Part shown: piece by piece, positions 1 through 64,000 of the stretch | Position numbering within the stretch: position 1 is the first letter of the stretch | Layout: every line of letters starts with the position of its first letter | Source: Turneriella sp. | GTDB lineage: Bacteria; Spirochaetota; Leptospiria; Turneriellales; Turneriellaceae | Reading direction: 5' to 3' | Assembly (NCBI GenBank): GCA_046346875.1 | Contig: JAXMHG010000006.1 | Location: forward strand, 54,478-118,477 | DNA length: 64,000 nt | The notes under the pieces: generated by a model | Databases searched by the model: none | What the model saw: the letters and a program-made list of their open reading frames with translations, nothing else | Told to the model about the DNA's origin: nothing | Program-made: the position numbers and the translations under genes

Positions 1-15
1 TGTTTGTGTGGGATT

Positions 16-41
16 GACGGGTTCCTGAAAAGGAACCCGTC
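16..41. terminator. Perfect 11-bp hairpin (GACGGGTTCCT-GAAA-AGGAACCCGTC) just downstream of the minus-strand small gene; member of a small hairpin family
   Basis: Inverted repeat read directly from the sequence; lies 8 nt after the TAA of ORF 50-232. Confidence 0.6.
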
Positions 42-49
42 CGTTCAAC

Positions 50-232
50 TTACTTCTTCTTCGCGGCTTTTTTCTGCTCTTGCTTTGCCTGTCGCTCAGC
101 TTTTTCTGCAGCTTTCTTTTCTTTGTAAGCTTTCGCTTTGTTTTCGTCGCGAATCTGTTTTTCGGTTTTTGCGCTCACTGAAACCGAGAGCAGTGTGGTT
201 GCGGCAACGAGTGCCATGAGTATTTTTTTCAT
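50..232 (-). CDS. Small exported Lys/Ala/Glu-rich protein (60 aa)
   Basis: Sec-type signal peptide MKKILMALVAATTLLSVSVSA, then a charged helical tail; hairpin follows the stop. Confidence 0.7.
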   Translation of the reverse strand: MKKILMALVAATTLLSVSVSAKTEKQIRDENKAKAYKEKKAAEKAERQAKQEQKKAAKKK

Positions 233-269
233 CGGCGGATGCAGTCACGGCAGATCATGGCACGTAAAG

Positions 270-1211
270 TCAGACTCGGCACAGCAACGCCGCGCGATAC
301 GGTGGGGGATAACCTTCTTTGCTCCACGCGTCGCCCTCGCGCAGGTGATCTGCGAGGCTCGCCTGTGGTGAAAATTCACTGCGGCGCTGTTCGGCCGGAA
401 GCAGCGGATCGGAGTAGAGCAGCGTGACGTTCTGAAATCCCACGAACCCGAGCTGCCGCTTGAGCGCACGCGGCGAAGGTATCGCGTACACGCCACCGAT
501 GCCGGCGTATTTGCCTTCGGGAAAAATTTCAAGGTCGGCGTCCGCCTGCACTACCACCGATTCGCAGATGAGGGCACCACCTTCGCGCAGGGCGTAGCTG
601 CAGGCATGAAACATTTCGAGTGGGTCGGGGTCATGGTAATTCACGCCCATGAGAAATATGGTGTCGAAAGTCCGCGGCATCTGCCACAGCACCTGCCAGC
701 CGAGTGGCAGAAAGTCCGCGACTTGCCCGGTATGCGCTGCGATGAGTTGGTACTGCAACCAGTACTTCAGCGTTGGGTCGAGGCCGAGAATATTTTTTGC
801 ACCTGCTGCAGCGATGCGGTACAGGTAGTAGCCGTTGTTGCAGCCGACATCGGCGACGGTTTTGCCTGCCATATCAGGCAAGTGGGATTTCAGGCGGTTC
901 CATTTTATATCCGAACGCCATTCGGCGTCAATCTGCAGTCCGCCGAGTTCAAACGGACCTTTACGCCAAGGGATAAGATCGCGCGCAATCTGCTCGGCGC
1001 CTGCGAGCAGCTGGGCACTGCGGACAGCGCCATCTTGTATGCTGAAACCCGGTGCGGGAGTTTTTCCGGAACCTGCCAGTGCTCCAATGCGTGCCAGCAG
1101 TTCGGTCAGCCCGGTGGTTGCGAGTTTTTCTTCCTGCCGCGCCAGTTCTTCGGTCAGCGCACCCGAATTCTCGGGCAAATAACCGGGCAGCGAAAACTGA
1201 AGCCCCGCCAT
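270..1211 (-). CDS. cmoB: tRNA cmo5U(34) carboxymethyltransferase CmoB
   Basis: PWRKGPF, IDAEWRSDIKW, DVGCNNGY motifs; ATG abuts the cmoA stop (TAAATG). Confidence 0.92.
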   Translation of the reverse strand: MAGLQFSLPGYLPENSGALTEELARQEEKLATTGLTELLARIGALAGSGKTPAPGFSIQDGAVRSAQLLAGAEQIARDLIPWRKGPFELGGLQIDAEWRSDIKWNRLKSHLPDMAGKTVADVGCNNGYYLYRIAAAGAKNILGLDPTLKYWLQYQLIAAHTGQVADFLPLGWQVLWQMPRTFDTIFLMGVNYHDPDPLEMFHACSYALREGGALICESVVVQADADLEIFPEGKYAGIGGVYAIPSPRALKRQLGFVGFQNVTLLYSDPLLPAEQRRSEFSPQASLADHLREGDAWSKEGYPPPYRAALLCRV

Positions 1212-1940
1212 TTACGCCTTCAATGCCAGGAAAGAAGTAAATCCGTAACACTTGAAGAAGATCGACACCGGGTTGAAGCCGGCTTCACGCAGCATCTCGA
1301 TGTTCTCGCTCACCCGAAAGGGAATCAGCACGTTTTCGAGAGCCTCGCGTTTTTCGGCAATCTCGAGCTCGCTGTAGCCGTTGCGCGCTTTCATCGCGTG
1401 GTAGTGGTCGGCGTACAGGCGCGAGACATCTGCCGAGTCTTCGAGGCATTTTTCCGACAAGAGCAGGCAGCCGTCACTCGCGAGCGCGGTGTAGATGCGG
1501 CGTAGCAGTGCCTGCCTCGCGAGCGGCTTGAGGAACTGGAAGGTATAGTTAGAGACGAAGACGGACGCGGGCTTGAATTCCAGCCTGGTAATGTCGGCAA
1601 CACTGAATTCTGCCTTCATTGCCCCCGAATTAATTCGGGGGCAATGAAGGTTAGCTTTCAAAATCATGTCGTCTGAGTTGTCGATGCCCGTATATAAATA
1701 AGGCAATCCGGCAAATTGTTCTTCTATATGAGGCAGCAGTGCCCCGGTTGAACAGCCGAGATCATAGATCTGCGTGCCCGGCTGGTAGAAGTCATGCGCG
1801 AGTTCGGCGGTCATGCGCAGCACCTCGCGGTAAAAGGGCACCGAGCGAGAGACCATGTCGTCGAAAACTTCGGCCACCTGCGCGTTGAATTCGAAGGGTG
1901 TTTTACCCGAACCGGGGCGCTTGAAGATTTCGTCACGCAT
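1212..1940 (-). CDS. cmoA: Carboxy-S-adenosyl-L-methionine synthase CmoA
   Basis: FEFNAQVAEVFDDMVSRSVPFY, YDLGCSTG, KARNGYSELEIAEKREALENVLIP. Confidence 0.95.
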   Translation of the reverse strand: MRDEIFKRPGSGKTPFEFNAQVAEVFDDMVSRSVPFYREVLRMTAELAHDFYQPGTQIYDLGCSTGALLPHIEEQFAGLPYLYTGIDNSDDMILKANLHCPRINSGAMKAEFSVADITRLEFKPASVFVSNYTFQFLKPLARQALLRRIYTALASDGCLLLSEKCLEDSADVSRLYADHYHAMKARNGYSELEIAEKREALENVLIPFRVSENIEMLREAGFNPVSIFFKCYGFTSFLALKA

Positions 1941-1950
1941 GGGTTGGCTC

Positions 1951-3516
1951 TCAGAGCACCTTCATGACCACCATGGTCATGTCGTCGTGTTGTTCAGCGC
2001 CCGAGGCAAACTCGTCGAGGTCACGCACGAAGTTCTCGATGATTTCTTTTGGGTTGAGGTTCGCGTATTCGGTCAGCTTTTCGCGCACGCGCTTCAGGCT
2101 GAATTCTTCTTTTGCGGTATTCCAGCATTCGGTAATACCGTCGGTATAGAGCATCACGATGTCGCCGCTGTTCAGCTGCATCTTTGCCAGCTTGTACTGG
2201 TTCTCTTCTTCAATACCCATCGGCAGGCCTTCTAGTTTGCTGGCGGTGCAGATCTTGCGGTCGGCCCGGTAGAGGAACAGCGGGCCATGGCCACCGTTCG
2301 AAAACTCCAGTGTTTTTGTGGCGGGGTCAAAAATGAAGAACTGGATGGTGGCAAACTTGTCGATGTGCGCTTCGCCGCACATCACGCGGTTGATCGTGCG
2401 GATGATCGTGTCGCCGCGGATGGTATTAAAAAGTTTCAGGTATGTGGACACAACGGTTTTGATCAAAACCATCACGAGCGACGCCGAGATGGATTTTCCG
2501 CTCACGTCCGAAATCAGCACGGCGATACGACCATCGCCGAGCATCTGGAAGTCGTAGTAGTCACCACCGACGCCCTTGGCGGCGCGGGTGAAGCCCTTGA
2601 TCTGGTACTCGGGTTTCTTCAAAAAGCGCGAAGGGTTCATCCCTTCCTGGATTTCTTTTGCCTGTCGCACCTGGTCGTTGAAGACGGCCTGTTCTTTTGC
2701 CTCTTCACTCGCCTTCTTGAGGCTCGCGGTCATCTCGTTGAACTGTTTAGCCAGCTGTCCCAGCTCGTCGCTGCCTAGCGGGGGCAAGGTGACGTCGAGG
2801 TTGCCTTTGCCGACTTCGGCCGCTCCTTTTGACAGGACTTTTACCGGTTTAACGATGAAGCGGGAAAGCAGGTAAGCCGCAAAAAGAGCCGCGATAAAAA
2901 AGATACCTCCCACGATGAGCAGCTCGATGAGGCTTGCGCGAATCGACTTGTTGATGTACTCGTCGGTGACCGCGACCTGTGCCACCCCGAGCAGAGGAGG
3001 GTTAACTTTGACGAAGGGGTGAAAGACCGGGCGGTGAAAGTATTGGACGTTGATGTCTTTGTCTCCGAGAAACGCTTTTTCTATTCGGTGGCCTAAGGCT
3101 ACAGGAGAGGCGACAATGGTGTCCCAGTGCGCACGAACTGTTTCTATACCGTCCCGCTCCACTTCTTTCTGCTTTTCGCCGAGCTCTTTGCCCGTACGGT
3201 TGATGAGCGAATTTTTTTTCGGGGGTACGTAGACTGCGCCAATCGTAAACCCCGGCAGGCCCTGCGCATTCTGCAGCGAGTCGGCGAGCGCCAGGTCGTC
3301 GCGGTCCAGAATTGCCCGCGAGGCGATGAAGGTTAGACTCGCGAGCTCCTTCTTCGCGGTGGCCGAGGCAGTCTCGGTAAGAATATTCTTTTTCTCCCGT
3401 GCCACGTAGATTCCCATCGCCACGAAAACGGCGGTGATCAGGGCGACGATGAGCAGGGTGAGCTTAAATTGCAGGCCAAAACGCACGGTGACGGCATTTC
3501 GCTGCAAAATTGACAC
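1951..3516 (-). CDS. Membrane HAMP + PP2C/SpoIIE (RsbU-like) Ser/Thr phosphatase
   Basis: Two TM helices, HAMP (DELGQLAKQFNEM), VGGDYYDF, DVSGK, YTDGITE, QHDDMT. Confidence 0.88.
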   Translation of the reverse strand: MSILQRNAVTVRFGLQFKLTLLIVALITAVFVAMGIYVAREKKNILTETASATAKKELASLTFIASRAILDRDDLALADSLQNAQGLPGFTIGAVYVPPKKNSLINRTGKELGEKQKEVERDGIETVRAHWDTIVASPVALGHRIEKAFLGDKDINVQYFHRPVFHPFVKVNPPLLGVAQVAVTDEYINKSIRASLIELLIVGGIFFIAALFAAYLLSRFIVKPVKVLSKGAAEVGKGNLDVTLPPLGSDELGQLAKQFNEMTASLKKASEEAKEQAVFNDQVRQAKEIQEGMNPSRFLKKPEYQIKGFTRAAKGVGGDYYDFQMLGDGRIAVLISDVSGKSISASLVMVLIKTVVSTYLKLFNTIRGDTIIRTINRVMCGEAHIDKFATIQFFIFDPATKTLEFSNGGHGPLFLYRADRKICTASKLEGLPMGIEEENQYKLAKMQLNSGDIVMLYTDGITECWNTAKEEFSLKRVREKLTEYANLNPKEIIENFVRDLDEFASGAEQHDDMTMVVMKVL

Positions 3517-3576
3517 CCTATGTCAAACACTAGTTTGGGAGCGGGCTGCTCACTGCGGCCCACCTCCAAAACGACT

Positions 3577-5499
3577 ATGAGTACAACACAAACCTTTGAA
3601 TTTCAGGCTGAAACAAGACAGCTGATGGATCTCATGATCCACTCCATCTATTCGCACAAAGAGATCTTTCTGCGCGAACTGATCTCGAACGCGTCCGATG
3701 CGATTGACAAGCGTAAATTCCTCGGTTTGACTGACAAGTCTGTAACCCAGGAAACCAACAATTTCATTCGCATCGAAGTCGACAAGACCGCGCGCCGGCT
3801 CACGATTACCGACACGGGCATCGGCATGAGCCGCGACGAGGTCGTGCAGAATATCGGTACGATCGCGCGTTCGGGCACGAAAGAGCTCATCGAGAAGGCG
3901 AAGGCTTCAAAAGATGCCGTCGATCTGATTGGCCAGTTTGGTGTAGGCTTTTACTCCGCCTTTATGGTGGCCGACAAGATCACGATGATTACCCGCCGTG
4001 CCAACGAAGAATCGGCGACCCGCTGGGTATCGACCGGCGCAGGCACGTACACTATCGACGACGACAGCCGTGCGATGCCGGGTACAACCATAACCCTCGA
4101 CCTCAAGCCGGCTGACAAAGAAAACGGCCTGGCTGATTTCTGCGATGAGTTCGAAATTGAGTCGGTCGTGAAGAAGTATTCTGACTTCATCACATACCCG
4201 ATTTTGATGAAGAAGACCATCTACAAGACCGTCGGCGAAGGCCAGGACGCCAAAACTGAAGAAAGCATCGAAGAAGCGACGCTCAATTCGATGAAGCCGA
4301 TCTGGACCCGCAGCAAGAGCGACGTCAAAGACGAAGAATACAACGAGTTCTATAAGCACATCTCGCACGACTGGGAAGATCCCCTCAAGGTGATCAGCTA
4401 CCGCGCCGAAGGGCGTATCGAATACGTCGCGTTGCTTTACCTGCCGAAGCGGGCGCCATTTGATCTCTACTACACGAGCTTCAAGGGCGGCCTGCAGCTC
4501 TACGTAAAGAAGGTACTGATTCTTGAACGCGCTGAAGAGCTGCTGCCGCGTTACCTGCGTTTCGTGCGCGGCGTCATTGAAAGCGCTGACCTGCCGCTCA
4601 ACATCTCGCGTGAGATTCTGCAACAAGACCGCCACATCACGGCGATTCGCAAGGGTCTGACGACCAAGATCATTTCAACGCTGACAGACCTGCTCGAGAA
4701 GGAGCGCGAAAAGTATGCAGACTTCTACCGTGAATTCGGGCCGGCGATCAAAGAAGGCGCTTCGACTGATTTCGAGAACAAGGACAAACTTGCCGGGCTT
4801 CTGCTCTTTGCCTCGTCTGCAGACAAAGAAAAAACCACGACGCTGCAGGAATACATCGATCGCATGAAGGCAGAGCAGAAAGAGATCTACTATCTTTCCG
4901 GCGAGTCGCGCCTGACGCTCGAGAACTCCCCGCACACCGAATCGCTGCGCGCCAAAGGTTACGAGATCCTCTACCTTGTAGACGCGTACGATGAAATTGT
5001 GCTGCAGAACATCGGCGAGTTCAACGGCAAGAAGTTCAAGTCAGCCAGCAAGGGTGAGCTTGACCTCGCTGACGAGAAACAGAAAGAAAAGGACAGCGAG
5101 AAAGTCAAAGAGGCAGAAAAAGCCATGGGTGCCCTGCTGGGTTGCCTGAAAGAGAACCTCAAAGACCAGGTGAAGGACGTGAAGTTCAGCTCTGTGCTGG
5201 TGAGCGCTCCGTCGCGCGTGGTCGGCGAAGACTTCGACATGTCGCCGTACCTCGAGAAAATTCTCGCGCGCAACGGCGAGAAAGTAGCGCCGCGCCTCAA
5301 GACGCTCGAAATCAATCCCGACCATGATCTGGTGAAAAAGCTCAATGCGCGCTACGAAGCGAACCCGGGCGATCCGCTGCTCGCGGACTACGCGCAACTG
5401 CTCTGGGGCCATGCAGTGATCGCTGACGGCGGCGAGATCAAAGACGTTGCCCGTTTCAACAAGTCGCTGCTGGCAGTGGCTTCAGGGGCGCTGCAATAA
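3577..5499 (+). CDS. htpG: Molecular chaperone HtpG (Hsp90)
   Basis: FEFQAETRQLMDLMIHSIYSHKEIFLRELISNASDA, IGQFGVGFYSAF; start moved from 3520 to the ATG at 3577. Confidence 0.97.
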   Translation: MSTTQTFEFQAETRQLMDLMIHSIYSHKEIFLRELISNASDAIDKRKFLGLTDKSVTQETNNFIRIEVDKTARRLTITDTGIGMSRDEVVQNIGTIARSGTKELIEKAKASKDAVDLIGQFGVGFYSAFMVADKITMITRRANEESATRWVSTGAGTYTIDDDSRAMPGTTITLDLKPADKENGLADFCDEFEIESVVKKYSDFITYPILMKKTIYKTVGEGQDAKTEESIEEATLNSMKPIWTRSKSDVKDEEYNEFYKHISHDWEDPLKVISYRAEGRIEYVALLYLPKRAPFDLYYTSFKGGLQLYVKKVLILERAEELLPRYLRFVRGVIESADLPLNISREILQQDRHITAIRKGLTTKIISTLTDLLEKEREKYADFYREFGPAIKEGASTDFENKDKLAGLLLFASSADKEKTTTLQEYIDRMKAEQKEIYYLSGESRLTLENSPHTESLRAKGYEILYLVDAYDEIVLQNIGEFNGKKFKSASKGELDLADEKQKEKDSEKVKEAEKAMGALLGCLKENLKDQVKDVKFSSVLVSAPSRVVGEDFDMSPYLEKILARNGEKVAPRLKTLEINPDHDLVKKLNARYEANPGDPLLADYAQLLWGHAVIADGGEIKDVARFNKSLLAVASGALQ

Positions 5500-5500
5500 A

Positions 5501-5550
5501 GCCTCCCCCCAGGCCCCTCCCCTTAAAGGGAGGGGAGCCTGAAGGGCGGG
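5501..5550. repeat. REP-like C-run/G-run palindrome (AGGCCCCTCCCCT-TAA-AGGGAGGGGAGCCT)
   Basis: Imperfect inverted repeat immediately after the htpG stop; resembles widespread CCCTCCC/GGGAGGG extragenic palindromes. Confidence 0.5.
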
Positions 5551-5609
5551 GTGGGGCGAACCGTGAGCGCCACCTGGTTGCGCTGTGGCGGGCGTACATT
5601 GACCACCCC

Positions 5610-6692
5610 ATGGCGCGGCAGGCCGATAAGTGGCTTGCGGGTTATTTTCGCGAGCACAAGAGCTATGGCAAACGCGACCGGCGTTGGTACAGCGAAGAGT
5701 TCTTTCGCCGGCTGCGCACGGTCATCGGTTATTTGCCCGAAGAAGCGGCTAGCGACGCCGCCTCTGCCTGGCGCGCCTTAGCATCGGTAGACTGGGCGCG
5801 CAGCACCCAGTCTACTGGTGCAGACACTCTGCCACGTACCTGGAAAAAATGGCTCGAACATTCTTCAATCCGACAGGCGAAGATACCGCAATTTCTGGAA
5901 CAGCTCGCAACCAAACCACCGCTCTACCTGCGCGCCAACTATATCGACCGCGTGCCCGAAATCGAAGTCGAGCTACGCGCGGCGGGTTTTTCCGTCGAAA
6001 CGCTGCGGCACGACGAGCGTTGGGTCACATTTAGAGTCGAGGGGGAGCTGCCCGTTTACGAACTGGCAGCGCTGAAGAAAGGCTGGCTCGAGATCCAGGA
6101 CCTCGCTTCGCAGCACCTGGGTGCCGCAGTCGATGCACACCCGGGCATGGCCGTATGGGATGTCTGCGCCGGCGGTGGTGGCAAGACTATGCAGATTGCG
6201 TCGCAGATGCAGAACCGCGGTGTGCTCTATGCCTCGGACATTCGTGACTATAAACTCGACGAGTTGAAGCTGAGAGCGCGCCGCGCAGGTTTTCATAACA
6301 TACGGCGTTTCGTCTACGACGCCGAGACACAGGTTGAGCCAACCCGCGAGGTTACGAATGCCGGCGGTTTCCACCGTATACTCGTCGATGCACCGTGTTC
6401 GTCGTCAGGTACGCTCCGCCGCAATCCCGACGTGCGCTTCCGTATCATGCCCGATGATCCTGCGAAGTTTGCCGCTTTGCAGCTGAAGATACTCAGTGCA
6501 GTGCAAGGTTACCTGCGCCCCGGCGGTCGGCTGGTCTACAGTACCTGCAGCGTATTTAAAACTGAGAATGAAGATGTCGTGCAGTCATTTATCGCGCAGC
6601 ATCCTGGTTTCAAAATCGTTGAGTCGCGCTGGGTGGGCTCACCCGACCTCGACAGCGATACGATGTTTTATTCGATTCTCGATAGACTCTGA
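5610..6692 (+). CDS. RsmB/RsmF (NOL1/NOP2/Sun) family RNA m5C methyltransferase; start uncertain
   Basis: IQDLASQ, DVCAGGGGKT, LVDAPCSSSG, YSTCS catalytic cysteine motifs. Confidence 0.88.
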   Translation: MARQADKWLAGYFREHKSYGKRDRRWYSEEFFRRLRTVIGYLPEEAASDAASAWRALASVDWARSTQSTGADTLPRTWKKWLEHSSIRQAKIPQFLEQLATKPPLYLRANYIDRVPEIEVELRAAGFSVETLRHDERWVTFRVEGELPVYELAALKKGWLEIQDLASQHLGAAVDAHPGMAVWDVCAGGGGKTMQIASQMQNRGVLYASDIRDYKLDELKLRARRAGFHNIRRFVYDAETQVEPTREVTNAGGFHRILVDAPCSSSGTLRRNPDVRFRIMPDDPAKFAALQLKILSAVQGYLRPGGRLVYSTCSVFKTENEDVVQSFIAQHPGFKIVESRWVGSPDLDSDTMFYSILDRL

Positions 6693-6729
6693 ATTATCGG
6701 AGAGGCTTTGCCTCTCCGATAATTCAGAG
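6687..6729. terminator. Bidirectional terminator-like hairpin, 20-bp perfect stem, between convergent genes
   Basis: CTCTGAATTATCGGAGAGGC-TTT-GCCTCTCCGATAATTCAGAG; contains the stop codons of both genes. Confidence 0.75.
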
Positions 6730-7518
6730 ATAAAGCTCAGTAAGATTCTTCGTCAGGTACTCAAACGCATCCTGCGGCTCGTCAGAAAAGTGCACGAGCT
6801 TGATATCTTCCCACTTGATCATGCGCCACCGGGCCATCGCTTCGAAGTTGATGACCTGATCCCAATATTCCTTACCGAAGATGACGATCGGCAGGCGCTT
6901 CTGTACCTTGCGTGTCTGTACCAGGGTGAGCACTTCAAAGAGTTCGTCGAGCGTACCGTAGCCGCCGGGGAAAATCACCAGCGCCTTCGCCAGGTTCATC
7001 AGCCAGAACTTGCGCATGAAGAAGTAATGGAACTCGAAGTTGAGGGTCTGCGTGATATAAGGGTTCGGTTCCTGCTCGAACGGCAGAGAGATGTTCATGC
7101 CGACAGAAAGTCCGCGCGCGTGTGCTGCACCGCGGTTTGCGGCTTCCATAATTCCAGGACCTCCGCCTGAACAGATGAGAAACCTGCGCGCTTCGGCGGG
7201 CAGCGATTTCGACCACTGTGTGAGCTTGTACGCCAGGCGCACGGCATCCTTGTAGTAGCGCAGGCGCAGGTTAAAATGCGCAGCCTCGACGTCGTTCCAT
7301 TCACCGGCAGCCTGTAGCTTCTCGCGCTCCTCTTTGGCCTGGTGGGGTGCCGGCAGGCGCGCTGAGCCGAAAAAAACGATGGTATCCTTGACGCGCAATT
7401 TCTCAAAATGGGTCAGTGGCATCAGGTATTCAGCCTGTATGCGAAGCGGCCGTGCATCAAAAGAAGTCATGAATTCAGGATCTTCGTATGCCTTGAACAG
7501 GGCGCGCTTTTTGGTCAT
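6724..7518 (-). CDS. LOG / TIGR00730 family nucleotide monophosphate nucleosidase
   Basis: FFGSAR, SGGGPGIMEAANRGA, FHYFFMRK, PGGYGTLDELFE; start set at MTKK (7518). Confidence 0.9.
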   Translation of the reverse strand: MTKKRALFKAYEDPEFMTSFDARPLRIQAEYLMPLTHFEKLRVKDTIVFFGSARLPAPHQAKEEREKLQAAGEWNDVEAAHFNLRLRYYKDAVRLAYKLTQWSKSLPAEARRFLICSGGGPGIMEAANRGAAHARGLSVGMNISLPFEQEPNPYITQTLNFEFHYFFMRKFWLMNLAKALVIFPGGYGTLDELFEVLTLVQTRKVQKRLPIVIFGKEYWDQVINFEAMARWRMIKWEDIKLVHFSDEPQDAFEYLTKNLTELYL

Positions 7519-7567
7519 ATGCTGTACTATCGGCATATTCGCCCTCGTTGCCTTGGCATTTCCCACT

Positions 7568-8101
7568 ATGGCTGGCACCCGCCCGGGTACCAGCTACGAT
7601 CGTTTCAGGCCACTGCCCAGCGAAAAAGACATACTGCTGCTGCGCAATGCCCCGCTGCATGTCATCGAGGGTACCGGCGCTGCGGGTATGCTGCTCGGCG
7701 AAACGGAGACCGATTTGCGCGCGCGCTACGGTGAACCCGCGTACCGCACGTACTCCGACCCGGAAACGCTTACCTACACCGAGGCAACTTTCAACGCAGA
7801 GTTCGTGATGAAAAATGACCGCATTCGCGAAATACACCTCGAAATCGAAAAACACAAGTCACCCTCGCTAGAGTTTTTTACCGCGCTGGGGTTGCACGAA
7901 ACGCAGCTCAGGGGGCTTAACAGCGAGCAGGCTGGCAGATTCCTGGGGGAGTTCTACCGTTCCCGCAGGTGGCGCGTGGTGGGCAATGAAGTCGATGTTT
8001 ACGGCCGCGGCATCCGTTTCCGTTTCAGGGGAAATCGTCTGATACGTCTGGCAGTCTATGAGCCGCAGGCCTACAGCGCTGCCGGAGAGGACATTCCATG
8101 A
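7568..8101 (+). CDS. Hypothetical, probably exported protein coupled to cheR; start unresolved
   Basis: Open frame with good codon usage; stop overlaps the cheR start (ATGA at 8098-8101); hydrophobic stretch just upstream of ATG 7568. Confidence 0.6.
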   Translation: MAGTRPGTSYDRFRPLPSEKDILLLRNAPLHVIEGTGAAGMLLGETETDLRARYGEPAYRTYSDPETLTYTEATFNAEFVMKNDRIREIHLEIEKHKSPSLEFFTALGLHETQLRGLNSEQAGRFLGEFYRSRRWRVVGNEVDVYGRGIRFRFRGNRLIRLAVYEPQAYSAAGEDIP

Positions 8102-8925
8102 ACCGCATGCCACCCGTTGCGGGCAGTATAGAGCTTACCGATGCCGAATTCGCGATCTTCCAGAAGCTGATCTACGACTGGGCCGGTATCCACATGCCCG
8201 ATTCAAAAAAAGCCCTGGTGTCGTCGCGTATTATGAAGCGCCTGCGGCACTACGGCCTGAACAGTTATACCGATTACCTGCGTATCGTGCGCAGTGAAGA
8301 TGATCGCGGCGAGCGGCAGATGATGATCAACCTGCTCACGACCAACGAGACCTATTTTTTCCGCGAGATACGCCACTTCGACTGGCTGCGCGAGCGTGTG
8401 ACGGCGCACGACCGCAGCGAACCCTTTCGCGTCTGGAGCGCCGCGTGCTCTTCAGGCCAGGAAGTCTACTCCATAGCCATGACCGTCGCCGATGTGCTGG
8501 GCGAGACGGGCTGGCAGGTGATTGGTACCGACATCAGCGAGCATATACTCTCGCAGGCGCTGGCTGCCACGTACCCGCTCGAAATGGCCGAAGAGATACC
8601 GCAGCACCTGCTGAAGAAATATTGCCTGAAAGGCGCAGGCAGCGAGCAGGGAAAATTCTGTATCGCCCCGGCGCTTCTGAAAAACATTCGTTTGCAGCGC
8701 ATGAACCTGCTTGAGCACAGGCCCGGCAGTTTTGGCTATTTCGATGTGATTTTCCTGCGCAACGTCATGATCTACTTCGACAGAGAAACACGCAAGAAGG
8801 TCTCCGAGGCGCTCGCGCAGAGCCTCAAACCTGGCGGGTTCCTGGTGATCGGCCATGCTGAAAGCCTGCACGGCATCAGTGATCACCTGAAGGCGGTCAA
8901 GCCGACAATCTATGCGCCGCAATAG
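8098..8925 (+). CDS. cheR: Chemotaxis methyltransferase CheR (pentapeptide-binding type)
   Basis: LTTNETYFFRE, VWSAACSSGQEVYS, FDVIFLRNVMIYFD; Gly-rich beta-subdomain insert YCLKGAGSEQGKF. Confidence 0.95.
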   Translation: MNRMPPVAGSIELTDAEFAIFQKLIYDWAGIHMPDSKKALVSSRIMKRLRHYGLNSYTDYLRIVRSEDDRGERQMMINLLTTNETYFFREIRHFDWLRERVTAHDRSEPFRVWSAACSSGQEVYSIAMTVADVLGETGWQVIGTDISEHILSQALAATYPLEMAEEIPQHLLKKYCLKGAGSEQGKFCIAPALLKNIRLQRMNLLEHRPGSFGYFDVIFLRNVMIYFDRETRKKVSEALAQSLKPGGFLVIGHAESLHGISDHLKAVKPTIYAPQ

Positions 8926-9451
8926 ATCGGAGTTTCACGCGTTACCCGAAGGCGGTCGCGAAATTTACCTGCAGCCGGGCGACTGGTTTTGGGGTGAGAA
9001 CCGTGTGCGTATAAAAACCCTGCTCGGCTCGTGTGTGGCGATCTGTGTCTGGCACCCACGCCTCAAAGTGGGAGGTATGTCGCATTGCCTGTTGCCATCA
9101 CGTGGCCTGCTGGTGCCGAAGGGGTATGAAGCAGACTACGTTGAAGACAGCGAACTCAGCGGTCGTTATGTCGATGAAGTCCTTGAGATTTTTTTCCGCG
9201 AGATGCTGCGTGCCGGCACGCGCCCGCAGGATTTCGTCGTGAAGGTTTTTGGCGGCGGCAAAATGTTCGAGTTCGTCGATAAGACCGGTATTACGGTCGG
9301 TGAACGCAACCTGCAGATGATGCGTGCAATTCTCGCGCGTGAAGGTATGGCAATTGCGGCGCAGCACGTGGGCGGAACCGGTCACCGCCATGTCATTTTC
9401 GAACTCTGGAACGGTGACTGCTGGGTACGCCACGAGGAGCTGCCGCAGTGA
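8912..9451 (+). CDS. cheD: Chemoreceptor glutamine deamidase CheD
   Basis: IKTLLGSCVAIC, GGMSHCLLP, VKVFGGGKMF, VGGTGHR. Confidence 0.93.
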   Translation: MRRNRSEFHALPEGGREIYLQPGDWFWGENRVRIKTLLGSCVAICVWHPRLKVGGMSHCLLPSRGLLVPKGYEADYVEDSELSGRYVDEVLEIFFREMLRAGTRPQDFVVKVFGGGKMFEFVDKTGITVGERNLQMMRAILAREGMAIAAQHVGGTGHRHVIFELWNGDCWVRHEELPQ

Positions 9452-10056
9452 TTCCCGAAGGCACAATGCAGCGCAACGAAGACCGGCTCGTCGTTATCGG
9501 CGCATCCGCGGGGGGGCCACAGGCGCTTGAAGTCATTCTGCGGCTGCTCGAGAGCGAATCTTTACCGGTGCTGATCGCGCAGCACATGCCAGAAAATTTC
9601 ACGCGCGCTTTTGCCCGCCGCATGGACGAGGTGGCGCGTGTGTCCGTCTGTGAGGCCGGGCACGGCATGGTGCTGCGCACGGGAGAGGTCTATATCGCCC
9701 CGGGCGGGCGGCATATGCGGGTCTGCCGCGAAGCGCACGAGCTCCGCATTTGCCTCGGCGACGATGCACCTGTGAACCGGCACAAACCTTCGGTAGACGT
9801 GTTATTCAACTCAGTGATTGAAGTGAAGCCCCGGGCGGCGCTTGCGGTATTGCTGACCGGCATGGGCAATGATGGTGCGCAGGGCTTAAAAGATCTGCGC
9901 GACAGTGGTTATCCGACACTGATTCAGGATGAGGCTACCTCGAGTGTCTGGGGTATGCCAGGCGCTGCCGCTAAACTCGGGGCAGCCCGCGCGGCAGACA
10001 TACGGCCGCTCGAGGCGATCGCCGCGGCAGTACGTCTTTTTGCGCTGCAAAAGTAA
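9448..10056 (+). CDS. cheB: CheB methylesterase catalytic domain only (no receiver domain)
   Basis: GASAGG, QHMP, HKPSVDVLF, LTGMGNDGA; 202 aa, no REC domain; GTGA overlap with cheD. Confidence 0.9.
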   Translation: MIPEGTMQRNEDRLVVIGASAGGPQALEVILRLLESESLPVLIAQHMPENFTRAFARRMDEVARVSVCEAGHGMVLRTGEVYIAPGGRHMRVCREAHELRICLGDDAPVNRHKPSVDVLFNSVIEVKPRAALAVLLTGMGNDGAQGLKDLRDSGYPTLIQDEATSSVWGMPGAAAKLGAARAADIRPLEAIAAAVRLFALQK

Positions 10057-10168
10057 AGGATTTGCCCAGCGTTTTTGGATTTACATTTTTATCGACCTCA
10101 AGTAGCGGGTCATACGTCTAATTAAGAGTAAAGGGAGCAACATAGTTCCCTGTTATAAAGGAGATAAA

Positions 10169-10783
10169 ATGAAGAAATCGACGTTCATTTACGCCGCGGC
10201 CCTGAGCGTGATGGCAGCGCTGCCGTCAGCGACAATGGCTTTAGGCTTTGAAGCAAAGGCAGGGGTATCATCTGTTCGGGCAGCAAACGACAAGGCAGCC
10301 GTTGACGCTGCATTGGCTCTCGATCTGCGTCTCGAGCGCTTTTTCGCTTTCGTTCCGGAACTCAATTACCAGTCAATTGGCTTTGATGTTGCGGGTGCTA
10401 CAGTCGCCGGCGCCGGTATCGGTGGTGCGGTCACAACTTCGCGCACGTATCACACTTTCATTCCAATGGCCAATATGCGCCTCTACATCCCGATGGGCGG
10501 TGAAGACGTGCCTGCAGTTCAGCCTTACGTAACAGCGGGTCTGGGTTATGGTTACTCAATATACAACCAAAAGAACCCTGATGCGAACGATAGCATGAGC
10601 GGTTTTATGTACCAGGGTATGCTGGGTCTGCAGTTCAACATGGGTATGCTGACCGAAGGTTCTGCTTCTTCTACCAACCTGGTGCTCGAAGCGGGTTACC
10701 GCGGCGGCCAGATGGAAAAGAGCGGAGTAAAATTTGACTGGAACGGCTATGTTATCCGTGCCGGTGTAAACTTCCAGTTCTAA
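10169..10783 (+). CDS. Outer membrane beta-barrel protein (about 8 strands)
   Basis: AGGAG RBS, signal peptide, alternating amphipathic strands, C-terminal Phe (VNFQF). Confidence 0.8.
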   Translation: MKKSTFIYAAALSVMAALPSATMALGFEAKAGVSSVRAANDKAAVDAALALDLRLERFFAFVPELNYQSIGFDVAGATVAGAGIGGAVTTSRTYHTFIPMANMRLYIPMGGEDVPAVQPYVTAGLGYGYSIYNQKNPDANDSMSGFMYQGMLGLQFNMGMLTEGSASSTNLVLEAGYRGGQMEKSGVKFDWNGYVIRAGVNFQF

Positions 10784-10800
10784 TTCCCGGCCGATAGCCA

Positions 10801-10829
10801 AAAAAAAACGGGCGCAAGCCCGTTTTTTT
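10801..10829. terminator. Rho-independent terminator (bidirectional type)
   Basis: A-tract + CGGGC-GCAA-GCCCG + T-tract. Confidence 0.9.
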
Positions 10830-10882
10830 ATGCCCTAATCCCACTTTACACCACGGCCATTGCAGTCTACCAGGGATAACCG

Positions 10883-13066
10883 ATGCTGCGTTTTATCCAC
10901 CTGCTGTTCCTATCGCTGATCTTCCTGTTCGACGCGGCTTGGGCTGACGAACAGCCGGCAATCGTTTACGGCGCCGACGAGGCCTTTCGGCCGTACGAGT
11001 GGTTCAGCGACGAGGGAAATCTCGAGGGTTTCCAGATTGAACTCATCAGGGCAATCGGTGAAGCGCAGGGGCGCCGTATCAGTTTTGTTACAGGGCCCTG
11101 GAGCAAGATTCGCCAATCGCTGCTCGACGGCAGTGTGCAGGTCGTGAGCATGTTCGACCAGCCGGTCCGGCGCATCTACGCCGACTTTAGCAAACCTCAC
11201 TCGGTACTGGCATCAGAAATTTTCGTGCGGATCGGCTCAAAGCCGATACTGTCGGTGCAGGAACTTGCGGGCAAAGAGGTTATCCAGCAAGAGGGAGCTT
11301 TGTCTGCTGAGTACCTGCGCACGCTGGGTATTCGTTACACATCGATCCAGGTCAAAGACCAGTTTGATGCCATGCGCCTGCTCGCTACTGGTAAACATGA
11401 CTGCGTGATCACGACACAGGTCGGCGGGCGTTATGCCCTGCAGAAACTCGGTATTCGCAATGTCATCACCACCGGTCAGCCGGTGCTGGCTTCAAACGTT
11501 GCCTTTGCTGTCCGCAAGGGTAACTCGAACCTGCTTGAATGGCTCAATTCGGGCCTTGATCGCGTTAAGGCCAACGGCACGTACGATGTACTCTACCAGA
11601 AATGGTTCGGTGAGTCTAACCGCTTCCGCATGAGTGACCTGCAGGCAATGCGTAACGTGTTCGTGGGGATCGGGCTGGCGATTGTGGTGCTGGTGGCGGT
11701 AATTGGTCTTTGGATCAAGATGTTGCGCCGGGCTGTCTCTACCAAGACGTTTGAGCTGCAGTACCTGGCCGACCACGACTCACTCACAGGACTCTATAAC
11801 CGGCATTATATCACCAACGCCATCCACTCGGCGATTGCAGACTTTCACCTGCATAGCGGGCAGCGCAACTTTGGCATCCTCTTCATCGACCTCGATCGCT
11901 TCAAGCTGGTGAATGACAGCCTCGGCCATCATGTCGGCGATCTGCTTATTAAGGCGGTCGGATTTGAATTACTCGCCTCGGTTGAAGATCGCTGCCGCGT
12001 CGCCCGCTGGGGCGGTGACGAGTTTATTGTACTCGTGAACCCTGTCGGCGACGGCGCTGCGCTGCAGCGTATCGCGATGCGCATTGCCGAAAAACTCCGA
12101 ACTCCCTACAATTTCAAGGGCAAAGATATCTTTATCGGTGCCAGTATTGGTGCCGTAATGTCTTCGCTGCGTTACCGAACAGCCGAAGAAATGCTGCGCG
12201 ACGCCGATAACGCGATGTATCGGGCTAAAAGCGACCGTCGGGTCTCGGTGCGGCTCTTTGAGCCGCAGATGCACGATGTCGCGGTTCGCAACCTGAAGCT
12301 GAGTTCCGATTTCCAAAAGGGTGTCGCACGCGGCGAACTCAGGAACCATTACCAGCCAATCTATTCGCTCGCCACCGGTAAGCTGAGCGGCTTTGAGGCT
12401 CTCGTGCGCTGGCAGCACCCCGAACTGGGGCTACTGAGCCCTGCGGTATTCCTGCCCATACTCGAGAAAACCGAGGCCATGCGGCAGCTCGGCGAATGGG
12501 TGCTGCAGAACGCCATCGAGACTGCCAAACGCTGGCACCACCATTATGCCGCGGACTTCTACATCAGCGTCAATATTTCGGACGAACAATTTGCTTTCGG
12601 AAATTTGTGTGACACGCTCTCGGGTATGCTCGAAAAATTCAGGCTGCCTCCCCGTTTTTTACGGCTGGAGATTACAGAAACAGTGCTTATGGCAGATGTC
12701 GTAGGCGGTATGTCGCAACTCGAAGAACTCAGGCAGATGCAGGTCAGGATCCTGATCGATGACTTCGGTACGGGGTTTTCTTCCCTCAGTCACCTCGCCT
12801 CGATACCCGCCGAAACCATCAAGATTGACCGTTCGTTTGTGCACGGGCTGGTGCATGGTAGCCGCAACTACGAGATTGTGCGCGCAATGCTGGCGCTGAC
12901 GCGCAACCTGCATCTCGAAGCCGTAGCAGAAGGCATTGAAACACGCCACGAAAGGGACCTTTTGGCCGAAATGGGCTGCGAATATGCCCAGGGATTCTTT
13001 TATTCTGAGCCGCTTATCGAAATGGCAGCCGAAGAGTTGCTAAAAAAAATTACTGTACAACCGTAG
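10883..13066 (+). CDS. Periplasmic amino-acid-binding (family 3 SBP) sensor fused to GGDEF-EAL
   Basis: N-terminal PBPb fold (GADEAFRPYE), TM helix, RWGGDEF, GFEALVRW, DDFGTGFSSL. Confidence 0.9.
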   Translation: MLRFIHLLFLSLIFLFDAAWADEQPAIVYGADEAFRPYEWFSDEGNLEGFQIELIRAIGEAQGRRISFVTGPWSKIRQSLLDGSVQVVSMFDQPVRRIYADFSKPHSVLASEIFVRIGSKPILSVQELAGKEVIQQEGALSAEYLRTLGIRYTSIQVKDQFDAMRLLATGKHDCVITTQVGGRYALQKLGIRNVITTGQPVLASNVAFAVRKGNSNLLEWLNSGLDRVKANGTYDVLYQKWFGESNRFRMSDLQAMRNVFVGIGLAIVVLVAVIGLWIKMLRRAVSTKTFELQYLADHDSLTGLYNRHYITNAIHSAIADFHLHSGQRNFGILFIDLDRFKLVNDSLGHHVGDLLIKAVGFELLASVEDRCRVARWGGDEFIVLVNPVGDGAALQRIAMRIAEKLRTPYNFKGKDIFIGASIGAVMSSLRYRTAEEMLRDADNAMYRAKSDRRVSVRLFEPQMHDVAVRNLKLSSDFQKGVARGELRNHYQPIYSLATGKLSGFEALVRWQHPELGLLSPAVFLPILEKTEAMRQLGEWVLQNAIETAKRWHHHYAADFYISVNISDEQFAFGNLCDTLSGMLEKFRLPPRFLRLEITETVLMADVVGGMSQLEELRQMQVRILIDDFGTGFSSLSHLASIPAETIKIDRSFVHGLVHGSRNYEIVRAMLALTRNLHLEAVAEGIETRHERDLLAEMGCEYAQGFFYSEPLIEMAAEELLKKITVQP

Positions 13067-13089
13067 TTTGAGCCCGAGTTGGTTAGGTT

Positions 13090-14091
13090 ATGCTTTCCAC
13101 CAGTTCTTTCGTGCGCGTATTTTTTGCTACGCTGCTGTTATTGACGCTGACGCCGCTGAGCGCCGAGATTACGCTGAAATACGCGACCCTCGCTCCCGAG
13201 AATACTATCTGGGCAAAAGTTATCAAGAAGTGCGTCGATGAAATTTCTGCGAAGACTAACGGCGAAGTAAAGGTTCGGGTATTTTATGGTGGTATCGCCG
13301 GTGACGAGCCCTCGGTGATGCGCAAGCTGAAGACGGGTACCATTGATATTGCATCTTTTACCGGGCAGACGCTCGGTACGGTCGTACCTGAATCCCGTTT
13401 GTTTGAACTGCCGTTTTTCTTCGATAATTTCCGTCAACTAGACGCTGTCGTTGCTGCAGTGTATCCCGATCTCTCCAAAAAGTTCCTGGCGCAGAACCTG
13501 GTACTGGCAGGCTGGGGTGAAAACGGTTTTGTTTACCTGATGAGCAAGCATAAGCCGATAGTGAAGGTCGCTGACATGCAGGGGGTAAAGATCTGGGCTC
13601 CCAAGGGAGATCGCCTCGTCCTGGCAATGCTTTCTGAATACGGCCTGGTTCCTGTGTTTCTCGGCTTCGAAGCGGTTTTGCCGCAACTCAAGACTGGTGG
13701 CATTGATGCGTTTTATGCTCCCCCGTATGGGGCCATTGGCCTGCAGTGGTTCCGCGAGGCAAAGTACCTCACCAATGCGCGCCTGGCGAATGCAGCGGGA
13801 GCCACCTTGTTGGCGAAGTCTGCTTACGACAAGCTGACAGACACGCAGAAGACTATCGTCCATACGACGCTCGAAAAATATGCGCGCGAACTGACGCTTG
13901 AGCTCCGCCGCGAAAACGAAAAGGCAATGCAGGTTTTGCTCGGCAAAGGAATCGAAAAGGTAGAACCCAATGCAGAAGAGCTGGCACAGCTGAAGCGCAC
14001 CGCGCTGCTCGTTCAGGATAAACTCGCAGGTGAGCTGTATTCTAAGGAACTTCTGCAAAAGGCACGTAAGGCAAGAGATTCCGTAAAATAG
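13090..14091 (+). CDS. dctP: TRAP transporter solute-binding protein DctP (TatP-like)
   Basis: LKYATLAPENT, GGIAGDE, ELPFFF, GWGENGFVYL. Confidence 0.85.
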   Translation: MLSTSSFVRVFFATLLLLTLTPLSAEITLKYATLAPENTIWAKVIKKCVDEISAKTNGEVKVRVFYGGIAGDEPSVMRKLKTGTIDIASFTGQTLGTVVPESRLFELPFFFDNFRQLDAVVAAVYPDLSKKFLAQNLVLAGWGENGFVYLMSKHKPIVKVADMQGVKIWAPKGDRLVLAMLSEYGLVPVFLGFEAVLPQLKTGGIDAFYAPPYGAIGLQWFREAKYLTNARLANAAGATLLAKSAYDKLTDTQKTIVHTTLEKYARELTLELRRENEKAMQVLLGKGIEKVEPNAEELAQLKRTALLVQDKLAGELYSKELLQKARKARDSVK

Positions 14092-14111
14092 TCTACAGGG
14101 AGGTACGGATC

Positions 14112-14633
14112 ATGGCAGCAAGAAAGCAGGCCGCAAAAAAGACAACCCGAACAGCCAAGGCCCGACCCAAAAAAAAAGGTAAGGTAAACAAGAGCACCGC
14201 AGCGAGAGGTGTCTCTGGCGTGGCCCGCCGCGCCGCGGAGCAGGTGCAACTGGCGGCCGAGCGCAGCGGCGGTGGAATACGGCACTACGCCTGGCGGCGT
14301 GACCACTACCAGACCCTGCAGGAATTCTGGCCCTTTTACCTGCACGAACACTCTTCTGCGAGAAACCGCATGCTGCATTTCGTCGGTTCGACGCTAGGAC
14401 TTGTGATTTTCGCAGTGGCTTTGGGATTAAGTAACTATGTCCTGGTTGTACCGGCACTGGTGAGTGGTTATGCCTTTGCCTGGTTCGGTCACTTTTTCAT
14501 CGAGAATAATCGACCTGCAACCTTTAAATATCCGCTGAAATCCTTTCTCTCTGACTGGCGTATGTGGTACACCATGCTTACCGGGCGAATCGCAGCTGAG
14601 CTGGGAAAATTCGGTATCGAGTCCCGCCCGTAA
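14112..14633 (+). CDS. DUF962 / Mpo1-like membrane protein with a Lys/Arg-rich N-terminal extension
   Basis: FWPFYLHEHS, LHFVGS, YAFAWFGHFFIENNRPATFKYP. Confidence 0.85.
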   Translation: MAARKQAAKKTTRTAKARPKKKGKVNKSTAARGVSGVARRAAEQVQLAAERSGGGIRHYAWRRDHYQTLQEFWPFYLHEHSSARNRMLHFVGSTLGLVIFAVALGLSNYVLVVPALVSGYAFAWFGHFFIENNRPATFKYPLKSFLSDWRMWYTMLTGRIAAELGKFGIESRP

Positions 14634-14699
14634 CGGCCAGCAGCGCACAATTGCTGCGCGCTATTCGTTGTGGCATGAGTTTTGCTGCAGCGGGGCAGG

Positions 14700-16502
14700 A
14701 TGCTCGAACTCAAGTACGGTAAACGGCGGGTTGTCAAGTATCGCGGGGCAAAAACCGTCATTGGTGGTCTGACACCCAAAGACAAGATTGATATTCTGAT
14801 GTATGTCAGCAAAGAGCTGTCTACTATCAATGATACCCAGCTTCTTTTTGATCGTGTGATCGAGCTCTGCTCGGAGATTTTTGAGGCTGATAACGTTACC
14901 GTACGCATAGAAGAAGCGGGTCGGCTCAACCCGGTTGCGTTCTTACGCCAAACGACCCCCGAGCGCAGGCCACTCGCAGTGGGCGAGGGTTTTTCCGGTT
15001 CGATTTTCACCAGCCAGCAGTCGCGGCTCATCTACGATCTTGCACAACACCCCGAATACCTCGACCCGGGTGAAGAAACATTGTGCGTCATCTGCGCCCC
15101 CATCAGTGTGCGTGAAGAAAAACTGGGCACCCTCGCAGTCGAGAAAAATACTTCGCACTTCTACAAGCGCGATGATCTCGAGATCCTCGAAGCCATGGCT
15201 GCCCAGATCGCGCTGGCAATACTCAACGCGCGACTGATAACAGGTATGCTAGACGCGCAGAAGGTGCAGAAGCGCATGAATTCGCAGTTGCAGTTCGACC
15301 TGCGCATCGGCCGTACTGTACAGTCGCAGATTATCCATTCGGATATACCGTCCTTCAGGGCAATCGACATTAAAGCCGCGTACGAGCCAATGGTCGAGGT
15401 CAGCGGCGACTATTTCGACTATTACCGCTCGCATGAGTCGCTGACCGTGATCATCGCCGATGTATCCGGGCATGGGGTACCAGCCGCGCTGATTACCATG
15501 GCGCTGCATTACCACTTCAGGTTGCTTAGCGCACAGGGGTTGAGCCTGCTCGAGCTGTTGTCACAGCTCAATGAGCATATGAAACCCATTCTGCCCTCGG
15601 GTATCTATTTTACCGCCCAGCTGCTGCGCATTCACAGCGACTACAGCTTCACCTTTGTAAACGCGGGACATCCCAAGATGCTGCATTTTTCTGCCATGAG
15701 CAGTGAACTGCTGGCGCAATACGACACACCGGGGTTTCCGCTGGGCATTGCGCCGTTTGATGTACGCGAATATGAAGAGGTGAGTGGAAAGCTGCGTCCG
15801 GGTGAAACGCTGGTGCTGCTGACCGACGGTTTCGCGGAGCAGCAAAATAGCAGCCACGAACAGCCGGGGGCGGAGAAAGTCGTATCCTGGCTGCGCGCTG
15901 CGCTGTCTGAACCTTCCCAGGCGATTGAAGCATTCATGCAGTCTTTCAAGCTCTACCGCGGGGACGAGCCAAACGGCGATGACCTCACTGTGCTCACCCT
16001 GCATTACAACCTGAGGCACCTCGAGGCCGAAACCATGGTATACCAGAGCCGCAGTCGCATGCGCTCCGCCGATTACGCCGGCGCACGGCAGCTGGCGCTT
16101 TCGGCGCTCGCCGTGCGACCACAGCACCAGGACGCCCTGATTATTGTGGGTAAACTGGCCCTGTTGCAGCGCGACTTCCGTACGGCGTCGCAATACCTGG
16201 CACAGGCCTGCGCGCTGGATGACCATGTCGATCCGCAAATTTTGCTGCTGGCGGGGCACGCCGCGTACAAGGCAGAAGATATTTCATCGGCAAAACGCTT
16301 TCTCAAGCTGCTCTTATCGGAAGAACCCCAGAACATTAAGGCTGCATTGCTGCTCATTCGCTGTTACGTGCGGGCCCGCGAACCGCACAAGGCTACGCGC
16401 ACACTCAATGCTGCGCTGAAGTTTGCACCGCAAAACGAAAAATTGCAGCAGGTGGCGGATTTTCTGCGAAAAAAAGACATGCCTGTTCCGGCCGCAGTGT
16501 AG
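14700..16502 (+). CDS. GAF - PP2C/SpoIIE - TPR phosphatase
   Basis: GAF (ICAPISVREEKLGTL), VSGDYFD, DVSGHGVPAAL, LTDGFAE, GDDLT, C-terminal TPR repeats; start at 14682 or 14700. Confidence 0.85.
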   Translation: MLELKYGKRRVVKYRGAKTVIGGLTPKDKIDILMYVSKELSTINDTQLLFDRVIELCSEIFEADNVTVRIEEAGRLNPVAFLRQTTPERRPLAVGEGFSGSIFTSQQSRLIYDLAQHPEYLDPGEETLCVICAPISVREEKLGTLAVEKNTSHFYKRDDLEILEAMAAQIALAILNARLITGMLDAQKVQKRMNSQLQFDLRIGRTVQSQIIHSDIPSFRAIDIKAAYEPMVEVSGDYFDYYRSHESLTVIIADVSGHGVPAALITMALHYHFRLLSAQGLSLLELLSQLNEHMKPILPSGIYFTAQLLRIHSDYSFTFVNAGHPKMLHFSAMSSELLAQYDTPGFPLGIAPFDVREYEEVSGKLRPGETLVLLTDGFAEQQNSSHEQPGAEKVVSWLRAALSEPSQAIEAFMQSFKLYRGDEPNGDDLTVLTLHYNLRHLEAETMVYQSRSRMRSADYAGARQLALSALAVRPQHQDALIIVGKLALLQRDFRTASQYLAQACALDDHVDPQILLLAGHAAYKAEDISSAKRFLKLLLSEEPQNIKAALLLIRCYVRAREPHKATRTLNAALKFAPQNEKLQQVADFLRKKDMPVPAAV

Positions 16503-16571
16503 CACCGCTCAGCACCTTCGGAAAAAACAAAAAAACGCTCGATCACTTCTGTGAGGGTTTATTATCGCCTT

Positions 16572-17312
16572 ATGGAAATAGCATACTACTTTAAGAACCT
16601 TCCGCCCACTGACGCCATCAAGCAGTATGCGTCAAAGAAGATCGATAAGCTGAAGGAGCGCCTGCACCACATCGAGGGCATCGATGTGCGCTTTTCTCTC
16701 GAACGCCAGAACCAGTTCTTTGAAATCACCGTTCACGGCGACGCAACCGTTTTCCACCTGAAAAAAAGCGACAAGGATCTCTATGCGGCTATTGATAACG
16801 CACTCGATGTCCTTAACAACCAGATTGACAAGTACCGGAAAAAACTGGAAGAGAAGACCGCGGTCGCGCGCGAGGTTTTTCTGCCCAAAACTGACGAGCG
16901 TGTAGTCTCTGAAGAAACTGAGATCGACGTGCGCGAAGCAGAGATCAAGCCAATGGATGATATCGAGGCGATCCTCCAGTTGCGCAGCAAGAAGTTCCGT
17001 TTTCTCATGTACCACCACGCGGATACAATCCGTTACGGCCTGGTCACAGCCCGCAATGACGGAAACTACAGCATTGTCATGCCGGCTGCCGACGGCTTTA
17101 CCGAGACGGTTGTCCGCCTGCAGGATAATAAGCTCGAGAAGCTGGCAGAGGCAGTATACCCCGTTTCGAAATTTACTGTCGCCGAAGCGCTTGATGTACT
17201 GAACGAAGCGAACCTCGAATTCCTTGCCTTCGTCAACGAAGAGACCGGCCGCCTGAACGTGATATTCCATGCAAATGGTGGCGGTATCATGATCAAGAGG
17301 CCTGCCGCCTGA
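16572..17312 (+). CDS. hpf: Ribosome hibernation factor (long HPF / RaiA) with two tandem S30AE C-terminal domains
   Basis: RaiA core (TDAIKQYA...DLYAAIDNALD) followed by KPMDDIEAILQL...RNDGNYSI and KFTVAEALDVL...FVNEETGRLNVIF. Confidence 0.88.
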   Translation: MEIAYYFKNLPPTDAIKQYASKKIDKLKERLHHIEGIDVRFSLERQNQFFEITVHGDATVFHLKKSDKDLYAAIDNALDVLNNQIDKYRKKLEEKTAVAREVFLPKTDERVVSEETEIDVREAEIKPMDDIEAILQLRSKKFRFLMYHHADTIRYGLVTARNDGNYSIVMPAADGFTETVVRLQDNKLEKLAEAVYPVSKFTVAEALDVLNEANLEFLAFVNEETGRLNVIFHANGGGIMIKRPAA

Positions 17313-18247
17313 AGTCTGTAAAGGTCCGCGAGCTGCTGGGGAGCGCTGATCGGCTGAAGATCAGGCTCATCAACGAAGATGCGGATCTCGATCGCGAGCT
17401 TCGCGAAATCGACGTCAACCGTCCCGGTCTTGCGCTCAATGGTTTTTTTGAACACTTTGCGCACGACCGGATGCAGGTCTTTGGCCAGGGGGAGCATGCT
17501 TATGTAAGCAGTATGAACCCCGAGCGCATCAGCGAGCCCCTGGAACGTTATTTTAATTACCCTATAACGGGGATCGTCTTCACTCACGACAACTATCCGC
17601 CTGAGCAGTTTCTGTCTTACGCGGTGAAGAACCGCACTCCGGTTTTTGTTTCCAGCCTGCGAACCAGCAAGTTCATCAATGTTTTCACGGACTTCCTCGA
17701 CGCCGCTCTGGCGCCGCAGACGCTACTGCACGGCACGCTGGTCGAAGTCTTTGGTGTCGGTGTTTTGATCCAGGGAAAAAGCGGAGTTGGTAAGAGCGAA
17801 ACCGCGCTTGAACTGGTCGAGCGCGGGCACCGACTGGTTGCAGATGATGCCGTGCGTATCGTTTGCCGCGACGGGTCGCGGCTGCAGGGTTTTGTCTCTG
17901 AGACAATTGGGCATCACCTCGAAATACGTGGCCTGGGAATCATCAATATCAGCGACCTCTTTGGTGCTGGTGCTGTGCGTAACGACAAGCTTATTGACTT
18001 AATTGTTCATCTCGAAGACTGGGACGATAAGAAAGAATACGATCGCCTGGGGCTCGAAGATGTGACTGAAGATATCCTTGGGGTTGATATCGCCGTCATG
18101 ACGATACCGGTCCGTCCCGGACGAAATGTACCTGTACTGATTGAAACTGCGGCCAAGAATTTCAACCTGAAGTCCCGCGGTCACCACGCGGCCAGGAAAT
18201 TCCAGGAAAGGCTTGCACGCATGATTCGCGAGGCAGCAGAGAGCTAA
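17309..18247 (+). CDS. hprK: HPr kinase/phosphorylase; probable CTG start overlapping the hpf stop
   Basis: Frame extends upstream of the given ORF through the conserved VNRPGLALNGFF; Walker A GKSGVGKSETALEL; HRLVADD; no ATG/GTG/TTG in frame between the stop at 17192 and 17471; AGAGG 8 nt upstream of CTG 17309. Confidence 0.93.
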   Translation: MKSVKVRELLGSADRLKIRLINEDADLDRELREIDVNRPGLALNGFFEHFAHDRMQVFGQGEHAYVSSMNPERISEPLERYFNYPITGIVFTHDNYPPEQFLSYAVKNRTPVFVSSLRTSKFINVFTDFLDAALAPQTLLHGTLVEVFGVGVLIQGKSGVGKSETALELVERGHRLVADDAVRIVCRDGSRLQGFVSETIGHHLEIRGLGIINISDLFGAGAVRNDKLIDLIVHLEDWDDKKEYDRLGLEDVTEDILGVDIAVMTIPVRPGRNVPVLIETAAKNFNLKSRGHHAARKFQERLARMIREAAES

Positions 18248-18255
18248 AAGACGCC

Positions 18256-18522
18256 ATGGTTTCCAAAACAGTCACGATCCAGAATGAGACAGGTGTTCAT
18301 GCCCGACCGGCGGCTGTCTTCGTCAAAATGGCCAACCGGTTTCCCTGCGAGATCTTCGTCGAAAAAGACGAGCAGCGTATCAATGGTAAGAGTATCATGG
18401 GCCTGATGATGCTTGCCCTGACCCGGGACAGCCGCATAACTGTAATCGCCGAAGGCGATAAAGAAGCCGATGCAGTCGAGGCGCTCTGCCGGTTAGTAGA
18501 AAACAGTTTTGTTGAAGCTTAA
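18256..18522 (+). CDS. ptsH: Phosphocarrier protein HPr
   Basis: GVHARPAA (His15), NGKSIMGLMML (Ser46). Confidence 0.95.
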   Translation: MVSKTVTIQNETGVHARPAAVFVKMANRFPCEIFVEKDEQRINGKSIMGLMMLALTRDSRITVIAEGDKEADAVEALCRLVENSFVEA

Positions 18523-18556
18523 GAGCCCCTAAGCGACAGATAACCGCGAGGCCGTT

Positions 18557-19495
18557 TCACGGCCTGGGATATTCCGGGTGTCGCGGACGCATGGCCAGCT
18601 TTCGGCCTTCAAATTCGTAGATTGCCCGTTTGCCGTAGTAATCGCCCGCAGTCTCTTCCACATGGCAGTCAGCGTTCTGCGCAGTACCCCTGATGGACCA
18701 GGCAAGGTCAATGCGGCGCCGCAGTTCACGCATTTCAGCCGGGTCTGAAGACATCTTCTGGTCGGGGCCGGGCAGGGTCTTGTCGAGTGTGAAGTGTTTT
18801 TCAATGACTACAGCTCCCGCCGCGATTGCTGCGAAAGCCGCGTCGCTTTCTTCGGTGTGGTCGGAAAAACCAAGGGGTATATTTGCCGGGTCGGGTAGCA
18901 GCTGCCTGATTCGTGCCAGGCGGCCGATATTGGCCTTTGCCAGTGGGGTGGGATAAAGCGAAACACAGTGCAACAGGCAGTAGCTGCCGCCAAGATCTTC
19001 CAGTCGCTTTATGGCGCGGCGGATTTCCTCTTCTGATGCTGCACCGGTTGATACCAGCAGGGGTTTTCCCGTTTGCGCCGCGGCAGAAATAAGCCCGAAA
19101 TTATTCACGTCGCCCGAGGCAATCTTGAACGCTGGTACCTCGAGTGCTTCGAGCCTTGTAACCCAGTCTTCGGTAAGCGGTGTCGAGAAAAATGCCATAC
19201 CTTTGCTGACGACGTAATCCCTCAGCCCGCGATGGAACTCCGCATCAAGTTCAAGGCTCGCGAAGATATCATAGAGCCCGTGCACATTTTCAAATTGCCG
19301 GTTGATAAAAAAACGCGTGGTGTACGACTGCAGCTTCACCGCGTCGACACCACTTGCAGCCGCAGCATCTGCCATTTTCATCGCCAGGGCGATATCGCGG
19401 TTGTGGTTTAGTCCGAATTCTGCGATCAGGAATGGGCGTTCAGAGGCAGAAAGAGTGCGGTCCGCCGGGTTGGCGGCAGATTTCTTCAGTACCAT
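18557..19495 (-). CDS. NeuB/PseI-family N-acetylneuraminate (nonulosonate) synthase with short C-terminus
   Basis: IAEFGLNHN, DAVKLQ, FKIASGD, LLHCVSLYP, GFSDHT, IEKHFTLD. Confidence 0.88.
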   Translation of the reverse strand: MVLKKSAANPADRTLSASERPFLIAEFGLNHNRDIALAMKMADAAAASGVDAVKLQSYTTRFFINRQFENVHGLYDIFASLELDAEFHRGLRDYVVSKGMAFFSTPLTEDWVTRLEALEVPAFKIASGDVNNFGLISAAAQTGKPLLVSTGAASEEEIRRAIKRLEDLGGSYCLLHCVSLYPTPLAKANIGRLARIRQLLPDPANIPLGFSDHTEESDAAFAAIAAGAVVIEKHFTLDKTLPGPDQKMSSDPAEMRELRRRIDLAWSIRGTAQNADCHVEETAGDYYGKRAIYEFEGRKLAMRPRHPEYPRP

Positions 19496-19543
19496 AGAAG
19501 TTTATCGGCGTGCCGGAAAACGAGGAAGACCGAAAAACGCTAA

Positions 19544-20860
19544 TCAACGTTTTTTTGAACGACCGCGCAGACCTTTGAGGAATTTGATCGGGTTAACGTT
19601 TTCGCCGTTCTTGGAAATCTCAAAATGCAGGTGTGGCCCAAACGAGTAGCCGGTGTCACCGGTGCGGCCGAGAACCTGGCCGCGACGCACCCTTTGGCCT
19701 ACTGCAACATGGCGGCGGCTCAGGTGCGCATAGAGTGTCTTATAGGTATCGTCGTGCTGTATGATGATGGCATTGCCATAACCGCCCAGCCAGCCTGAGT
19801 AGGTGATGGTCCCCGATTTGGCCGCACGCACCGGCACATAGAAGGCCTTGAGATCTAGTCCTTTGTGGAAAGCAGAGCGTGGCCAGCTGCGCCAGCCGTA
19901 ACCACTGGTGACGACCCGGCTGGAAACCGGTATCAGCCAACCCTCGGCGCGGCGTATCGGCTTCGCACCTGGCAGAAAAATTTCTTCGCCGGCATCGAGC
20001 AGGTCGACGTTCACGTGCTCGTTTTCAGCGATGAATTTATCGAGTGAAACCTTGTGTGCCTGCAGGACGTTCGCGAGGCGTTCATTCTTTTTCACGATGT
20101 AGTAAATTCCGTCGCGTGTGGGAATAGAAAGCGTCTGTCCGACAGACACATCCTGGAACTCATCAAGCCGGCTTGAGCCGCTGATTGACTCGGGTTTTAC
20201 CTTGTATTTTTTTGCAATGGACTGCAGGGTGTCGCCGGGTTTCACCTTGTACTGCAGTTTCTGGACCTTGTTTGCCTGTTTCTCGGCGGCCTTACTTTCT
20301 TCGGAGCGTTCTTCAATGACGCCCATCAATTGGTTCTTGATCTTTTCATCTTCTTCGAACTGGGCAATTTCGCCGGTTATGTCAGCGGCATCGTTGATGA
20401 CCTTGCCCGATTCGAGGCGACCCACACCACCCACGCCGGTTTTGGTTTCGGCAAATGCGAGCTTCACTGCATTCTGGCGTTTTTTCCAGAACATGAGCCC
20501 GAGCGAGGCGGTGAGGCAGATAACACCCATGACCATCCACAGCGCGGCTTTGCGGTCAACGCGAAGCGCACCGCTCTTCAGCGTACCGCCACGCTTGTAG
20601 AAATACAGAAACTGTCCCTTACCCTGGTAAGAGATCTCGGCGAAACCGAGATTGATACGCAGGGGAGTTGCGCTTTGTGTGCCAGTTGTATGGTTTGGCA
20701 GCGACGCAGAAAGCGGCGCAGCGCTTTTGGCCTCTTCAGGCTTTAGGGTGAAGAAATCTTTCTTCGGGTTTTTGCGAGCCGATGAATTAAGCATGCCAGG
20801 CCTGTATCCATATTTTCGACCCGGAGCGCCCGTTTGTGTGAGACCTTTTTTTCTGGCCAA
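19544..20860 (-). CDS. LysM + M23 metalloendopeptidase (catalytic motifs intact); start uncertain (TTG 20860 or ATG 20794)
   Basis: TM helix, LysM (YKVKPGDTLQSIA), HKGLD, LYAHL, GPHLHFEI. Confidence 0.88.
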   Translation of the reverse strand: MARKKGLTQTGAPGRKYGYRPGMLNSSARKNPKKDFFTLKPEEAKSAAPLSASLPNHTTGTQSATPLRINLGFAEISYQGKGQFLYFYKRGGTLKSGALRVDRKAALWMVMGVICLTASLGLMFWKKRQNAVKLAFAETKTGVGGVGRLESGKVINDAADITGEIAQFEEDEKIKNQLMGVIEERSEESKAAEKQANKVQKLQYKVKPGDTLQSIAKKYKVKPESISGSSRLDEFQDVSVGQTLSIPTRDGIYYIVKKNERLANVLQAHKVSLDKFIAENEHVNVDLLDAGEEIFLPGAKPIRRAEGWLIPVSSRVVTSGYGWRSWPRSAFHKGLDLKAFYVPVRAAKSGTITYSGWLGGYGNAIIIQHDDTYKTLYAHLSRRHVAVGQRVRRGQVLGRTGDTGYSFGPHLHFEISKNGENVNPIKFLKGLRGRSKKR

Positions 20861-20874
20861 GACGCCAACCCGTT

Positions 20875-21282
20875 TTATTGAATGCCTTTCTTGTCCAGCT
20901 CACGGACAAGACCGTAGCTTTCTTCTACAATTTTGCGTGGGTCTTTTTTATGACCACCATGGATGTTAACATTGCCCTTCAGTACAACACCACGTGAAAT
21001 GTTGAGCACCGGGGTCGTGATGTCGCCGAGCATTCTGCCGGTTTCGGTCAGCCGTACCTCATCTTTTGCTTCGATGTCGCCGATCAGCGTGCCAGCCAGA
21101 ATGACTTCGCGCGCTGAAATATTCGTTTTGACCTTACCGGTCTCGCCGACCACCAGTGCTTCGTCCGTGCGGATGTCTCCTTCGAACTTGCCGTCTACGC
21201 GCAGGCTGCCGGCAATGTAGAAGCGACCTTCGAAAATCGAACCTTCGCCGATTACAGAGTTAGTATTATCGTATTTAGCCAT
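20875..21282 (-). CDS. Bactofilin (polymer-forming cytoskeletal protein)
   Basis: SVIGEGSIFEG...LRVDGKFEGDI beta-helix repeats. Confidence 0.92.
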   Translation of the reverse strand: MAKYDNTNSVIGEGSIFEGRFYIAGSLRVDGKFEGDIRTDEALVVGETGKVKTNISAREVILAGTLIGDIEAKDEVRLTETGRMLGDITTPVLNISRGVVLKGNVNIHGGHKKDPRKIVEESYGLVRELDKKGIQ

Positions 21283-21428
21283 AGGTCACCTGTGCGGAAA
21301 ATATGGGTCAGAATCAACTAATGAGGCGCGGCGAGAACCAAAAAAGGCTTTCAGGAGTTCGTGCCCGGTATAAGGGTGAGGGCGGGGCGGGCTGTATTAC
21401 AGGCCGAGGTGCCGTCTGGCGGCAAAAC

Positions 21429-21456
21429 TCAAAATCGTTCTGTTTTTTGCCGATAT
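21429..21456 (+). promoter_or_regulatory. Putative sigma28 (FliA) promoter
   Basis: TCAAA-N15-GCCGATAT ending 8 nt before ATG 21465; consensus is TAAA-N15-GCCGATAA. Confidence 0.4.
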
Positions 21457-21464
21457 ACAGACAG

Positions 21465-21998
21465 ATGCTCCTCAAAGGAAAGGCGGTTCTCTTGCTGGCC
21501 ACTGCCTGCATCTGCAGTGCGACCGAAGCCTTGAGGCACCATGCCGAACGTGCCGATCAGCCTGATTTTGCCGATTACCGGCAGAGTGGTCGCGTCATCA
21601 GGACGTATTCCGGCAACGCAGAGCACAACCACTACGGTGTCACTCTGCGTCTGCGCGACGCCAGTGTGAGAGCCCTGGCAGAGGGGACAGTCTACAGCGC
21701 AGGCCAGCTCAGGGGATATGGCAATGTCGTCATTGTCGACCACGGTCACGGCTGGCATACCCTGTATTCCGACATAGCCGAGATTAGGGTTGCGGTCGGA
21801 CAGCAGGTCAGGCGCGGCGCGGTGCTCGGTACGCCGCGCGAGAAAAGGCTTTTTTTGGTTGTATCCTACAAGGGCAATCCAATAAACCCCTCAGATGTAA
21901 TAGGTCGACGCCCCCGCAATGCCGGTGGTCATTCAGAACGAGTGCAAAGCCGTTCGGGTGTTCCGTCGCTGGCGGCTGTCGCAATAAATGCAGGATAA
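21465..21998 (+). CDS. Secreted M23-fold protein with degenerate zinc ligands (EnvC-like, probably inactive)
   Basis: GYGNVVIVDHGHG, VGQQVRRG core present; HxxxD reads HYGVT, YAH reads YSD, HLH absent. Confidence 0.8.
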   Translation: MLLKGKAVLLLATACICSATEALRHHAERADQPDFADYRQSGRVIRTYSGNAEHNHYGVTLRLRDASVRALAEGTVYSAGQLRGYGNVVIVDHGHGWHTLYSDIAEIRVAVGQQVRRGAVLGTPREKRLFLVVSYKGNPINPSDVIGRRPRNAGGHSERVQSRSGVPSLAAVAINAG

Positions 21999-22001
21999 TA
22001 A

Positions 22002-23234
22002 ATGGCTTGGGAACTGGTCAACGGAACGATTGTAACTCCGCGCGACGTGATTGAACGTGGTTCGGTGCAGATTGAGAAGACACGTGTCTCCCAGGTGAGC
22101 AAAAGTTCGCGCAAATCTGCGGACATGATGCAGATCGATGTCAACGGGATGCTGATTTTTCCCGGCCTCATCAATTGCCACGACCACCTGCTCGGCACCT
22201 ATGTGCCACGCGTCGGCGACCGCAGGCCGTACCTCAACTGGCTCGAATGGGACAACGATCTCAAGAGTTCGCCAATCTACGCGGAGCGGCAGCAGATTGA
22301 ATCTTCTGACCTGTACCAGCTGGGTGGTTTTCGCCACCTGCTCTGTGGAATTACCCGCGTGCAGGATCACATTCCGCATTTCGTTCGCGAGCTGTTTGCG
22401 AAAGACATGCCGATTCGTATTATTTCTGATTTTGCCATGGCGCATTCGGTTACTTCCTTTGCGCTCAAGTGGGGCGACGGCATCGAAGCTGAGCATGCAA
22501 AAGCAAAAGAAAAGAACATCCCCTTTATCACGCACTGCTCAGAGGGTTACGATGAAGAAACGCTGCGCAGCGTAGAAACACTGGCCGCTAAGAAAGCTCT
22601 CAGCAAGCAGACGGTATTGATTCACGGTATCGCGTTCACCGACAAAGACATGGAACTGCTCGCCGAACACCAGTGCAACGTCGTCTGGTGCCCGGTCTCG
22701 AATCTTTACATGTTTGAGCAGACCGCGCGCGTTAAAGAACTTATGGATATGGGTATCAACGTGACGCTGGGTACCGATTCACCCATGTCGGGAAGTTTCA
22801 GTATCTTTGAAGAGTTCCGTACGGCGAGGGAGTTCTACCAATACGCTTACGGTCGCGCGATTGATGATCGTGCGCTGGTTGATATGATGACCGTGAACGC
22901 GGCCAGGGCCATGTGCCTGCCTGACGCGGGCGAGATAGCAGAGGGCAAAGCTGCCGACCTGCTGCTGATCGACGGCAACTCGACGAACCCCTGGGCGGCG
23001 CTGACGCATGCAGATTACGCCGATATCATGCTCGTGATCGCCGAAGGCCAGCCGCGTTACGGCGACATCGCCTTCGCACCGGTCTTTGATGCAATGAAAA
23101 TTCCCTACCAGACGATCCTGGTGAAAGGGGCGCGCAAGATCATCGCCGGCGATATACTCGGGCTGCAAAATCGTGTACGGCGCGCGGTCAAATTCAGGAA
23201 AGAACTCGACTTCCTGCCGATAGAGGCTGCCTGA
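22002..23234 (+). CDS. Amidohydrolase-superfamily deaminase, possibly a CadD-like cAMP deaminase
   Basis: PGLINCHDHL, HCSEG, LIHG, LGTDS metal and catalytic motifs; gene context with cNMP-binding genes. Confidence 0.8.
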   Translation: MAWELVNGTIVTPRDVIERGSVQIEKTRVSQVSKSSRKSADMMQIDVNGMLIFPGLINCHDHLLGTYVPRVGDRRPYLNWLEWDNDLKSSPIYAERQQIESSDLYQLGGFRHLLCGITRVQDHIPHFVRELFAKDMPIRIISDFAMAHSVTSFALKWGDGIEAEHAKAKEKNIPFITHCSEGYDEETLRSVETLAAKKALSKQTVLIHGIAFTDKDMELLAEHQCNVVWCPVSNLYMFEQTARVKELMDMGINVTLGTDSPMSGSFSIFEEFRTAREFYQYAYGRAIDDRALVDMMTVNAARAMCLPDAGEIAEGKAADLLLIDGNSTNPWAALTHADYADIMLVIAEGQPRYGDIAFAPVFDAMKIPYQTILVKGARKIIAGDILGLQNRVRRAVKFRKELDFLPIEAA

Positions 23235-24400
23235 TGCCATTAACGCGTAACTATTCTGCCGGTTCCATCGTTTACTTCGCCGGTGACGTCGGCGAAGATA
23301 TCTACGTCATGCAGAAGGGACGTATCTCTCTTATCTCCACTTCGCTCGACCAAAAAGACGACATTAAAGAAGATGTGCGCAAGGGCGAATTTTTCGGGGT
23401 AAAGTCGGCTCTGGGCCGCTATCCCCGTGAAGAGACAGCGCAGGTTTTAGCCGATTCGCAGGTGCTGGTTTTCAAACTGGCGGAGTTTGAGCAGTTCGCG
23501 CAGAAAAATACCCGCATTGTACTGCAGATGCTCAAGGTCTTTTCGTCGCAGCTGCGCCGCGTGCACAAGGCAGTGCGCGAGTTCCTGGGGGAACACGGTG
23601 CTTCCGAAGCTTCGATGGAGCTCGTGCGCGTCGGTGAATACTACTACAAAGCAGGCAAAACCGACTATGCTCTTTATGTCTTTAATGCGTACCTGAAAAA
23701 TTACCCGGCAGGTTCACTGACCGAACGTGTCCGGCGCCTGGCGCAGCTGGTAAAAGAAGGAGCTCCCTTCCCGATCGACCTGCCCGATATCAATGAAGAA
23801 GTGCACAGCAACGACGTTGCCCAGCGCACCGGCCAGATCGCGCAGCAAATGCATGACGACCCCGCCGACGACTATGCTATCCATGACCACGGCGATATCA
23901 CTCCCGATTTGCCCGACATGGGCGATATGCCTGGCGATTTACCCGATCTTCCGCCGCCGGCAGGTGATTTCGACATGCCGATGCCCGATGATTTCGACGC
24001 AGCACCGGCCAAAACCCCGACGCAGCAGTTTAATGCCGGCCTGAGCGCATTTGCCGCGCAGCAGTTTGACGAAGCTCTTGCTGCGTACGAAGACGCTCTC
24101 TCCCTGGGGGGGGCATCAGATCCCGTGTTGCATGAGAAGCTACTCTACGAGCTGGGTCGCACCTACGTGAAGAAAAACAATGCCAAGAGCGCGGTGGAGA
24201 AATTCTCTGAATTACTGCGGACCTTCGCGCACGGTACCCTTGCGCGCAAGACCATGATCCAGCTGGCGGAAATTTACGAGCGCGCCAAAGATACTAATCG
24301 TGCGGCGGCGCTGTATGAGAAAGCCGCGCAGATGCCACCGCAGGATAAAGAGGCAAACATCGCACACCAAAAGGCAAACCAGCTCAGGGGGCGCAAATGA
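23234..24400 (+). CDS. cNMP-binding domain + TPR protein with an Asp/Pro-rich linker
   Basis: cNMP fold (GDVGEDIYVMQKGRI...GEFFGVKSALGRYPREETA), TPR helices; TGATG overlap with the upstream gene. Confidence 0.85.
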   Translation: MPLTRNYSAGSIVYFAGDVGEDIYVMQKGRISLISTSLDQKDDIKEDVRKGEFFGVKSALGRYPREETAQVLADSQVLVFKLAEFEQFAQKNTRIVLQMLKVFSSQLRRVHKAVREFLGEHGASEASMELVRVGEYYYKAGKTDYALYVFNAYLKNYPAGSLTERVRRLAQLVKEGAPFPIDLPDINEEVHSNDVAQRTGQIAQQMHDDPADDYAIHDHGDITPDLPDMGDMPGDLPDLPPPAGDFDMPMPDDFDAAPAKTPTQQFNAGLSAFAAQQFDEALAAYEDALSLGGASDPVLHEKLLYELGRTYVKKNNAKSAVEKFSELLRTFAHGTLARKTMIQLAEIYERAKDTNRAAALYEKAAQMPPQDKEANIAHQKANQLRGRK

Positions 24401-25038
24401 CGGGCGGCGCGCTGTTCAGTAAATTTGGCAAGCAATACAATACGGGTGAAATTCTTTTCTGCGAGTTTGAGCCGGGTAACAGTTTTTACCTGATCCAGAC
24501 TGGTCGCGTGAAGATCTCCAAGGTTGTTAAAGATAAAGAAAAGACGATGGATATTCTCGGGGTAGGTGACATTTTCGGTGAGATGGCCATTCTCGAAGAA
24601 CAGCCGCGATCAGCCACGGCGACAGCCATTGAACCCGTTACAGTCCTGCATTTTGACCGGGACAACTTTGTCTCGATGATGATGAGCCAGCCGCAGCTGG
24701 CTTTTAAGCTACTGGTGGTATTCTCCAAGCGTATTTATGACGCCAAGCGGCGCCTCATGATACTGCTGCTCGACGACATCCAGTCGAAAATAGCCGACGT
24801 TTTTCTGATGCTCGCAGAGAAAGAGCCGACGTATGCCAGCATGCGCGAAGTGTCTTTTCCCGTAACTGTAGACGATGTCGCCAACTGGGCAGGGGTGAGC
24901 GCCGACCAGGTTTCAGAGCAGCTCAACCACTGGGCTAAAATCGGCAAGGTGGAGCTTTACAGCGACCGTATTTTTGTCCGCAACCTTGTGGATTTCAAGC
25001 GAATCGTAGCACAGAAGCGTAAGACAGAAAAAAGATAA
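24397..25038 (+). CDS. Crp/Fnr-family transcriptional regulator
   Basis: GDIFGEMAILEEQPRSATA phosphate-binding cassette, C-terminal winged HTH; ATGA overlap. Confidence 0.9.
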   Translation: MTGGALFSKFGKQYNTGEILFCEFEPGNSFYLIQTGRVKISKVVKDKEKTMDILGVGDIFGEMAILEEQPRSATATAIEPVTVLHFDRDNFVSMMMSQPQLAFKLLVVFSKRIYDAKRRLMILLLDDIQSKIADVFLMLAEKEPTYASMREVSFPVTVDDVANWAGVSADQVSEQLNHWAKIGKVELYSDRIFVRNLVDFKRIVAQKRKTEKR

Positions 25039-25079
25039 ATAACAGATGGAAAATTGCCGACATTCAAATGAGGTATATC

Positions 25080-25910
25080 ATGTTACGTAAATTCACTTTC
25101 GCCCTCTTCTTCTCGGCTTCGGCGCTGTTAGCGCAGGATTCAGACAAAAAGTCATCTTCAGAGCAGCCGGCTACTGCCTCACAACCGGCAGGCGGGCGCA
25201 TACGTGACGACCGCGTTTCGGTTGAAAACGTCAGTTTCTGGAAGAAGAACGCTACCGACGGAAAAGGTGACTATCTCGAGGTAACGTTCGATATCATGAA
25301 TAAGAGCGAAGACGCCATTCCGCTCAAGATGTTCGTCATCGCCTTTAACGAGCGTGATCTGGTGGACAAAGAATACCGCCGTTTCGTCGAATACCCAAAA
25401 TGGCGCGTTTTCGACGAAGACAAGAAAATGCACAAGCTGGTGCTCTTTGACAGTATTCCGGCGACGAAACATGAAGACGTGGCGGCCTTCGCCCGCAAAA
25501 AAGAAGAAGCTGTTGCCAAGAACGGCGGGTTCAAGCCCCGGGAAGATGCAGACGAGAATACCGGGCCAAAGAAGAAGACCACGCTGAAGCAGTTTCTGCA
25601 GTACGTGCAGTATGTTCACGAAAACCCGAACGCCGGTGTGGATGTTATGCTACAGGGTTACGAAAACACGAACTATAACATCAAGTGCGCTGGTGAGGCG
25701 AAAGCCGGCAAAAAATGCCTCGAGAAGAAGGGCGCCTACCTGATCGAAGAAAAAGCGCTCAAAGTGAATGTCTGGGCCAAGTTGCTCGCGCGTTACACGG
25801 TAGATAAGAAATTCTTCAATCACCTCGGCCTTATTTTGTACGATACTGAGTCGAAAAAGATCGTCCATCGCCAGTTCTACAGTATCAACGGCCGTTTCAA
25901 AATCTACTAG
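25080..25910 (+). CDS. Hypothetical exported protein
   Basis: GAGGT RBS, signal peptide MLRKFTFALFFSASALLA, strong codon bias. Confidence 0.75.
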   Translation: MLRKFTFALFFSASALLAQDSDKKSSSEQPATASQPAGGRIRDDRVSVENVSFWKKNATDGKGDYLEVTFDIMNKSEDAIPLKMFVIAFNERDLVDKEYRRFVEYPKWRVFDEDKKMHKLVLFDSIPATKHEDVAAFARKKEEAVAKNGGFKPREDADENTGPKKKTTLKQFLQYVQYVHENPNAGVDVMLQGYENTNYNIKCAGEAKAGKKCLEKKGAYLIEEKALKVNVWAKLLARYTVDKKFFNHLGLILYDTESKKIVHRQFYSINGRFKIY

Positions 25911-25921
25911 ATTCCAGACCG

Positions 25922-25940
25922 GGCTCCTGAAAAAGGAGCC
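25922..25940. terminator. Hairpin GGCTCCT-GAAAA-AGGAGCC (same family as 16-41)
   Basis: Perfect 7-bp stem 11 nt after the stop. Confidence 0.55.
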
Positions 25941-26014
25941 TGAGCCTTGTGGCACATAACAGCCGCCCAATGCATATTGATTGTCGCCGCAGTTGATCCT
26001 CTTTACCTGACGCC

Positions 26015-26503
26015 GTGCTGACGCAGCGTATTGGCAAAATTATCGAGCGCAGCCGTGAACACTGGCTGTTTGTGCCGCTTTTTGTTCTCCTGATACTCTC
26101 TTTTGTCTACGTGTTTTTCATTGGTGACAAGGGTCTGATGGCTTACCGGGTTCGTATGCGTGAAAAAGAAGATCTCAAGACGCAGATTGAAAGCCTTACA
26201 CGCCAAAAGGCGGAGCTGAGGCAAAAGCTTGCCATGCTCCGGAACAAAGAGATGGCAGTGCAGAAGTTTTCCAAGGATTTTTACCTTTTCCAAGAGAAGG
26301 TGCGGATCCTGAAATTTCGGGAGTCCGCTGAAGAGAAGCCGGCGGAACAGAATGAATCGGCCGACCTCGGTACCCTGCAGAAGTCTTATATCATCATTTC
26401 GACCCTGGTGATCGCCCTCGTAACGCTCTTCTTTTACCGCCGCAATGCGGCACAGATGAATCTTGACCGTGTGCGACCGTTTGCTTTGAGTGACGGCGAA
26501 TGA
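26015..26503 (+). CDS. Septum formation initiator (FtsB/DivIC-like) with an extra C-terminal TM helix
   Basis: TM, then GDKGLMAY, coiled coil, AVQKFSKDFYLFQE; second hydrophobic helix near the C-terminus. Confidence 0.7.
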   Translation: MLTQRIGKIIERSREHWLFVPLFVLLILSFVYVFFIGDKGLMAYRVRMREKEDLKTQIESLTRQKAELRQKLAMLRNKEMAVQKFSKDFYLFQEKVRILKFRESAEEKPAEQNESADLGTLQKSYIIISTLVIALVTLFFYRRNAAQMNLDRVRPFALSDGE

Positions 26504-28053
26504 TCTTTCGTCGTTTGTTGCCACTGTTTTTCGCAGCGTTACTGCCGCTTGTTGCGGCCAACAAGCTGGAGAAATACCACGCTGCAGTAGCCGATTACGA
26601 AGCCCGGCGTTACGCACAGGCAGTGGAGCTATTTTCGCAATTCGTCAAAGAGAACCCGTATGAACCCGAAGTTCGCAAGGCATGGTTCTACATGACAAAT
26701 GCGCTCGCCGAGCAGGGCAACTGCCACGAGGCGCTGGCAAGAGCGAACATCACACTCGACCGCTACCCGGTACATCCCGATAAGTCTGAACTGCTCGTCA
26801 TCAGTGCCGAGTGTTTATACCGTGTGAATGCGCACACCCGCGCTGAGAAGACACTTTCGGGCCTGCGCAGGGTTGAAGAGATGCCGTCGCTCGCCTACCG
26901 GGCAGAACGCCTGCGCGGAATGATCGCTTACGATGCGCGGGGGTATGCCCGCGCCGAAAAACACTACCGGGCGGCTCTTCAACACGCCGCCAGGCTCGGT
27001 ATTGAAGATACAACGCTGCTCAGGGTGAATGCCGATCTTGGCCGCATATATGCCACCGATTCACTTCGGACTGAAGAAGCCGTAGCTTACCTGTCGCGCG
27101 CAGTTGCGCTGGCAGAAAAGTTTGAACCTGGCCAGGCGCGGTCGCTGAAAACACTGCTGCGGCGGTTGTCTCTGCGGCGTATCGACAAGCTGAACGGTCT
27201 CGACGATAATTCGATTGCCGATATCCGGGTTGACGGCGACGACGTCTATGTTGCCACCTGGGGCGGTGGACTGGTCCGTTACACACGTTCGCAGGATAAG
27301 CTGGCAAAAATTCCACTGCCTTCACCGCAGCTGCGGGGACTCTATGCCGATTTCGAAGAGATCTTTGTCGCTTCGTACGATGGTATTTTTCGTATCAGCA
27401 AAAAGACCGGCACGACCGAGTCCATTAATGATGCTAAAGGAACGCTCCGCCTTGGTCAGAAAATCATCAAAGATGACCGCTTCATCTACTGTTCGACACT
27501 CAGCCGCGGCCTGATACAGTATGACAGTATCAAGAGGGGCGTCACCACGCTCGGTAAAGATTCGTGGGTGAAATCTGACCAGGTATACGCGATCGATGCA
27601 GACCTCGAGTATGTCGCCGTGGGTACCCTCGACCAGGGGGCGCTGATTCACCACAAGGCGAGCGGCGAAACCATACAGATTACGAAGGGCGAGAATGACC
27701 TGCGTTCAGAGAATGTTAAAGCGGTTTTACTGGACGGTCGTTACGTCTATATCGCCGCACACAATGACGGTGTGTACGCGTATGACCTGCAGCAAAAGAA
27801 GCTCCGTCGCTTAGAAGCCGAGATACCTTTTCCGTCGGCGCTCGCGCGCCGTGAAAACGAAATATTTATCGGCACTTCAGGGCAGGGGGTGCGCGTGCTC
27901 GATCGTAACACCGGCAGACTCGAGCGTATTACCGCAGTCGAAGGGCTGTCATCTAACGAAGTGCAGATACTGCGCGTTGAAGGGGAGTTTCTCTGGATTG
28001 GTTACCTTGAGCACGGTATCGACGTTCTCTACCGCCCGTCAAAGAAAGACTAA
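26500..28053 (+). CDS. Exported TPR + beta-propeller protein
   Basis: Signal peptide, N-terminal TPRs, propeller blade repeats (GLDDNSIADI, YVATWGGGL, GLSSNEVQIL); ATGA overlap. Confidence 0.8.
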   Translation: MIFRRLLPLFFAALLPLVAANKLEKYHAAVADYEARRYAQAVELFSQFVKENPYEPEVRKAWFYMTNALAEQGNCHEALARANITLDRYPVHPDKSELLVISAECLYRVNAHTRAEKTLSGLRRVEEMPSLAYRAERLRGMIAYDARGYARAEKHYRAALQHAARLGIEDTTLLRVNADLGRIYATDSLRTEEAVAYLSRAVALAEKFEPGQARSLKTLLRRLSLRRIDKLNGLDDNSIADIRVDGDDVYVATWGGGLVRYTRSQDKLAKIPLPSPQLRGLYADFEEIFVASYDGIFRISKKTGTTESINDAKGTLRLGQKIIKDDRFIYCSTLSRGLIQYDSIKRGVTTLGKDSWVKSDQVYAIDADLEYVAVGTLDQGALIHHKASGETIQITKGENDLRSENVKAVLLDGRYVYIAAHNDGVYAYDLQQKKLRRLEAEIPFPSALARRENEIFIGTSGQGVRVLDRNTGRLERITAVEGLSSNEVQILRVEGEFLWIGYLEHGIDVLYRPSKKD

Positions 28054-28093
28054 CAGGCTCCTGGTAACACGACCTGGCGGGCTGTGTTACCGG

Positions 28094-28948
28094 CTATTCT
28101 GAAAAACGGATACGCGGATTTTTCTGAGCTGCGGAGAGAAAGTCGCGCCAGATGTGGTCGTTCATATTGACGCCCTGGCCGGTAGGCGCCATGTACTGCA
28201 GCTTCAGCACAATGTGGCTGCCTGACATCTGTGCGAGCACTCGCGGTTCACGGTATGAAGAGATCATATCCACTTCGCTGTTGATCTGCAGCTGCTCTTT
28301 GGCGGCGAGAGCTTCTTCGTAACGGCGGTGGGCAATTTTTTCCAGCAGGTTCGCTGCGGTTTTCCAGTCGGCGCGGTTCGAAAGATGTACCTGCAGCTCC
28401 TGGAAGATATGCCCGACGTTGGCGCCGGTAGTGGCAAAACTCTCGGTAAATATCTTTGCGTTCGGGAAAAAAACCACGCGGCCAGTGCTCTGTCCACCTT
28501 CTGCCTGCGATACCTCCATGACGCTCGTTTCCATGAGGCGGATATCAACTACGTCACCGGCGATATTGCCGATCTGTATGCGATCGCCAATGATGAAGGG
28601 CCTGCGGATCATGATATAGGCCCAGCCCACCACGCAAACCCAGAGGTCGCGTGTCACAATCAGGAAGCCCGCGCCGAATATACCTAGAAAGGTCGCGATA
28701 CTGCGGATTGAGGGAAGCCAGATGGGCAGTAACAGGAATATCGCAATAAACGATATGATATAGCTGACAGTGCGCCGGTACCGCAGACGCAGGAATTTAT
28801 CCTGTATATTGCGGTAAGCTATGCGCAGGACGATCAGCCGTACCAGCAGCAGCACCCCGACGACCATGGCCGTCGAGGCGAACGCATGACCGCTGGTCAG
28901 GCGTTGCCACAGAGCGTTGAGATTCTGCGGAGAGAAATACTCAAACAT
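28094..28948 (-). CDS. MscS-family mechanosensitive channel
   Basis: Three TM helices, RPFIIGDRIQIG, GDVVDIRL, FFPNAKIF. Confidence 0.88.
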   Translation of the reverse strand: MFEYFSPQNLNALWQRLTSGHAFASTAMVVGVLLLVRLIVLRIAYRNIQDKFLRLRYRRTVSYIISFIAIFLLLPIWLPSIRSIATFLGIFGAGFLIVTRDLWVCVVGWAYIMIRRPFIIGDRIQIGNIAGDVVDIRLMETSVMEVSQAEGGQSTGRVVFFPNAKIFTESFATTGANVGHIFQELQVHLSNRADWKTAANLLEKIAHRRYEEALAAKEQLQINSEVDMISSYREPRVLAQMSGSHIVLKLQYMAPTGQGVNMNDHIWRDFLSAAQKNPRIRFSE

Positions 28949-28954
28949 GCGCTA

Positions 28955-30763
<1,809 letters not shown>

Positions 30764-30848
30764 GTGTTGTCTGCTTCTTTGCACCGCCAAAAAGAGAAAA
30801 TTTGATAGGGTGTAAAGTACAACCGGGCCCGGTGCGTACCTGGGGGGC

Positions 30849-31400
30849 CTATTTCTTTTTGTCGCCGGACGTCACGGCGCAGTTGCAGCGTTCGCTGGTG
30901 TATTTATAGAACTCACCAAAAAATTCAGCATCGAAGAAGCCAAAGAGCTCACGGAACAGCTTTTCATCAATCGAGGTGAGCTCGGCAAAACGCCAGGTTG
31001 CCCCGCCATCGGTAGAGACTGCCAGCACATTGTAGCGCAGGTTCATGGTTTCTTTTTCCATTTGCCACTCGCTCTTGCGCTCTACCAGGGCAAAAAGCTG
31101 GCCTTGCAGGTAGTAGATGCGGTCAGGCCTGATGATGGAGAATTTCTTTAACCTGATGTTCTCTTTCCGGTTCGATTCGAACTCCGCCCTGATGCGTGCG
31201 GCTGTAACCGAGGCCCCGCCTGTGCGATCGAGAACAGCCTGTGCCGTGTAGCGCACCAGGGTGTCGGCGTCTTCGCGCTGGAACGCCTCAGTCATCTCGA
31301 CTGCCGAACGGCGTACACGCTCAGCCAGGTCTTCGGCTGCCAGAGGTTGGTGCAGAGAGAACGCGGCACAGATCAGGAAGGGATAAATCTTTTGTTTCAC
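30849..31400 (-). CDS. Hypothetical exported protein
   Basis: GTG start, signal-peptide-like N-terminus, alpha+beta (NTF2-like) pattern. Confidence 0.65.
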   Translation of the reverse strand: MKQKIYPFLICAAFSLHQPLAAEDLAERVRRSAVEMTEAFQREDADTLVRYTAQAVLDRTGGASVTAARIRAEFESNRKENIRLKKFSIIRPDRIYYLQGQLFALVERKSEWQMEKETMNLRYNVLAVSTDGGATWRFAELTSIDEKLFRELFGFFDAEFFGEFYKYTSERCNCAVTSGDKKK

Positions 31401-31442
31401 GGGCCATGGCCTGTTTGTGCGCCCGGGTGAAAATAGTTCTTA

Positions 31443-31465
31443 CAGGCTCCTGGAAAAGGAACCTG
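31443..31465. terminator. Hairpin CAGGCTCCT-GGAAA-AGGAACCTG (same family)
   Basis: Imperfect inverted repeat 14 nt downstream of the SCO stop. Confidence 0.5.
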
Positions 31466-31479
31466 CTAATGGAAAGGGC

Positions 31480-32181
31480 TTATGTTCCTTCGGTTCTGAG
31501 CTGCCCGAGCTCACGGTTCAGGCGTTCAAGGTCGGGCAGGCCCCGCGTACGGTAGATGCCGCGCAGGTAGAGACCCGTGTCGAGCAGGTAGACCGATTCG
31601 GTATGCAGAAAATCCGCCGCATCTTTTGAGCCGCGTACAGTGACGTCGGCCTGGAAAACGGAACGGGCAAGCTCATAAATTTCGCTTTTGCTGCCTGTAG
31701 TAAAGTGCCAGTCTGCGAACGGAACCTTGTTGCGCGCACGAAACTGGCGCAGTTCTTCGGGTTTGTCGTGTTCAGGGTCAACACTGATAGAAAGGAAAAC
31801 GACATTGCGCCGGTCATTCAGCTGCTCGCGCAGGCGTTTCACATTTGCCGTAACCATTGGGCAAATACCCGAACAGCGGCTGAAGAAAAAAGAAACAAGA
31901 ACGTACTTGCCGCTGAGATCGGCAGTTGCCAGCGCTTTGCCATCGCTGTCGGTGAGCGATAGGTTCGACAGGCGGCGCAGGTCTGGCGGCAGTGCCTTAC
32001 CGTCGTTCGTCCAGTAAGGATTCATGTCTGCACCTTTAAAAAACGGAACTTTGCCGGGTATCGGTGCGTAGAATTCGGTAAGTTCGCGCGGCATCTCGGG
32101 CCTCTTGTTGCCCGCGCAGGCAGCAGCAAGAAGCAGCAGGACGATCAGCGTTTGCCGGTTGTTTCTTTTACACTGTTGCAC
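31480..32181 (-). CDS. SCO1/SenC copper chaperone, lipoprotein
   Basis: Lipobox LAAAC, FFFSRCSGICP (CxxxC), FLHT (His ligand). Confidence 0.92.
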   Translation of the reverse strand: MQQCKRNNRQTLIVLLLLAAACAGNKRPEMPRELTEFYAPIPGKVPFFKGADMNPYWTNDGKALPPDLRRLSNLSLTDSDGKALATADLSGKYVLVSFFFSRCSGICPMVTANVKRLREQLNDRRNVVFLSISVDPEHDKPEELRQFRARNKVPFADWHFTTGSKSEIYELARSVFQADVTVRGSKDAADFLHTESVYLLDTGLYLRGIYRTRGLPDLERLNRELGQLRTEGT

Positions 32182-32714
32182 AATTTTACTCCGGGCATTC
32201 CCTGTTCGAGATTTTCGGCATAGACCTCGTTGCGGTATATTTGTCCTGATTCACGCCAGTGCTTATACACCAGCGCACGGCCTTCTCTGTCGTAACGCTT
32301 GAACTCCGCCACCTTGCCGTTGGTATGCCACGACCAGAATTCATTCACGTAGCGGTCGTCTTTGAATTCAGCGTAAAAACGGTTTGTGCCGTCGGGAAAA
32401 TAGCCGCGGTGCACACCGGTTTTTTTGCCTTCGCTGAAGAGCCGCTCTTCGACCAGCATACCGTTTTCAGCCCAGGTGCGTTGCGGGCCATGTTCCAGCC
32501 CATTGCGGTAGGTCGTAACCTGCCTAGCGTTCACGCCGCCGAATTCGCGTGTGACTTCACCATCAAGCGGTGTACCCCGGTAGAGCAGGCGGCCGTTGCT
32601 GATCGCCAGTTGTTTTTCGTCGAAAGTAACCTGGTACTGTTTACGGCAGCCAGCAAAAAGAAGCAGCGCGAGCAGCAAGGGGGAGCGTATGCGGTTCTGC
32701 CACAGCGCGCGCAT
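32145..32714 (-). CDS. MORN-variant (YwqK-like) repeat lipoprotein
   Basis: Lipobox LFAGC; repeats YRNGLEHG, GKKTGVHRGYFPDG, WHTNG; C-terminal GMPGVKLC. Confidence 0.8.
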   Translation of the reverse strand: MRALWQNRIRSPLLLALLLFAGCRKQYQVTFDEKQLAISNGRLLYRGTPLDGEVTREFGGVNARQVTTYRNGLEHGPQRTWAENGMLVEERLFSEGKKTGVHRGYFPDGTNRFYAEFKDDRYVNEFWSWHTNGKVAEFKRYDREGRALVYKHWRESGQIYRNEVYAENLEQGMPGVKLCNSVKETTGKR

Positions 32715-32737
32715 GGTGTCTTTTTGCCTTTCTTCTG

Positions 32738-33739
32738 TCAGTTTGATACCGAACCGATGGTACCGCGGAAATACGAACCCATCAGCGTTTTGATCGTGGC
32801 AGTCGGATCCTGCGCATAGTGGTAGTGGTAGGTGGCGGTGGTCATGTGCCGGGTTTTGGTCGTATGGCCGTGCAGCTTGTCGAGCGAAGTCGCGCTGTCA
32901 CCGTTGCCGGCACCAGTGTCGTTTGCAGAATTGCCGGTTGCAGCAGCAGTGGGGGCGGTCAGCGTTACATCGTCGCTGGTGTCGGCCGTGCCATTGTCAC
33001 ATTTTTCTGCATAGATCAGGTAGCCGTCGAGGGCCACACCGATGAGGGTTGAGTCATTCATGTTCGAAGACAACTTGTTCACAGCTGCATGGTGGTGAAA
33101 GACGCCTTGGTTTTGCGGGTGGCCACCGTAGTTATCAAATGTAGCGGCTTCAACAGCAAGCGTGTCGGGTGGGGCCGCCGCGTTGTTAAAGACCGTGATG
33201 CCATTCGCGGTGATGCCAATCGCGACGAGACCACCCTGCGAGCTTGTGAGCGTACCTGATTTTAGGGTGGGTGTCTGCGGTATGGTAAAGGTCAGGTTTT
33301 GTGTCGAGATGACATTGGTTCCTGCAGAGATGTTCGTACCTGGTAAGGCCTCCCAAAGTGTTGCATTTTGCCCGGTCGTGCAATTCGTTGAACCTGCGCC
33401 ATGGGAACCGCAGTAATAGAAGCTGTTATGGTTCGGCAGGTTAACCGACTTAAAGATATAGTTGGTACCAGAGGTATAGGCAACCTGGCATTTGAAGTTG
33501 TCCTTTGCCCATGCAGGCATCGCAGAATCTATCGTCGTGTTCACATTCGTGATACAACCCGTCGTGGCATTGAGGGTTGCGCTTGTCGGGCTGATCGTTG
33601 CGCTCGTTGTCGGGTAGGATGTCGAACTAGAGCTGGTCGTCGTTGTCGATGCCTCTGTAGTAGAGTCGCTGTTCCCGGCACAGGCGGTCAGTACGCCAGC
33701 GATAAAAATTGCAAAAATCGGATACTTGGGTTTTTTCAT
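32738..33739 (-). CDS. YHYH-domain lipoprotein
   Basis: AGGAG RBS, lipobox VLTAC, Ser/Thr tether, GGHPQNQGVFHHH, GVALDGYLIY, LDKLHGH...TYHYHY. Confidence 0.85.
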   Translation of the reverse strand: MKKPKYPIFAIFIAGVLTACAGNSDSTTEASTTTTSSSSTSYPTTSATISPTSATLNATTGCITNVNTTIDSAMPAWAKDNFKCQVAYTSGTNYIFKSVNLPNHNSFYYCGSHGAGSTNCTTGQNATLWEALPGTNISAGTNVISTQNLTFTIPQTPTLKSGTLTSSQGGLVAIGITANGITVFNNAAAPPDTLAVEAATFDNYGGHPQNQGVFHHHAAVNKLSSNMNDSTLIGVALDGYLIYAEKCDNGTADTSDDVTLTAPTAAATGNSANDTGAGNGDSATSLDKLHGHTTKTRHMTTATYHYHYAQDPTATIKTLMGSYFRGTIGSVSN

Positions 33740-33881
33740 GGGTTACTCCTGAACAGTAGATCATCCTATAAGACAAACCGGACATAAAAAAAGTGACCCA
33801 TGAGCAAAAGTACTGGAGGCGGTATGCAAAGTCTGGCCACTGGACTTCCGCTTCTGCGGTAATTTTGGATGAGAGGTTATC

Positions 33882-34490
33882 ATGAAGAAAAAAATTCTAT
33901 CCATCATGCTTTTTGCCAATCTACTGGCCGTAGGTCAGGTCTCAGCCATAGGTGCCGGCGCATGGGTTGGGTATAACTTTGCAGCAGGCGTCGACAACGC
34001 GTATTGCGAATCGCAAATTGTCAGCCGTGCTGGAGAATGTTCGAAAGGTGGTCTCGCAGTGGGTGGTGACCTCTGGCTCTTTGGTATTCCGGCGTTGCCT
34101 GTCAGATTCGGCCTTGGAGCTGCGTATATTCCCGTCCAATACCAGAAATACGACATTACGACAGGCTCAGGCGGTTCAAGCTCGTTTGTCTCGATGGAGG
34201 TCAAAACTCGTTATCTGCCGGTTTATGCCCAGGCACGTGTCGACCTGATGGGCTTTTTCGCTGGCGTTACGGCAGGGTATGGTATCTCGTTGTCCGATGT
34301 GACCGTTTCAGGAAATACCTCCTCAAATTCTGCAGTTGTAAGTTCAGCATCGGGGGCATTTGGCATCGGTGGCTTCGCGGGTTATGGCATAGGGCTTGGC
34401 CCGGTCAGTATTGAAGGTGGCGCACGCCTGTTCACTATATCGGGTGCAACCAACATCATGCCGTTCGTTGGTGCTACTCTAAATCTCTAG
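33882..34490 (+). CDS. Outer membrane beta-barrel protein
   Basis: GAGG RBS, signal peptide, Gly/aromatic amphipathic strands. Confidence 0.75.
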   Translation: MKKKILSIMLFANLLAVGQVSAIGAGAWVGYNFAAGVDNAYCESQIVSRAGECSKGGLAVGGDLWLFGIPALPVRFGLGAAYIPVQYQKYDITTGSGGSSSFVSMEVKTRYLPVYAQARVDLMGFFAGVTAGYGISLSDVTVSGNTSSNSAVVSSASGAFGIGGFAGYGIGLGPVSIEGGARLFTISGATNIMPFVGATLNL

Positions 34491-34507
34491 CAGGTTTCAC
34501 GGTTACA

Positions 34508-34573
34508 CTGGCGCCCTTCAGTTATGAGGCATAATCTGAAGGGTGTCAGCTACTCTTTGCGCAGTAGCGCAAA
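34508..34573. terminator. Two adjacent hairpins after the OMP gene
   Basis: 14-bp stem 34508-34521/34536-34549 (2 G-U pairs) with inner TTATG/CATAA stem; TTTGCGC-AGTA-GCGCAAA at 34556-34573. Confidence 0.5.
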
Positions 34574-34724
34574 TACCTCTGTCCTATTGTTTAGTGAAAA
34601 CTGCTGGAAAAGCTGAGCGATTTATCTTCTCTTGAATATGGCACTTCCGCCATTCTATGTCCACCCGGTTGTTTGTCATCTCGTGTTATTGGCCCGCGGT
34701 CTCATCGCTGAGCGGTAGTCAATA

Positions 34725-37700
34725 ATGTCTTCCGTCTGGCCAGAAAACGAACAGGCGCGTCTCGAGGCCCTGCGCAGTTACCAGATTCTCGATACGCTGC
34801 CTGAAGCCAGTTTTGACAGGCTCACCCGGCTTGCCTCGGCCATCTGCGGCGTACCGATTGCGCTTGTCAGTCTGATTGACACTGAACGGCAGTGGTTCAA
34901 GTCACGCGTGGGGCTTGATGCAGCAGAAACCGCTCGCAGCATTTCATTCTGCCAGCATGCGATTCTCGGTACAGGAATCATGGAGGTCGAAGATGCGACG
35001 CGGGACGACCGATTTCGCGCGAACCCCCTCGTTACGGAAGATCCCGAAATCCGCTTTTATGCCGGCGCCCCACTGATTGATCCGGATGGTTTTGCGCTCG
35101 GCACGCTCTGTGTCATTGACCGGCAACCCCGCAGCCTGACCCAGGAGCAGCGCACAGCCCTGAGAGACCTCGCCGATGAGGTGATGGAGCATTTGCGAGT
35201 TCGCAAAGAACGCGACCGGTACCGGCATACGGGGTTCAGGCTCACTTCGATCATCGAAGGCACAAACGTTGGCACATGGGAATGGAATGTCCAAACCGGA
35301 GAGACAGTTTTCAATGAGCGGTGGGCAGAGATTATCGGGTATCAGCTTTCAGACCTTGCCCCGATCAATATAGACACCTGGCTCCGGTTTGCGCACCCTG
35401 AAGATCTTGCTGAGAGTTCAAAACAGCTCGATCTGCATTTCAATGGAAAAGCGTCTTTCTATGAATGTGAATCGCGTATGCGTCACCGCGACGGTCACTG
35501 GGTGTGGGTGCTCGACCGCGGTAAAGTTTTCAGCCGTACAGAAGATGGCAAACCACTCTGGATGTACGGAACGCATCAGGATATTACCGAACGCAAGGCT
35601 GTTGAAAAAGCCCTCGCTGATAGCAAGGCGCGTTATGCTTCAATTGTTGCAGCGCTACCCGATTTGGTTTTCCTCTTCGATGCTGAGGGGCGCTACCTCG
35701 ATTGTCATGCTGGCGATCATACACGGTTCTGGATGCCACCCGAGAAGTTTATCGGCAGGCTGATTAACGAAACTATGCCGCCTGATTTTGCCGCACTCTC
35801 GATGGCGAAACTGAACCAGGCGCTGGCTTCTCGTTCTCTGATTACTTATAAGTATGATAGTCGTAATCCAGTCAGTGGTGAAATCGAGTATTTTGAGGCG
35901 CGTATGGTGCCGACAGCGCAGAATCAAGTGCTTTGCGTTATCCGTGATATGTCCACTGAAACGCGGCAGAACCAAAAGTTGGCGCATGCGCAACAGTTGC
36001 TCACACTCACAGGCCGCGTAGCGAGACTAGGTGCATGGGAATACAGGCCTGACTCGGGGGAGTTTCTGCTTTCTGAGGTAGCGCGTGAGATACTTGACAT
36101 TCCGCCGGATTCGACTTTTACATTGCACAGTGCATTAGAGCGTTTCATTCAGTCATCTGACCGAGAGTTCATGCTGAATAATCTGAACGCAGCCATACAG
36201 ACGGGCAGGCCATTTGAGGCGGAGATAGTTCTGAAGAATTTTCACAGAGAATCATTCTGGGCCAAAATCAAAGCAGCCACCACCTTTCTGGAAGGTGTCT
36301 GCGTGAGCGTCTACGGCGTCTTGCAGGATATCGATTCTGCCAAAAAAATACAGCTTGAGCTGGCCGCAGTGAGTTCACGGTTGCAGAGTATTTTTGACGA
36401 GATGACAGACGTTGTCTGGTCGGCGAGCTTGCCCGATTATACGACAACTTTTGTTACGCCGTCGATAGAACAGATGTTTGGCTATTCGCCCGACGAGTGG
36501 CTCAGCGGCCGTGATATGACGCGCAAGACCATACATGAAGCCGACCTGCCTCGGCTTGTCGAGATGTTAGATGAGCTGGAGAAATATTCTCAATCTGAAA
36601 AAACGTATCGAATTGTCACTAAAGACGGACGCATCAAATGGATCAGGAACAGGGTAAAGCAGGTCTGCGATGAAAATGGGGTGCCGATACGGTTGGATGG
36701 ATATGTATCTGATGTAACCGAATTGCAGGCAAACATAGACGACTTGAGGCATGCGCAATTTCTCGCCGAGAGAGCGAATCTTGCCAAATCAGAATTTCTC
36801 TCGAGTATGAGTCACGAACTGCGCACCCCGCTGAATTCTATTCTGGGTTTTAGCCAGCTGCTCGAACTCAACTCGGCAAATCATTTGGATAATGAAGAAT
36901 TGGATCAGATTACCCATATCAGAAAGGCAGGTTCTCACCTGCTTAATTTAATCAATGACATACTGGATCTTTCGAGAATTGAAAGCGGCACCATAGCGCT
37001 TACTGAAGAAGTTGTAGAGGTGGGACAACTTATATCCGATGTTATGGCTTTCCTTCGGCCTGTGGCCGTTGCCAGACAGGTTACATTCAAACAGTACCAT
37101 CATACTGAAACTTATGTAAAGGCCGATCGCCTGCGCTTGAAGCAGGTACTGCTGAACCTGATTTCGAATGCTATCAAGTACAATCGGGAGCGAGGATGGG
37201 TTGCCATAGAGGTGGATGCTCAGCATCGGGATAATATTCAGGTTAATGTTAAAGATTCCGGATATGGGATTGAGGCAGAAAAGTTGTCACTGCTTTTCCA
37301 GCCTTTCCAGCGTCTGGGTGCAGAACGGTCGCAGATTGAAGGTACAGGCATCGGCCTGGTCATCGTGCGTCGTCTGGTTGAGCTGATGTCAGGACGCGTA
37401 ACTGTAAGCAGTGTTCCGGGAGAGGGGAGTGTATTTTCACTGGAGATACCCCGGGCTGAAAGGCCGTCTCAGCCAAAGCAGACAATCAAGACCGATGGTG
37501 GCGGCTTGCAGCAGATAGCACAGGCTACGGTGCTTTACGTTGAAGACAACGCAGACAACCGCTTTCTGATGGAACGCTTTTTTTCGCGTATACCTGGAAT
37601 CCGGTTGTTATTGACAGAAACCGGAAGATCAGGAATTGAAATTGCCGCTGCGGAAAACCCCAATCTTATTTTGCTGGATATCCACCTGCCCGAATTGGAC

Positions 37701-37907
37701 GGCTATCAGGTGCTCAACGCATTGAGGCAGAGTAAGGAAACTGCAAAAATACCGGTTGTGGCAGTCTCTGCCGCAGCCAACGAGCAGGATATCAGGAAGG
37801 GGCTGGCGGCCGGTTTTGATGATTATCTGACGAAGCCATTAAATTTGGATATTCTGACGGAGGTCGTTCTGAAATTCTGCAAAGCGCGCGGTGGCGGCCA
37901 GGGATGA
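34725..37907 (+). CDS. Cytoplasmic hybrid histidine kinase: GAF - multiple PAS - HisKA - HATPase - REC
   Basis: GAF (IRFYAGAPL), PAS/PAC repeats, H-box SMSHELRTPLNSI, GTGIGL, REC ILLDIHLPELDG. Confidence 0.92.
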   Translation: MSSVWPENEQARLEALRSYQILDTLPEASFDRLTRLASAICGVPIALVSLIDTERQWFKSRVGLDAAETARSISFCQHAILGTGIMEVEDATRDDRFRANPLVTEDPEIRFYAGAPLIDPDGFALGTLCVIDRQPRSLTQEQRTALRDLADEVMEHLRVRKERDRYRHTGFRLTSIIEGTNVGTWEWNVQTGETVFNERWAEIIGYQLSDLAPINIDTWLRFAHPEDLAESSKQLDLHFNGKASFYECESRMRHRDGHWVWVLDRGKVFSRTEDGKPLWMYGTHQDITERKAVEKALADSKARYASIVAALPDLVFLFDAEGRYLDCHAGDHTRFWMPPEKFIGRLINETMPPDFAALSMAKLNQALASRSLITYKYDSRNPVSGEIEYFEARMVPTAQNQVLCVIRDMSTETRQNQKLAHAQQLLTLTGRVARLGAWEYRPDSGEFLLSEVAREILDIPPDSTFTLHSALERFIQSSDREFMLNNLNAAIQTGRPFEAEIVLKNFHRESFWAKIKAATTFLEGVCVSVYGVLQDIDSAKKIQLELAAVSSRLQSIFDEMTDVVWSASLPDYTTTFVTPSIEQMFGYSPDEWLSGRDMTRKTIHEADLPRLVEMLDELEKYSQSEKTYRIVTKDGRIKWIRNRVKQVCDENGVPIRLDGYVSDVTELQANIDDLRHAQFLAERANLAKSEFLSSMSHELRTPLNSILGFSQLLELNSANHLDNEELDQITHIRKAGSHLLNLINDILDLSRIESGTIALTEEVVEVGQLISDVMAFLRPVAVARQVTFKQYHHTETYVKADRLRLKQVLLNLISNAIKYNRERGWVAIEVDAQHRDNIQVNVKDSGYGIEAEKLSLLFQPFQRLGAERSQIEGTGIGLVIVRRLVELMSGRVTVSSVPGEGSVFSLEIPRAERPSQPKQTIKTDGGGLQQIAQATVLYVEDNADNRFLMERFFSRIPGIRLLLTETGRSGIEIAAAENPNLILLDIHLPELDGYQVLNALRQSKETAKIPVVAVSAAANEQDIRKGLAAGFDDYLTKPLNLDILTEVVLKFCKARGGGQG

Positions 37908-37941
37908 AAAACCTGGTTGAATGGAGTTCTGTCAGGCCCGC

Positions 37942-39042
37942 TCAGGCGATTGTTTCGTGAAGCATTTCGGGGAAATAGATTTCTACCTTCTGAGATTTGC
38001 CCCTAACACTGCTTTCCCTCAGTTTTTTGCATTCTAACTGCGAGCCAAGCAGGTGGCGTGTTTCGCTGTCGATCAGCATGTCAACACCTGCACGTTTCGT
38101 GAGTGTCTCCAGTCGCGCGCATAGATTGACCGGATCACCCAGGATCGTATACTCGACCCGGTGTACATTGCCTATATTCCCGGCAAAAACTTCACCGGTA
38201 GCGATGCCAATGCCGTAGTGAATAGTCTCACCGAATTCACTGGCGATAAAATCGTTGTACAATCTGAAATGTTCGCGTATTTTCATTGCACAGGTGATTG
38301 CGTTGCGGGTTGCGTGCGGTGAATAGCTCCTCAGTCCAAAAGTCACGAGAAAGCCGTCACCGGTGTACTTGTTTATTGTGCCACCATTAGAGAAAATCAG
38401 ATCGGACAGATCTGAGAAAAGTTCACTGAGAAAGACAAAAAAACGCTGGGGTCCAAGGCGCTCTGCCAGGGTCGTTGAACCACGAAGATCAAACATCATA
38501 AAAGTTCCGCGCACGATGTGACCTCCCGGTTCGGTGGAAATCGTGCCATCCAGAATCGCGGCAATAAGGTCACGCGAAAAATATTTGCTTAACTTGCGGA
38601 GGTCATCCTGCGCCTTATACTGAAGATTGTTTACCGTTTTCCGGTAATTCTGCATTGCCAGCAGTGCTTTGACCCTGAGGCGGAATTCGGCATGAACAAA
38701 AGGTTTGCGTAGCAAATCATTCGCTCCGAGTTCAAGTGCCTGTACCGCCGACTGGTGGTCGTCGTCGCCCGTGACGATTAATATATCCGGGTGCCGCTCG
38801 TGCTGCCTGTTACAGATTTTGGCCAGAATTTCCAGTCCGGACATATCCGGTAGATTGAGATCGAGCACTATAAGATCGGGCTGCCATGACTCGAGTTGTT
38901 TTAGTCCCTGCATGCCGTCATGTGCGACACGGACTACACAGCCGAGGCTCTCAAGCAGCGCCTGCTCAATCTTCGCTGTGGTCGGTTCATCTTCAATCAA
39001 CAATACACTCGATGTAATGGAGGCGGGTGCTTGAATTTCCAT
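37942..39042 (-). CDS. Response regulator REC - class III adenylate cyclase
   Basis: LLIEDE, VLDLNLPDMSG; FDLRGST, NKYTGDG, YTILGDPVNLCARLE. Confidence 0.9.
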   Translation of the reverse strand: MEIQAPASITSSVLLIEDEPTTAKIEQALLESLGCVVRVAHDGMQGLKQLESWQPDLIVLDLNLPDMSGLEILAKICNRQHERHPDILIVTGDDDHQSAVQALELGANDLLRKPFVHAEFRLRVKALLAMQNYRKTVNNLQYKAQDDLRKLSKYFSRDLIAAILDGTISTEPGGHIVRGTFMMFDLRGSTTLAERLGPQRFFVFLSELFSDLSDLIFSNGGTINKYTGDGFLVTFGLRSYSPHATRNAITCAMKIREHFRLYNDFIASEFGETIHYGIGIATGEVFAGNIGNVHRVEYTILGDPVNLCARLETLTKRAGVDMLIDSETRHLLGSQLECKKLRESSVRGKSQKVEIYFPEMLHETIA

Positions 39043-39106
39043 TGGGCATTTCCTCAGGAGTCTGCCAACCGGGTTACCGCGGCGGAGCGCTGTCGTGGCC
39101 GTGCCA

Positions 39107-39712
39107 TTATATCCACCGGTTATTTTTGGCTACCGCAACCGCCTCGGCTGTTGTGCTCGCTTTGAGAATTTCCTTGATATTGCGCTTGTGATAGTCTACG
39201 GTGACATCACGAATTCCCAATGCCTCTGCGATTTCTTTGGTTTTCTGCCCCTGTGCGATGAGTCTGAGCACATTGAGCTGTGCTGCGGTCAGAGGTAAGG
39301 CCAGGCTGCCGGGTGAAGGTTTAAATTCTGGAAAAATATTCACTCCATTGACGATCGCGAGCACGCTGTCGCGTACCCTGGAGAATTGCTCTTGCTTTGA
39401 GATAAATCCGTTAAAGCCCAGTCGTTTGCACCGCAAAACGGTATAATCGTCTGAGTCGGCGGTATAGGCAATAAAAATAACATATGGGTATTTTTGCCTA
39501 AGGTGCCCAAAGTCGCGCTCGAGATTCATTTTAGGCATATTGAGATCAAAAAGGACGGCATCGGGCTGGTGCTGTTCGATCGCGGCACTGGTTTGCCGGT
39601 AATCCGTGCAAGCAAAAACCAGGGCAGTTTCTTCAGCTTCAAACAGAGCGGAGAGGCCTTCGACAATTACCGGGTGATCGTCGACAATCAATAACGAAAG
39701 TGAATTTGGCAT
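39107..39712 (-). CDS. NarL/FixJ (LuxR-HTH) response regulator
   Basis: LIVDDHPVIVEG, LFDLNMP, LTAAQLNVLRLIAQG...TVDYHKRNI; start moved to ATG 39712. Confidence 0.9.
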   Translation of the reverse strand: MPNSLSLLIVDDHPVIVEGLSALFEAEETALVFACTDYRQTSAAIEQHQPDAVLFDLNMPKMNLERDFGHLRQKYPYVIFIAYTADSDDYTVLRCKRLGFNGFISKQEQFSRVRDSVLAIVNGVNIFPEFKPSPGSLALPLTAAQLNVLRLIAQGQKTKEIAEALGIRDVTVDYHKRNIKEILKASTTAEAVAVAKNNRWI

Positions 39713-39810
39713 AAAATTTGCAAGCGAGGTGCGGGGCAGCCATTGCTGACAGTAGGACATTCAAGCTATAGCCGAAATGTACACTAGAATTCGTATTCCT
39801 ACCGATTAAA

Positions 39811-39849
39811 ACTCGGGAAATCTGTAGTGTGACTATGGTTTTCTTTAGT
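39811..39849. promoter_or_regulatory. Tandem palindromic operator pair 1 (7-4-7, spacer 3)
   Basis: ACTCGGG-AAAT-CTGTAGT gtg ACTATGG-TTTT-CTTTAGT. Confidence 0.65.
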
Positions 39850-39976
39850 TTTTGTCATCCATGCTATTTTCATTGATGAGAGCTTATTGTAGTATACATT
39901 AGCGTCGAACCGACCGTTAGCTTAATAGGCTCGTTCCTCCCGCCGGATATACCTCTGGCTAAAATTCGTCTCGCGG

Positions 39977-40015
39977 CCTGCAGAATACTGTAGTTGAACT
40001 CAGGTTTTCCTTAGT
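39977..40015. promoter_or_regulatory. Tandem palindromic operator pair 2 (7-4-7, spacer 3)
   Basis: CCTGCAG-AATA-CTGTAGT tga ACTCAGG-TTTT-CCTTAGT. Confidence 0.65.
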
Positions 40016-40116
40016 CTGAACTATTATTTGTCTTTTCGCTCTTTAACCTCAGCAGGATTGTTTTGTTCATCAAGTACGCTTTCGCACGTAGTGCCAAGCG
40101 CGAACTGATTTGGAGA

Positions 40117-42105
40117 ATGGAGAACGTGTTTAAGTTCATTGAAAGCATTGGGGCCTTGCCAGACGATTCGCCGGGATTAAGGTTGCAGAAGCGGTTTCTT
40201 GTCTACCTGGGATCTGCAATGAGCCTCGGGGGAATTCTCTGGGGATCTTTGTGTCTTTATTTCGGTCTCACCCTGCCGGCGGTGATTCCGTACGGTTATG
40301 TCGTGCTGACTGTCCTCAACTTGTCTGCTTTTGCCGTTTTCAAAAATTTCGCACTCGCACGATTCTTTCAGGTGCTCATCAGTTTGGCGCTCCCTTTCAT
40401 GTTTCAATTCGCCCTGGGTAGTTTTGCGTCTACCGGGGCCATCATGCTCTGGGCCCTGATTTCGCTCGTGGGTGCATTTACATTTGAGTCGCTCAAAAAC
40501 ACCATCTATTGGCTGGGGCTTTATATCGCCCTGACGATTGCCATGGGGATCTATGATTCGCAGTCTCTGGCACAGATGTCGGTTGCCAAAGAGGTAAGCA
40601 CACTCTTCTTTGTTCTGAACATTACTGTAATATCTACCATCGTCGCCGGGTTGTCTTACTACCTGCTCAAGAGCAGAGGGCGGCTTCTCGAAGAACTCGC
40701 CGAAGCCAAGCGAGAGACCGACGCCGTTATGGCGTCTGTCGATGAAGGGCTGTTTCTGCTTACACTTGCCGGTGATGACTATATTGTGGGCGCGGAGCAA
40801 TCTGCCGCAACAAGCAGGTTGTTTGGCGGCAACAAGCTGCCAGCCACAGAATTCTCCCGCGCATTGGAGACCTTCCTGAGCCCGCACAAAACCCAGGAAC
40901 TGCAAAATTTCCTTAAGCTGCTCAGATCAGGAAAGCTAAAGCCTTCCATGATCATGACGCTAAACCCTTTAGACCAGGTGCCAATTAGTATGGGCGCGCT
41001 GACCGATGTAAAGTTTCTCCGTTTTGGCTTCTCGCAGGTGCAGTCAGGCAGGAACGATCAGTATTTGGTTAGAATTTCTGATATCACCGAAGAAAAGAAA
41101 CTGCGGGAACAGCTCGAAGAGACAGAGCGAAAAAACGCCAACCACACGCAGATGATTCTCTCTGTGCTTCACGTTGGGCCTTCGATGCTGAGGGACTTTC
41201 TCTCTGGTACGGAGTCAGAACTCAAAATCATTATGGACATTCTGCAGAGCGACCATACGCCGGAGCAGGTTGCCGCCCGCCTGGAAGAGCTCTATCGCTC
41301 AGCACACTCGATTAAGGGCAATGCGTCGTTACTGGACCTGGGTATTATTGTCAGTTCTACTCATGATCTTGAAGAAAAAATCCAGGCATTGCGCGAGAAA
41401 CCAGAACTCCGCTGGGATGACTTTTTGCCTGTTGCTACCGAAGTCGCGAATTTGCAGGAGACGCTTGCAGGTTTGCATGGTTTGTTGGGGCGCATTGAGA
41501 GTTTTCGCGAAGAAGATAATGCAGTCATGCGGTCCGCTGTGTCCGGTATACCGCGGGTAGTTTCCGACATGGTAGGGCGCCTGGCGCAGCAGGTCGGTAA
41601 GCGCGTGCAGATTGAAGCCTCTGGCTTTGATCAGGTTGAAATCCCCTATCGGCATGCGTATTTCCTGCGCGACGTTGTTGTACAACTAGCTCGAAATGCC
41701 GTGGCGCACGGAATCGAGCATCCCGAAAAGCGCAAGCAGTCAGGCAAAGCAGAACACGGCAATATTGCTATCGGGTTGGCGAAAAAAGGTGAAATGATCG
41801 AGCTGCGCGTGTACGACGACGGAGCTTCGTTTGATCTGGAGGCAATTCGTCGCAGCGCCGCAAGGCGTCGAAACGCCCCTGAGAATGTGGCATCTGACTG
41901 GACGGCCAAAGAACTGGTGAAGTTTATTTTTGAGCCGGGATTCTCTACTGCGGAAGATGTCACGACTACCGCAGGCCGGGGGATGGGCATGGATATTATA
42001 CGCCAACGGGTGCGCCAGATGGGTGGTGATCTGCGGATAAATTACGCACCGGGGTCGTTTACCGAGTTCACAATTACCATGCCCGTTGAAGTGGCGCCGG
42101 CATAA
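40117..42105 (+). CDS. Membrane-integrated CheA-like (class III) histidine kinase: multi-TM sensor - PAS-like - Hpt - HATPase, no CheW domain
   Basis: About 6 TM helices; LYRSAHSIKGNA (Hpt); QLARNAVAHGIE, DDG, FEPGFSTAEDV...GRGMGMD; protein ends after the HATPase. Confidence 0.88.
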   Translation: MENVFKFIESIGALPDDSPGLRLQKRFLVYLGSAMSLGGILWGSLCLYFGLTLPAVIPYGYVVLTVLNLSAFAVFKNFALARFFQVLISLALPFMFQFALGSFASTGAIMLWALISLVGAFTFESLKNTIYWLGLYIALTIAMGIYDSQSLAQMSVAKEVSTLFFVLNITVISTIVAGLSYYLLKSRGRLLEELAEAKRETDAVMASVDEGLFLLTLAGDDYIVGAEQSAATSRLFGGNKLPATEFSRALETFLSPHKTQELQNFLKLLRSGKLKPSMIMTLNPLDQVPISMGALTDVKFLRFGFSQVQSGRNDQYLVRISDITEEKKLREQLEETERKNANHTQMILSVLHVGPSMLRDFLSGTESELKIIMDILQSDHTPEQVAARLEELYRSAHSIKGNASLLDLGIIVSSTHDLEEKIQALREKPELRWDDFLPVATEVANLQETLAGLHGLLGRIESFREEDNAVMRSAVSGIPRVVSDMVGRLAQQVGKRVQIEASGFDQVEIPYRHAYFLRDVVVQLARNAVAHGIEHPEKRKQSGKAEHGNIAIGLAKKGEMIELRVYDDGASFDLEAIRRSAARRRNAPENVASDWTAKELVKFIFEPGFSTAEDVTTTAGRGMGMDIIRQRVRQMGGDLRINYAPGSFTEFTITMPVEVAPA

Positions 42106-42132
42106 GAATTCTATATTTTTAAAGGAGAAGAA

Positions 42133-42495
42133 ATGAAGATATTGATTGCAGACGATTCGATGATGGTGCGCAGGATACTGGAAAAATTCGCCCAGAAACT
42201 AAATCTGGAGATAGTCGGTACCGCCGGCAACGGTAAAGAGGCAGTCCGTCTATTTGGTGAGTTAAAGCCTGATCTTGTCTCGTTGGATATAACAATGCCC
42301 GAAATGGATGGCCTTTCCGCCATGAAGCAGATACTTGCTATAAAACCTGATGCCAAAGTGGTCATTATCTCCGCTGTAAACAGCAAAGATATGATTGTTC
42401 AGGCTTTGAACGGCGGCGCGAAAGCGTACGTGGTTAAACCATTCGATGAAGCTAAAATTGTAGAGACCTTCAACGAAGTTATCAATTCAAATTGA
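42133..42495 (+). CDS. cheY: Single-domain response regulator (CheY-like)
   Basis: ILIADDS, VSLDITMPEMDG, YVVKPF. Confidence 0.9.
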   Translation: MKILIADDSMMVRRILEKFAQKLNLEIVGTAGNGKEAVRLFGELKPDLVSLDITMPEMDGLSAMKQILAIKPDAKVVIISAVNSKDMIVQALNGGAKAYVVKPFDEAKIVETFNEVINSN

Positions 42496-42504
42496 GGTGG
42501 AAAA

Positions 42505-42951
42505 ATGAAAGAAGCAGAACTAAAAATATTCGTTGAAGGTGTCTCAAATTTTTTTGGCAGATTGGGTGGAACGAGCATCCAGGTGGGTGTTCCGTATATT
42601 AAGGAAGGAAATCAGTTCATAAGTGATATGACTGGAATTATCGGCCTTACAGGTAAACGTAAAGGAGGCATTTTCATAACCTGCACGACAAGCATGGTAG
42701 ACGATGTCATAGCACAGTACACGGGAATGGCCGATACGTCGCCAGAGGCGCGTAAAGATATGATTGGTGAAATCGCTAACACAATTTCGGGAAATGCGTC
42801 CGATGCTTTTGGCGTCGATTTTCAAATTAGCGTGCCTGTAGTCATTACCGGCAAGCCCGAAGGTGTCGATATGCCAACCCGCGTCCCAACCTACGTAATT
42901 CCGCTGCATTGGGGTGAACACAAAGCATACCTTGTTGTTGGCGTTGAGTAG
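42505..42951 (+). CDS. cheX: CheY-P phosphatase CheX
   Basis: GIIGLTG, DMIGEIANTISGNA (ExxN), ISVPVVITG. Confidence 0.9.
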   Translation: MKEAELKIFVEGVSNFFGRLGGTSIQVGVPYIKEGNQFISDMTGIIGLTGKRKGGIFITCTTSMVDDVIAQYTGMADTSPEARKDMIGEIANTISGNASDAFGVDFQISVPVVITGKPEGVDMPTRVPTYVIPLHWGEHKAYLVVGVE

Positions 42952-43062
42952 AGCTTTCCCTGACTCTCTTTAAGCCGACCTGTATGCCGATTCTTTTTCA
43001 AACGACAGCAGTAAAGCCAGCTTGCTTTTCAGTTTTCTACGTATGATGCCAGGCCGGTTGAG

Positions 43063-44856
43063 ATGGACCTGAGGACACTCTACTTCGCACTGAGCGTGAT
43101 AGCATTATCAGGCCTGTTTTTGTCCTTTACGGCGATCACACGAGCAGAGAAAAAAGGGATATACTGGAACATGGGGGCTTTCAGTCTCTGTGTTGGCACT
43201 CTGCTCCTGGGGCTTAGGGGTGTGGTACCTAATGTCCTGTCGATTCAGCTCGGCAATGTGCTGATGCTCACGGTAGCGCCACTGATTGAAACCAGTATCC
43301 GTCAGTACCTGCTGCGAAGGACTATTTCCCTGTCGATGCTAATCGTTTCTGCCGCAGCCATTCTCATTTTTGCAGCGACTGCGCATGCGGCTCCTCTGGC
43401 TCTCAGGGTTCGCATTGTGAGTATTGCTTTTGCGATGCAGTGCTTGATTATCGCCTGGCACCTCCTGCAGCTGCCGAAGGCCCTGCGTTCCAGATCTACA
43501 TACCTATTCTTAATTGCATTTGGTGTACTCGGCATTCTCTCTGCCCTGCGCGCAATCCTGGCTGATGCTTACGTCGACGAGCGCGACATGTTTGCCCTGA
43601 AAGGGTTCACAATGTACTATTTAGCTGCTTCGATAGGATTCGTCATGATTATACTGAACGGTTACGGGTTGCTCGTTGGCGACCAGAACATCCGTGAGTT
43701 GGAGAAACTCAAATCTTCAGCCGAGTCTGCCAATAAGGCAAAGTCCCAGTTTCTCGCAAATATTAGTCACGAAATTCGGACACCGCTGAATGCTATTGTA
43801 GGCCTTTCGGATGTACTGCTGTCAGCGCCTGGTGAGAGTGGCATGTCGCATCACGTAAGAACAATACGGGCGAGCGCAATGCATCAGTTGGATCTGGTCA
43901 ACGAAATTCTCGATTTCGCCAAGCTTGAAGCAGGTAAATTCGAGATAGATCCTCACCCGGTCAGGTTGGGTGAATTCCTCACGGAAATTTCCGGTATGGT
44001 CCGCCCCATGGCCGCAGCAAAAGGAATAGGCTTTCTCGAAGAGTATGAGTCTGATTTGCCCGCGCTCGTCATAATGGATTCAAACCGGTTAAGACAGGTA
44101 ATTCTGAACCTGCTGAATAATGCTGTTAAGTTTACAAATACTGGCCTGGTTGCGCTGCGGGTCGATATACCGCGGAGATTTCACGCGTCTGTGCTTCTGA
44201 CTTTCAGCGTTATCGATACCGGCATAGGCATCGATCCGGTATCGACGGAAAAGCTCTTCGACGCATTTGAACAGATTGACGGGTCAATTTCGCGACGATT
44301 TGGAGGAACGGGGCTGGGGTTGGCTATTAGCCGTCGGATTATCAGGCTGATGGGCAGTGAGATTGAAGTGGAATCAGAGAAGAATTTTGGTGCTCGCTTC
44401 TTTTTTACGATTAAAGCAGCGTTGGCCGATTTGTCTGAAACGAATAGCCACCGGTTTGAGACTTCGTTCGACCCTGGTCGCCGCATATTACAAAAGGCAA
44501 AAATACTTGTTGCGGAGGATAATGAAGTCAACCGGGAAGTAATCCGTGCAATGCTGGATCGCATAGGGCTCACAGCTTCATTTGTAGAAAATGGCCAGCA
44601 GGCTGTAGAAGCCGCTGTCACAAACAGGTATGACCTGGTGCTCATGGATCTGCAGATGCCAGAGGTGGATGGCCTGACTGCAACTCGCCTCATGCGTGAG
44701 CGCGGTATCCGCTGCATTATCGTTGCGATGACCGCCAACACGGCTGAAAGTGATCGTGCTGATTGTATTGCGGCAGGCATGGACGATTTTCTCGGTAAGC
44801 CCGTGACCCTCAATGCTCTGTTCGAGACCTTGCTGAAACATTTGCGGCCCGCTTGA
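43063..44856 (+). CDS. Membrane (about 7 TM) hybrid histidine kinase with REC
   Basis: [38 protein letters not shown]. Confidence 0.9.
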
Positions 44857-44929
44857 TGGCTTAAGCCTGTTCAATGCCTGGGACAATTCGCTTGCCAACC
44901 GCAGGCACGGTGCGAGGGTTGCCTCAGGC

Positions 44930-46264
44930 ATGACCGACGAAATCTGGAAGTTTATCTCAAGCGCCAACGAAGCTGATTTGCAGGCGGAGCTTATCCGTTA
45001 CGTCTCGCTTTTCCAGATCAATGAAGTGCTCTCCTCGACACTTGAATATGACGAAGTCTTGCGGCTGGTATTGCAGGAAATGCGCACGCTTTCGGGCGCC
45101 GAAATTGCCTCTATCTTCCTTATCAATAAGAAAGACCAGGTGCTGGAATTCGCCGCTACAACCGACGAAAAAGCAGATTTGCTCAAGAACATCCGTGTGC
45201 CGCTCGGTAAGGGAATTTCCGGGTATGTTGCGCAAACCGGCGAGTACGTAAACCAGAGCGATATACAGAGTGATACGCGCTATTATAGAGAAGTAGATGT
45301 AACACGGGGCGGGGAGACCAAGTCGTATCTTTGCGTGCCGCTGAAACTGCGCGGCGAGATTAAAGGCACGGTGCAGCTCATGAACAAAGCGGGCGGGCAC
45401 CCGTTCAGCGACGCAGATGTCAGGCTGATGCTGAATTTCTCCAGCCAGGCGGCAATGGCGATTGAGACTTCGCTCCTGCACCGCGAAGCCCTTACCAAAA
45501 AGGCGTTTGAGCGTGATGTGCATCTTGCAGCAGACATACAGCGACAGTCTCTGCCGAATACGATGCCGCAGGTGCCGGGCTATTCTCTGTTTGGGCATAC
45601 CGAACCTGCGCAGGATGTCGGTGGTGACTACTTCCAGTTTATTAATCACGTCGACCGCACGGGTAACAATAAACTCGATATCATCGTTGCCGATGTAGCC
45701 GGAAAGGGAATTCCCGCATCGCTCATCGTTTCGAATTTTCATGCAGCGCTGCAGCTGCTTTCACCACTCTACGACACGCTGGGCGAACTTGCCTTCCAGC
45801 TGAATAACTTTATGCGGCAGAACCTGATTACTGGTACCTTTGTGACGGCATTCATAGCACGACTCGACGCCGCCACAGGTAGAATGCATTACGTCAGCTG
45901 CGGGCATAATCCCCCCTTTATCTTTCGCAAGGCTGACGGGCAGTATACGGCTGAGTTGCTGCAACAGAGCGGCACTGCCTTCGGGTTACGCTACGATATG
46001 GAATACCGGGTACACAGGTTGGATTTTAAGCCCGGCGAAACCCTTTTGATCTATTCCGATGGTATTACCGAAGCCATGGATCGGGAAAATGTGCAGTACG
46101 AAACCGATCGCATGAACGCAAGCGTGATTGCGACTCTGTCAAAGCAGGGTAGCGCAAATGTTGCCGAGCAGATAGTGGAGAACCTGCGCAAAGATGTTGA
46201 TCGTTTTCGCCAGGGTGCAGAAGTTAATGACGATCTTACAGTTGTTTGTCTGCAGAGGGAATGA
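44930..46264 (+). CDS. GAF - PP2C/SpoIIE phosphatase
   Basis: GAF (SYLCVPLKLRGEIKG), VGGDYF, DVAGKGIPASL, YSDGITE, NDDLT. Confidence 0.88.
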   Translation: MTDEIWKFISSANEADLQAELIRYVSLFQINEVLSSTLEYDEVLRLVLQEMRTLSGAEIASIFLINKKDQVLEFAATTDEKADLLKNIRVPLGKGISGYVAQTGEYVNQSDIQSDTRYYREVDVTRGGETKSYLCVPLKLRGEIKGTVQLMNKAGGHPFSDADVRLMLNFSSQAAMAIETSLLHREALTKKAFERDVHLAADIQRQSLPNTMPQVPGYSLFGHTEPAQDVGGDYFQFINHVDRTGNNKLDIIVADVAGKGIPASLIVSNFHAALQLLSPLYDTLGELAFQLNNFMRQNLITGTFVTAFIARLDAATGRMHYVSCGHNPPFIFRKADGQYTAELLQQSGTAFGLRYDMEYRVHRLDFKPGETLLIYSDGITEAMDRENVQYETDRMNASVIATLSKQGSANVAEQIVENLRKDVDRFRQGAEVNDDLTVVCLQRE

Positions 46265-47181
46265 GTCGAAAGCTTCAGCTCCTGTTTCTCTGCGCATTGA
46301 TTCTCTTGTTTGTTGGGCCGGTGTCCTCAATTGCCGGCAACGAATTGCCCGTCAGTAGTCCGTTTTTCAGACCTTACGAGGGTGATTTTTCCATCGAAAT
46401 GGGTGTCGGTTATAAGGCCCAGTCGAGCAGGTTGACGATTCCGGTGCTCGATTCGGCACGCGAAACGATGTCAAAAGAGGCCTCCACCGGCATTGCATTG
46501 AATTATGGTGTCACAGAATATTTTTCGATCGGTGTATCCGGAAAATTCATGGCCGATCAGGATTACAGTCTCATCCAATCGGGCCCTGCGTTTGCCGGAA
46601 ACCCGGGATCAAATTCGCGCAACCGGGGTTTTTACGATGCAGGTTTCCAGCTCGGCCTGAGAATGCTGGGCACGCGTACCGACGAATGGTTCGTCAACCT
46701 CGACATGGGTTTTCTGCCGGGACTTACCGATGCAAACAATTTCCTTTTTTCGTGGCCGCACAACCAGTATCTCGCCGGTATTACGCTGGGAAGAAATATT
46801 GAAGCATGGTCTTTCGGTATACTATCCGCAATGCAGTACTATGCCCCATCAGCCCTCGACAAGTCCGACGAGAAAAATAACCAGTTACTGAGCAACAGCC
46901 AGCTGTTTGTGCAGGTTGATTTCGCATCTCTGTATTTGCGCACGTCAGCAGGGGTTGTTAAGTTTCTCGATAGCCGGTCTAATGAAAATGCTCTCAAGAA
47001 AAAAATATTTCCGACCGGCCAGGTTGAGATGGGTTTCCCGTTTACCGATACCTGCGCATTGAGTGCGCGGCTGAGTTATGTTGCCGGAGCGCAGGGTGAG
47101 TTGACTGTTGCGGGCTTTAATGCATTTTTAGTCGCGCAACCCATCTGGATGGGCAGCGTGTCAGTGGTTGTGGCGTTCTAG
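46261..47181 (+). CDS. Outer membrane beta-barrel protein
   Basis: ATGA overlap with the upstream gene, signal peptide, amphipathic strands, terminal Phe. Confidence 0.75.
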   Translation: MSRKLQLLFLCALILLFVGPVSSIAGNELPVSSPFFRPYEGDFSIEMGVGYKAQSSRLTIPVLDSARETMSKEASTGIALNYGVTEYFSIGVSGKFMADQDYSLIQSGPAFAGNPGSNSRNRGFYDAGFQLGLRMLGTRTDEWFVNLDMGFLPGLTDANNFLFSWPHNQYLAGITLGRNIEAWSFGILSAMQYYAPSALDKSDEKNNQLLSNSQLFVQVDFASLYLRTSAGVVKFLDSRSNENALKKKIFPTGQVEMGFPFTDTCALSARLSYVAGAQGELTVAGFNAFLVAQPIWMGSVSVVVAF

Positions 47182-47246
47182 CCTGGCCATCTCTGCACGT
47201 AGCCAGAAAAAAGTTGCCTGTGTACGCATATGTGTGAGCAGGGGTA

Positions 47247-48203
47247 ATGCTGACCCAAAGAGCAACTTATCTGTTCATAGCCGCGCTTGTGTCTCTGCCA
47301 CTCTTTGCAGAAACAGGTGAGAATACGGCTGCAAAACAAGAGGCAAAAGATCCTGACAGGCGACTGCCGATAGTGAATCCACTGTTTGCGCCTTATCAAG
47401 GCCAATGGTATGTTGAGGCAAATTCGACAGAACAACGCTCGGCAATCACTGCGACTATTCCCGTCCAGAACTATTCAGGATTTGCCGTCTCCGAAAGCAA
47501 GACGCGCTCAGATTATACGGACATTCGTGTGGGCGGCCAGGTTATGTACGGTATTCATGACCGGCTCGCCGTGGGTTAAGAACGCGATTTCTGGCTGACC
47601 GTCAGGTGCAGACATCCTCCAGCGGGGCATTCACCTCGGGTAGTTCCGGGGTGTCCAGCAGGCTCGGTATGTATAATCCGAGTTTCGCCTCAGGGACGCC
47701 TACTTGGGATCGACCGCAATGAATGGCACTGAATGTTATTGGCATGTATAGTCCGCGGATCAGTCGGTGGAATAGGTGATCCGCAGACCGACGTTCAGGC
47801 GGGGCTATTGCTGGGCAAGAATTCCGGTTTTTTCTCTTTCGGGTTCGTTGCATTTGCGATTTGGTCGCCTGAGACGACATCCGGTACGATAAAATACCGC
47901 AGTACGACGGCGGTATCGGCTGAGATGATTCTGCAGGCACATTTCTCGCCTTTTTTCTTTAATTTACTCGGCGGAGCTTTTCAGTACGTTGATCCGAGCT
48001 CTGCGAGCGACGCGATGTCAGGAAAGGTCCGCATTGTCTGCGAAGCGGAAGTTGGTGCGGAAATACAACAGAACGTCTTTGTAAAACTCAGTTACGGCTG
48101 GCTGATGCCGGTCAGTGCGGACTACAATTCTGGTGGTCTGCAAATGACGTTCCGCGATCATGGTGGCCCGGCTGCGACCCTGACGATTGGTGCGCGGTTC
48201 TGA
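47247..48203 (+). pseudogene. Frameshifted tandem paralog of the upstream beta-barrel OMP (or a local assembly error)
   Basis: Segments in alternating frames align by eye to 46261-47181 (LPIVNPLFAPYQG vs LPVSSPFFRPYEG; RFLAD vs KFMAD; GRLLGIDRNEW vs LRMLGTRTDEW; GLLLGKN vs GITLGRN); breaks near 47577, 47690, 47730 and 47765. Confidence 0.75.
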
Positions 48204-48323
48204 CCGCCGCTTCCGTTTTCTCGCAGGCAAATCCCGCGAAAATCTGCAGGTCGGCTGGCGGCCGCGGACAGCTGCAGCCTTCAAATCAATGGACGCCCTC
48301 ACTCTGCAAAAAAATCTTTCCCC

Positions 48324-51038
48324 ATGACAAATCCCTCATGGGCCGACAAACTCGGTACACGTAAAAAACTCCAGACCGCTGCCGGCGAGGTGGCGTACTA
48401 TTCGCTCCCCGAACTGGCCAAAAAATACCCCAATATCAACCGCCTTCCTTATAGTATCCGTATTCTGCTCGAAGCGGCGCTGCGCCAGGAAGACGGGTTC
48501 ATCATCGATGAGAACCACATCAAGACCATTGCTGAGTATAACCCGAAATCCGTAAAAGAAGAGGAAATCCCGTTTAAGCCCGCGCGCGTGGTGATGCAGG
48601 ACTTCACCGGTGTTCCGGGCGTGGTCGACCTTGCGGCGATGCGCGATGCGATGACCGAGCTCAAGATTGACCCGAAAAAAATTAACCCGGTGCTGCCCGT
48701 TGACCTCGTGATTGACCACTCGGTACAGGTGGATTTCGCGGGTTCTGCCGACTCGCTCGACAAGAACAACAAGCTCGAGTTCGAACGCAACGGCGAACGC
48801 TATGAGTTCCTGCGTTGGGGTTCGGGTGCTTTCTCGAACTTCCAGGTCGTGCCGCCGGCAACCGGTATCGTGCACCAGGTGAACCTCGAGTACCTGGCAA
48901 AAGTCGTGCAGACGCGCCAGCACAATGGCGAGCTCGTGGCGTACCCCGATTCACTCGTGGGTACCGACTCGCACACCACCATGATCAACGGCCTCGGAGT
49001 GCTGGGTTGGGGCGTGGGTGGTATCGAAGCCGAAGCTGTGATGCTCGAGCAGCCGATCTACATGCTGATTCCTGAAGTTGTCGGCTTCAAGCTGACCGGT
49101 AAGCTGCCTGAAGGCGCGACTGCGACTGACCTTGTCCTCACTGTCACGCAGATGCTGCGCAAGCATGGTGTTGTCGGTAAGTTCGTCGAATTCTACGGCG
49201 AAGGTCTCGCAAGCATGAGCCTTGCTGACCGCGCAACGATCGCGAACATGGCACCCGAATACGGCGCAACGATGGGCTTTTTCCCGATCGACGATGAAAC
49301 GATTCGTTACATGAAGCTGACCGGCCGCGACGAAAAACTCTGCGACCTGGTCGAAAAATATGCCAAGGCGCAGGGCCTCTTCCTTACAAAAGAAGCTCCG
49401 ACACCTGACTTTAGCTCAACTCTCGAGCTCGACATGGGTAAAGTCGTGCCGTCGATTGCCGGCCCGAAGCGCCCGCAAGACCGCATCGAGCTGAAAAATG
49501 CGAAAGCCGATTACCGCAAGGCGATGGCTGACGTGTTCAAAGATGCACCCGACAAAACGGTGGATGTATCACTGAATGGCAAAACGGAAAAGCTAGGCAA
49601 CGGTTCACTCGTGATCGCCGCGATCACTTCATGCACGAACACTTCAAATCCATCCGTGCTCGTGGCAGCGGGCCTCGTGGCGCAGAAGGCAGAGAAAGCG
49701 GGCCTCAGGGTGCCTGCAACTCTCAAGTCATCGCTCGCACCGGGTTCGCGCGTGGTTACCAAGTACCTCGAAGCGGCCGGCCTGCAGAAGTCGCTCGACG
49801 CAATCGGTTTCAATACTGTCGGTTACGGCTGCACCACCTGTATCGGTAACTCTGGCCCCATCGACGCGGCGCTCTCGGAAGCGATTAACAAAAACAACCT
49901 GACCGTTGGCGCAGTGCTTTCGGGTAACCGTAACTTCGAAGGCCGTATCCACGCCGACGTGAAGGCGAATTACCTCGCTTCACCTCCGCTCGTTGTGGCG
50001 TACGCACTTGCTGGCACCATGGACATCGACTTTGAATCAGAAAAGATCCAGGGCAAGGTGATGCTGAAGGATATCTGGCCCAGCCAGCAGGAAGTCAACG
50101 ATGCACTGGCGAAGGCCGTGACGTCAGACCTCTTCAAGAAAGAATATGGCAACGTGTTCAAGGCGAACGAGATGTGGAACAACATCAAGGTCGGTGCCGG
50201 CAGCACCTACCAGTGGGACCAGAAATCGACCTACATTGCGAAGCCGAACTACTTTGAGAACTTCTCGCTCAAAGAGCCAGGTATTCCTTCACTGAAAGAC
50301 ATCCGCTGCCTCGCGGTGTTCGGCGACTCAGTCACAACAGACCACATATCGCCTGCCGGTAACATTAAGAAAGATTCGCCTGCGGGACGCTACCTGACAG
50401 GTCGCGGTGTCCAGCCGGTTGACTTCAACACCTACGGCGCCCGCCGCGGTAACCATGAAGTCATGGTGCGCGGCACTTTTGCCAACACACGCATCAAGAA
50501 CCTGATGATGGCGCCAGACGCCGTCTCGGCTAAGGTTGCAGACTGGACAAAAGTGCCCGAGGGCGGTAACACAGTGCACATCCCATCAGGCGAAAAGATG
50601 AGCATCTTCGACGCTGCCATGAAGTACATGGAAGCTGGCACGCCGCTGATCGTGCTGGCAGGTAAGGAATACGGTACCGGTTCATCGCGCGACTGGGCGG
50701 CAAAAGGTCCGGCGCTGCAGGGTATCAAAGTCGTGATCGCCGAAAGCTTCGAGCGCATTCACCGTTCGAACCTGATCGGTATGGGCATTCTGCCGCTGCA
50801 GTTCAAAGACGGCCAGAATGCGCAGACACTCGGCCTCGATGGGTCAGAGGTCTTCAATATCGAAGGCTACGATAACAACCTGAAGCCGCGCACCGACATC
50901 AAGGTGACCGCAACGAAGAAAGACGGCTCGGTAGTGACCTTCACCACCATGAACCGTGTCGATACCCCGGTTGAGGTCGTTTACCTCAAAAACGGTGGCA
51001 TTCTGCACACAGTCTTAAGAAAGCTCGGTGCAGGCTAA
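48324..51038 (+). CDS. acnA: Aconitate hydratase A
   Basis: [56 protein letters not shown]. Confidence 0.97.
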
Positions 51039-51040
51039 AT

Positions 51041-51075
51041 TCTGAAGTAGGTGCCCACAGGGCACCTACTTCAGA
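51041..51075. terminator. 16-bp perfect hairpin between convergent acnA and ridA
   Basis: TCTGAAGTAGGTGCCC-ACA-GGGCACCTACTTCAGA; includes the ridA stop. Confidence 0.75.
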
Positions 51076-51443
51076 TACATTACTGCTTCAATTTCAACGG
51101 AAGCTCCGCGGGGCAGGGCAGCTACCTGTATCGTCGAGCGGGCCGGCTTGTGCTCGCCAAAATGCGCCGCATAGACCTCATTCATGGCCTGGAATTGCGC
51201 CAGGTCGGTCATAAAAACCGTGCATTTCACGATTTTGCTGAGGCTGCCGCCCGCGGCCTCGCAGACCGCACGCAGGTTCTTCATGACTTGTTCGGTCTGT
51301 GCCTTAATCTCTTCAGAAACCAGCAGACCAGTTTCAGGTACCAGGGGTATTTGTCCCGATAAGTAGAGGAAGTCCCCCGCCTGGATAGCCTGCGAATATG
51401 GCCCCACAGCTGCCGGGGCCTGGTTCGATGCAATAATCTTCAT
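51066..51443 (-). CDS. ridA: RidA family enamine/imine deaminase
   Basis: APAAVGPYSQA, SGQIPL, FQAMNEVY, PARS, VEIEA; start at MKII (51443). Confidence 0.92.
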   Translation of the reverse strand: MKIIASNQAPAAVGPYSQAIQAGDFLYLSGQIPLVPETGLLVSEEIKAQTEQVMKNLRAVCEAAGGSLSKIVKCTVFMTDLAQFQAMNEVYAAHFGEHKPARSTIQVAALPRGASVEIEAVMYLK

Positions 51444-51491
51444 AGACTGTTGGCAACCGGCCAAAAGTTGACCCGTCAATGAATTAAAGCC

Positions 51492-51519
51492 TCAAATAGC
51501 CCGCGCGAAAGGCCGAAAA
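51492..51519 (+). promoter_or_regulatory. Putative sigma28 promoter of the MCP gene
   Basis: TCAAA-N15-GCCGAAAA ending 7 nt before ATG 51527. Confidence 0.4.
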
Positions 51520-51526
51520 TGAAACG

Positions 51527-53554
51527 ATGAAGTCTCTGCTGGCGAACATGAAATTCCGCACCAAGATCAGGCTGACAGCCTTTCTGCTGCTGGTGCCGCT
51601 GGTATTCCTGGCAGTGCAGTTCTACTGGAAGAGCGCGGAGGACGTTCACGCTGCGCGCCTCGAGCGGCACGGCCTGCGTTATCTCGCTCCCATACAGACG
51701 GCAGTTTACCATTTGCAGCGGCGCCGGGGCTTTGTCGCCACCCAGGGTGCCGGGGGTATCGACAATTCAGCCAGCATCCGCACGGAAAGCGACGCGGTCC
51801 GCAAGGCTGTTACAGATTTTGATTCCAGCCATGCAGAACTGCGTGACCCATTAGGCATTGAAGGGGAGTGGACAGACATGAAAGCCAAGCTCACCTATCT
51901 CGCAGATCTGCCCGTTACCGGCGACCGCAACAAGCAGGTTGAACTCCACAACAGTACAGTGCTCGCGCTCTTTGCATTCGAGTCAGTAATTACTGAGCGT
52001 TCGGCGCTTGACCTGGATCCGGAAGCGGGAACCTACTACCTGATTGAACTGGCTACACGTACCTCAGGAGCGCTGAGCGAAGCGCTCGGCCAGGTGCGCT
52101 ACCGTGGTACGGTTATGCTGCAGGGGGGAGCGCGAACGATCGAGAACCTGGCCGCACTCGAAGCGCAACACGGCATTATCCAATTCCGGACAGCGCAGGT
52201 AGAGCAGGCGCGCTGGCGTGTGGCCAAGCATCTGCCAGACAGGAAAGCGGACCTCGATCGCCTCTTTGAAGCCCAGTCAAAAGCCGCAGAAAAATTTGAG
52301 GAGTATCATGGCCAGCTCATTTCAGGTAAAAACGCGGGCCAGGCGGCTGCGCAGCGGTATTCTGCCGTTACTACCGAGTACATCGACATTCTTGTACAGC
52401 TGGCGGCCAAGATCAACATTATCATTGGTGAAAACCTGACGAGCCGCATGCGGCTCGCGATCTTCAAACAGTGGTCCATTCTGATTCTTACACTGGCCGG
52501 CCTGGTTCTGTCAGGCCTGGCTGGTTGGCTAATCATGCGGCAGATTTCGGTCTCGCTGGAAAATGCGATGTCGGTATCGGATAGCCTCGCAACAGGAAAT
52601 CTCGACCAGAAGATTGAGAGCGAGACACAGGATGAAATAGGTGCCTTCATGCGTTCACTGCAGATAATGGCAGAACGGCTCAAGGGTGTGTTGCAGCAGG
52701 TGCACGACAGCTCGACAGAAATCTCCCTCGCTGCAAGCCAGGTGGCAAGCACGGCTGAAATGCTCAACAATGGTGCTATGGACCAGGCGGCTCACGTCGA
52801 AGAAACCGGTGCGGCTCTTGGGGAAATGGTTGGCCTGATACAGAGTAATGCGAAGAGTGCCATTGAAACAGACAAGGCCGCTTCCGGTGCACTCAACGTT
52901 ACCCAGATTGGCGCGGAAAACATCCGGGAAGCCGTAAACTCCATGAAAGAAATTTCTGAGCGTATACAGATCGTTCAGGAAATAGCTTCCCAGACAAACC
53001 TGCTCGCACTCAACGCGACGATCGAAGCAGCACGGGCAGGTGAGCACGGTCGTGGTTTTGCGGTCGTCGCAACCGAGGTCGGCAAACTCGCCGAAACGAG
53101 CGGGCAGGCAGCCAAACAAATACAGCAGCTCATTCGCGAAAGCTCAGCAATATCGGAAACCGCTGCTTCATCTATGGCTATGATTACGGCCAGCATGCAG
53201 GAGACGGCACAGCGTGTGCTCTCGATACGTCAGGCATCAGAAGAACAGAGCCAGGCAGCGAAGCAGATCAGCGAGAGTATGGGCCGCCTTAACCAGACGA
53301 CCGAGCAGACTGCCTCGGCTGCAGAAGAGCTCGCGGCGACTGCTGAAGAAATGAGCTCACAGACCGCCGCGTTGCTTGAGAACCTGAAATTTTTTCGCTT
53401 TGAATCGACTTCCGGTCGGGTTACGAGTAGCTACTCGGCAGCCAATACTATCCGGCAAATGGCACAAAAGAGCGGCGTCACGCCGCGGCAGAACGTGGGC
53501 TCTGCCGGCACTGAACCGCTGGTTATAAACCCTGGCTCGTACGAAAAATTCTGA
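51527..53554 (+). CDS. Methyl-accepting chemotaxis protein with a large helical periplasmic sensor, HAMP and C-terminal pentapeptide (SYEKF)
   Basis: Two TM helices, [33 protein letters not shown]. Confidence 0.95.
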
Positions 53555-53608
53555 CACGGCGGCAGAAATTTGGCTTCACCGCATAAGCTCCCTTAGAGAC
53601 CATGCGGC

Positions 53609-54376
53609 ATGGCACTCGAGATTTCAAAACACGGGCGTGCCGCGCTCGTGCGCATCAACCATAACGCCGCCAATACGCTGACTGCAGACAGCTTCGAGGG
53701 CATTCGCGATACGCTCCGCAGCTTCGAGCACGACGACAGCGTGCGCGCGGTGGTATTTGCCGGCAACGACCAGGGCTATTTTTCCAATGGCTTTGAGCCT
53801 TCGCTGTTTCTCGGCAAGGACTTTGACTATAACCACAACGTCTGCCGGCTGGTGAACGAAACCGCGCTGTATTTTTTCTTTTTCCCGAAACCCATCATTG
53901 CCTGTCTGAACGGGCACGCCATGGGCGCGGGGGCTGTGTTTTCCCTGTTCTCAGACTGGCGTTTCATGGCGGAAAAATCTGCGCGCTTTGGTTTTCCCGA
54001 AGCGCTGCTCGGAATGAATTTTCCTTCGTTTGTGGGGCGTTACATGCAGGATCTTGTCGGTCTCACTGCCACACGTGATATTCTGTTCGGTGGCAAGTCG
54101 CTCAAGGGTCCCGACGCTCTTGCCATCAGGCTGGTCGACCACATATTCCCTGAAGACACTGTCGTCGACGAGACGCTGAAGTTTGCCGAGAAGCTGGCCA
54201 AAAGCCCGCTGCAGGTGCTGACCGGAATGAAGCGCGCGCGCACCGAACCCTACCGGGCGCTCTTCGAATCGCTGCGCGACGAAGATGCGCGCATGCTCGC
54301 TACCTACATGACGAGTCCCACCGTGCAGGAAGGCCTGCTATCGATCGTCGAAAAAAGACGCCCGCGTTTCGACTGA
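53609..54376 (+). CDS. Enoyl-CoA hydratase/isomerase family protein
   Basis: YFSNGFE, PKPIIACLNGHAMGAG, FGFPEALLG. Confidence 0.88.
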   Translation: MALEISKHGRAALVRINHNAANTLTADSFEGIRDTLRSFEHDDSVRAVVFAGNDQGYFSNGFEPSLFLGKDFDYNHNVCRLVNETALYFFFFPKPIIACLNGHAMGAGAVFSLFSDWRFMAEKSARFGFPEALLGMNFPSFVGRYMQDLVGLTATRDILFGGKSLKGPDALAIRLVDHIFPEDTVVDETLKFAEKLAKSPLQVLTGMKRARTEPYRALFESLRDEDARMLATYMTSPTVQEGLLSIVEKRRPRFD

Positions 54377-54380
54377 GACC

Positions 54381-55388
54381 ATGGGTAACCGCAACGAAGA
54401 CAAGCGTATTGCAGTCCTCGCCTCGGGGGGAGATTCACCCGGGATGAACGCCGCCCTGCGCGCGGCGGTGCGCGCAGCATTGTGGGAACACTACCAGGTG
54501 TTTGGTATCCAGAATGGTTACGAAGGTCTGCTGCTCAATGACATCAGGGAGCTGACCTCGCGCGATATGGGTCTCATCATCAACCAGGGCGGCACGGTGC
54601 TGGGCACTGCACGCTCCGCCCAGTTCCAGACCCGCGAAGGATTGCAGAAAGCTGCAGCGATACTCAACGAGCACCGCATCGATGCGTTGTGCGTTGTCGG
54701 CGGCGATGGTTCGTTTCGCGGGCTGATGGCGCTCAGCGAGTTCTACAAGGGCCAGGTTGTCGGTATTCCGGGCACGATCGACAATGACATACCCGGCACC
54801 GAGTACACGATCGGCTTTGATACCGCGGTGCAGACCGCGGTCGAAGCAATCGATAAGCTGCGCGATACTGCGCTTTCGCACGGTCGTATCTTTTTCGTCG
54901 AGGTGATGGGTCGCAAGTCAGGCCAGATCGCGCTTTCCGTCGCGCTTGCCTCGGGTGCCGAAGACGTACTGATTCCCGAAGAGCGGCCCGATATTGAAGC
55001 GGTTGTCACGCGGCTCACCAAGGGCCGTGATCGAGGTAAAAGGTTCGCGATCGTTGTGGTGGCCGAAGGGGCGACACTCGACGCGGCGCACCCTGTCGAA
55101 AGCCCGGCCTTTCAGCTGGCAGAAATTATTGGCAAACAAATCGGGCAGCACATACGGGTTTCGGTACTCGGGCACATACAGCGCGGTGGTAGGCCAACTT
55201 CCTTCGATCGCGTCTGGGGGTCACGGACGGGCGATGCGGCGATTCGCTTCATCAAGCAGGGGCTGACCGGTGTCTTCACGGCGATGCGCGGCGGTCACAT
55301 CACCCCCGCGTACCTGTTTGAAGCGACGCAGGGCGTGCGTGCGGTTGAACCCGAGATGGTGCAGCTGGTGCGAAAGATGGGGAGTTAG
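54381..55388 (+). CDS. pfkA: ATP-dependent 6-phosphofructokinase
   Basis: SGGDSPGMNAA, GGDGS, TIDNDI, EVMGR, LGHIQRGG. Confidence 0.95.
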   Translation: MGNRNEDKRIAVLASGGDSPGMNAALRAAVRAALWEHYQVFGIQNGYEGLLLNDIRELTSRDMGLIINQGGTVLGTARSAQFQTREGLQKAAAILNEHRIDALCVVGGDGSFRGLMALSEFYKGQVVGIPGTIDNDIPGTEYTIGFDTAVQTAVEAIDKLRDTALSHGRIFFVEVMGRKSGQIALSVALASGAEDVLIPEERPDIEAVVTRLTKGRDRGKRFAIVVVAEGATLDAAHPVESPAFQLAEIIGKQIGQHIRVSVLGHIQRGGRPTSFDRVWGSRTGDAAIRFIKQGLTGVFTAMRGGHITPAYLFEATQGVRAVEPEMVQLVRKMGS

Positions 55389-55410
55389 AAGGTTTTTGAC
55401 CTTCAATTGC

Positions 55411-55431
55411 AATTGAGAATCATTATCAATT
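55411..55431. promoter_or_regulatory. Fur-family box (7-1-7)
   Basis: AAT-TGAGAAT-C-ATTATCA-ATT; one mismatch to TGATAATNATTATCA. Confidence 0.75.
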
Positions 55432-55468
55432 ATGTTTGACGACTGACTCCGTGCGCGGAAAATGGCGC

Positions 55469-55687
55469 ATGAAAAGAAACACTCCCACTACTGGTGAACT
55501 TCTGGCATGTGGTAAAGTTGCGCGAGCTGACACTTACCCCTGCGGGCACGTAATTCTGACCGTCGAGCAGCTGCGTATCGGCTTTTCACGGGCGGATTTT
55601 CGTGAATTTGCGCAGACCGTTGCTCTCGCCCAGGCAAACCTGGATGATCGCGAGGTTGCCCGGGCAGAGTGGGGGCTGTACCTCTGA
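55469..55687 (+). CDS. Small Cys/His-containing hypothetical protein (72 aa)
   Basis: Sits directly behind the Fur box and fills the pfkA-TonB receptor gap; ACG...YPCGHV motif followed by an amphipathic helix. Confidence 0.55.
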   Translation: MKRNTPTTGELLACGKVARADTYPCGHVILTVEQLRIGFSRADFREFAQTVALAQANLDDREVARAEWGLYL

Positions 55688-55710
55688 CAACTTGCCCGGG
55701 AATTTTTGCA

Positions 55711-57978
55711 TCAATAAAAGTCGAACGGCGCTGATAACTTGAAATAGACATTGATGCCTGGGTTGAGCGCGTACTGCTTCTGGCGGCTGAGGTAGTCGAC
55801 GTACCGACGGTTGAGCAGGTTGTCGGCGCCGATGGTCAGGTTCCACATTTGGCCACCGACGCTGAAATCACCGCCGGCCGCAAGCGAGACCAGCGTATAA
55901 TCGCCGAAATCAGAGAACAGCGTGCGTTCAAATGAAGAAAGCTCGGTCTTGCGCGCCACGTACCGCGCCTTCACTGTAAGGTACGGATTCAGCAGCCCGG
56001 CAAGGCTTGCGCGGCTGAAGGTAACGCCGAACCGGTAGCGGTTGGCAGGTACTAAAGCCAGCGGTTCGGCCAGAGTTTCGTTGCGTCCCATCACGACATC
56101 AACACCCGAAGAAAGGGCCAGCCAGTTGAGCGGAGAAAACTCGGCTTCGGCTTCGCCACCGTAAATGGTCGCCTTGCCCTGCGACCAGCGGTATTCAGGA
56201 AACACATTGCCGTCGACGACCTGCTGGACTCCGGTAGGTGCGGCATAGATGTAATTTTCAATCTGGTTATAGAAGCCATTAATTTCAGCGCGCAGCGATT
56301 TACCGCGCAGGCGAAATCCGGTATCGGTGGTGAGGGAAGTTTCTGGCCGCAACGTGCTGACACCGATGTCGTATGTACCGGCACCCTGGTGTACTCCCGT
56401 GCTGTAGAGTTCAAACACGGTGGGTGCGCGAAACCCGCGGCCAACGTTCGCGTACCAGTTGAATCCCGGGGTGAAGCGCCAGACGGCGCCGACAGATCCG
56501 GTAGCGGCGGAGTTCTGAATCGTTTCACGGCTGTTGCCGAGCTGCTGGTTGGCTTCGACGCCCAGTACGCGAGTATCGCCCCGCACGCCTGCCAGCAGGC
56601 TGAAGCTGTCGAAGCGAAGTTCTTCATAAAGAAACGCGCCATAGCTGTTGGAGGAATAGCCTGGAATCAGCGGCTCTTCGCCGAGCGTCCGGTTATTCTG
56701 GAAAATATGGCTGAGGCCAAGAGTGCCCATCAGGGGACCAATGGGTACGTGGTGTGCGCGTGCCTCGGTGTTGACGGTGTCGAGTACCAGTTCAAGGGCA
56801 GGAGCTTCATCATGCGCATGGCCGCCACCGCCGCCCCCGTGGCTGTGTCCGTACTCGCGGCGCAGGTTTCGTTGGTAGGTGAGGTCGACTTCGAGGCGCG
56901 CGAGCTGTGTCTGTACCTGCGAGCGCGCCTGCACCCTGTGGTGCACGACGTGTTGGTATGCTTCAGAATCGGGGTCTGCGATGAGCTTTCCTGATGTGCT
57001 GGTCAATGCCTGCGGCAGGTTGATACGCGAGTTGAAGTGCGAATAGCGCAGCGAAAGGAAGCCCCATTTTTCGTGGATACCTATCAGGGTGCTGCCGTTG
57101 CCGTTCAGGTAACCGCTGTTGGATACTGGCCCGTCAGGAGTCTGTGTATTGCCCGCCTGGCGATAGCTCAGCGTCGTCCGGTAGCCAATCTTGTCGCGCG
57201 CGCCCGCGAGCGCGACAGCAAGACCGCCACCGGGGTTGTTGGTGTGTGCGTTCGTGACGACGCGTCCCTCGAGCAACTTCGAATGGTCTGCAGAGGGCAG
57301 TTCAGGCGTAGAAACGTTGATCACTCCGCCGAGGGCATCTGAACCATAGAGCAGGCTGCCGGGGCCGCGTATGATTTCAATTCGGTCCATGTCGAGAATG
57401 TCGATGTTTGGCCCGTGTTCGTCGCCGAACTGCTGCGATTCTTCGCGCATACCGTCGACGAGTACCAGCGAGCGGAAAGAGGGCAGGCCCCGAATAACCG
57501 GTTTGGCGACAAAGTTACCAGTCGAATAATTGGCAACTCCGGGAGTATCTTCGATTGTCGCAACAAGGCTCTGCCCGCGAAGGCGGTCGAGTTTTTTTCC
57601 TTCAATGACAGTGACTGCCTGCGCAATTTCTGCCTCGTCGGTCGGCCTGTGGCCGGATATCACGACCGTATCGCTACGAAACTGCAGCGGATCGAGTTTT
57701 AGTTTCAGGTCCTGGTCATTTTCGCGCAGGTCGACTGTCAGCGTTTTGCTCGCTGCGCCTTCGCCCGAGACCTTCACCACGAACAGTCCGCGCGGCAGAT
57801 CTTTGAACTGGAAATTGCCGTCTTTGTCGGTATGTGCATGGCGGTTGAGTGCAGGAATCGAGACCTGCGCTTCATCGAGCGGAGCGCCTGTATCATTTTC
57901 GACGCGGCCCGACAGGGTTGCGGCAAAAAGCGGAAACACCATCGCTGCGAGCAAAAGGGCAAAATAACGCATATGCAT
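55711..57978 (-). CDS. TonB-dependent receptor with carboxypeptidase-like N-terminal extension and His-rich loop
   Basis: Signal peptide, plug (KPVIRGL, IEIIRGPGSLLYGSDALGGVIN), NLLNRRY, loop YGHSHGGGGGGHAHDE; start 57978 or 57972. Confidence 0.92.
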   Translation of the reverse strand: MHMRYFALLLAAMVFPLFAATLSGRVENDTGAPLDEAQVSIPALNRHAHTDKDGNFQFKDLPRGLFVVKVSGEGAASKTLTVDLRENDQDLKLKLDPLQFRSDTVVISGHRPTDEAEIAQAVTVIEGKKLDRLRGQSLVATIEDTPGVANYSTGNFVAKPVIRGLPSFRSLVLVDGMREESQQFGDEHGPNIDILDMDRIEIIRGPGSLLYGSDALGGVINVSTPELPSADHSKLLEGRVVTNAHTNNPGGGLAVALAGARDKIGYRTTLSYRQAGNTQTPDGPVSNSGYLNGNGSTLIGIHEKWGFLSLRYSHFNSRINLPQALTSTSGKLIADPDSEAYQHVVHHRVQARSQVQTQLARLEVDLTYQRNLRREYGHSHGGGGGGHAHDEAPALELVLDTVNTEARAHHVPIGPLMGTLGLSHIFQNNRTLGEEPLIPGYSSNSYGAFLYEELRFDSFSLLAGVRGDTRVLGVEANQQLGNSRETIQNSAATGSVGAVWRFTPGFNWYANVGRGFRAPTVFELYSTGVHQGAGTYDIGVSTLRPETSLTTDTGFRLRGKSLRAEINGFYNQIENYIYAAPTGVQQVVDGNVFPEYRWSQGKATIYGGEAEAEFSPLNWLALSSGVDVVMGRNETLAEPLALVPANRYRFGVTFSRASLAGLLNPYLTVKARYVARKTELSSFERTLFSDFGDYTLVSLAAGGDFSVGGQMWNLTIGADNLLNRRYVDYLSRQKQYALNPGINVYFKLSAPFDFY

Positions 57979-58021
57979 GGAAGAGCGCACGCTCGAATTG
58001 GGCTGCTTTGTCAATTAAAAA

Positions 58022-58037
58022 TGATAAGTCATTATCA
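58022..58037. promoter_or_regulatory. Fur/Zur-like palindrome upstream of the TonB receptor
   Basis: TGATAA-GTCA-TTATCA in AT-rich DNA about 45 nt upstream of the start. Confidence 0.6.
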
Positions 58038-58129
58038 ATAAAGATTTTGTGACGACCTCCTGCCCAGTCCATAATCCGTAGAACATGTTGCGCAGCCGTC
58101 TGCAGCGTAGAATCCTACCCGCAGATACC

Positions 58130-60223
58130 ATGCCCATAAAAATCCTGAGCCTGACCATCTCACTGTTTTTCGGGGCTGCAATATTTGCCGCGGAACCCGC
58201 GCAGCTGCAGGCCGCAGGCTGTCGAACTGCAGATTTTTTTCACGAATCCGATTCAGAAAAGCCTGTAAGCCAGCTTGGGCAGTACCGGCAGGTAGAGGCA
58301 TTTCCGGTGCTTCTTAATGCAATCTATCGCCCGGCCCGCGACGGCCGGCTTCTGCACTACAGCGTTGCCTGCGCCATCAGCCTGCCTGCCGGCGTGCGCA
58401 GCGACCACTACCTTTACCTGCCCGGTATCGGTGAGAACTTTGATATTTACCTGAACGGAAAAAAGATACACAGCGACATACACGTGGAAGGCGACAGGCT
58501 GCGGGTCTACCGCTATACCAAATATAGCAACGTGACTTTACCCGGTTCGCTGCTGCGCGAAGGCGAGAACACCCTTTTCTTTCACATTGCAGGCTATGCA
58601 CCCATCACGCCGCTATCACAGAATTTTTTACTTGGCTTACCATTCCGCAGCGGCTACACAGTTTCAGCCGAACGCGAGAGCGGTCCGGGCAGCCTGCTGC
58701 TCTTTTTTCTGACGGCATCGTACGTCTTTTTTGGGCTCTACCATTTTTTCTTTTACCTGCGCTGGCGCGAAAAAAAGTACAATCTGCATTTCGCGGTTTT
58801 TTCGCTCGCGATATCCGGATATTTTCTCGCTTTTTCCCAGGAAGCATTTGCGCGCGTTTCCGACACACGATATCTTATCATTGCCTCGTACGCGAGCCAG
58901 ATGCTCGCGCTTGGATTCTTTCTGCTCTATGTGCACAGCTTCTTCTTTGAGCGTAATCGTGTTCCGCTTTACCTGCGCGTCGCGGTGCTGGTCGACCTGG
59001 TACTTGCAGCGATGGTTGTCGCAGGGCGCGACACCTGGTACCAGTCGTTGCTGACTTTCTGGTATTTTACTGCGCTGCCGCAGATATTACTGGTCTTTTA
59101 TCTCATCGGGCGTGCCGTAAAGCTGAGATTGCCCGATGCCCGCACACTGGCAATCAGCATTGCGATTGCTCTCCTTATGATTGCCTTCGATATGCTGGAT
59201 ACGCTGATTTTTTATTCCAGCGTGAGGCTGAGCCAGTTTGCCTACTTTGTTGTTGTCGTTTCGCTCGTCTTGCTCATGGCAAATCGTTTTATCAATATTC
59301 ACCATGAAACCGATCGCCTGAACCAGCAGCTTTCGCACGAGAGAAATTCATTTTCGCGTTTCGTTCCTTCACAGTTTCTCGAAAACCTTGGCCGTACGAC
59401 GGCGGTGGAGATTCGCCGCGGCGACACCGCACAGCGGCAGATGGGTATTTTGTTCATGGATATCCGGAATTTTACGGGGATTGCTGAGAAACTTTCACCA
59501 GCTGAGAGCCTGGTCTTTCTCAATGTGTTCATGCGCAAGATGGAGCAGTGTATTAGCCAGAATGCCGGGTTTGTCGATAAGTACATTGGTGATGGCCTGC
59601 TGGCGCTCTTTGGATCCCGCGACGACAGCGCTGCTGATGGCGCTGTGCAGGCAGTCAAGGCATCCCGGCAGATGCTGCAGAGCCTGGATTTTCTAAATCG
59701 GTACAGCACCGATTTCGGCCATATCCGCGTCGGCATCGGTGTGCACTGCGGTTCGCTGGTGATGGGTACGCTCGGCAGCCGGCGTCGCCTCGATACCACC
59801 GTCATCGGCGACGCGGTAAATCTTGCCTCGCGTCTGGAAATGCTCACAACCCTTTATGGATTACCCATGCTGCTTTCAGGTGATGTCGAACAGTACCTGC
59901 CGCCAGAAATGCTGGCAGACGTACGGCGTATCGATACCGTCAGGGTTAAGGGTCGCAGGCAGCCGGTAACGGTATATGAAGATTTTTCGGCTGAAGCTCC
60001 CGATATCGCCGAGAAAAAGCGCCGCGGTAAAGTTGAGTACGATGAAGCATTTGCTGCCTATGCGAGGGGCGATTTCGCCCAGGCAGTGCGGCAGTTTGAT
60101 GCCATTAACAGCGGTTTTACCTATGATAGTGCTGCTCAAACCCTTTCGCGCCGTGCCCGGAAACTACTGGAGCACGGGGCACCCCTGAACTGGGATGGGA
60201 TTTTGCCACTTGGGAAAAAATAG
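58130..60223 (+). CDS. 7TM-DISM-like membrane sensor class III adenylate cyclase
   Basis: Signal peptide, extracellular beta domain, about 7 TM, LFMDIRNFT, VDKYIGDG, TTVIGDAVNLASRLE. Confidence 0.88.
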   Translation: MPIKILSLTISLFFGAAIFAAEPAQLQAAGCRTADFFHESDSEKPVSQLGQYRQVEAFPVLLNAIYRPARDGRLLHYSVACAISLPAGVRSDHYLYLPGIGENFDIYLNGKKIHSDIHVEGDRLRVYRYTKYSNVTLPGSLLREGENTLFFHIAGYAPITPLSQNFLLGLPFRSGYTVSAERESGPGSLLLFFLTASYVFFGLYHFFFYLRWREKKYNLHFAVFSLAISGYFLAFSQEAFARVSDTRYLIIASYASQMLALGFFLLYVHSFFFERNRVPLYLRVAVLVDLVLAAMVVAGRDTWYQSLLTFWYFTALPQILLVFYLIGRAVKLRLPDARTLAISIAIALLMIAFDMLDTLIFYSSVRLSQFAYFVVVVSLVLLMANRFINIHHETDRLNQQLSHERNSFSRFVPSQFLENLGRTTAVEIRRGDTAQRQMGILFMDIRNFTGIAEKLSPAESLVFLNVFMRKMEQCISQNAGFVDKYIGDGLLALFGSRDDSAADGAVQAVKASRQMLQSLDFLNRYSTDFGHIRVGIGVHCGSLVMGTLGSRRRLDTTVIGDAVNLASRLEMLTTLYGLPMLLSGDVEQYLPPEMLADVRRIDTVRVKGRRQPVTVYEDFSAEAPDIAEKKRRGKVEYDEAFAAYARGDFAQAVRQFDAINSGFTYDSAAQTLSRRARKLLEHGAPLNWDGILPLGKK

Positions 60224-60235
60224 CAAAGGAATACC

Positions 60236-63200
60236 GTGACAGCAGTACGAGAGGGTATGATGGTTTCTGTGCTGCGCTCTCTCGGGGCGTTTGCAGCATT
60301 TCTGGCCTTCTATATTTTTGCCGGCGTTTTTGTTCTGCGTTACCTGACAGAAAATGGCATCGTCGCGGTTTTTTGGCCTCCTACGGGCATTGCACTGGCA
60401 GCACTGCTACTCGGCGGCCGGCGGTATATACCAGCCGTATTTATCGGTGCTTTCTTTGCGAACCAGTTGGCCGGTGCTCGTATCGTTCCGGGTTTAATCT
60501 ATGCGGGCATCAATACCCTTGAGGGCCTCGTTGCATGGTTTTTGCTAACCCGCGTGAGCAAGATCGATCTTGCGCTTGCCCATGCTCGCGACTACTTCCA
60601 GATTTTTCTCTACGGTGGTGTCGTCGCACCCTTCGTCGGGGCGCTGCTCGGGGCCATAACCCTCTACCTGTCTGCACTGGCGCCGCAGGATTTCTGGCAC
60701 AACCTGCAGTACTGGTGGATGGGTGACTCATTGGGAGTTATCATTCTTACGCCGCTTCTGCTGATCTGGCGCAGGCGCCCCACACAGACGTATACGAGCA
60801 GGCAGTGGATAGAAGCTGCGGTCGGCCTCTCTGCCCTTGTCTTTGTTGGCCAGATCGTGTTCGCTGGTTGGTCATTCGGCGCGCTCAATGCCTACGGCCG
60901 CGGTTTCATTTTTTTCATCTTCGTCTCGTGGGCAGCCATGCGTTTCGGCCGCCACGCCACTTCGCTTGCCATCGCTATATTGATTATCCAGATTATGGTG
61001 GGCCTGGTCGCCGGCCGGGGTTACTTCGCTGCAGAGAGTCGCAGCGTCATGTTCGGGACGATATGGCTGTACATGACGGCAATCTCGGTGACCGGTATGG
61101 CGCTGGCGATTTATATCTACGAGGCGCGCCTGCTTAATCACCAACTGACCCTCGCGCGTGAACACCTGGAGCAGGTCAATGCTCTGGCGCATATCGGAGG
61201 CTGGGAGTTTGATATAGCGGAAAACAGCATGCGCTTTTCGCGCGAGGCACTGCGCATTCTGGATTTGCCAGAAGATGCTGACCCCGATCTGGCAACTGCG
61301 CTGAGTTTCATAGATGAGAGTGAACAAGCCGTACACATGGCACGCGGGCAGCTGGCAATGGAACAAGGTATCGGCTGGGATGCTGAGTTCGCGCTGCGCA
61401 CGCGTTCGGGCAGACAGATCTGGGTGCGGTCGCAGGGCAGGCCAATCAGCGAAAATGGCCGCGTCGTGCGCCTCATCGGAGCGCTGCATGACCTCACCGA
61501 AAGCAGGTATGCACAGATAGCGCTCAAAAAGCGCGAGCTGGAATTTCGCCGCCTGGTAGAGACTGCCTCTGAGGGAATCTGGACGATTGATGAGCATGGC
61601 TCGACCACTTTCGTGAACCGGCGCATGGCAGAATTACTGGGTTATCAGCCCCACGAAATGCTGGGCACGCATTTTCTCGAATACATTCCTGCTGAATGGC
61701 ATGGCGTTGCCACACAGCAGTTGCAGCGCAGAAGAGAAGGGGTTTCTGAAAGTCAGGAGTCTGCGTTGCTTCACCGTTCAGGCAAGAAGATCTGGGTCAT
61801 GGCGAGCACCAGCCCGATTCGCGACGAAGCAGGCGTAGTCGTGGGAGCTCTCGCAATGATCAGTGACATCAGCGAGCGCAAGACAATTGAAGAACAACTG
61901 AAACAGAGCGAAGCGCGTTACAGGCAACTCGTCGAATCTTCGGCCGATGCAATTGTTGTGCACCAAAGCGGCTTCATCGTTTATTTGAATGAACCGGCTG
62001 TGCGTCTGCTCAAGGCGCACGATACCGGTGACCTTATTGGCCGAAACGTGCTCGAGCTTGTGGCGCCTGAATTTCGGACCACGGTGATCGAGCGTATGAA
62101 ACTGGTGAATGGACCGGGTGGGCACGTGCCGCTTGTTGAAGAGAAATTCCTTCGCCTGGACGGTACGACGGTAGACGTCGAGGTGTCTGCTTCTGGCACG
62201 CTCTTCAATGGATTGCCTGCAACCATGGTTGTTGCGCGCGACATCACGGACCGCAAGCGTGCCGAAGCACAGATACGCTACCTGGGCCAGCACGACATAC
62301 TGACTGGTTTACCCAACCGCGCCCTGTTCGCGGACCGTCTGGCACAGACGATAGCAATGGCAGATCGGCATCACGGAGTTTTCGCCCTGTTGTTTCTCGA
62401 TCTCGACCACTTCAAGAAAATCAATGATTCTTACGGGCACCGGGCTGGGGACGCGTTCTTACGGCAGGTTGCAGAGCGTCTCACCGGATGCGTGCGGGCC
62501 ATCAACACGGTTTCGCGCCAGGGTGGAGACGAATTCATTGTGCTTCTCAATGACCTGGCGCACCCTGAAGATGCAGGTACAATTGCCCGTGAAATTTGTG
62601 AACGTCTTTCTGAACCTTTCGACATCGGGGAAATACGTCTGCATGCTTCAGTCAGTGTGGGTATTGCGGTTTATCCGAAAGACGGCAGCGATGCAGACAC
62701 GCTGCTGCGCAATGCCGATATTGCGATGTACCATGCGAAGGGCAGAGGCCGTAACCAGTACCAGTTCTTTTCGGAAGAACTGAACAGGATTACGCAGCAG
62801 CGACTCGATATTGAGCTGGCGCTTCGCAGAGCGATCGCCGAGAACCAGTTTTATCTCGTGTACCAGCCACAGCTTAACCTGCAGACCGGGGCGATCGAAG
62901 GTTTTGAAGCGCTCATCCGTTGGCGACACCCGGTGCGCGGAGAACTTTCACCGCTCGAATTCATACCCATTGCCGAAGAATCCGGTCAGATTGCCGCGCT
63001 TGGTGAATGGGTGCTGCGCAAGGTCTTGTCAGACATGCCACAGTTCGATGCAGCGGGGCATGACCAGCTGCGCATTGCGGTAAACGTCAGCGCACTCGAG
63101 TTACGGCAGACGAATTTTGCTGATCGGGTTCTTAAGTTACTTGAAGAATTTCACGTACTACCGATGCGCCTTGAGTTAGAGGTCACAGAGAGCATGCTCA

Positions 63201-63571
63201 TGGAAGACACGCAGCTAGCGGCGCAGTCGATACAAAGGTTGTCTAGCGAGGGTATTAAATTCGCCATTGATGATTTTGGTACAGGCTATTCATCCCTAAG
63301 CTACCTGAGGACGCTCCGCATTCACCACCTGAAAATCGACCGTTCTTTCATCAGCGACCTGGCACACGATGCAGACGACGCTGCGATTGTCAGAACGATC
63401 ATCGCCTTGGCGCAGAATCTGCGCCTGAAGGCGGTTGCCGAAGGCGTCGAGACCCAGGAACAGCGGGATTTTCTTCGCAATCATGGCTGCGAAATCATGC
63501 AGGGCTTCTACCTTTCCCGACCGCTTGAGCTACCCGCCGCCCTGAAGTTCCTTTCTGACAGTGTGCGGTAG
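60236..63571 (+). CDS. MASE1 - 3xPAS - GGDEF - EAL c-di-GMP enzyme
   Basis: MASE1 (FWPPTGIALAALL, WWMGDSLG), PAS/PAC, RQGGDEF, GFEALIRW, DDFGTGYSSL. Confidence 0.92.
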   Translation: MTAVREGMMVSVLRSLGAFAAFLAFYIFAGVFVLRYLTENGIVAVFWPPTGIALAALLLGGRRYIPAVFIGAFFANQLAGARIVPGLIYAGINTLEGLVAWFLLTRVSKIDLALAHARDYFQIFLYGGVVAPFVGALLGAITLYLSALAPQDFWHNLQYWWMGDSLGVIILTPLLLIWRRRPTQTYTSRQWIEAAVGLSALVFVGQIVFAGWSFGALNAYGRGFIFFIFVSWAAMRFGRHATSLAIAILIIQIMVGLVAGRGYFAAESRSVMFGTIWLYMTAISVTGMALAIYIYEARLLNHQLTLAREHLEQVNALAHIGGWEFDIAENSMRFSREALRILDLPEDADPDLATALSFIDESEQAVHMARGQLAMEQGIGWDAEFALRTRSGRQIWVRSQGRPISENGRVVRLIGALHDLTESRYAQIALKKRELEFRRLVETASEGIWTIDEHGSTTFVNRRMAELLGYQPHEMLGTHFLEYIPAEWHGVATQQLQRRREGVSESQESALLHRSGKKIWVMASTSPIRDEAGVVVGALAMISDISERKTIEEQLKQSEARYRQLVESSADAIVVHQSGFIVYLNEPAVRLLKAHDTGDLIGRNVLELVAPEFRTTVIERMKLVNGPGGHVPLVEEKFLRLDGTTVDVEVSASGTLFNGLPATMVVARDITDRKRAEAQIRYLGQHDILTGLPNRALFADRLAQTIAMADRHHGVFALLFLDLDHFKKINDSYGHRAGDAFLRQVAERLTGCVRAINTVSRQGGDEFIVLLNDLAHPEDAGTIAREICERLSEPFDIGEIRLHASVSVGIAVYPKDGSDADTLLRNADIAMYHAKGRGRNQYQFFSEELNRITQQRLDIELALRRAIAENQFYLVYQPQLNLQTGAIEGFEALIRWRHPVRGELSPLEFIPIAEESGQIAALGEWVLRKVLSDMPQFDAAGHDQLRIAVNVSALELRQTNFADRVLKLLEEFHVLPMRLELEVTESMLMEDTQLAAQSIQRLSSEGIKFAIDDFGTGYSSLSYLRTLRIHHLKIDRSFISDLAHDADDAAIVRTIIALAQNLRLKAVAEGVETQEQRDFLRNHGCEIMQGFYLSRPLELPAALKFLSDSVR

Positions 63572-64000
63572 TCACGTTTCCTCAGGATACGCCTCTATAC
63601 CATGCTCAATAATGTCGAGACCTTCGATTTCTTCAGAGGCCGGTACTCTCAAGCCTATGAACGGGATGTATTTCATGAGCGTGAATACCGCCAGTGAAAC
63701 CGGGAATGCCCACAAGAAACCAGCGGCAACGCCCAGCGCCTGAGCGGCCAGCTGTGCCGTGCCGCCGCCATAGAACAGACCTGCAGGTCCTGCGCCATAG
63801 TTGGGGTTCGCAAATAATCCCACAGCTAAAGTACCCCAGGCTCCGGCGAAGCCGTGTACTGAAACTGCACCGACGGGATCGTCAATCTTGAGCCAGTCAA
63901 GTAGCAAGACGCCGTAGACAACCAGTACCCCTGCCACACCTCCTATCGCCACAGCCCCTTTGGGATCGACGTTGCTACAGCCGGCTGTGATTGCCACGAG
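63572..64000 (-). CDS. amt: Ammonium transporter (3' part; runs off the window)
   Basis: AITAGCSNV, LKIDDPVGAVSVHG, GLDIIEHGIEAYPE. Confidence 0.93.
   Translation of the reverse strand, partial: LVAITAGCSNVDPKGAVAIGGVAGVLVVYGVLLLDWLKIDDPVGAVSVHGFAGAWGTLAVGLFANPNYGAGPAGLFYGGGTAQLAAQALGVAAGFLWAFPVSLAVFTLMKYIPFIGLRVPASEEIEGLDIIEHGIEAYPEET

What the first reader, a model, noticed from the sequence alone, without database searches (positions are those of the whole stretch)
22002..25038. Deaminase - cNMP/TPR - Crp operon: candidate cAMP-to-cIMP signalling circuit
Seen: three translationally coupled genes (TGATG and ATGA overlaps) encoding a metal-dependent deaminase-type amidohydrolase and two different cNMP-binding proteins. 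Two class III adenylate cyclases also lie in this window. Established: Leptospira interrogans CadD is an amidohydrolase-family cAMP deaminase that produces cIMP. Inference: if this is the CadD ortholog, one coupled receptor may read the product cIMP rather than cAMP, making deamination a signal conversion and not only a quench.
Basis: partly seen in the sequence, partly recalled or inferred. Interest (0 to 1): 0.7.

Follow-up and report, generated by a model that had tools for sequence, protein, structure and literature searches.

The report
Deaminase-like enzyme with two cNMP-binding partners
A metal-dependent deaminase-type enzyme is encoded next to two different cyclic-nucleotide-binding proteins in almost every spirochete locus examined, so the enzyme probably edits or destroys a cyclic-nucleotide signal, but it could not be shown to be the known cAMP deaminase CadD and probably is not.

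Summary
Three coupled genes sit at 22002-25038 with TGATG and ATGA overlaps.

- **ORF1:** a COG0402-type amidohydrolase with a full deaminase catalytic set.
- **ORF2:** a cNMP-binding domain plus TPR repeats.
- **ORF3:** a CRP/FNR-fold cNMP-binding protein.

**Conservation.** The host is a Turneriella-like leptospire. The gene order is kept in 68 of 68 genome loci that have enough downstream DNA. It is kept in 38 of 42 metagenome loci found starting from ORF3. It also occurs in Leptospira interrogans and in Treponema-like MAGs.

**Independent link.** A 40%-identical relative fused to a TIR domain lies next to a TIR-cyclase-cNMP-binding gene. More distant relatives are fused to SAM methyltransferases, which fits an adenosyl-type substrate.

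**CadD question.** Orthology was not shown.
- The L. interrogans orthologue is named only "amidohydrolase family protein".
- That orthologue carries Cys in place of the beta5 metal-binding His.
- From memory, CadD belongs to the adenosine deaminase family.

**Receptors.**
- ORF2 has an invariant non-canonical phosphate-binding cassette.
- ORF3 has Ala-Lys where Mtb CRP has Thr-Asn. From memory, those residues contact adenine N6.
- Both features allow an unusual ligand. Neither shows that cIMP is sensed.

**Verdict.** This is a real, deeply conserved and unstudied module. The cNMP-deaminase reading is plausible, and the signal-conversion idea remains open.

The parts
21303..21998 (+). M23 (LytM-type) peptidase gene, a distant member of the LIC_10271 cell-wall hydrolase family. 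The true start is probably near 21465 (MLLKGKAVLLLATAC..., a lipoprotein-like signal). It ends 3 nt before ORF1.
   Evidence: Pfam Peptidase_M23 64.9 bits. NCBIfam LIC_10271_M23 45 bits, below its cut-off. An M23 gene lies on the same strand within 400 nt upstream of the amidohydrolase in 34 of 70 loci, and also in L. interrogans. An RNA-derived contig spans the junction.
22002..23234 (+). ORF1: COG0402-type mononuclear metal-dependent amidohydrolase with a deaminase-type active site (H60, H62, H178-x-x-E181, H208, D259). It belongs to a distinct, uncharacterised, mainly spirochaetal subfamily.
   Evidence: Pfam and NCBIfam scans. All NCBIfam hits are far below their cut-offs (at most 110 bits against 300-780). 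AF2 model pLDDT 94.5. Foldseek top matches are AtzA, Vcz, PA3170 and Tm0936, with TM 0.68-0.75 and 17-21% identity. A profile alignment to Tm0936 matches HxxE, H and D. The catalytic residues are invariant in 64 orthologues.
23234..24400 (+). ORF2: an N-terminal cNMP-binding-fold domain with a non-canonical but invariant phosphate-binding cassette (GEFFGVKSALGxYPREETAQ). It is followed by a TPR pair, an acidic Pro-rich linker (about residues 180-260) and C-terminal TPRs. It has no signal peptide.
   Evidence: Pfam. Column counts over 68 orthologues. PDB alignments to PKA RII and CRP-family domains. The same motif occurs in roughly 180-200 aa Treponema-type homologues and in L. interrogans.
24397..25038 (+). 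ORF3: a CRP/FNR-fold protein with a canonical cNMP cassette (FGEMAILEEQPRSATA), a very conserved C-helix (RIYDAKRRL), and a weakly conserved C-terminal winged-HTH-like domain that lacks the usual DNA-contacting Arg.
   Evidence: Pfam cNMP_binding 87.8 bits, HTH_Crp_2 28.3 bits. The best solved relative is M. tuberculosis CRP, E=8e-24 over residues 14-194. Conservation by region: CNB 0.75, C-helix 0.85, HTH 0.58-0.60.
25068..25910 (+). orf280: a secreted protein of unknown function (no Pfam or NCBIfam hit), 29 nt downstream of ORF3. It is probably in the same transcript in the Turneriella group.
   Evidence: No family hit. Present downstream in L001-L011 and in several more distant loci. RNA-derived contigs span the 25038/25068 junction. 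No plus-strand terminator-like site before 26494.

Best explanation
ORF1-ORF3, here preceded by an M23 peptidase gene, form one co-transcribed module that is conserved across Spirochaetota. ORF1 is a catalytically competent COG0402-type deaminase of an uncharacterised subfamily. Its most likely job is to deaminate the purine ring of an adenosine-containing signalling nucleotide. The simplest candidate is 3',5'-cAMP, giving cIMP. That would set or terminate the ligand pool seen by the two co-encoded cNMP-binding proteins: ORF3, a canonical cNMP binder of CRP fold, and ORF2, a TPR scaffold with a variant pocket. The enzyme is probably an analogue of L. interrogans CadD rather than its orthologue. 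Shown: operon structure, conservation, intact catalytic residues, and a recurrent link to cNMP components. Inferred: the substrate, the feedback logic, and non-orthology to CadD.
For: Gene overlaps of 1 and 4 nt. The order amidohydrolase, then CNB-TPR, then CNB-HTH holds in 68 of 68 genome loci, with median gaps of 18 and 1.5 nt. Starting from ORF3, 38 of 42 metagenome loci carry both upstream genes. The same triad is found in L. interrogans, in relatives only 38-39% identical, and in Treponema-like MAGs, once followed by a Metallophos_2 phosphoesterase gene. A TIR-amidohydrolase fusion, 40% identical over its full length, lies next to a TIR + Guanylate_cyc + cNMP_binding gene. More distant relatives (about 33% identity) are fused to SAM methyltransferases, whose product SAH is a known COG0402 deaminase substrate. 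The catalytic set is invariant in 64 orthologues. The fold and motif match to Tm0936 and PA3170 are good. Metatranscriptome contigs cover the operon and span its junctions.
Against: There is no biochemical evidence. Substrate-binding loops (residues 82-164) do not align with any characterised deaminase, so specificity cannot be read from sequence. Four loci keep the two CNB genes without the enzyme, and one relative stands alone. Pathogenic Leptospira have lost the beta5 His. The enzyme is therefore dispensable or remodelled in some lineages. Half of the loci also link it to an M23 cell-wall peptidase, which the cNMP model does not explain. RNA contigs may contain DNA.
Confidence: 0.4

Rival explanations
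1. ORF1 is the true orthologue of L. interrogans CadD. That is, CadD is LA0311/LIC10270, and the function (cAMP to cIMP) is already established. Only the conserved receptor context would be new.
For: CadD is an amidohydrolase-superfamily enzyme from L. interrogans (PMC4279170, PMC4398509). L. interrogans does carry an orthologue of ORF1 (40% identity) in the same operon. PDB depositors label COG0402 enzymes 'adenosine deaminase', so that label does not exclude this family.
Against: No source names any of the hundreds of family members CadD or cAMP deaminase. The L. interrogans member has Cys instead of the metal-binding His, and sister species have Arg, which fits poorly with a proficient Zn enzyme. 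No paper in the held library cites LIC10268-70 or LA0309-11 in this context. My memory places CadD in COG1816/PF00962, whose threshold ORF1 fails.
Confidence: 0.2
2. ORF1 deaminates a non-cyclic adenosyl metabolite such as SAH, MTA, 5'-deoxyadenosine or adenosine. The CNB proteins merely regulate it, or are co-regulated with it.
For: The closest characterised relatives by sequence are MTA/SAH and 5'-deoxyadenosine deaminases. The methyltransferase fusions in the sister clade point to SAH.
Against: Housekeeping salvage would not explain near-obligate linkage to two CNB genes across a phylum. It would not explain the TIR-cyclase-CNB neighbour either. The methyltransferase-fused clade is only about 30% identical and differs in its family motifs.
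Confidence: 0.2
3. The enzyme acts on another ligand, such as cGMP to cXMP or a cADPR-type or other nucleotide signal. Alternatively it works mainly as a non-catalytic ligand-binding or scaffolding partner of the CNB-TPR protein, possibly tied to cell-wall remodelling through the M23 peptidase.
For: Loss of the beta5 His in pathogenic Leptospira and in two MAG lineages while the operon is kept. ORF2's cassette lacks the Glu that binds the ribose 2'-OH. TIR fusion partner. An M23 gene upstream in 34 of 70 loci, and bactofilin, M23/LysM and DivIC-like neighbours in the window.
Against: All six catalytic residues are invariant in 64 of 64 orthologues outside those lineages, which argues for catalysis. 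ORF3's cassette is fully canonical for a 3',5'-cNMP.
Confidence: 0.15

Closest known systems
CadD, cAMP deaminase of Leptospira interrogans (EC 3.5.4.46; Goble, Feng, Raushel & Cronan 2013)
   Same: Both are amidohydrolase-superfamily metal enzymes from Leptospiraceae. The proposed reaction (cAMP to cIMP) and its proposed effect on cAMP receptors are the same.
   Different: Orthology is unproven and unlikely. ORF1 is Amidohydro_1/COG0402-like with an HxxE motif. It fails the A_deaminase threshold. Its L. interrogans orthologue is unnamed and lacks the beta5 His. CadD was described as a quencher; no receptor-linked operon is mentioned in the papers I could read.
COG0402 adenosyl deaminases: Tm0936 (SAH/MTA deaminase), PA3170 (4dyk/4gbd), Cv1032 (4f0r/4f0s)
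   Same: Same fold (TM about 0.7). Same metal and catalytic residues at matching positions, and the conserved Trp after the HxH motif.
   Different: Only 17-21% identity. The beta2-beta4 substrate loops are not alignable. Family-specific invariant motifs are NWLxWDNDLKS, ERQQ, DHIPHF and WCPxSN. The genomic context is signalling, not salvage.
cAMP-CRP systems with a co-regulated signal-degrading enzyme (for example CpdA phosphodiesterase with CRP or Vfr; stated from general knowledge)
   Same: A receptor and an enzyme that removes its ligand are encoded or regulated together, giving feedback.
   Different: Here the candidate remover is a deaminase, not a phosphodiesterase. There are two receptors. 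The CRP-like protein's DNA-reading helix is poorly conserved and lacks the usual Arg.
Mycobacterium tuberculosis CRP (Rv3676; 3h3u, 3mzh, 3i54)
   Same: Best solved relative of ORF3 over both domains (E=8e-24), with an identical type of phosphate-binding cassette.
   Different: Mtb Thr134/Asn135 align with Ala116/Lys117 in ORF3. From memory, these residues contact adenine N6. The HTH recognition residues are not conserved.

Membership tests
CadD (cAMP deaminase) orthologue | Reciprocal best-hit similarity to the published L. interrogans CadD sequence | not testable with these tools
   The CadD paper (PMC3880142, DOI and PMID all tried) is not held. No held paper gives its locus tag. NCBIfam has no cAMP-deaminase model near ORF1 or near E. 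coli Add.
CadD (cAMP deaminase) orthologue | The L. interrogans member of the family is annotated or known as CadD or cAMP deaminase | tested here: not met
   P0178 (WP_000455555.1) and all listed cluster members are named 'amidohydrolase (family protein)' or 'hydrolase'. There are no literature hits for LIC10270 or LA0311.
CadD (cAMP deaminase) orthologue | Specific deamination of cAMP to cIMP | not testable with these tools
   This needs an enzyme assay.
Adenosine/AMP deaminase family (PF00962, COG1816) | Pfam A_deaminase score above the gathering threshold | tested here: not met
   22.4 bits against a cut-off of 27, covering residues 166-282 only. E. coli Add gives only E of about 0.006-0.1 against the beta5-beta8 region of orthologues.
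COG0402-type amidohydrolase deaminases (mononuclear, subtype III) | HxH after beta1, HxxE, a second His and an Asp at the metal and catalytic positions, on a (beta/alpha)8 barrel with an N/C composite beta-domain | tested here: met
   H60, H62, H178, E181, H208 and D259 align with Tm0936 H55/H57, H200/E203, H228 and D279 (Tm0936 numbering from memory). They are invariant in 64 orthologues. AF2 pLDDT is 94.5 and Foldseek matches are E 1e-19 to 1e-25.
Canonical cNMP-binding domain (ORF3) | Phosphate-binding cassette F-G-E-[LM]-A-[LI]...P-R-[ST]-A | tested here: met
   FGEMAILEEQPRSATA, invariant in 71 orthologues.
Canonical cNMP-binding domain (ORF2) | The cassette Glu (ribose 2'-OH) and the Arg-[ST/A]-Ala (phosphate) | tested here: not met
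   The Pfam domain is above threshold (58 bits). However, Glu is replaced by Val56 and the residue after the Arg is Glu66. Arg65 is kept. The variant motif is invariant in 68 orthologues and in Treponema-type homologues.
CRP/FNR transcription factor (ORF3) | C-terminal winged HTH with conserved DNA-contacting residues (R-E...R in CRP) | tested here: inconclusive
   HTH_Crp_2 scores 28.3 bits against a cut-off of 27. The Mtb CRP alignment covers the domain. The Arg position varies (A/V/I/E/L), the helix is acidic, and mean column identity is 0.6. No HTH hit is on record for the L. interrogans orthologue.
Operon (single transcription unit) | Overlapping or very short intergenic distances, conserved order, and transcripts crossing junctions | tested here: met
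   Overlaps. Conserved order and gaps. Metatranscriptome contigs cross the M23/ORF1, ORF1/ORF2, ORF2/ORF3 and ORF3/orf280 junctions, with the caveat that DNA carry-over is possible.

The most novel reading that the evidence does not exclude
Spirochetes use purine-ring deamination as a signal-conversion step. A COG0402 deaminase that is not orthologous to CadD turns cAMP into cIMP. One of the two co-encoded receptors is tuned to the 6-oxo product: either the variant-cassette CNB-TPR protein, or the CRP-fold protein carrying Ala-Lys at the N6-contact positions. This would make cIMP a genuine bacterial second messenger with its own receptor.
Probability: 0.12. Interest if true: 0.85.

Novelty: new variant of a known kind. 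Interest (0 to 1): 0.62.

Why it matters
Bacterial cAMP signalling is thought to be switched off by phosphodiesterases or export. Deamination is known from a single enzyme, CadD, whose physiological role is unclear. A deaminase-type enzyme locked to two cNMP receptors across a whole phylum would show that base editing of a second messenger is an old, selected part of a signalling circuit. The phylum includes Leptospira and Treponema-like lineages. The finding provides three defined proteins on which to test whether cIMP, or another deaminated nucleotide, is ever sensed. The remodelled active site in pathogenic Leptospira would then mark a change in that circuit along the path to pathogenicity.

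Tried and rejected
1. I tried to fetch the CadD paper by PMC id, PMID and DOI, and the related cytokinin deaminase paper. None is held.
Terms covered CadD, cAMP deaminase, EC number, cog1816, deamination phrases, and the LIC and LA locus tags. They yielded only citations of CadD without sequence or family details. Nothing turned up on LIC10268-70 or LA0309-11.
Only weak superfamily hits to ORF1 orthologues were found.
4. I scanned Add against NCBIfam hoping to expose a 'cAMP deaminase' model. None exists, so this was uninformative.
5. I enumerated alternative starts for the L. interrogans gene so that an exact look-up could be done. There is only one plausible start, so no further look-up was made.
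6. I searched for an E. coli-type CRP site (TGTGA-N6-TCACA) upstream of the operon. Matches in the window are at chance level (23 against 22.8 expected) and none lies in the promoter region.
7. I tested whether the PHP, ComM and Metallophos_2 neighbours of the Treponema-type loci also flank the 80 genome loci. They do not.
8. I rejected the idea that the two cyclases in the window support the hypothesis. They are distant and not syntenic with the module.
Full report
**What is there.** The window carries three plus-strand ORFs at 22002-23234 (410 aa), 23234-24400 (388 aa) and 24397-25038 (213 aa). The first junction reads TGATG and the second ATGA, so the stops and starts overlap by 1 and 4 nt. 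Each start has a purine-rich Shine-Dalgarno-like stretch 5-7 nt upstream, read directly.

Pfam assigns the domains as follows.
- ORF1 matches Amidohydro_1 and Amidohydro_3.
- ORF2 matches cNMP_binding at residues 5-92, plus TPR repeats.
- ORF3 matches cNMP_binding, and HTH_Crp_2 just above threshold.

An M23 peptidase gene (21303-21998) ends 3 nt before ORF1. A secreted protein of unknown function follows ORF3 after 29 nt. No plus-strand terminator-like site occurs before 26494.

**Organism and expression.** The closest proteins (85-97% identity) come from Turneriella and Leptospiraceae MAGs. The DNA is found in activated-sludge and wastewater metagenomes. Metatranscriptome assemblies from sludge and biofilm hold 42-76% of the operon's 31-mers. 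Their contigs cover the operon at low depth and cross all four gene junctions, from M23 through orf280. This fits co-transcription, with the caveat that such libraries can carry DNA.

**Conservation.**
- A scan of one genome per species found 222 relatives of ORF1, and 80 loci were kept.
- In all 68 loci with at least 2.1 kb downstream, the CNB-TPR gene and then the CNB-HTH gene follow on the same strand. Median gaps are 18 and 1.5 nt.
- The reverse test started from ORF3 in metagenome contigs. There, 38 of 42 loci with enough upstream DNA carry both upstream genes.
- The four exceptions keep the CNB-TPR/CNB-HTH pair but lack the enzyme.
- L. interrogans has M23/LysM (LIC10271 = LA0312), then a 416-aa amidohydrolase, a 351-aa CNB-TPR and a 221-aa CNB protein.
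- By position the amidohydrolase is LA0311/LIC10270, because LA0314 is TrkH and LIC10271 is LA0312.
- Relatives only 38-39% identical keep the triad.
- Treponema-like MAGs have the amidohydrolase, a short (181-200 aa) version of ORF2 and the ORF3-like gene. In one case a Metallophos_2 phosphoesterase gene follows, and a divergent PHP-domain gene lies upstream.
- The M23 gene is a partner in only about half of the loci (34 of 70).

**The enzyme.**
- ORF1 has the COG0402 signature: H60-x-H62, H178-x-x-E181, H208 and D259.
- A family profile aligns these with the HxxE, His and Asp of Tm0936. They are invariant in 64 orthologues.
- The AF2 model is confident (pLDDT 94.5, pTM 0.94).
- Foldseek returns atrazine chlorohydrolase, isocytosine deaminase Vcz, the P. 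aeruginosa and C. violaceum MTA/adenosine deaminases and Tm0936. TM scores are 0.68-0.75 at 17-21% identity.
- Every NCBIfam hit is far below its cut-off.
- Residues 82-164, which form the substrate loops, align with nothing characterised.
- This is therefore a distinct subfamily whose substrate cannot be read from sequence.
- An exhaustive search of 1.84 billion representatives found 206 proteins at E of 1e-30 or better.

Among these are two informative architectures.
- **SAM-methyltransferase fusions.** Many proteins of 630-670 aa fuse a SAM methyltransferase to the amidohydrolase (about 28-31% identity). SAH, the methyltransferase product, is a classical COG0402 deaminase substrate.
- **TIR fusion.** One protein fuses TIR_2 and a CarboxypepD_reg domain to the amidohydrolase, at 40% identity over the full length. 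Its upstream neighbour encodes TIR_2 + Guanylate_cyc + cNMP_binding.

The second case links this enzyme family to a cyclase and a cNMP receptor independently of the spirochaetal operon. Taken together, the common denominator of all contexts is an adenosine-containing ligand. In the operon context the obvious candidate is cAMP.

**Is it CadD?** I could not test this directly.
- The papers that cite it give only the reaction and the species.
- No database source names any member of this family CadD or cAMP deaminase, including the L. interrogans protein WP_000455555.1.
- The L. interrogans orthologue reads YITCIAEGFD, with Cys replacing the metal-binding His.
- L. santarosai, L. adleri and L. 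gomenensis have Arg at that position. Two Leptospiraceae MAG proteins have Gly, plus H60Y. Changes next to D259 accompany these substitutions.
- That is an odd active site for an enzyme reported, from memory, at kcat/Km of about 3e5 per M per s.
- ORF1 fails the A_deaminase (PF00962) threshold.
- From memory, the CadD abstract says the protein was 'annotated as an adenosine deaminase'. I recall the work as part of the COG1816 series from the same laboratory.
- The label is not decisive, because PDB depositors also call COG0402 enzymes 'adenosine deaminase'.
- I put the chance of true orthology at about 0.2.

**The receptors.**
- ORF3 has a textbook cassette, FGEMAILEEQPRSATA, invariant across 71 orthologues.
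- Its best solved relative is M. tuberculosis CRP, over both domains.
- In that alignment Mtb Thr134/Asn135 correspond to Ala116/Lys117, which are nearly invariant. That these Mtb residues contact adenine N6 is from memory.
- A Lys donor there would suit a 6-oxo purine. That is inference only.
- The C-terminal HTH-like domain of ORF3 is the least conserved part, and the usual DNA-contacting Arg varies. Calling it a transcription factor is provisional.
- ORF2 has a cNMP-binding fold, but its cassette is GEFFGVKSALGxYPREETAQ.
- Aligned to PKA, the Glu that binds the ribose 2'-OH is Val56 and the residue after Arg65 is Glu66.
- This variant is invariant in 68 orthologues, in L. interrogans and in the Treponema-type short proteins. 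It is therefore a selected, functional pocket with altered chemistry on the sugar-phosphate side.
- Neither feature shows cIMP sensing. Both leave room for a non-cAMP ligand.

**Interpretation.**
- The best-supported reading is a signalling module in which a deaminase-type enzyme controls the ligand pool of two co-encoded cNMP-fold receptors. It is probably a feedback quench. Signal conversion remains a minority possibility.
- The enzyme is accessory rather than essential to the receptor pair. It is absent in 4 of 42 loci and remodelled in pathogenic Leptospira.
- The recurrent M23 partner is unexplained by this model. So is the window's neighbourhood of bactofilin, M23/LysM, a DivIC-like gene and a TPR/beta-propeller gene.
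- These neighbours hint that the output may concern the cell wall or division.

**Novelty and score.** cAMP deamination is known from CadD. A phylum-wide operon tying a COG0402-type deaminase to two cNMP-fold proteins is not mentioned in any paper I could search, and neither is the TIR/cyclase pairing. I rate it a new variant of a known kind, with interest 0.62. It gives three clonable proteins and a clear assay that would settle whether bacteria sense a deaminated cyclic nucleotide.

Noticed in passing
L081:6001-7251 (L. interrogans), P0124, P0128, P0130, P0132, P0133: The beta5 metal-binding His of the HxxE motif is Cys in L. interrogans. It is Arg in L. adleri, L. santarosai and L. gomenensis, and Gly (plus H60Y) in two Leptospiraceae MAG proteins. 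Changes next to D259 go with it (DSPMSG becomes DSSICG). The two CNB genes stay intact. This may be a remodelled or inactivated enzyme in pathogenic Leptospira.
   Followed up: partly
L166:3618-5651 and L166:6001-8079: A gene pair encodes TIR_2 + class III cyclase + cNMP_binding and TIR_2 + CarboxypepD_reg + amidohydrolase (40% identical to ORF1). A DUF4062 protein and an AAA_lid_14 gene lie upstream. It looks like a signalling or defence-like island. It was seen only once.
   Followed up: partly
P0383, P0406, P0409, P0425, P0460, P0387: A sister clade of the amidohydrolase is fused to SAM-dependent methyltransferase domains, N-terminal in most and C-terminal in P0387. This suggests removal of SAH-type product.
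   Followed up: partly
L164:2683-6806, L165:2814-6191, L169:2405-7852, L138:2231-6621: In Treponema-like and some other loci the module is preceded by a divergent PHP-domain phosphoesterase gene and a ComM/Mg-chelatase-like gene. In L164 it is followed by a Metallophos_2 phosphoesterase gene. L138 has this context but lacks the amidohydrolase.
   Followed up: partly
window 19544-21998 and 26015-28053: The operon sits among cell-envelope and division genes: M23/LysM peptidase (19544-20860, minus strand), bactofilin (20875-21282, minus strand), the M23 gene, a DivIC/FtsB-like gene (26015-26503) and a TPR + beta-propeller protein (26500-28053).
   Followed up: no
window 21303-21998: The mechanical ORF for the M23 gene probably starts too early. 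Relatives align only from about residue 35-87, and an internal Met at about 21465 begins a lipoprotein-like signal (MLLKGKAVLLLATAC). That would leave about 180 nt for divergent promoters shared with the bactofilin gene.
   Followed up: no
window 10883-13066, 60236-63571, 14682-16502, 34725-37907: The window is dense in signalling genes. It has two GGDEF-EAL proteins (one with an SBP_bac_3 domain, one with MASE1 and PAS), a GAF-SpoIIE phosphatase with TPR, a hybrid PAS/GAF histidine kinase, a CheA-like kinase and an MCP. Two cyclases within 64 kb is therefore unremarkable.
   Followed up: no
cluster of P0125: The 90% protein cluster of the L. interrogans amidohydrolase also lists 168-221 aa LIC_10271-family M23 proteins as members. 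This is probably a clustering artefact caused by a fused or read-through gene call across the 18-nt gap.
   Followed up: no
L163:1678-6704: In one spirochaete MAG the ORF2-type CNB domain (183 aa), a separate 100-aa TPR protein and a 134-aa HTH_Crp_2-like protein are split genes. They lie near an M23/LysM gene and a sigma-70 gene, with no amidohydrolase. The M23 association recurs here without the enzyme.
   Followed up: no

Follow-up and report, generated by a model that had tools for sequence, protein, structure and literature searches.

SCO proteins are nearly always discussed as cytochrome-oxidase assembly factors. The canonical system (SCO/SenC/PrrC with PCuAC, in CuA/cbb3 assembly, including B. 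subtilis Sco, 1XZO) is built on a membrane-tethered, periplasm-facing thioredoxin fold with a CxxxC motif and a histidine, and thiol-oxidoreductase activity is also documented in the family. In the sco operon of Streptomyces, Sco supplies copper both to the radical copper oxidase GlxA, an extracytoplasmic non-respiratory cuproenzyme, and to the oxidase. A further arrangement is the mtoX-SCO1/senC-mauG operon of Hyphomicrobium and Ruegeria, where a copper-dependent methanethiol oxidase, i.e., a periplasmic metalloenzyme other than a cytochrome oxidase, with conserved histidine ligands, is encoded beside a private SCO (PMC5739008). For the YHYH domain (PF14240), a Zn2+ site of three histidines and one aspartate and a role as a hydrolase have been predicted (Iyer et al., 2021; PMC7824862); literature searches on YHYH/PF14240, also in combination with copper, returned only this prediction and a note on diatom abundance.

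A locus in which these two families meet was analyzed within a window of 64 kb (the whole stretch of DNA studied). The ORF list placed three co-directional lipoprotein genes, hereafter the trio, on the minus strand, where all the features described below are located, in the order YHYH, MORN-like and SCO. The YHYH gene (32738..33739) encodes 333 aa and, by the ORF coordinates, is separated by a 23-nt spacer (32715..32737) from the MORN-type gene (32145..32714; 189 aa; lipobox LFAGC, Cys23), which in turn overlaps by 37 nt (32145-32181) the SCO gene (31480..32181; 233 aa; GTG start; lipobox LAAAC, Cys22). A hairpin with a 10-bp stem and a 5-nt loop (31442..31466) begins 13 nt past the SCO stop, the fold of the whole region reaching -24.4 kcal/mol (z=-2.6). 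Its role as a terminator is uncertain, since no U-tract adjoins it and the terminator scan did not pick it up. The gap, the overlap and the hairpin had all been recorded in the preliminary description of this DNA, and all of them were present. Genes for a cytochrome oxidase, for cop proteins or for an ECF sigma factor were absent from the entire 64-kb window; the lack of a nearby oxidase, also pointed out earlier, extended to about 160 related loci, where none was linked. In RNA-labelled wastewater libraries, contigs bridged both gene junctions of the trio, but DNA carry-over is possible because these contigs also cover the intergenic region and a divergent gene.

Several differences from the described systems were evident. 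Whereas the client of the mtoX operon is an SBP56 beta-propeller, that of the trio would be a predicted YHYH metalloprotein without any solved relative of its fold, and its copper is deduced. Furthermore, the trio has an obligatory third member, the MORN lipoprotein with its Cys tail, while MauG is only sporadic. The likeness to the mtoX operon goes further in three related trio loci, where a CCP/MauG di-haem gene has been added within the operon; in the locus L080 a di-haem cytochrome c gene lies 3' of SCO, and these sporadic c-type cytochrome and MauG genes suggest redox chemistry. Unlike the canonical SCO proteins, that of the trio has no linkage to an oxidase or to PCuAC, carries the N-terminal extension LPyy..F.P.W and co-evolves with YHYH and MORN. 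In the Streptomyces operon, by contrast with the trio, the client belongs to another family, there is no MORN partner and Sco is shared with the cytochrome oxidase.

Recurrence of the trio across phyla, which the preliminary description had put forward as its own first test, was borne out. Over 110 non-redundant loci, drawn from four phyla, contained the three families side by side. Within the Leptospirales, 56 of the 65 loci with enough flank carried the trio, always in the order YHYH-MORN-SCO, and it was also present in all of the Bacteroidota-type metagenome loci (55/55; 36 MORN-SCO and 19 SCO-MORN), a figure that refers to the subfamily that trio-derived patterns picked out, from a metagenome query built on a three-sequence alignment, and not to all of the 1,738 YHYH clusters (50% identity) of PF14240. 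Outside the Leptospirales, the homologues sampled for the window SCO, from Crocinitomicaceae, Ignavibacteria and Akkermansiaceae and from an unassigned metagenome contig, are all encoded within a trio. The trios fall into two paralogous types, A and B; the split was congruent for YHYH, MORN and SCO, and both sets occurred together in at least four genomes, among the Leptospiraceae. The co-occurrence of the three families is far beyond chance, and the genes are nearly always adjacent and have been duplicated and inherited as a set, with no gene fusion found among them. The trio is therefore a real conserved module, a functional unit kept in at least four bacterial phyla. Unbiased ORF clustering of the loci gave no other recurrent neighbor except the ECF module described below; in particular, no recurrent CopA, CusCBA or multicopper-oxidase gene was found near the trio, and cox, cco and PCuAC genes were neither present in the 64-kb window nor recurrent in the approximately 160 related loci. 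No paper describing the trio was found in the literature.

The YHYH protein matched PF14240 with an E-value of 6.8e-28 (98.4 bits; Pfam cut-off 25) and was modeled by AF2 with a pLDDT of 87 and a pTM of 0.83. Its signal peptide ends in the lipobox VLTAC with Cys20 (33680..33739; column conservation 0.93 in 138 sequences) and is followed by a Ser/Thr-rich flexible tether (residues 21-55; 33575..33679), a low-confidence linker in the model (pLDDT <50 at residues 1-39). Both this tether and the two histidine clusters had been noticed earlier and are present: GGHPQNQGVFHHH (residues 207-217) and LHGH...YHYH (289-307), the latter including the eponymous Y304-H305-Y306-H307. The HxH pairs are located on beta-strands in the model, H215 and H217 on or beside a single one. 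The candidate metal site consists of E197, D202, H207 (GHP), H215, H217 and D238 (LDGY) (33026..33151), conserved at 0.97 or above in the 138 trio-set sequences and at 0.92 or above in 145 family representatives; H207, H215, H217 and D238, at 0.99 or above in both sets, are the residues invariant family-wide. The second cluster, D287, H290, H292 (HGH), H305 and H307 (YHYH) (32819..32881), was conserved at 0.86-0.94 in the trio set (0.90-0.94 for H292, H305 and H307) and was altered in type-B paralogues, e.g., by a His to Cys change in L073. The cysteines stressed in the preliminary description did not generalize: C62, C84 and C247 are kept in the Leptospirales only (about 0.4-0.55 overall), and hence the common link across phyla is the metal site and not a disulfide.

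No relatives of the YHYH protein were detected in the PDB by sequence search, a profile search gave chance-level matches only, no PDB fold was matched by Foldseek at E<1, and against BFVD only other YHYH-domain proteins were retrieved. The same domain, with its invariant core of three histidines and one aspartate, occurs in phage tails, giant viruses and diatoms, but there it is attached to tail or lectin modules and lacks both SCO and MORN as partners; the trio-type protein is a free-standing lipoprotein in which a further N-terminal subdomain is conserved (P102, S106, Y108) and H290 is mostly kept (0.32 in the 145 family representatives). Orphan paralogues without partners were also found (L007, L027, L032, L039 and L056).

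The SCO protein matched PF02630 (SCO1-SenC) with an E-value of 5.4e-25 (88.3 bits; cut-off 22.8) and aligned to B. subtilis Sco (1XZO) with an E-value of 4.5e-20. C103 and C107 of its CxxxC motif (C103-SGI-C107; 31861..31875; BsSco C45 and C49) and H193 (DFLHTE; 31603..31605) fall on the copper ligands of that structure, so that the CxxxC and histidine reported earlier are indeed intact. At the level of sequence the copper-binding triad is complete, with conservations of 1.00 for both cysteines and 0.99 for H193. Likewise, P46 (1.00), P55 (0.97) and W57 (0.98) in 107 sequences define an N-terminal motif, LPyy...dF.P.W (32011..32049), by which these proteins are assigned, from their alignment, to a distinct SCO subfamily. 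No Pfam match to PCuAC (DUF461) was obtained for YHYH, MORN or SCO. The trio was also without a Pfam match to multicopper oxidases or cupredoxins, and no PDB fold or profile of this kind was matched by YHYH. A literature search on Leptospira SCO1 and copper found nothing.

The middle protein gave a match of 23.3 bits to PF07661 (MORN_2), below the cut-off of 29.6, and one of its homologues (L082) reached 31.8 bits. In the AF2 model (pLDDT 75, moderate), residues 27-165 form a single-layer array of beta-hairpins with 14 consecutive strands, for which the best Foldseek matches were the MORN domain of SET7/9 (E=5e-4) and MORN1. The lipobox Cys23 is conserved at 0.94, and the lipoprotein signal peptide indicates that the protein is exported. 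The hairpin array is followed by a disordered C-terminal tail (32148..32207; pLDDT <50 at residues 170-189) with the motif G172-x-P-G175-x-K-x-C179, in which G172 and C179 were each conserved at 0.99 in 109 sequences from four phyla. An invariant cysteine on a flexible tail suggests an active role for the protein, beyond that of a passive adaptor.

The trio was preceded, at 30 of the 48 metagenome loci, by genes for an ECF sigma factor, a single-pass membrane protein of about 100 aa and a periplasmic Metal_resist/LTXXQ protein. The same module also lies upstream in pathogenic Leptospira, but it is absent from the window locus and from most Leptospirales loci. Its composition recalls CnrH-CnrY-CnrX and the Spy/CpxP/ZraP proteins, although the gene order is different, and no such ECF/anti-sigma/LTXXQ system occurs in the 64-kb window. 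In a search against CnrX-type structures, the LTXXQ protein gave only a weak match to solved Spy (E=0.04); consequently, metal sensing by this protein is itself putative, and its identification as a CnrX orthologue was not adopted.

Taken together, these data suggest that the trio probably assembles or serves a metalloprotein of the envelope, with copper as the likeliest metal. It is plausible that the trio works as a unit in which YHYH would be a copper-dependent protein fed by SCO, with MORN as a scaffold, and a probability of roughly 45% was given to this reading. The linkage to SCO, the congruent A/B split, the SCO copper ligands, the histidine site of YHYH and C179 of MORN support it, as do the upstream ECF module, the haem-protein genes found in a few of the operons and the precedent of the mtoX operon. 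According to this model, the three membrane-tethered lipoproteins would act together, the dedicated SCO taking up copper in the periplasm through C103, C107 and H193 and then metallating or redox-conditioning the histidine sites of YHYH, a probably redox-active enzyme. MORN would bring SCO and YHYH together, and its Cys179 arm might serve as a transient thiolate partner, either in a Cu(I) relay or in a mixed disulfide with the CxxxC of SCO. In many lineages the module would be under an ECF sigma factor of envelope or metal stress, an anti-sigma factor and an LTXXQ sensor, from which it is proposed to be inducible and not housekeeping. Copper in YHYH was inferred solely from the linkage to SCO, and the invariant D202, D238 and E197 are equally typical of hydrolases and of copper sites. 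The SCO-less YHYH domains with the same core, the orphan paralogues and a promoter of YHYH in Leptospira that resembles those of sigma-70 count against the model.

The same SCO ligands could also belong to a system that matures no enzyme and serves to buffer copper under stress, with YHYH as a histidine-rich sink or a cuprous oxidase and with SCO and the MORN cysteine as a Cu(I) relay switched by the ECF/LTXXQ module. The tethering of the three proteins in the envelope, the invariance of the copper ligands, the many histidines of YHYH and the upstream ECF module with a protein of the Spy/CpxP/CnrX superfamily, in the metagenome loci and in pathogenic Leptospira alike, would fit it. Nevertheless, the conserved residues of YHYH are a small and precise set carried by a large globular fold, as in an enzyme and unlike a histidine-rich sponge, there is no recurrent copper exporter or multicopper oxidase of the kinds named above, and both the absence of the module from the window and most Leptospirales loci and the weak resemblance of its LTXXQ protein to Spy weigh in the same direction, so this explanation appears unlikely. 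An equally unlikely one dispenses with copper: YHYH would be a Zn2+ hydrolase of an envelope polymer, in line with the prediction made for the domain in phage tails, and SCO a thiol:disulfide oxidoreductase, an activity familiar in its family, keeping MORN Cys179 or another thiol reduced. Its strength is that the residues invariant family-wide (H207, H215, H217 and D238) are exactly the three histidines and the aspartate of the published prediction, accompanied by the acidic E197 and D202, which suit a hydrolase, and that MORN has a single invariant cysteine. However, H193 of SCO is dispensable for a pure thiol oxidoreductase, so that its conservation at 0.99, within a signature of the SCO and not of the TlpA type, counts for a copper role; moreover, there would be no obvious reason why SCO should be inseparable from such a YHYH hydrolase across four phyla and share its duplication, and the sporadic cytochrome and MauG genes point to redox chemistry.

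The canonical SCO function would make the SCO of the trio an ordinary CuA/CuB assembly factor, helped in copper acquisition by YHYH and MORN in place of PCuAC, and Leptospira and most Bacteroidota are aerobic. This is quite improbable given that neither oxidase nor PCuAC genes lie in the window or recur in the approximately 160 related loci, that in several genomes there are two SCOs, both of which co-evolve with a YHYH and a MORN of their own, that frequent ECF control implies stress-inducible expression, and that YHYH, a large protein whose invariant acidic residues recall an enzyme, does not resemble the Met/His-rich chaperones. Finally, the weak MORN_2 match and the name given by NCBI to one homologue (P0176), 'toxin-antitoxin system YwqK family antitoxin', would make the middle gene an antitoxin or immunity gene. 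The protein is exported and constantly accompanied by YHYH and SCO, a toxin gene was adjacent in no locus and no PADLOC defence model matched, by which this reading is effectively refuted; the warning of the preliminary description that the label would mislead was right, and the annotation is corrected here to a MORN-fold lipoprotein.

If the preferred reading, a SCO-fed copper-dependent YHYH with a MORN scaffold, were true, a private SCO subfamily with another client in four phyla would widen the usual picture of SCO function, and a function could for the first time be approached for PF14240, whose approximately 1,700 clusters include no solved structure and come from bacteria, phages, giant viruses and marine diatoms of high abundance. 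A bolder extension, rather doubtful at present, is that the YHYH proteins as a whole, including those of phage tails, giant viruses and diatoms, are SCO-matured copper oxidoreductases of a new fold, and that the Cys tail of MORN is a new kind of Cu(I)/thiol relay arm from SCO to its client; the two would jointly constitute a new three-component system of cuproenzyme maturation under ECF envelope-stress control, also in pathogenic Leptospira.

The trio is small, modular and found in culturable organisms. In Leptospira interrogans it would correspond to LIC10561-LIC10563, beside the pathogen-specific ECF sigma factor LIC_10559, which the trio-adjacent ECF matches by length, mass and gene order; these three genes offer a testable set. 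A literature search by locus tag returned only a localisation prediction from 2008 for LIC10561/LA3649. The trio-adjacent ECF was not equated with the published sigX (LIMLP_03680), the consensus of which (TGRCAC-N15/16-TCGTT) was absent from eight loci. No ECF promoter shared by the ECF operon and YHYH was found in Leptospira, the region upstream of YHYH resembling a sigma-70 promoter, and the ECF operon itself is preceded by the promoter GGAACC-N16-GTCAGA.

The three genes of the trio lie head to tail on the minus strand of the window, and each encodes a protein with a signal peptide and a lipobox. The YHYH gene (33739-32738; 333 aa; lipobox VLTAC) matched PF14240 in Pfam (E=6.8e-28) and was followed, after a gap of 23 nt, by the MORN-like gene (32714-32145; 189 aa; lipobox LFAGC), whose MORN_2 match of 23.3 bits fell under the curated Pfam cut-off of 29.6. 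The SCO gene (32181-31480; 233 aa; GTG start; lipobox LAAAC) overlaps the latter by 37 nt and matched PF02630, SCO1-SenC (Pfam, E=5.4e-25). A hairpin with a 10-bp stem (31466-31442, minus strand) begins 13 nt past the SCO stop; its whole region folded at -24.4 kcal/mol (z=-2.6), lacked an adjacent U-tract and was unflagged by the terminator scan. ORF, Pfam and fold analyses thus confirmed the co-directional lipoproteins, lipoboxes, spacing and hairpin reported in the preliminary description. Its statement that no cytochrome oxidase gene lies nearby also held: when all large ORFs of the 64 kb were scanned against Pfam, neither a cytochrome oxidase nor a cop gene nor an ECF sigma factor turned up; TypA, signalling proteins and housekeeping genes surround the trio.

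The closest relative of the locus was found in a Spirochaetota MAG (L005, YHYH 93% identical), the closest named relatives were Turneriella and Leptospiraceae, and metagenomes from activated sludge and wastewater contained its DNA. The trio is flanked by two genes, a divergent one (33882-34490, plus strand) for a 202-aa protein with a signal peptide, possibly a small outer-membrane beta-barrel comparable to the OMP_b-brl protein at 10169-10783, and a co-directional one (30849-31400, minus strand) for a 183-aa secreted protein of no family. Both are kept in L005 and in the related loci L018 and L021, and are outside the cross-phylum core.

Recurrence of the trio across phyla had been set beforehand as a test of the proposed system, and it was observed. 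One genome per species was scanned for the Leptospirales set, which gave 75 YHYH loci, a single one of them from outside this group; by tblastn and ORF classification, the order YHYH-MORN-SCO was found in 56 of the 65 with enough downstream sequence. The carriers include L. interrogans, L. noguchii, L. weilii, saprophytic Leptospira, Leptonemataceae and Turneriella. Most exceptions were extra YHYH paralogues in genomes that also hold a trio (exception/trio loci L007/L025, L027/L074, L039/L022 and L056/L028). Outside Leptospirales, all the homologues of the window SCO that were looked up belong to a trio, namely in an unassigned metagenome contig (L080), Crocinitomicaceae of the Bacteroidota (L082, L083), Ignavibacteria (L165) and Akkermansiaceae of the Verrucomicrobiota (L164).

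A metagenome scan seeded with the Bacteroidota-type YHYH yielded 80 further loci. MORN and SCO directly followed YHYH in 55/55 of those with enough flank, a figure that describes the subfamily retrieved by trio-linked YHYH patterns and not all of PF14240. The order was MORN-SCO in 36 of these loci and SCO-MORN in 19, and this persistence of linkage despite a changed gene order is good evidence that the three members are functionally coupled. Unbiased clustering of the 1,792 ORFs of these loci revealed no recurrent neighbour other than the ECF module. In ten loci of the SCO-MORN subgroup, an extra secreted protein of ~135-145 aa without a Pfam match lies between YHYH and SCO (L132:5784-6191; L140:5798-6223). 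Additionally, MORN and SCO are 0.6-1.1 kb apart in L. interrogans and L. noguchii (L001:7436-8468, L016:9430-10544, L015:9427-10044), with no ORF of at least 70 aa in between; the genes abut in other Leptospira.

Pairwise identities divided the Leptospirales loci into the same two paralogous sets, types A and B, for YHYH, MORN and SCO alike. The SCO of the type-B locus L070 was 67-76% identical to type-B SCOs elsewhere versus 35% to its type-A counterpart in the same genome, and at least four genomes held both complete trios (L019/L073, L035/L070, L037/L071 and a tandem pair at L036:5472-10023). This congruent split shows that the trio was duplicated as one unit, each SCO and MORN being inherited with its own YHYH, which is hard to reconcile with a SCO serving cytochrome oxidase alone. 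It is accordingly improbable that the trio serves oxidase assembly, with YHYH and MORN in place of PCuAC. In some loci two or three YHYH genes stand in tandem and share one MORN and one SCO (L038:5983-8735, L097:5001-6586, L006:8001-10741, and L045), with orphan YHYH paralogues elsewhere in these genomes (L007, L027, L039, L056); a single SCO/MORN pair may therefore serve several YHYH proteins.

In an alignment of the window SCO with the Sco protein of B. subtilis (1XZO, E=4.5e-20), CSGIC fell on the CxxxC motif and H193 on the copper-ligand His. Both cysteines, C103 and C107, were invariant in a set of 107 non-redundant SCOs from trios, in which H193 was conserved at 0.99 and the lipobox Cys at 0.95. 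These SCOs share a specific N-terminal motif, LPyy...dF.P.W (P46, P55 and W57 at least 0.97).

The AF2 model of YHYH (pLDDT 87, pTM 0.83) was confident save for the Ser/Thr tether. No fold match was found in the PDB and no profile match among PDB sequences; in the viral structure library it matched solely YHYH-domain proteins of cyanophages and giant viruses. Across 138 trio-set sequences, E197, D202, H207, H215, H217 and D238 were conserved at 0.97 or more, and D287, H290, H292, H305 and H307 at 0.86-0.94. A profile search of 1.84 billion representatives retrieved 1,738 PF14240 members at E<=1e-3; in 145 of them the first cluster was again essentially invariant and H290 fell to 0.32. The second cluster is remodelled in type-B paralogues, which have lost the HGH motif and, in L073, carry Cys in place of H305. 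Since only the first cluster is family-wide, the universal site is three His and an Asp, the set from which Iyer et al. predicted a Zn2+ hydrolase (PMC7824862), and the second cluster is an elaboration on it. The cysteines that the preliminary description noted in YHYH (C62, C84, C247) proved confined to Leptospirales; a SCO-YHYH thiol link is thus not the conserved feature.

The AF2 model of MORN (pLDDT 75) showed a run of beta-hairpins over residues 27-165, with the SET7/9 MORN domain and MORN1 as best PDB matches, and a disordered tail at 170-189. The most conserved residues, G172 and C179, sit on this tail (0.99; 109 sequences, four phyla), and the lipoprotein Cys23 was conserved at 0.94. 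The proposed adaptor is indeed a MORN-type beta-sheet lipoprotein, and the tail, overlooked at that stage, suggests more than a passive role. Given the lipoprotein signal and the lack of any toxin neighbour or defence-system match, the public name 'YwqK family antitoxin' is not credible here, as had been argued, and a toxin-antitoxin function can practically be dismissed.

The best-supported reading, to which a probability of roughly 45% is given, is that the dedicated SCO would metallate or redox-condition the His site(s) of YHYH, which would be an envelope enzyme dependent on copper and probably redox-active, with MORN as the scaffold and its Cys179 arm participating in Cu(I) or thiol transfer. 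In this reading the linkage, the joint duplication, the conserved ligands, the folds and the status of all three proteins as lipoproteins are shown; that YHYH contains copper, which way transfer runs and what Cys179 does are inferred. The serious rival is a zinc hydrolase with a SCO acting solely as thiol oxidoreductase, because the invariant core is common to YHYH domains without SCO and its acidic residues fit a hydrolase. Nevertheless, disulfide exchange by SCO is independent of the copper-ligand His, H193 is conserved at 0.99, and there would be little cause for a hydrolase to be bound so tightly to a SCO and duplicated along with it; this rival was considered unlikely, as was a copper-buffering or stress module.

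The ECF module is absent from the window. Of the 48 metagenome loci whose upstream sequence was long enough, 30 have it ahead of the trio at short spacing, and it directly precedes the trio in many loci of Bacteroidota and Ignavibacteria (examples of the module are L080:3052-4550, L165:2207-3694 and, in L. interrogans, L001:3319-4586). In the metagenome loci it encodes an ECF sigma factor, a protein of ~100 aa bearing a single hydrophobic segment, and, in the periplasm, a Metal_resist/LTXXQ protein of the Spy/CpxP/CnrX superfamily (weak match to solved Spy, E=0.04). In pathogenic Leptospira, genes for LTXXQ, ECF and an 87-aa membrane protein lie, in that order, 0.2-6 kb upstream of the trio. 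The L. interrogans sigma (sigma-to-trio region L001:3788-9206) is identified as LIC_10559 by its length, its gene order and its mass once Met is removed (21,087 Da). LIC_10559 has been reported as restricted to highly pathogenic Leptospira; the trio would then be LIC10561 (LA3649), LIC10562 and LIC10563, tags inferred rather than annotated. Direct ECF control in Leptospira is putative; no shared ECF-type promoter was found ahead of YHYH and the published sigX consensus was absent.

A di-haem CCP/MauG gene (PF03150) lies between the LTXXQ gene and YHYH in three loci (L130:3844-4905, L133:3715-4950, L142:3825-4892), and a di-haem cytochrome c gene directly follows SCO at L080:6923-7786. Though only sporadic here, the arrangement recalls that of the copper-dependent methanethiol oxidase, encoded in an mtoX-SCO1/senC-mauG operon (PMC5739008). 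That a SCO can be private to a client other than an oxidase is already known; new here are the family of the client, a MORN partner that is obligatory and has a Cys tail, and control that is frequently by ECF. A literature search found no paper on the trio, nor a function assigned to any bacterial YHYH protein. The further proposition that the trio stands for a new fold family, one of copper enzymes matured by SCO, is tentative and somewhat doubtful.

In wastewater libraries labelled as RNA-Seq (runs X25-X28; window 30800-34600), contigs crossed the YHYH/MORN and MORN/SCO junctions, a faint hint of transcription across both; the divergent gene and the intergenic region were covered as well, and DNA carry-over may therefore account for these contigs. 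Finally, signalling genes are unusually dense in the window: three encode SpoIIE-type PP2C phosphatases that carry HAMP or GAF sensor domains (1951-3516, 14682-16502, 44930-46264), and around them are many for GGDEF/EAL proteins, histidine kinases and cyclases.

Follow-up and report, generated by a model that had tools for sequence, protein, structure and literature searches.

Gene content of the locus

The window (i.e., the whole 64-kb stretch of Turneriella DNA analysed here) contains a 404-bp intergenic region, 39713-40116, that lies between two divergently oriented units: the gene for a NarL/FixJ-type response regulator on its left (minus strand) and a kinase-CheY-CheX operon on its right (plus strand). 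The cyclase gene situated downstream of the regulator gene, on the same strand, is probably co-transcribed with it, and this pair of genes also occurs in the related loci L002-L005. The coordinates of these genes, together with those of the regulatory elements described below, are collected in Table 1.

Table 1. Genes and candidate regulatory elements of the window, and sites of the same motif in related loci (designated by L numbers)
Feature	Position or locus	Strand	Sequence or remarks
Response-regulator adenylate/guanylate cyclase	37942-39042	-	Pfam Response_reg + Guanylate_cyc
NarL/FixJ-type response regulator, 201 aa, proposed binder	39107-39712	-	Pfam Response_reg + GerE (LuxR HTH)
S1, site of pair 1 closest to regulator	39811-39828	no strand	ACTCGGGAAATCTGTAGT
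S2, best site	39832-39849	no strand	ACTATGGTTTTCTTTAGT
TTGTCA, -35-like hexamer (low confidence)	39852-39857	+	abuts S2, +12 to +17 from its centre
S3, weak site	39977-39994	no strand	CCTGCAGAATACTGTAGT
S4, site of pair 2 closest to kinase	39998-40015	no strand	ACTCAGGTTTTCCTTAGT
Membrane-anchored CheA-like kinase, 662 aa	40117-42105	+	Pfam Hpt + HATPase_c; start from homologue N-termini
CheY-like single-domain response regulator	42133-42495	+	
CheX-family CheY-P phosphatase	42505-42951	+	
Site between Hpt kinase-cheY-cheX operon and regulator-cyclase pair	L002 clade, L008, L009, L016-L018		
Site between 7TMR-DISM hybrid kinase (divergent) and regulator	L006		
Site upstream of hybrid-kinase-regulator operon	L011		
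Site upstream of cheY-cheX-CZB-kinase-regulator operon	L014		
Site upstream of regulator	L029		about 105 bp upstream
17-bp variant site upstream of regulator	L028, about 4727-4743		ACTAGGAAAACCTTAGT; left half one base shorter
Second site, cytochrome-c-peroxidase-kinase-cheY-cheX paralogue	L002, 10441		
Second site, hybrid kinase	L009, 6396		
Second sites, hybrid kinase/Hpt divergent pair and second Hpt gene	L028, 7195 and 7951		

The regulator gene had been assigned a start at 39760 in an earlier, sequence-only reading of this DNA, which corresponds to the longest open reading frame (217 aa) and overcalls the gene by 16 codons: Because the homologues are 194-204 aa in length and the alignment with them begins at the ATG at 39712, this ATG is taken as the start. 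The phospho-acceptor pocket of the protein is intact and canonical, and 15 homologues share with it residues D11, D12, D56, T84 and K106 as well as the helix VTVDYHKRNIK. Its closest solved relatives are EvgA, VraR, DesR and NarL; the best NCBIfam matches are all far below their cut-offs and, since no model reaches its cut-off, the regulator is without a named orthologue. Close relatives are few (14 proteins with E < 1e-20), and all of them are metagenomic.

The kinase consists of an N-terminal multi-pass membrane region followed by an Hpt domain and then by a CheA-type catalytic domain (residues 472-660), and neither a dimerisation (P3) nor a CheW-like (P5) domain was detected in it. Its membrane region matches no Pfam family and has a conserved start, MxxFFxFxxxIGA...LRLQKR, and homologues are encoded at L002 2849-4837, L009 1862-3874 and L010 1-1938. 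CheY and CheX always accompany this kinase, and no MCP or CheW is encoded nearby. The kinase-CheY-CheX set resembles a pathway of chemotactic origin whose output has been redirected to transcription and cAMP.

The locus as a whole is part of a dense signalling island (34725-37907, 43063-44856 and 44930-46264; L028 2403-3737 is also relevant) whose genes include a GAF-PAS hybrid kinase, a hybrid kinase immediately after cheX, and a GAF-SpoIIE (PP2C) phosphatase. A GAF-SpoIIE gene adjoins cheX in L028 too, so this association may be conserved. No operator-like site was found ahead of the hybrid kinases or the GAF-SpoIIE gene of the window.

Four sites arranged as two phased pairs

Within the intergenic region are four 18-mers, S1 to S4, in two 18-3-18 pairs with site centres 21.0 bp apart, an arrangement noticed in the sequence-only reading and confirmed here at the same positions. 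The centres of S1 and S2 fall at 39819.5 and 39840.5, and that of S3 (39985.5) is exactly 21 bp from that of S4 (40006.5), as in the first pair; adjacent centres are therefore an integral number of helical turns (i.e., two) apart in both pairs. The centre-to-centre distance between the pairs is 166 bp, which at 10.5 bp per turn amounts to 15.8 turns and, judged from distance alone, is roughly in phase. Given true starts at 39712 for the regulator and 40117 for the kinase, the nearest start codon is about 100-135 bp away from either pair, with S1 centred 107.5 bp from the regulator ATG and S4 centred 110.5 bp from the kinase ATG.

The motif is a 7-4-7 inverted repeat of 18 bp, ACTAnRG-WWWW-CYnTAGT. 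Pooling of 30 half-sites yields A-C-T-A-n-R-G-W-W, in which T3 and G7 are invariant and the information is concentrated at ACTA..G, with A/T at the centre. The consensus offered previously, ACTnnGG-WWWW-CYKTAGT, fits S1, S2 and S4 and fails for S3, the left half of which is CCTGCAG; and each 18-mer, taken alone, is only weakly palindromic (5-6 of 9 positions self-complementary, with a chance probability of 0.05-0.01 per site). An alternative unit, the inner 7-3-7 palindrome CTGTAGT-N3-ACTAnGG, was rejected: Relatives carry the 18-mer alone, and these single copies identify it, rather than the inner palindrome, as the unit.

The sites differ in quality. When scored with a matrix trained on non-window loci only, S2 attains 25.8 bits, which is the top match in the whole window, S1 21.5 bits and S4 19.2 bits; S2 and S1 depart from the refined consensus (ACTANRGWWWWCYNTAGT) by zero and one mismatches, respectively, and S4 is identical to S2 at 15 of 18 positions. 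These three are strong sites, whereas S3 is half-good, with a right half that is perfect consensus and a degenerate left half. At 12.2 bits, S3 scores below a chance match inside typA (14.5 bits) and is within the range of chance matches, and it is probably occupied solely through cooperativity.

The two pairs also constitute a 33-nt direct repeat (39817-39849 and 39983-40015, 76% identity) that was recovered by a repeat search, and when the intergenic region was halved and its halves were aligned locally, the score was 34, compared with a mean of 20.2 (sd 3.2) and a maximum of 33 over 300 shuffles. A repeat longer than 33 nt was not supported by gapped alignment. Because an identity of 76% barely exceeds the sharing expected between two independent instances of the motif, the pairs may have arisen either by duplication or by convergence. 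As a separate observation, an 11-mer (CTAGAATTCGT at 39784-39794 and CTAAAATTCGT at 39959-39969) lies ahead of each pair on the plus strand, by 16 and 7 bp; no continuity between it and the 33-nt repeat emerged from gapped alignment.

The motif is not a dispersed repeat

That the motif occurs nowhere else in the window, as the sequence-only reading had it, was borne out: At two or fewer mismatches, ACTANRGWWWWCYNTAGT is matched in the 64 kb only by S1-S4. Allowing three or fewer yields 10 matches against 1.98 expected, a number that no shuffle got to; the six that have three mismatches (11010, 16032, 18065, 20188, 30253 and 47886) are all within open reading frames and were treated as chance. 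With a matrix that includes the window sites, S1-S4 score 19.2-23.1 bits, compared with a mean best score of 11.5 and a maximum of 17.4 in first-order Markov simulations of the window.

One could suppose that such repeats are copies of a dispersed (REP- or MITE-like) element, parts of a structured leader RNA, or chance similarities, and not protein sites at all, since palindromes can form hairpins and each 18-mer alone is weakly palindromic. This possibility is very remote. In addition to the lack of further copies at two or fewer mismatches in the 64 kb, there are none outside promoter regions in the 114 kb of related loci; Rfam, even at a permissive threshold, returned only a spurious lncRNA match; the RNA fold energy of 39800-40120 is not unusual (z = -1.7); and the motif is conserved between loci whose encoded proteins are only 47-60% identical, despite the divergence of its flanks. 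The refutation proposed at the outset, a motif dispersed without regard to promoters, was pursued in these related loci, and the reading as operators survives it: All matches of at least 15.5 bits are intergenic and upstream of the regulator gene or its operon, of kinase-cheY-cheX operons or of hybrid kinases. A search for small open reading frames in the intergenic region produced none that was convincing.

Conservation of the motif in related loci

For comparison, 29 loci were fetched, all of them through the regulator gene, and the set scanned comprised the 114 kb that fall outside the lineage of the window. A genome scan places the window closest to a Spirochaetota MAG (L007, 96% identity), and the relatives are Turneriella and Leptospiraceae MAGs; according to a read index, the organism inhabits activated sludge and wastewater, and it is known from metagenomes only.

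A matrix built from the four window sites alone, applied to this 114 kb, in which the regulators are 47-60% identical, returned 13 matches of at least 13 bits against 0.57 expected, and 10 of at least 17 bits against 0.03 expected. All ten of the latter are upstream of regulator genes, kinase-cheY-cheX operons, hybrid kinases or Hpt genes. The test was also run in reverse, with a Gibbs sampler applied to eight upstream regions of non-window loci that had been picked by gene layout only. The sampler converged on the same 18-mer (19.1 bits), and the resulting matrix ranks the sites of the 64-kb window in the order S2, S1, S4, the typA match and S3, with the scores given above. The motif thus amounts to a phylogenetic footprint, persisting between diverged flanks in loci with 47-60% protein identity, and the earlier prediction that the four 18-mers are sites of the adjacent regulator gains support from the promoter sites found in this way.

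The gene arrangements around these sites are diverse (Table 1). The motif and the regulator gene are constant partners while gene order differs between clades (with the qualification that the loci were fetched via the regulator), and second sites at paralogous signalling operons fall within 5 kb of the regulator. Since the ungapped matrix missed the 17-mer of L028, scans of this kind undercount sites that bear indels. Some relatives deviate: L012 has only a variant, of which just the inner 12 bp are palindromic; L010 likewise has a variant site, in which G7/C12 is swapped symmetrically for C7/G12 in both halves, as expected for the site of a dimer, and its sites, which are weaker, number two and lie apart, with one close to either gene; and no site is present in the 360-420 bp available upstream in the P0003 clade (L026/L027).

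Could these be the sites of some other transcription factor, e.g., a global regulator encoded elsewhere that controls the island, with the adjacent regulator binding elsewhere or nowhere? Several sites precede operons that lack the regulator (those at L002 10441, L009 6396, and L028 7195 and 7951). Moreover, a perfect 16-bp palindrome (AAAATCAATTGATTTT) occupies part of the interval that separates the operator from the start of the kinase gene in L002 (about 4868-4883, minus-strand reading) and at the same place in L008 (14 bp), L016 and L017, and is absent from the window. This palindrome may be bound by a second factor or belong to the core promoter, so that more than one factor may act in the L002 clade. 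Against such a factor, the regulator gene is the sole constant neighbour of the motif across the rearranged loci (which were, however, fetched via the regulator), homologues with the motif all have the same recognition helix, and an 18-bp 7-4-7 palindrome is typical of the GerE-type regulators of this family (PMC2837388). Taken together, we consider control by another factor to be improbable, and the adjacent regulator is the binder that we infer from the way in which motif and gene stay together in spite of rearranged gene orders, the fit of a 7-4-7 site to a GerE helix-turn-helix, and the intact pocket.

Paired sites are restricted to the window lineage

Relatives carry single sites, and the phased pairs occur only in the lineage of the window (i.e., the window itself, L001 and L007), where the intergenic region is 404 bp in length versus 58-240 bp in relatives. 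Because these three sequences are nearly identical, the conservation of the paired layout among them is uninformative with respect to function. In the L002 clade, the kinase ATG is always 72.5-73.5 bp from the centre of the operator, and the regulator start is at varying distances from it (91.5, 160.5 and 172.5 bp): The operator of that clade is geometrically tied to the kinase promoter. The distances in the window (107.5 bp from the regulator ATG and 110.5 bp from the kinase ATG to the nearest site) fit an arrangement with one pair per promoter.

These patterns bear on whether both pairs are functional. If function were limited to one pair, or to S1, S2 and S4, pair 2 would be a relic, now in decay, that a local duplication had left without a regulatory role, and the double architecture would be incidental. 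This view draws on the sufficiency of one site per promoter region in relatives, on the degeneracy of S3, and on the confinement of the paired layout to one lineage of nearly identical sequences. Countering it are the strength of S4 (19-20 bits), the exact 3-bp gap kept in both pairs, and the length of the intergenic region, which exceeds that of relatives and is sufficient for two separate promoters with a pair apiece; furthermore, L010 too has two separated sites, one per gene. On balance, we regard a relic as unlikely, and favour two operator pairs that are both in use.

A second natural haplotype of the region exists, in which CGG is replaced by AAT in the left half of S1, with the ACT, G7 and the right half being kept. 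It is represented by L001 and by contigs identical to it from wastewater metatranscriptome or 'RNA-Seq' datasets, which are undirected, have adapter ends and also span the intergenic region, and which therefore yield no transcription starts. L001 and this wastewater haplotype differ from the window only in the left half of S1, the spacer and the regulator leader: Identity between L001 and the window is about 70% in the leader (39713-39775 versus L001 812-873) and 100% over 39831-40116. So abrupt a change near S1 suggests that strains have recombined inside the promoter region.

Promoter signals and the direction of regulation

A scan for sigma-70 promoters and terminators across 39600-40250 returned one weak match, inside the regulator gene, and none in the intergenic region. 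The -35-like TTGTCA next to S2 has a counterpart, TTGACG, at the same operator offset in the L002/L008/L016/L017 clade. No convincing -10 element follows TTGTCA, and across 15 operator-gene pairs the distance between the operator and -10-like hexamers is inconsistent, there being a loose cluster at +21 to +30 in some relatives and hexamers at +16 and +39 in the window. The placement of TTGTCA and TTGACG would, by analogy, fit an activator that works in the manner of BvgA. The operator of L006 ends 7 bp before the regulator ATG, a geometry that fits repression of the regulator gene there better than activation. With regard to the system in general, our guess leans slightly towards activation (i.e., positive autoregulation) over repression.

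Pair 1 is bracketed by an inverted repeat (AATGTACACTAGAAT at 39776-39790 and ATTGTAGTATACATT at 39886-39900) whose arms are complementary at 13 of 15 positions, and each arm reads TAGTnTACATT outwards. In the leader of L001, which has otherwise diverged, the left arm stands out as a conserved island, and the arms may represent -10 regions for two promoters pointing away from each other; given that chance would produce about 0.09 such pairs in the region (a rough estimate), the repeat is suggestive only.

Comparison with characterized regulators

One of the two closest documented parallels is SsrB, the NarL/FixJ-family regulator of Salmonella SPI-2, which recognizes an 18-bp degenerate 7-4-7 palindrome that tolerates a weak second heptamer and that was found by conservation of footprints across species (PMC2837388). 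Two copies are situated upstream of ssrA, the gene for its own kinase, such that the two-component genes are autoregulated (PMC2837388). The motif described here, for which binding is predicted from sequence, shares with that of SsrB both the degenerate 18-bp 7-4-7 palindrome and the tolerance of a weak half, but the sequences of the half-sites are unrelated, the window has two pairs that are each exactly phased (18-3-18), and the window regulator is only a distant relative within the family.

The phasing finds its parallel in BvgA, which binds the Bordetella fha and ptx promoters as head-to-head dimers on inverted heptads that are 22 bp apart and on one face of the DNA, with strong sites nucleating the filling of weak neighbours and the proximal dimer abutting the -35 element (PMC7250471). 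In the window, likewise, tandem sites are two helical turns apart on one face, and the -35-like TTGTCA next to S2 is no more than a lead towards a further parallel; the spacing, however, is 21 rather than 22 bp, and each array would accommodate two dimers instead of three to six.

NarL, as a REC-GerE regulator that binds inverted heptamers as a dimer, is similar in kind and differs in detail, with a spacer of 2 bp instead of 4 bp and a half-site of TACYYMT instead of ACTAnRG. A NarL-type 7-2-7 site was considered and rejected, there being no 7-2-7 match in 39713-40116 and one stray heptamer only. The 18-bp EvgA box, which our literature search did not confirm, is not counted as evidence. The literature that we searched on Turneriella and Leptospira held no account of this system.

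A model for the regulation of the module

From these comparisons, we think it likely that the four 18-mers are autoregulatory operators of the adjacent NarL/FixJ-type regulator, with one dimer per site and the two dimers of a pair on one face of the DNA. A phosphorylated dimer would bind each 18-mer through its GerE-type helix-turn-helix, and the two dimers of a pair, 21 bp or two helical turns apart, would occupy the same face. Because of this same-face 21-bp spacing, a strong site (S2 or S4) could recruit a dimer to its weaker neighbour (S1 and, especially, S3). Pair 1 would serve the regulator-cyclase unit and pair 2 the kinase-cheY-cheX unit and, as such, the signalling module would govern its own synthesis.

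A more elaborate version can be envisioned, in which an ancestral single shared operator was doubled twice, a regulator octamer bridges both pairs into a DNA loop, and the pathway delivers its output to transcription and cAMP. We hold this to be doubtful. If it were true, the loop would provide a sharp, possibly bistable, coordinated switch for both divergent units, and these units would belong to a chemotaxis-derived pathway without receptors and CheW coupling.

As judged from sequence comparison, the element is very probably an ordinary autoregulatory operator of a well-known kind, newly defined for an uncharacterised subfamily of regulators, with the doubling into phased pairs being specific to one lineage. 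The general view of how such regulators work is unchanged. For the response-regulator subfamily of these uncultured, Leptospirales-like spirochaetes of activated sludge, it would provide a recognition motif, ACTAnRG-WWWW-CYnTAGT, and with it a first regulon that can be scanned for in MAGs: the regulator's own gene, operons for CheA-like kinase, CheY and CheX, hybrid kinases and Hpt proteins. The region would also serve as a small and clean example of operator evolution, in which one site shared by divergent promoters in the relatives corresponds to two phased pairs in the window.

Follow-up and report, generated by a model that had tools for sequence, protein, structure and literature searches.

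Class III histidine kinases (HKIII) were reportedly defined by Adebali, Petukh, Reznik, Tishkov, Upadhyay and Zhulin in J Bacteriol in 2017. They are said to have built-in sensors, an Hpt domain and a CheA-like ATPase, and to lack a dimerization domain. Their gene clusters reportedly encode a single-domain response regulator of their own together with a CheX phosphatase; an unorthodox soluble chemoreceptor nearby is said to be frequent but not obligatory. All HKIII-containing genomes reportedly carry pilT, and the authors are said to have proposed on that account a role in modulating type IV pilus motility. To our knowledge, HKIII kinases have been described by comparative genomics only, and we know of no report on their signals, on whether they work as monomers or on the target of their CheY. 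Our literature searches found no experimental work on any HKIII. In the lone citing paper found, the link to pilT is restated at second hand, and the term 'type III' may mix two classifications (PMC6501615).

The class II kinase CheA has a core of four domains (Hpt, H-kinase_dim, HATPase_c and CheW), and a HMMER survey found the CheW domain in 100% of the CheAs covered (Berry et al. 2023, PMC10782961). Here we analyse a locus in which a CheA-like ATPase is joined to a membrane sensor of its own. The locus lies within what we call the window, the whole 64-kb stretch of DNA that was analysed. We favour the view that it encodes a stand-alone HKIII pathway and not receptor-array chemotaxis; jointly with the mechanism and output proposed below, we give this a probability of about 60%. 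The features to which the argument refers are as follows.

40117–42105, + strand: HKIII-type sensor kinase, 662 residues from an ATG (Pfam, NCBIfam, AlphaFold, Foldseek, alignment A1)
40117–40671, + strand: six-transmembrane (6-TM) sensor module, residues 1–185 (AlphaFold models)
40672–40737, + strand: juxtamembrane signalling helix, residues 186–207, continuing from TM6 in the AlphaFold model
40738–41085, + strand: PAS-like alpha/beta domain, residues 208–323 (model topology; conserved HKIII core)
41176–41520, + strand: Hpt four-helix bundle, residues 354–468 (Pfam Hpt, AlphaFold)
41527–42096, + strand: CheA-type P4 catalytic domain, residues 471–660 (NCBIfam, hhalign, Foldseek)
42133–42495, + strand: cheY, CheY-like single-domain response regulator, 120 residues (Pfam, PDB matches)
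42505–42951, + strand: cheX, CheX phosphatase, 148 residues (PF13690, PDB CheX-family matches)
39107–39760, − strand: REC-LuxR (GerE) response regulator divergent to the kinase, candidate second phosphoacceptor (Pfam)
39761–40116, no strand: divergent intergenic region of 356 bp, presumed to hold promoters (coordinates)
37942–39042, − strand: REC-class III adenylate cyclase, candidate output (Pfam; identity to HKIII-adjacent cyclases)
43063–44856, + strand: TM-HisKA-HATPase-REC hybrid kinase without an Hpt of its own (Pfam)
44930–46264, + strand: GAF-PP2C (SpoIIE-type) phosphatase, candidate output (Pfam; recurrent neighbour)

The kinase, cheY and cheX follow one another closely; by the ORF coordinates, 27 bp separate the first two and 9 bp the last two. 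The ORF reading also offers alternative kinase starts, a GTG at 40126 and a TTG at 40063. Consensus scans for promoters and terminators at the locus gave nothing above shuffled expectation, and two wastewater RNA runs contained zero reads across 37900–46400.

The kinase chain runs from six TM helices through a signalling helix, a PAS-like domain and an Hpt to a CheA-type P4 ATPase, where it ends (AlphaFold model, pLDDT 77.6). Residues L194, K198, E200, T201 and D202 of the signalling helix are invariant (alignment A1), and it is within this helix, at about residue 192, that the match to distant HKIII proteins begins; from there on the PAS-like region is conserved in HKIII proteins of other phyla. 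The topology of the PAS-like domain is two strands, four helices and three strands (DSSP on the AlphaFold model), and 2 of 17 relatives give a weak Pfam match to PAS_4. The Pfam Hpt match covers residues 357–447 (E = 1.8e-6). Its phospho-acceptor is His397 (CAC codon, 41305–41307) in the motif RSAHSIKGNAS, and H397, K400, G401, N402 and A403 are all invariant in the same alignment.

The catalytic domain is clearly of the CheA type. The NCBIfam CheA models match residues 471–660 only, and do so with their P4 portion (E = 2.3e-42 and 1.4e-35), and Pfam HATPase_c matches residues 521–658 (E = 1.2e-14). Alignment with canonical CheA by hhalign gives a probability of 99.9 (E = 2.9e-33, 30% identity), and the best Foldseek matches are CheA P4 structures with TM-scores of 0.85–0.89, normalized to the target. 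The P4 motifs are intact (N box RNAVAHGIE, G1 DDG, G2 GRGMGMD) and invariant across the family in alignment A1; indeed, reading the sequences of the whole module we find every catalytic residue in place.

What follows P4 in CheA is missing here. CheW (PF01584), H-kinase_dim (PF02895) and HisKA have no match at E ≤ 1 in the kinase or in any of 17 family members. The chain stops three residues past the P4 alignment (hhalign), and a stop 2–10 residues past P4 is seen in every full-length relative, whatever its phylum and even at 26% identity. The linker between Hpt and P4 is only ∼10–25 residues long; a complete P3 hairpin is thus absent, as there is no space for its ∼60 residues. Queries with P5 and P3 found no match in any HKIII locus, and the same queries find both domains in the canonical CheA loci that served as positive control (L042–L057, L062), which have MCP, CheR, CheB and CheD as neighbours. 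A sequence-only reading of this DNA had described a multi-TM sensor, a PAS-like region, an Hpt and a CheA-type ATPase in one chain ending where P5 should begin and lacking a CheW domain, with cheY and cheX directly 3′. Pfam, NCBIfam, AlphaFold and the ORF coordinates bear out each part of that description.

Judged from its sequence, the kinase fits the class III histidine kinases, a kind already described, as had been suggested. It joins an Hpt phospho-acceptor to a CheA-like catalytic domain, it carries its sensor (6-TM module and PAS-like domain) in the same polypeptide, and it is clustered with a single-domain response regulator and CheX. It has no HisKA/DHp or CheA P3 dimerization domain, with the caveat that helix 431–465 aligns with P3 helix 2 in hhalign, the only P3 helix matched. 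The soluble chemoreceptor often reported near HKIII is missing, there being no MCP in the operon. A class I assignment does not agree with the sequence, which has no HisKA/DHp with an acceptor histidine and no HisKA-clan match. With CheA the kinase shares an Hpt with the HSIKG motif, a homologous P4, and CheY and CheC/CheX-family phosphatase partners; unlike CheA, it lacks the CheW/P5 domain and the two-helix P3 domain and possesses a membrane sensor and PAS-like domain of its own.

The company the operon keeps is also different from that of CheA: it contains no MCP, CheW, CheR or CheB. The earlier statement that MCP, CheR and CheB are absent holds for the operon but not for the window, where cheR-cheD-cheB lies at 8098–10056 and a HAMP-MCP at 51527–53554. 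The latter is the nearest MCP, 8.6 kb from the operon and beyond aconitase. No CheW or CheA was seen within the 64-kb window. We considered an ORF beside cheR (7334–8101) as a hidden CheW and rejected it; it has no Pfam match and resembles a small secreted protein. In related loci, too, no MCP is adjacent to the kinase. Within the module itself, then, receptor coupling and methylation-based adaptation are lacking, in agreement with the sequence-only reading.

The sensor is one point in which this kinase appears to differ from the HKIII reported so far: it is a 6-TM module for which neither Pfam nor NCBIfam has a model. The TM helices span residues 19–185 and are connected by very short loops of 3–8 residues (AlphaFold); a second AF2 model of the module has a pLDDT of 80.8 and a pTM of 0.74. 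From the positive-inside pattern, both termini are predicted to be cytoplasmic. The model has no significant fold match in the PDB (best E = 1.8). Nevertheless the module is common: at least 1275 cluster representatives at 50% identity carry it, always N-terminally, and it is fused to HisKA kinases, PP2C, MCP, cyclase and Ser/Thr kinase. In being N-terminal, multi-TM, nearly free of periplasmic loops and linked to many output types it is like the MASE and 7TMR-DISM modules, but a distinct conserved motif (PFxFQxxLGGFxxSGxVMLWA) marks it off from them, and it has no Pfam, NCBIfam or PDB structural match. The downstream hybrid kinase (43063–44856) was considered as a second carrier of the module within the locus and rejected; its TM region is unrelated.

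CheY and CheX both have complete active sites. CheY matches Response_reg (Pfam, E = 3.8e-28) and has the receiver fold with its acidic pocket (D7, D8 and the acceptor D52), S80, K102 and the aromatic switch residue Y99, the last two being equivalent to E. coli K109 and Y106. CheX matches PF13690 (Pfam, E = 1.5e-17) and has the fold and active site of its family, in that D85-x3-E89-x2-N92 ... P111 aligns with the GE(I/V)xN motif of 3h4y and 3hm4. In spirochaete chemotaxis CheX is the CheY-P phosphatase. The CheX–CheY3 complex of Borrelia burgdorferi (PDB 3hzh) and Thermotoga CheX represent the same E-x2-N CheX-family phosphatase paired with a CheY, but there CheX acts on CheY phosphorylated by array-bound CheA, in the control of the flagellar motor. 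The CheX of the window resembles 3h4y and 3hm4, two uncharacterized CheX-like proteins (E ∼1e-14), more closely than it does 3hzh_B (E = 0.0023).

What, then, does the module control? We compared 44 HKIII-type loci from Spirochaetota, Campylobacterota, Gallionellaceae, Verrucomicrobiota, Eremiobacterota, Calditrichota and Bacteroidota. cheY is present in 29 of them and cheX in 26, in the order HK-Y-X or Y-X-HK. By unbiased clustering, the next commonest neighbours are one subfamily of class III cyclases (10/44) and PP2C (9/44), and no flagellar or pilus gene family recurs near HKIII in the 44 loci. These neighbourhoods point to a cyclase, a PP2C and a LuxR-type regulator, not to the pili of the reported proposal.

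A cyclase lies directly 3′ of the HKIII gene in seven loci (L007, L009, L010, L013, L014, L038 and L039; a REC-cyclase in L009) and within the operon in another (L071). Few lineages stand behind the cyclase–HKIII association. The catalytic domain of the REC-cyclase in the window shares 40–47% identity with these HKIII-adjacent cyclases and 31% with the second cyclase of the window, so that by sequence identity it belongs to the HKIII-adjacent subfamily; on sequence reading it has the adenine-specifying Lys/Asp and the metal-binding Asp residues. Translational coupling joins PP2C to HKIII in L019, L020, L025 and L030, Oceanispirochaeta being among such cases, and counterparts of the GAF-PP2C at 44930–46264 are 85–87% identical in L003 and L004. 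With five cyclase and PP2C genes the window is very rich in them, and nearness within it therefore says little by itself. In the closest relatives (L001, L074) synteny runs on to aconitase and an MCP, so that conservation of neighbours there is partly plain genome synteny. The REC-LuxR gene is divergently upstream in all seven of the 6TM-HKIII loci that reach far enough upstream. Because of this constant partner, the 'minimal three-protein circuit' of the sequence-only reading is probably too narrow a description.

We propose the following mechanism for a stand-alone HKIII pathway. A signal would be perceived inside the membrane by the 6-TM module, with its loops of 3–8 residues, and passed through the signalling helix to the PAS-like core and on to the ATPase, which would phosphorylate His397 of the adjacent Hpt. 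The short Hpt–P4 linker makes phosphorylation within one chain possible. The phosphoryl group would then move from His397 to Asp52 of CheY, which CheX, through E89 and N92, would quickly dephosphorylate, so that the signal would reset fast with no need of adaptation by methylation. The output is the less certain part. To judge from the genes alongside, the Hpt most likely also serves local receivers, the REC-LuxR regulator and the REC-adenylate cyclase; CheY and CheX might provide a diffusible effector or a phosphate sink that sets the kinetics. The module would control transcription and cAMP, instead of or besides motility.

A more general reading, which we put forward tentatively, is that HKIII-CheY-CheX modules are not motility regulators but fast-resetting front ends for second-messenger and partner-switching outputs, with a core that can be attached to any sensor. 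The outputs would be the dedicated (REC-)adenylate cyclase subfamily and PP2C, with the LuxR-type regulator in the 6TM subfamily, and the 6-TM module would represent an intramembrane sensor domain that is both new and widespread. The sensors of the relatives are diverse (Amt, HAMP, PilJ, dCache, Reg_prop, PAS and 7TMR-DISM), and loss of the dimerization domain may be what allows the core to sit on any sensor, even on trimeric Amt transporters. Amt transporter–kinase fusions occur in L009, L019, L020 and L025. The ammonium sensor kinase Ks-Amt5 is likewise an Amt–kinase fusion, but we rejected it as an HKIII-type example; its kinase is a classical DHp+CA (PMC5764959), whereas the Amt-fused relatives have the Hpt and CheA-type core of HKIII. 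The kinase of the window itself has no Amt.

Could the module act on the flagella after all? CheY-P would then bind the FliM/FliY switch and bias the periplasmic flagellar motors, bypassing receptor arrays. This is unlikely, although several observations agree with it. The best PDB matches of CheY are motor/chemotaxis CheYs (6er7, 4.5e-34; T. maritima 1tmy, 3.7e-32; B. burgdorferi CheY3 in 3hzh, 2.6e-19), Tyr99 and Lys102 are kept, CheX has its known role in spirochaete chemotaxis, one cheY-cheX pair (L078) lies 275 bp downstream of two flaA genes, and the window comes from a Spirochaetota MAG with MCP, CheR, CheB and CheD genes. However, the HKIII-linked CheYs, that of the window included, form one clade, with the sampled CheA-linked CheYs outside it; Reichenbachiella, too, has the triad, and it belongs to the Bacteroidota, a phylum without flagella; and no flagellar gene family recurs among the 44 loci. 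The bias that the sequence-only reading suggested this CheY could exert on the periplasmic flagellar motors is neither supported nor refuted.

It is improbable, if compatible with a stand-alone HKIII pathway, that the Hpt is mainly a phosphorelay node fed by the REC domains of hybrid kinases, with the fused ATPase as one of several inputs. On either side of the locus lies a HisKA-HATPase-REC hybrid that has no Hpt (43063–44856 and 34725–37907; Pfam), and the first of these could conceivably feed the HKIII Hpt. A hybrid-kinase cluster recurs in 6 of the 44 loci, but its position and orientation vary. In L071 a 6TM-PAS-Hpt protein that has lost half its ATPase persists in several samples; its gene is tightly coupled to those of a hybrid kinase and a REC protein, which precede it. 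Against such a node, the invariance of the ATPase motifs in the family argues for self-phosphorylation as the main route.

We regard type IV pilus motility, the output reportedly proposed for HKIII, as distinctly improbable here. The published argument is said to be one of co-occurrence only, with pilT in every HKIII-containing genome, as the second-hand account mentioned above also has it. A PilJ-type N-terminal domain does occur in some HKIII sensors (L036, L023), but there is no pil gene in the 64-kb window and no recurrent pil family in the neighbourhoods. Finally, it is scarcely credible that the kinase is a CheA cut short or in decay and still dependent on CheW and MCPs in trans: the P4 is clearly CheA-like and the genome has MCP, CheR and CheB, but the kinase carries a TM sensor itself, 100% of the CheAs in the survey cited above have the CheW domain (PMC10782961), and we rejected a CheA pseudogene because the end point past P4 is conserved across phyla.

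The locus is a clean and compact example of an HKIII pathway, with all its catalytic residues intact, and the neighbourhoods compared across phyla give it concrete candidate outputs in a REC-adenylate cyclase, a REC-LuxR regulator and a PP2C phosphatase. The 6-TM module, since it feeds so many types of output, deserves to be defined as a domain family. If a CheA-derived kinase does work here without dimerizing and without arrays, then parts of the chemotaxis system would have been reused as ordinary two-component signalling.

The domain reading made earlier from sequence alone for 40117-42951 is correct: a chain with Hpt and a CheA-type ATPase is followed by cheY and cheX. The immediate neighbours of this trio, assigned with Pfam, are signalling proteins throughout; the last two lines below come from elsewhere in the window.

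34725-37907, hybrid kinase without Hpt
37942-39042, REC-adenylate cyclase
39107-39760, divergent from the kinase, REC-LuxR regulator
40117-42105, + strand, kinase, 662 aa
42133-42495, + strand, CheY-like protein, 120 aa (Pfam Response_reg, 3.8e-28)
42505-42951, + strand, CheX protein, 148 aa (Pfam CheX, 1.5e-17)
43063-44856, hybrid kinase without Hpt
44930-46264, GAF-PP2C phosphatase
8098-10056, cheR, cheD and cheB (CheB a methylesterase domain alone, with no receiver)
51527-53554, HAMP-MCP

The trio is tightly spaced (27 bp from kinase to cheY, 9 bp from cheY to cheX), and the next gene starts 111 bp after cheX. Alternative kinase starts lie at 40126 (GTG) and 40063 (TTG); database copies are 659, 662 or 680 aa long. 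The sequence-only reading had also reported no MCP, CheR or CheB, which holds for the operon but not for the window. Beside cheR-cheD-cheB there is no MCP, CheA or CheW, and the ORF that overlaps it upstream (7334-8101) has no Pfam match. Signalling genes are unusually frequent in the window (1951-3516, 10883-13066, 14682-16502, 23234-25038, 58085-63571), with three PP2C phosphatases, two cyclases, several hybrid kinases, two GGDEF-EAL proteins (one with MASE1) and two cNMP-binding proteins (including a Crp-like regulator).

All three proteins look catalytically competent, because their motif residues are kept. Invariant in the kinase family alignment are R394, H397, K400, G401, N402 and A403 of Hpt, R526, N527, H531, G532 and E534 of the N box, D567-D568-G569 of G1, and G620, R621 and G624 of G2. 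CheY has D7, D8, D52, S80, Y99 and K102. The CheX motif, D85-x3-E89-x2-N92 with P111, aligns with that of 3h4y and 3hm4.

The kinase should not be filed as a CheA, judging from domain comparisons. Pfam finds Hpt (aa 357-447) and HATPase_c (aa 521-658). NCBIfam CheA models match strongly (2.3e-42 and 1.4e-35; runner-up kinase model 1e-6), and the matches are restricted to aa 471-660, the models' ATPase (P4) part. The HMM scan proposed in the sequence-only reading bears out the missing CheW domain: CheW (PF01584), H-kinase_dim (PF02895) and HisKA have zero matches at E<=1 in the window kinase and all 17 aligned relatives. Compared profile to profile with eight canonical CheAs, residues 431-659 pair with the last helix of the P3 dimerisation hairpin plus P4 (probability 99.9, E 2.9e-33); the alignment ends three residues short of the C-terminus, so nothing is left to pair with the CheW-like P5. 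As a positive control, the P5 and P3 segments of one canonical CheA were queried against the ORFs of 70 loci from other genomes. Both were found in the canonical CheA loci (L042-L057, L062), which are accompanied by MCP, CheR, CheB and CheD neighbours, and in none of the loci encoding class III histidine kinase (HKIII)-type proteins. HMMER finds the CheW domain in 100% of surveyed CheAs and frequently overlooks P3 (Berry et al. 2023, PMC10782961), so the absence of P3 rests mainly on space: about 10-25 residues separate the last Hpt helix from P4, versus roughly 60 needed for the hairpin. P3 and P5, two of four core CheA features (PMC10782961), are thus lacking, and the kinase, unlike CheA, has its own sensor.

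The AlphaFold model, built from the 17-sequence alignment (mean pLDDT 77.6), predicts six TM helices (aa 19-48, 52-75, 78-100, 106-117, 126-149, 158-185), the last extended helically to residue 207; a PAS-like domain of two strands, four helices and three strands (aa 211-322); a long helix (aa 324-353); an Hpt four-helix bundle (aa 355-468); and P4 (aa 478-656). Foldseek ranks CheA P4 structures first (TM-score up to 0.89 relative to target), then whole-chain alignments with PAS/LOV histidine kinases. Two relatives weakly match Pfam PAS_4.

The closest locus, L001 ("Spirochaetota bacterium isolate Betzabe_MAG127"), is 98% identical, followed by Leptospiraceae and other Spirochaetota MAGs; metagenomes with the sequence are from activated sludge and wastewater. 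Scanning species-representative genomes gave the 70 loci, about 40 of them HKIII-type. Hosts include Leptospira alstonii, Leptonemataceae and Oceanispirochaeta among Spirochaetota, and Campylobacterota, Gallionellaceae, Calditrichota, Verrucomicrobiota, Eremiobacterota and Reichenbachiella (Bacteroidota). HKIII-type matches start near residue 192, in a juxtamembrane helix with invariant K198, E200, T201 and D202, and extend to where P4 ends. What these kinases share is therefore a core of helix, PAS-like domain, Hpt and P4, and it is the sensor at the N-terminus that varies: Amt transporters, HAMP with periplasmic domains, PilJ-type, dCache, Reg_prop, PAS and 7TMR-DISM all occur. HKIII kinases, as reportedly defined by Adebali et al. 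in 2017, have built-in sensors, Hpt and a CheA-like ATPase, lack the dimerisation domain, and come with a single-domain regulator plus CheX; the window locus agrees with this definition.

In L009:8669-11404, L019:8648-11401, L020 and L025 the HKIII core carries fused Amt domains, whereas the characterised Ks-Amt5 carries a DHp+CA kinase; a REC-cyclase or CBS-PP2C gene follows these fusions. Amt proteins are trimers, so a core free of a dimerisation domain may suit such a fusion. In Calditrichota (L033:7756-11386, L044:1731-4959), cheR-cheB-cheY lie ahead of an HKIII-like kinase that is fused to REC and lacks P5, placing methylation enzymes beside a receptor-less kinase.

The six-TM sensor module is widespread, is covered by no Pfam or NCBIfam model and has no significant PDB fold match, the last searched with a separate, better model (pLDDT 80.8, pTM 0.74). 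A search with residues 1-205 gave 1275 cluster representatives at E<=1e-3 (697 at E<=1e-10), and the module is N-terminal in every matched protein. Among 72 full-length matches, the output is HisKA-HATPase in 54-56 (31 with a receiver), PP2C in seven, Hpt in seven, an MCP signalling domain in three, a cyclase in two and a Ser/Thr kinase in one. The module (40117-40731) carries the conserved motif PFxFQxxLGGFxxSGxVMLWA. Its loops span 3-8 residues and its invariant polar and aromatic residues (W42, Q85, P93, G101, W112, N168, numbered as in the window kinase) lie inside the membrane; the signal is therefore probably perceived there.

What does the pathway control? Clustering all ORFs of 44 HKIII loci without prior labels recovered the HKIII kinase (39 loci), CheY (29), CheX (26), class III cyclase (10), PP2C phosphatase (9), REC-LuxR (7) and hybrid kinase (6); families for flagella, pili, MCP or CheW were not among the recurrent ones. 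A cyclase gene lies directly downstream of the kinase in L007, L009, L010, L013, L014, L038 and L039, its start codon frequently overlapping the kinase stop codon, and within the operon in L071. The window REC-cyclase has the Lys/Asp pair typical of adenylate cyclases, and its catalytic domain is 40-47% identical to HKIII-adjacent cyclases but only 31% to the window's other cyclase. In Oceanispirochaeta and L030, the genes coupled to Amt-HKIII encode CBS-PP2C proteins. Among kinases with the six-TM module, a divergent REC-LuxR gene is present in 7/7 loci extending upstream, at 44-58% identity, a divergence similar to the kinase's.

In L071:10001-12539, a 6TM-PAS-Hpt protein stops halfway through the ATPase, and the gene after it opens with a receiver tail and continues into a cyclase, as if a deletion had spanned an ancestral HKIII/REC-cyclase junction. 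Six contigs carry this arrangement, so it is not an assembly error. HKIII operons of Campylobacterota and Gallionellaceae repeatedly have a family-2 glycosyltransferase and a secreted START-domain protein encoded next to them (L007, L008, L010, L014, L039; for example L014:12063-13205, L010:7094-7681). The GAF-PP2C protein is 85-87% identical in L003 and L004, whose HKIII kinases are just 50-52% identical; its constraint is much stronger than that on neighbouring genes.

Given the recurrence of cyclase, PP2C and REC-LuxR genes, we consider a branched output most likely, with modest confidence: Hpt would pass phosphoryl groups to CheY plus REC-LuxR and/or REC-cyclase, with CheX setting the kinetics. 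The neighbour argument is tempered by a genome dense in cyclase and PP2C genes, by the restriction of the HKIII-cyclase association to a few lineages, and by close-relative synteny that is partly uninformative, since in L074 it reaches aconitase and the MCP. That CheY biases the flagellar motor, as the sequence-only reading suggested, seems to us less likely, but a serious alternative. Its best PDB relatives are genuine chemotaxis CheYs, and in L078 cheY-cheX lie just downstream of two flaA genes, but the broader pattern of cyclase, PP2C and REC-LuxR neighbours points elsewhere. L078:1824-4831 (flaA-flaA-cheY-cheX on one strand, convergent with the HKIII gene) is the sole flagellar link among related loci. 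In a crude neighbour-joining tree without support values, HKIII-linked CheYs form one clade, closer to T. maritima than to E. coli CheY and apart from the CheA-linked CheYs of control loci. A pilus output is more doubtful still. PMC6501615, which cites Adebali et al., repeats that such kinases are found in genomes that lack chemotaxis genes and invariably together with a marker gene for pili.

By domain and gene content, then, the window system belongs to HKIII, a kind described so far by comparative genomics. To that kind we add a six-TM sensor module, a helix-PAS-Hpt-P4 core and recurrent cyclase, PP2C and LuxR partners.
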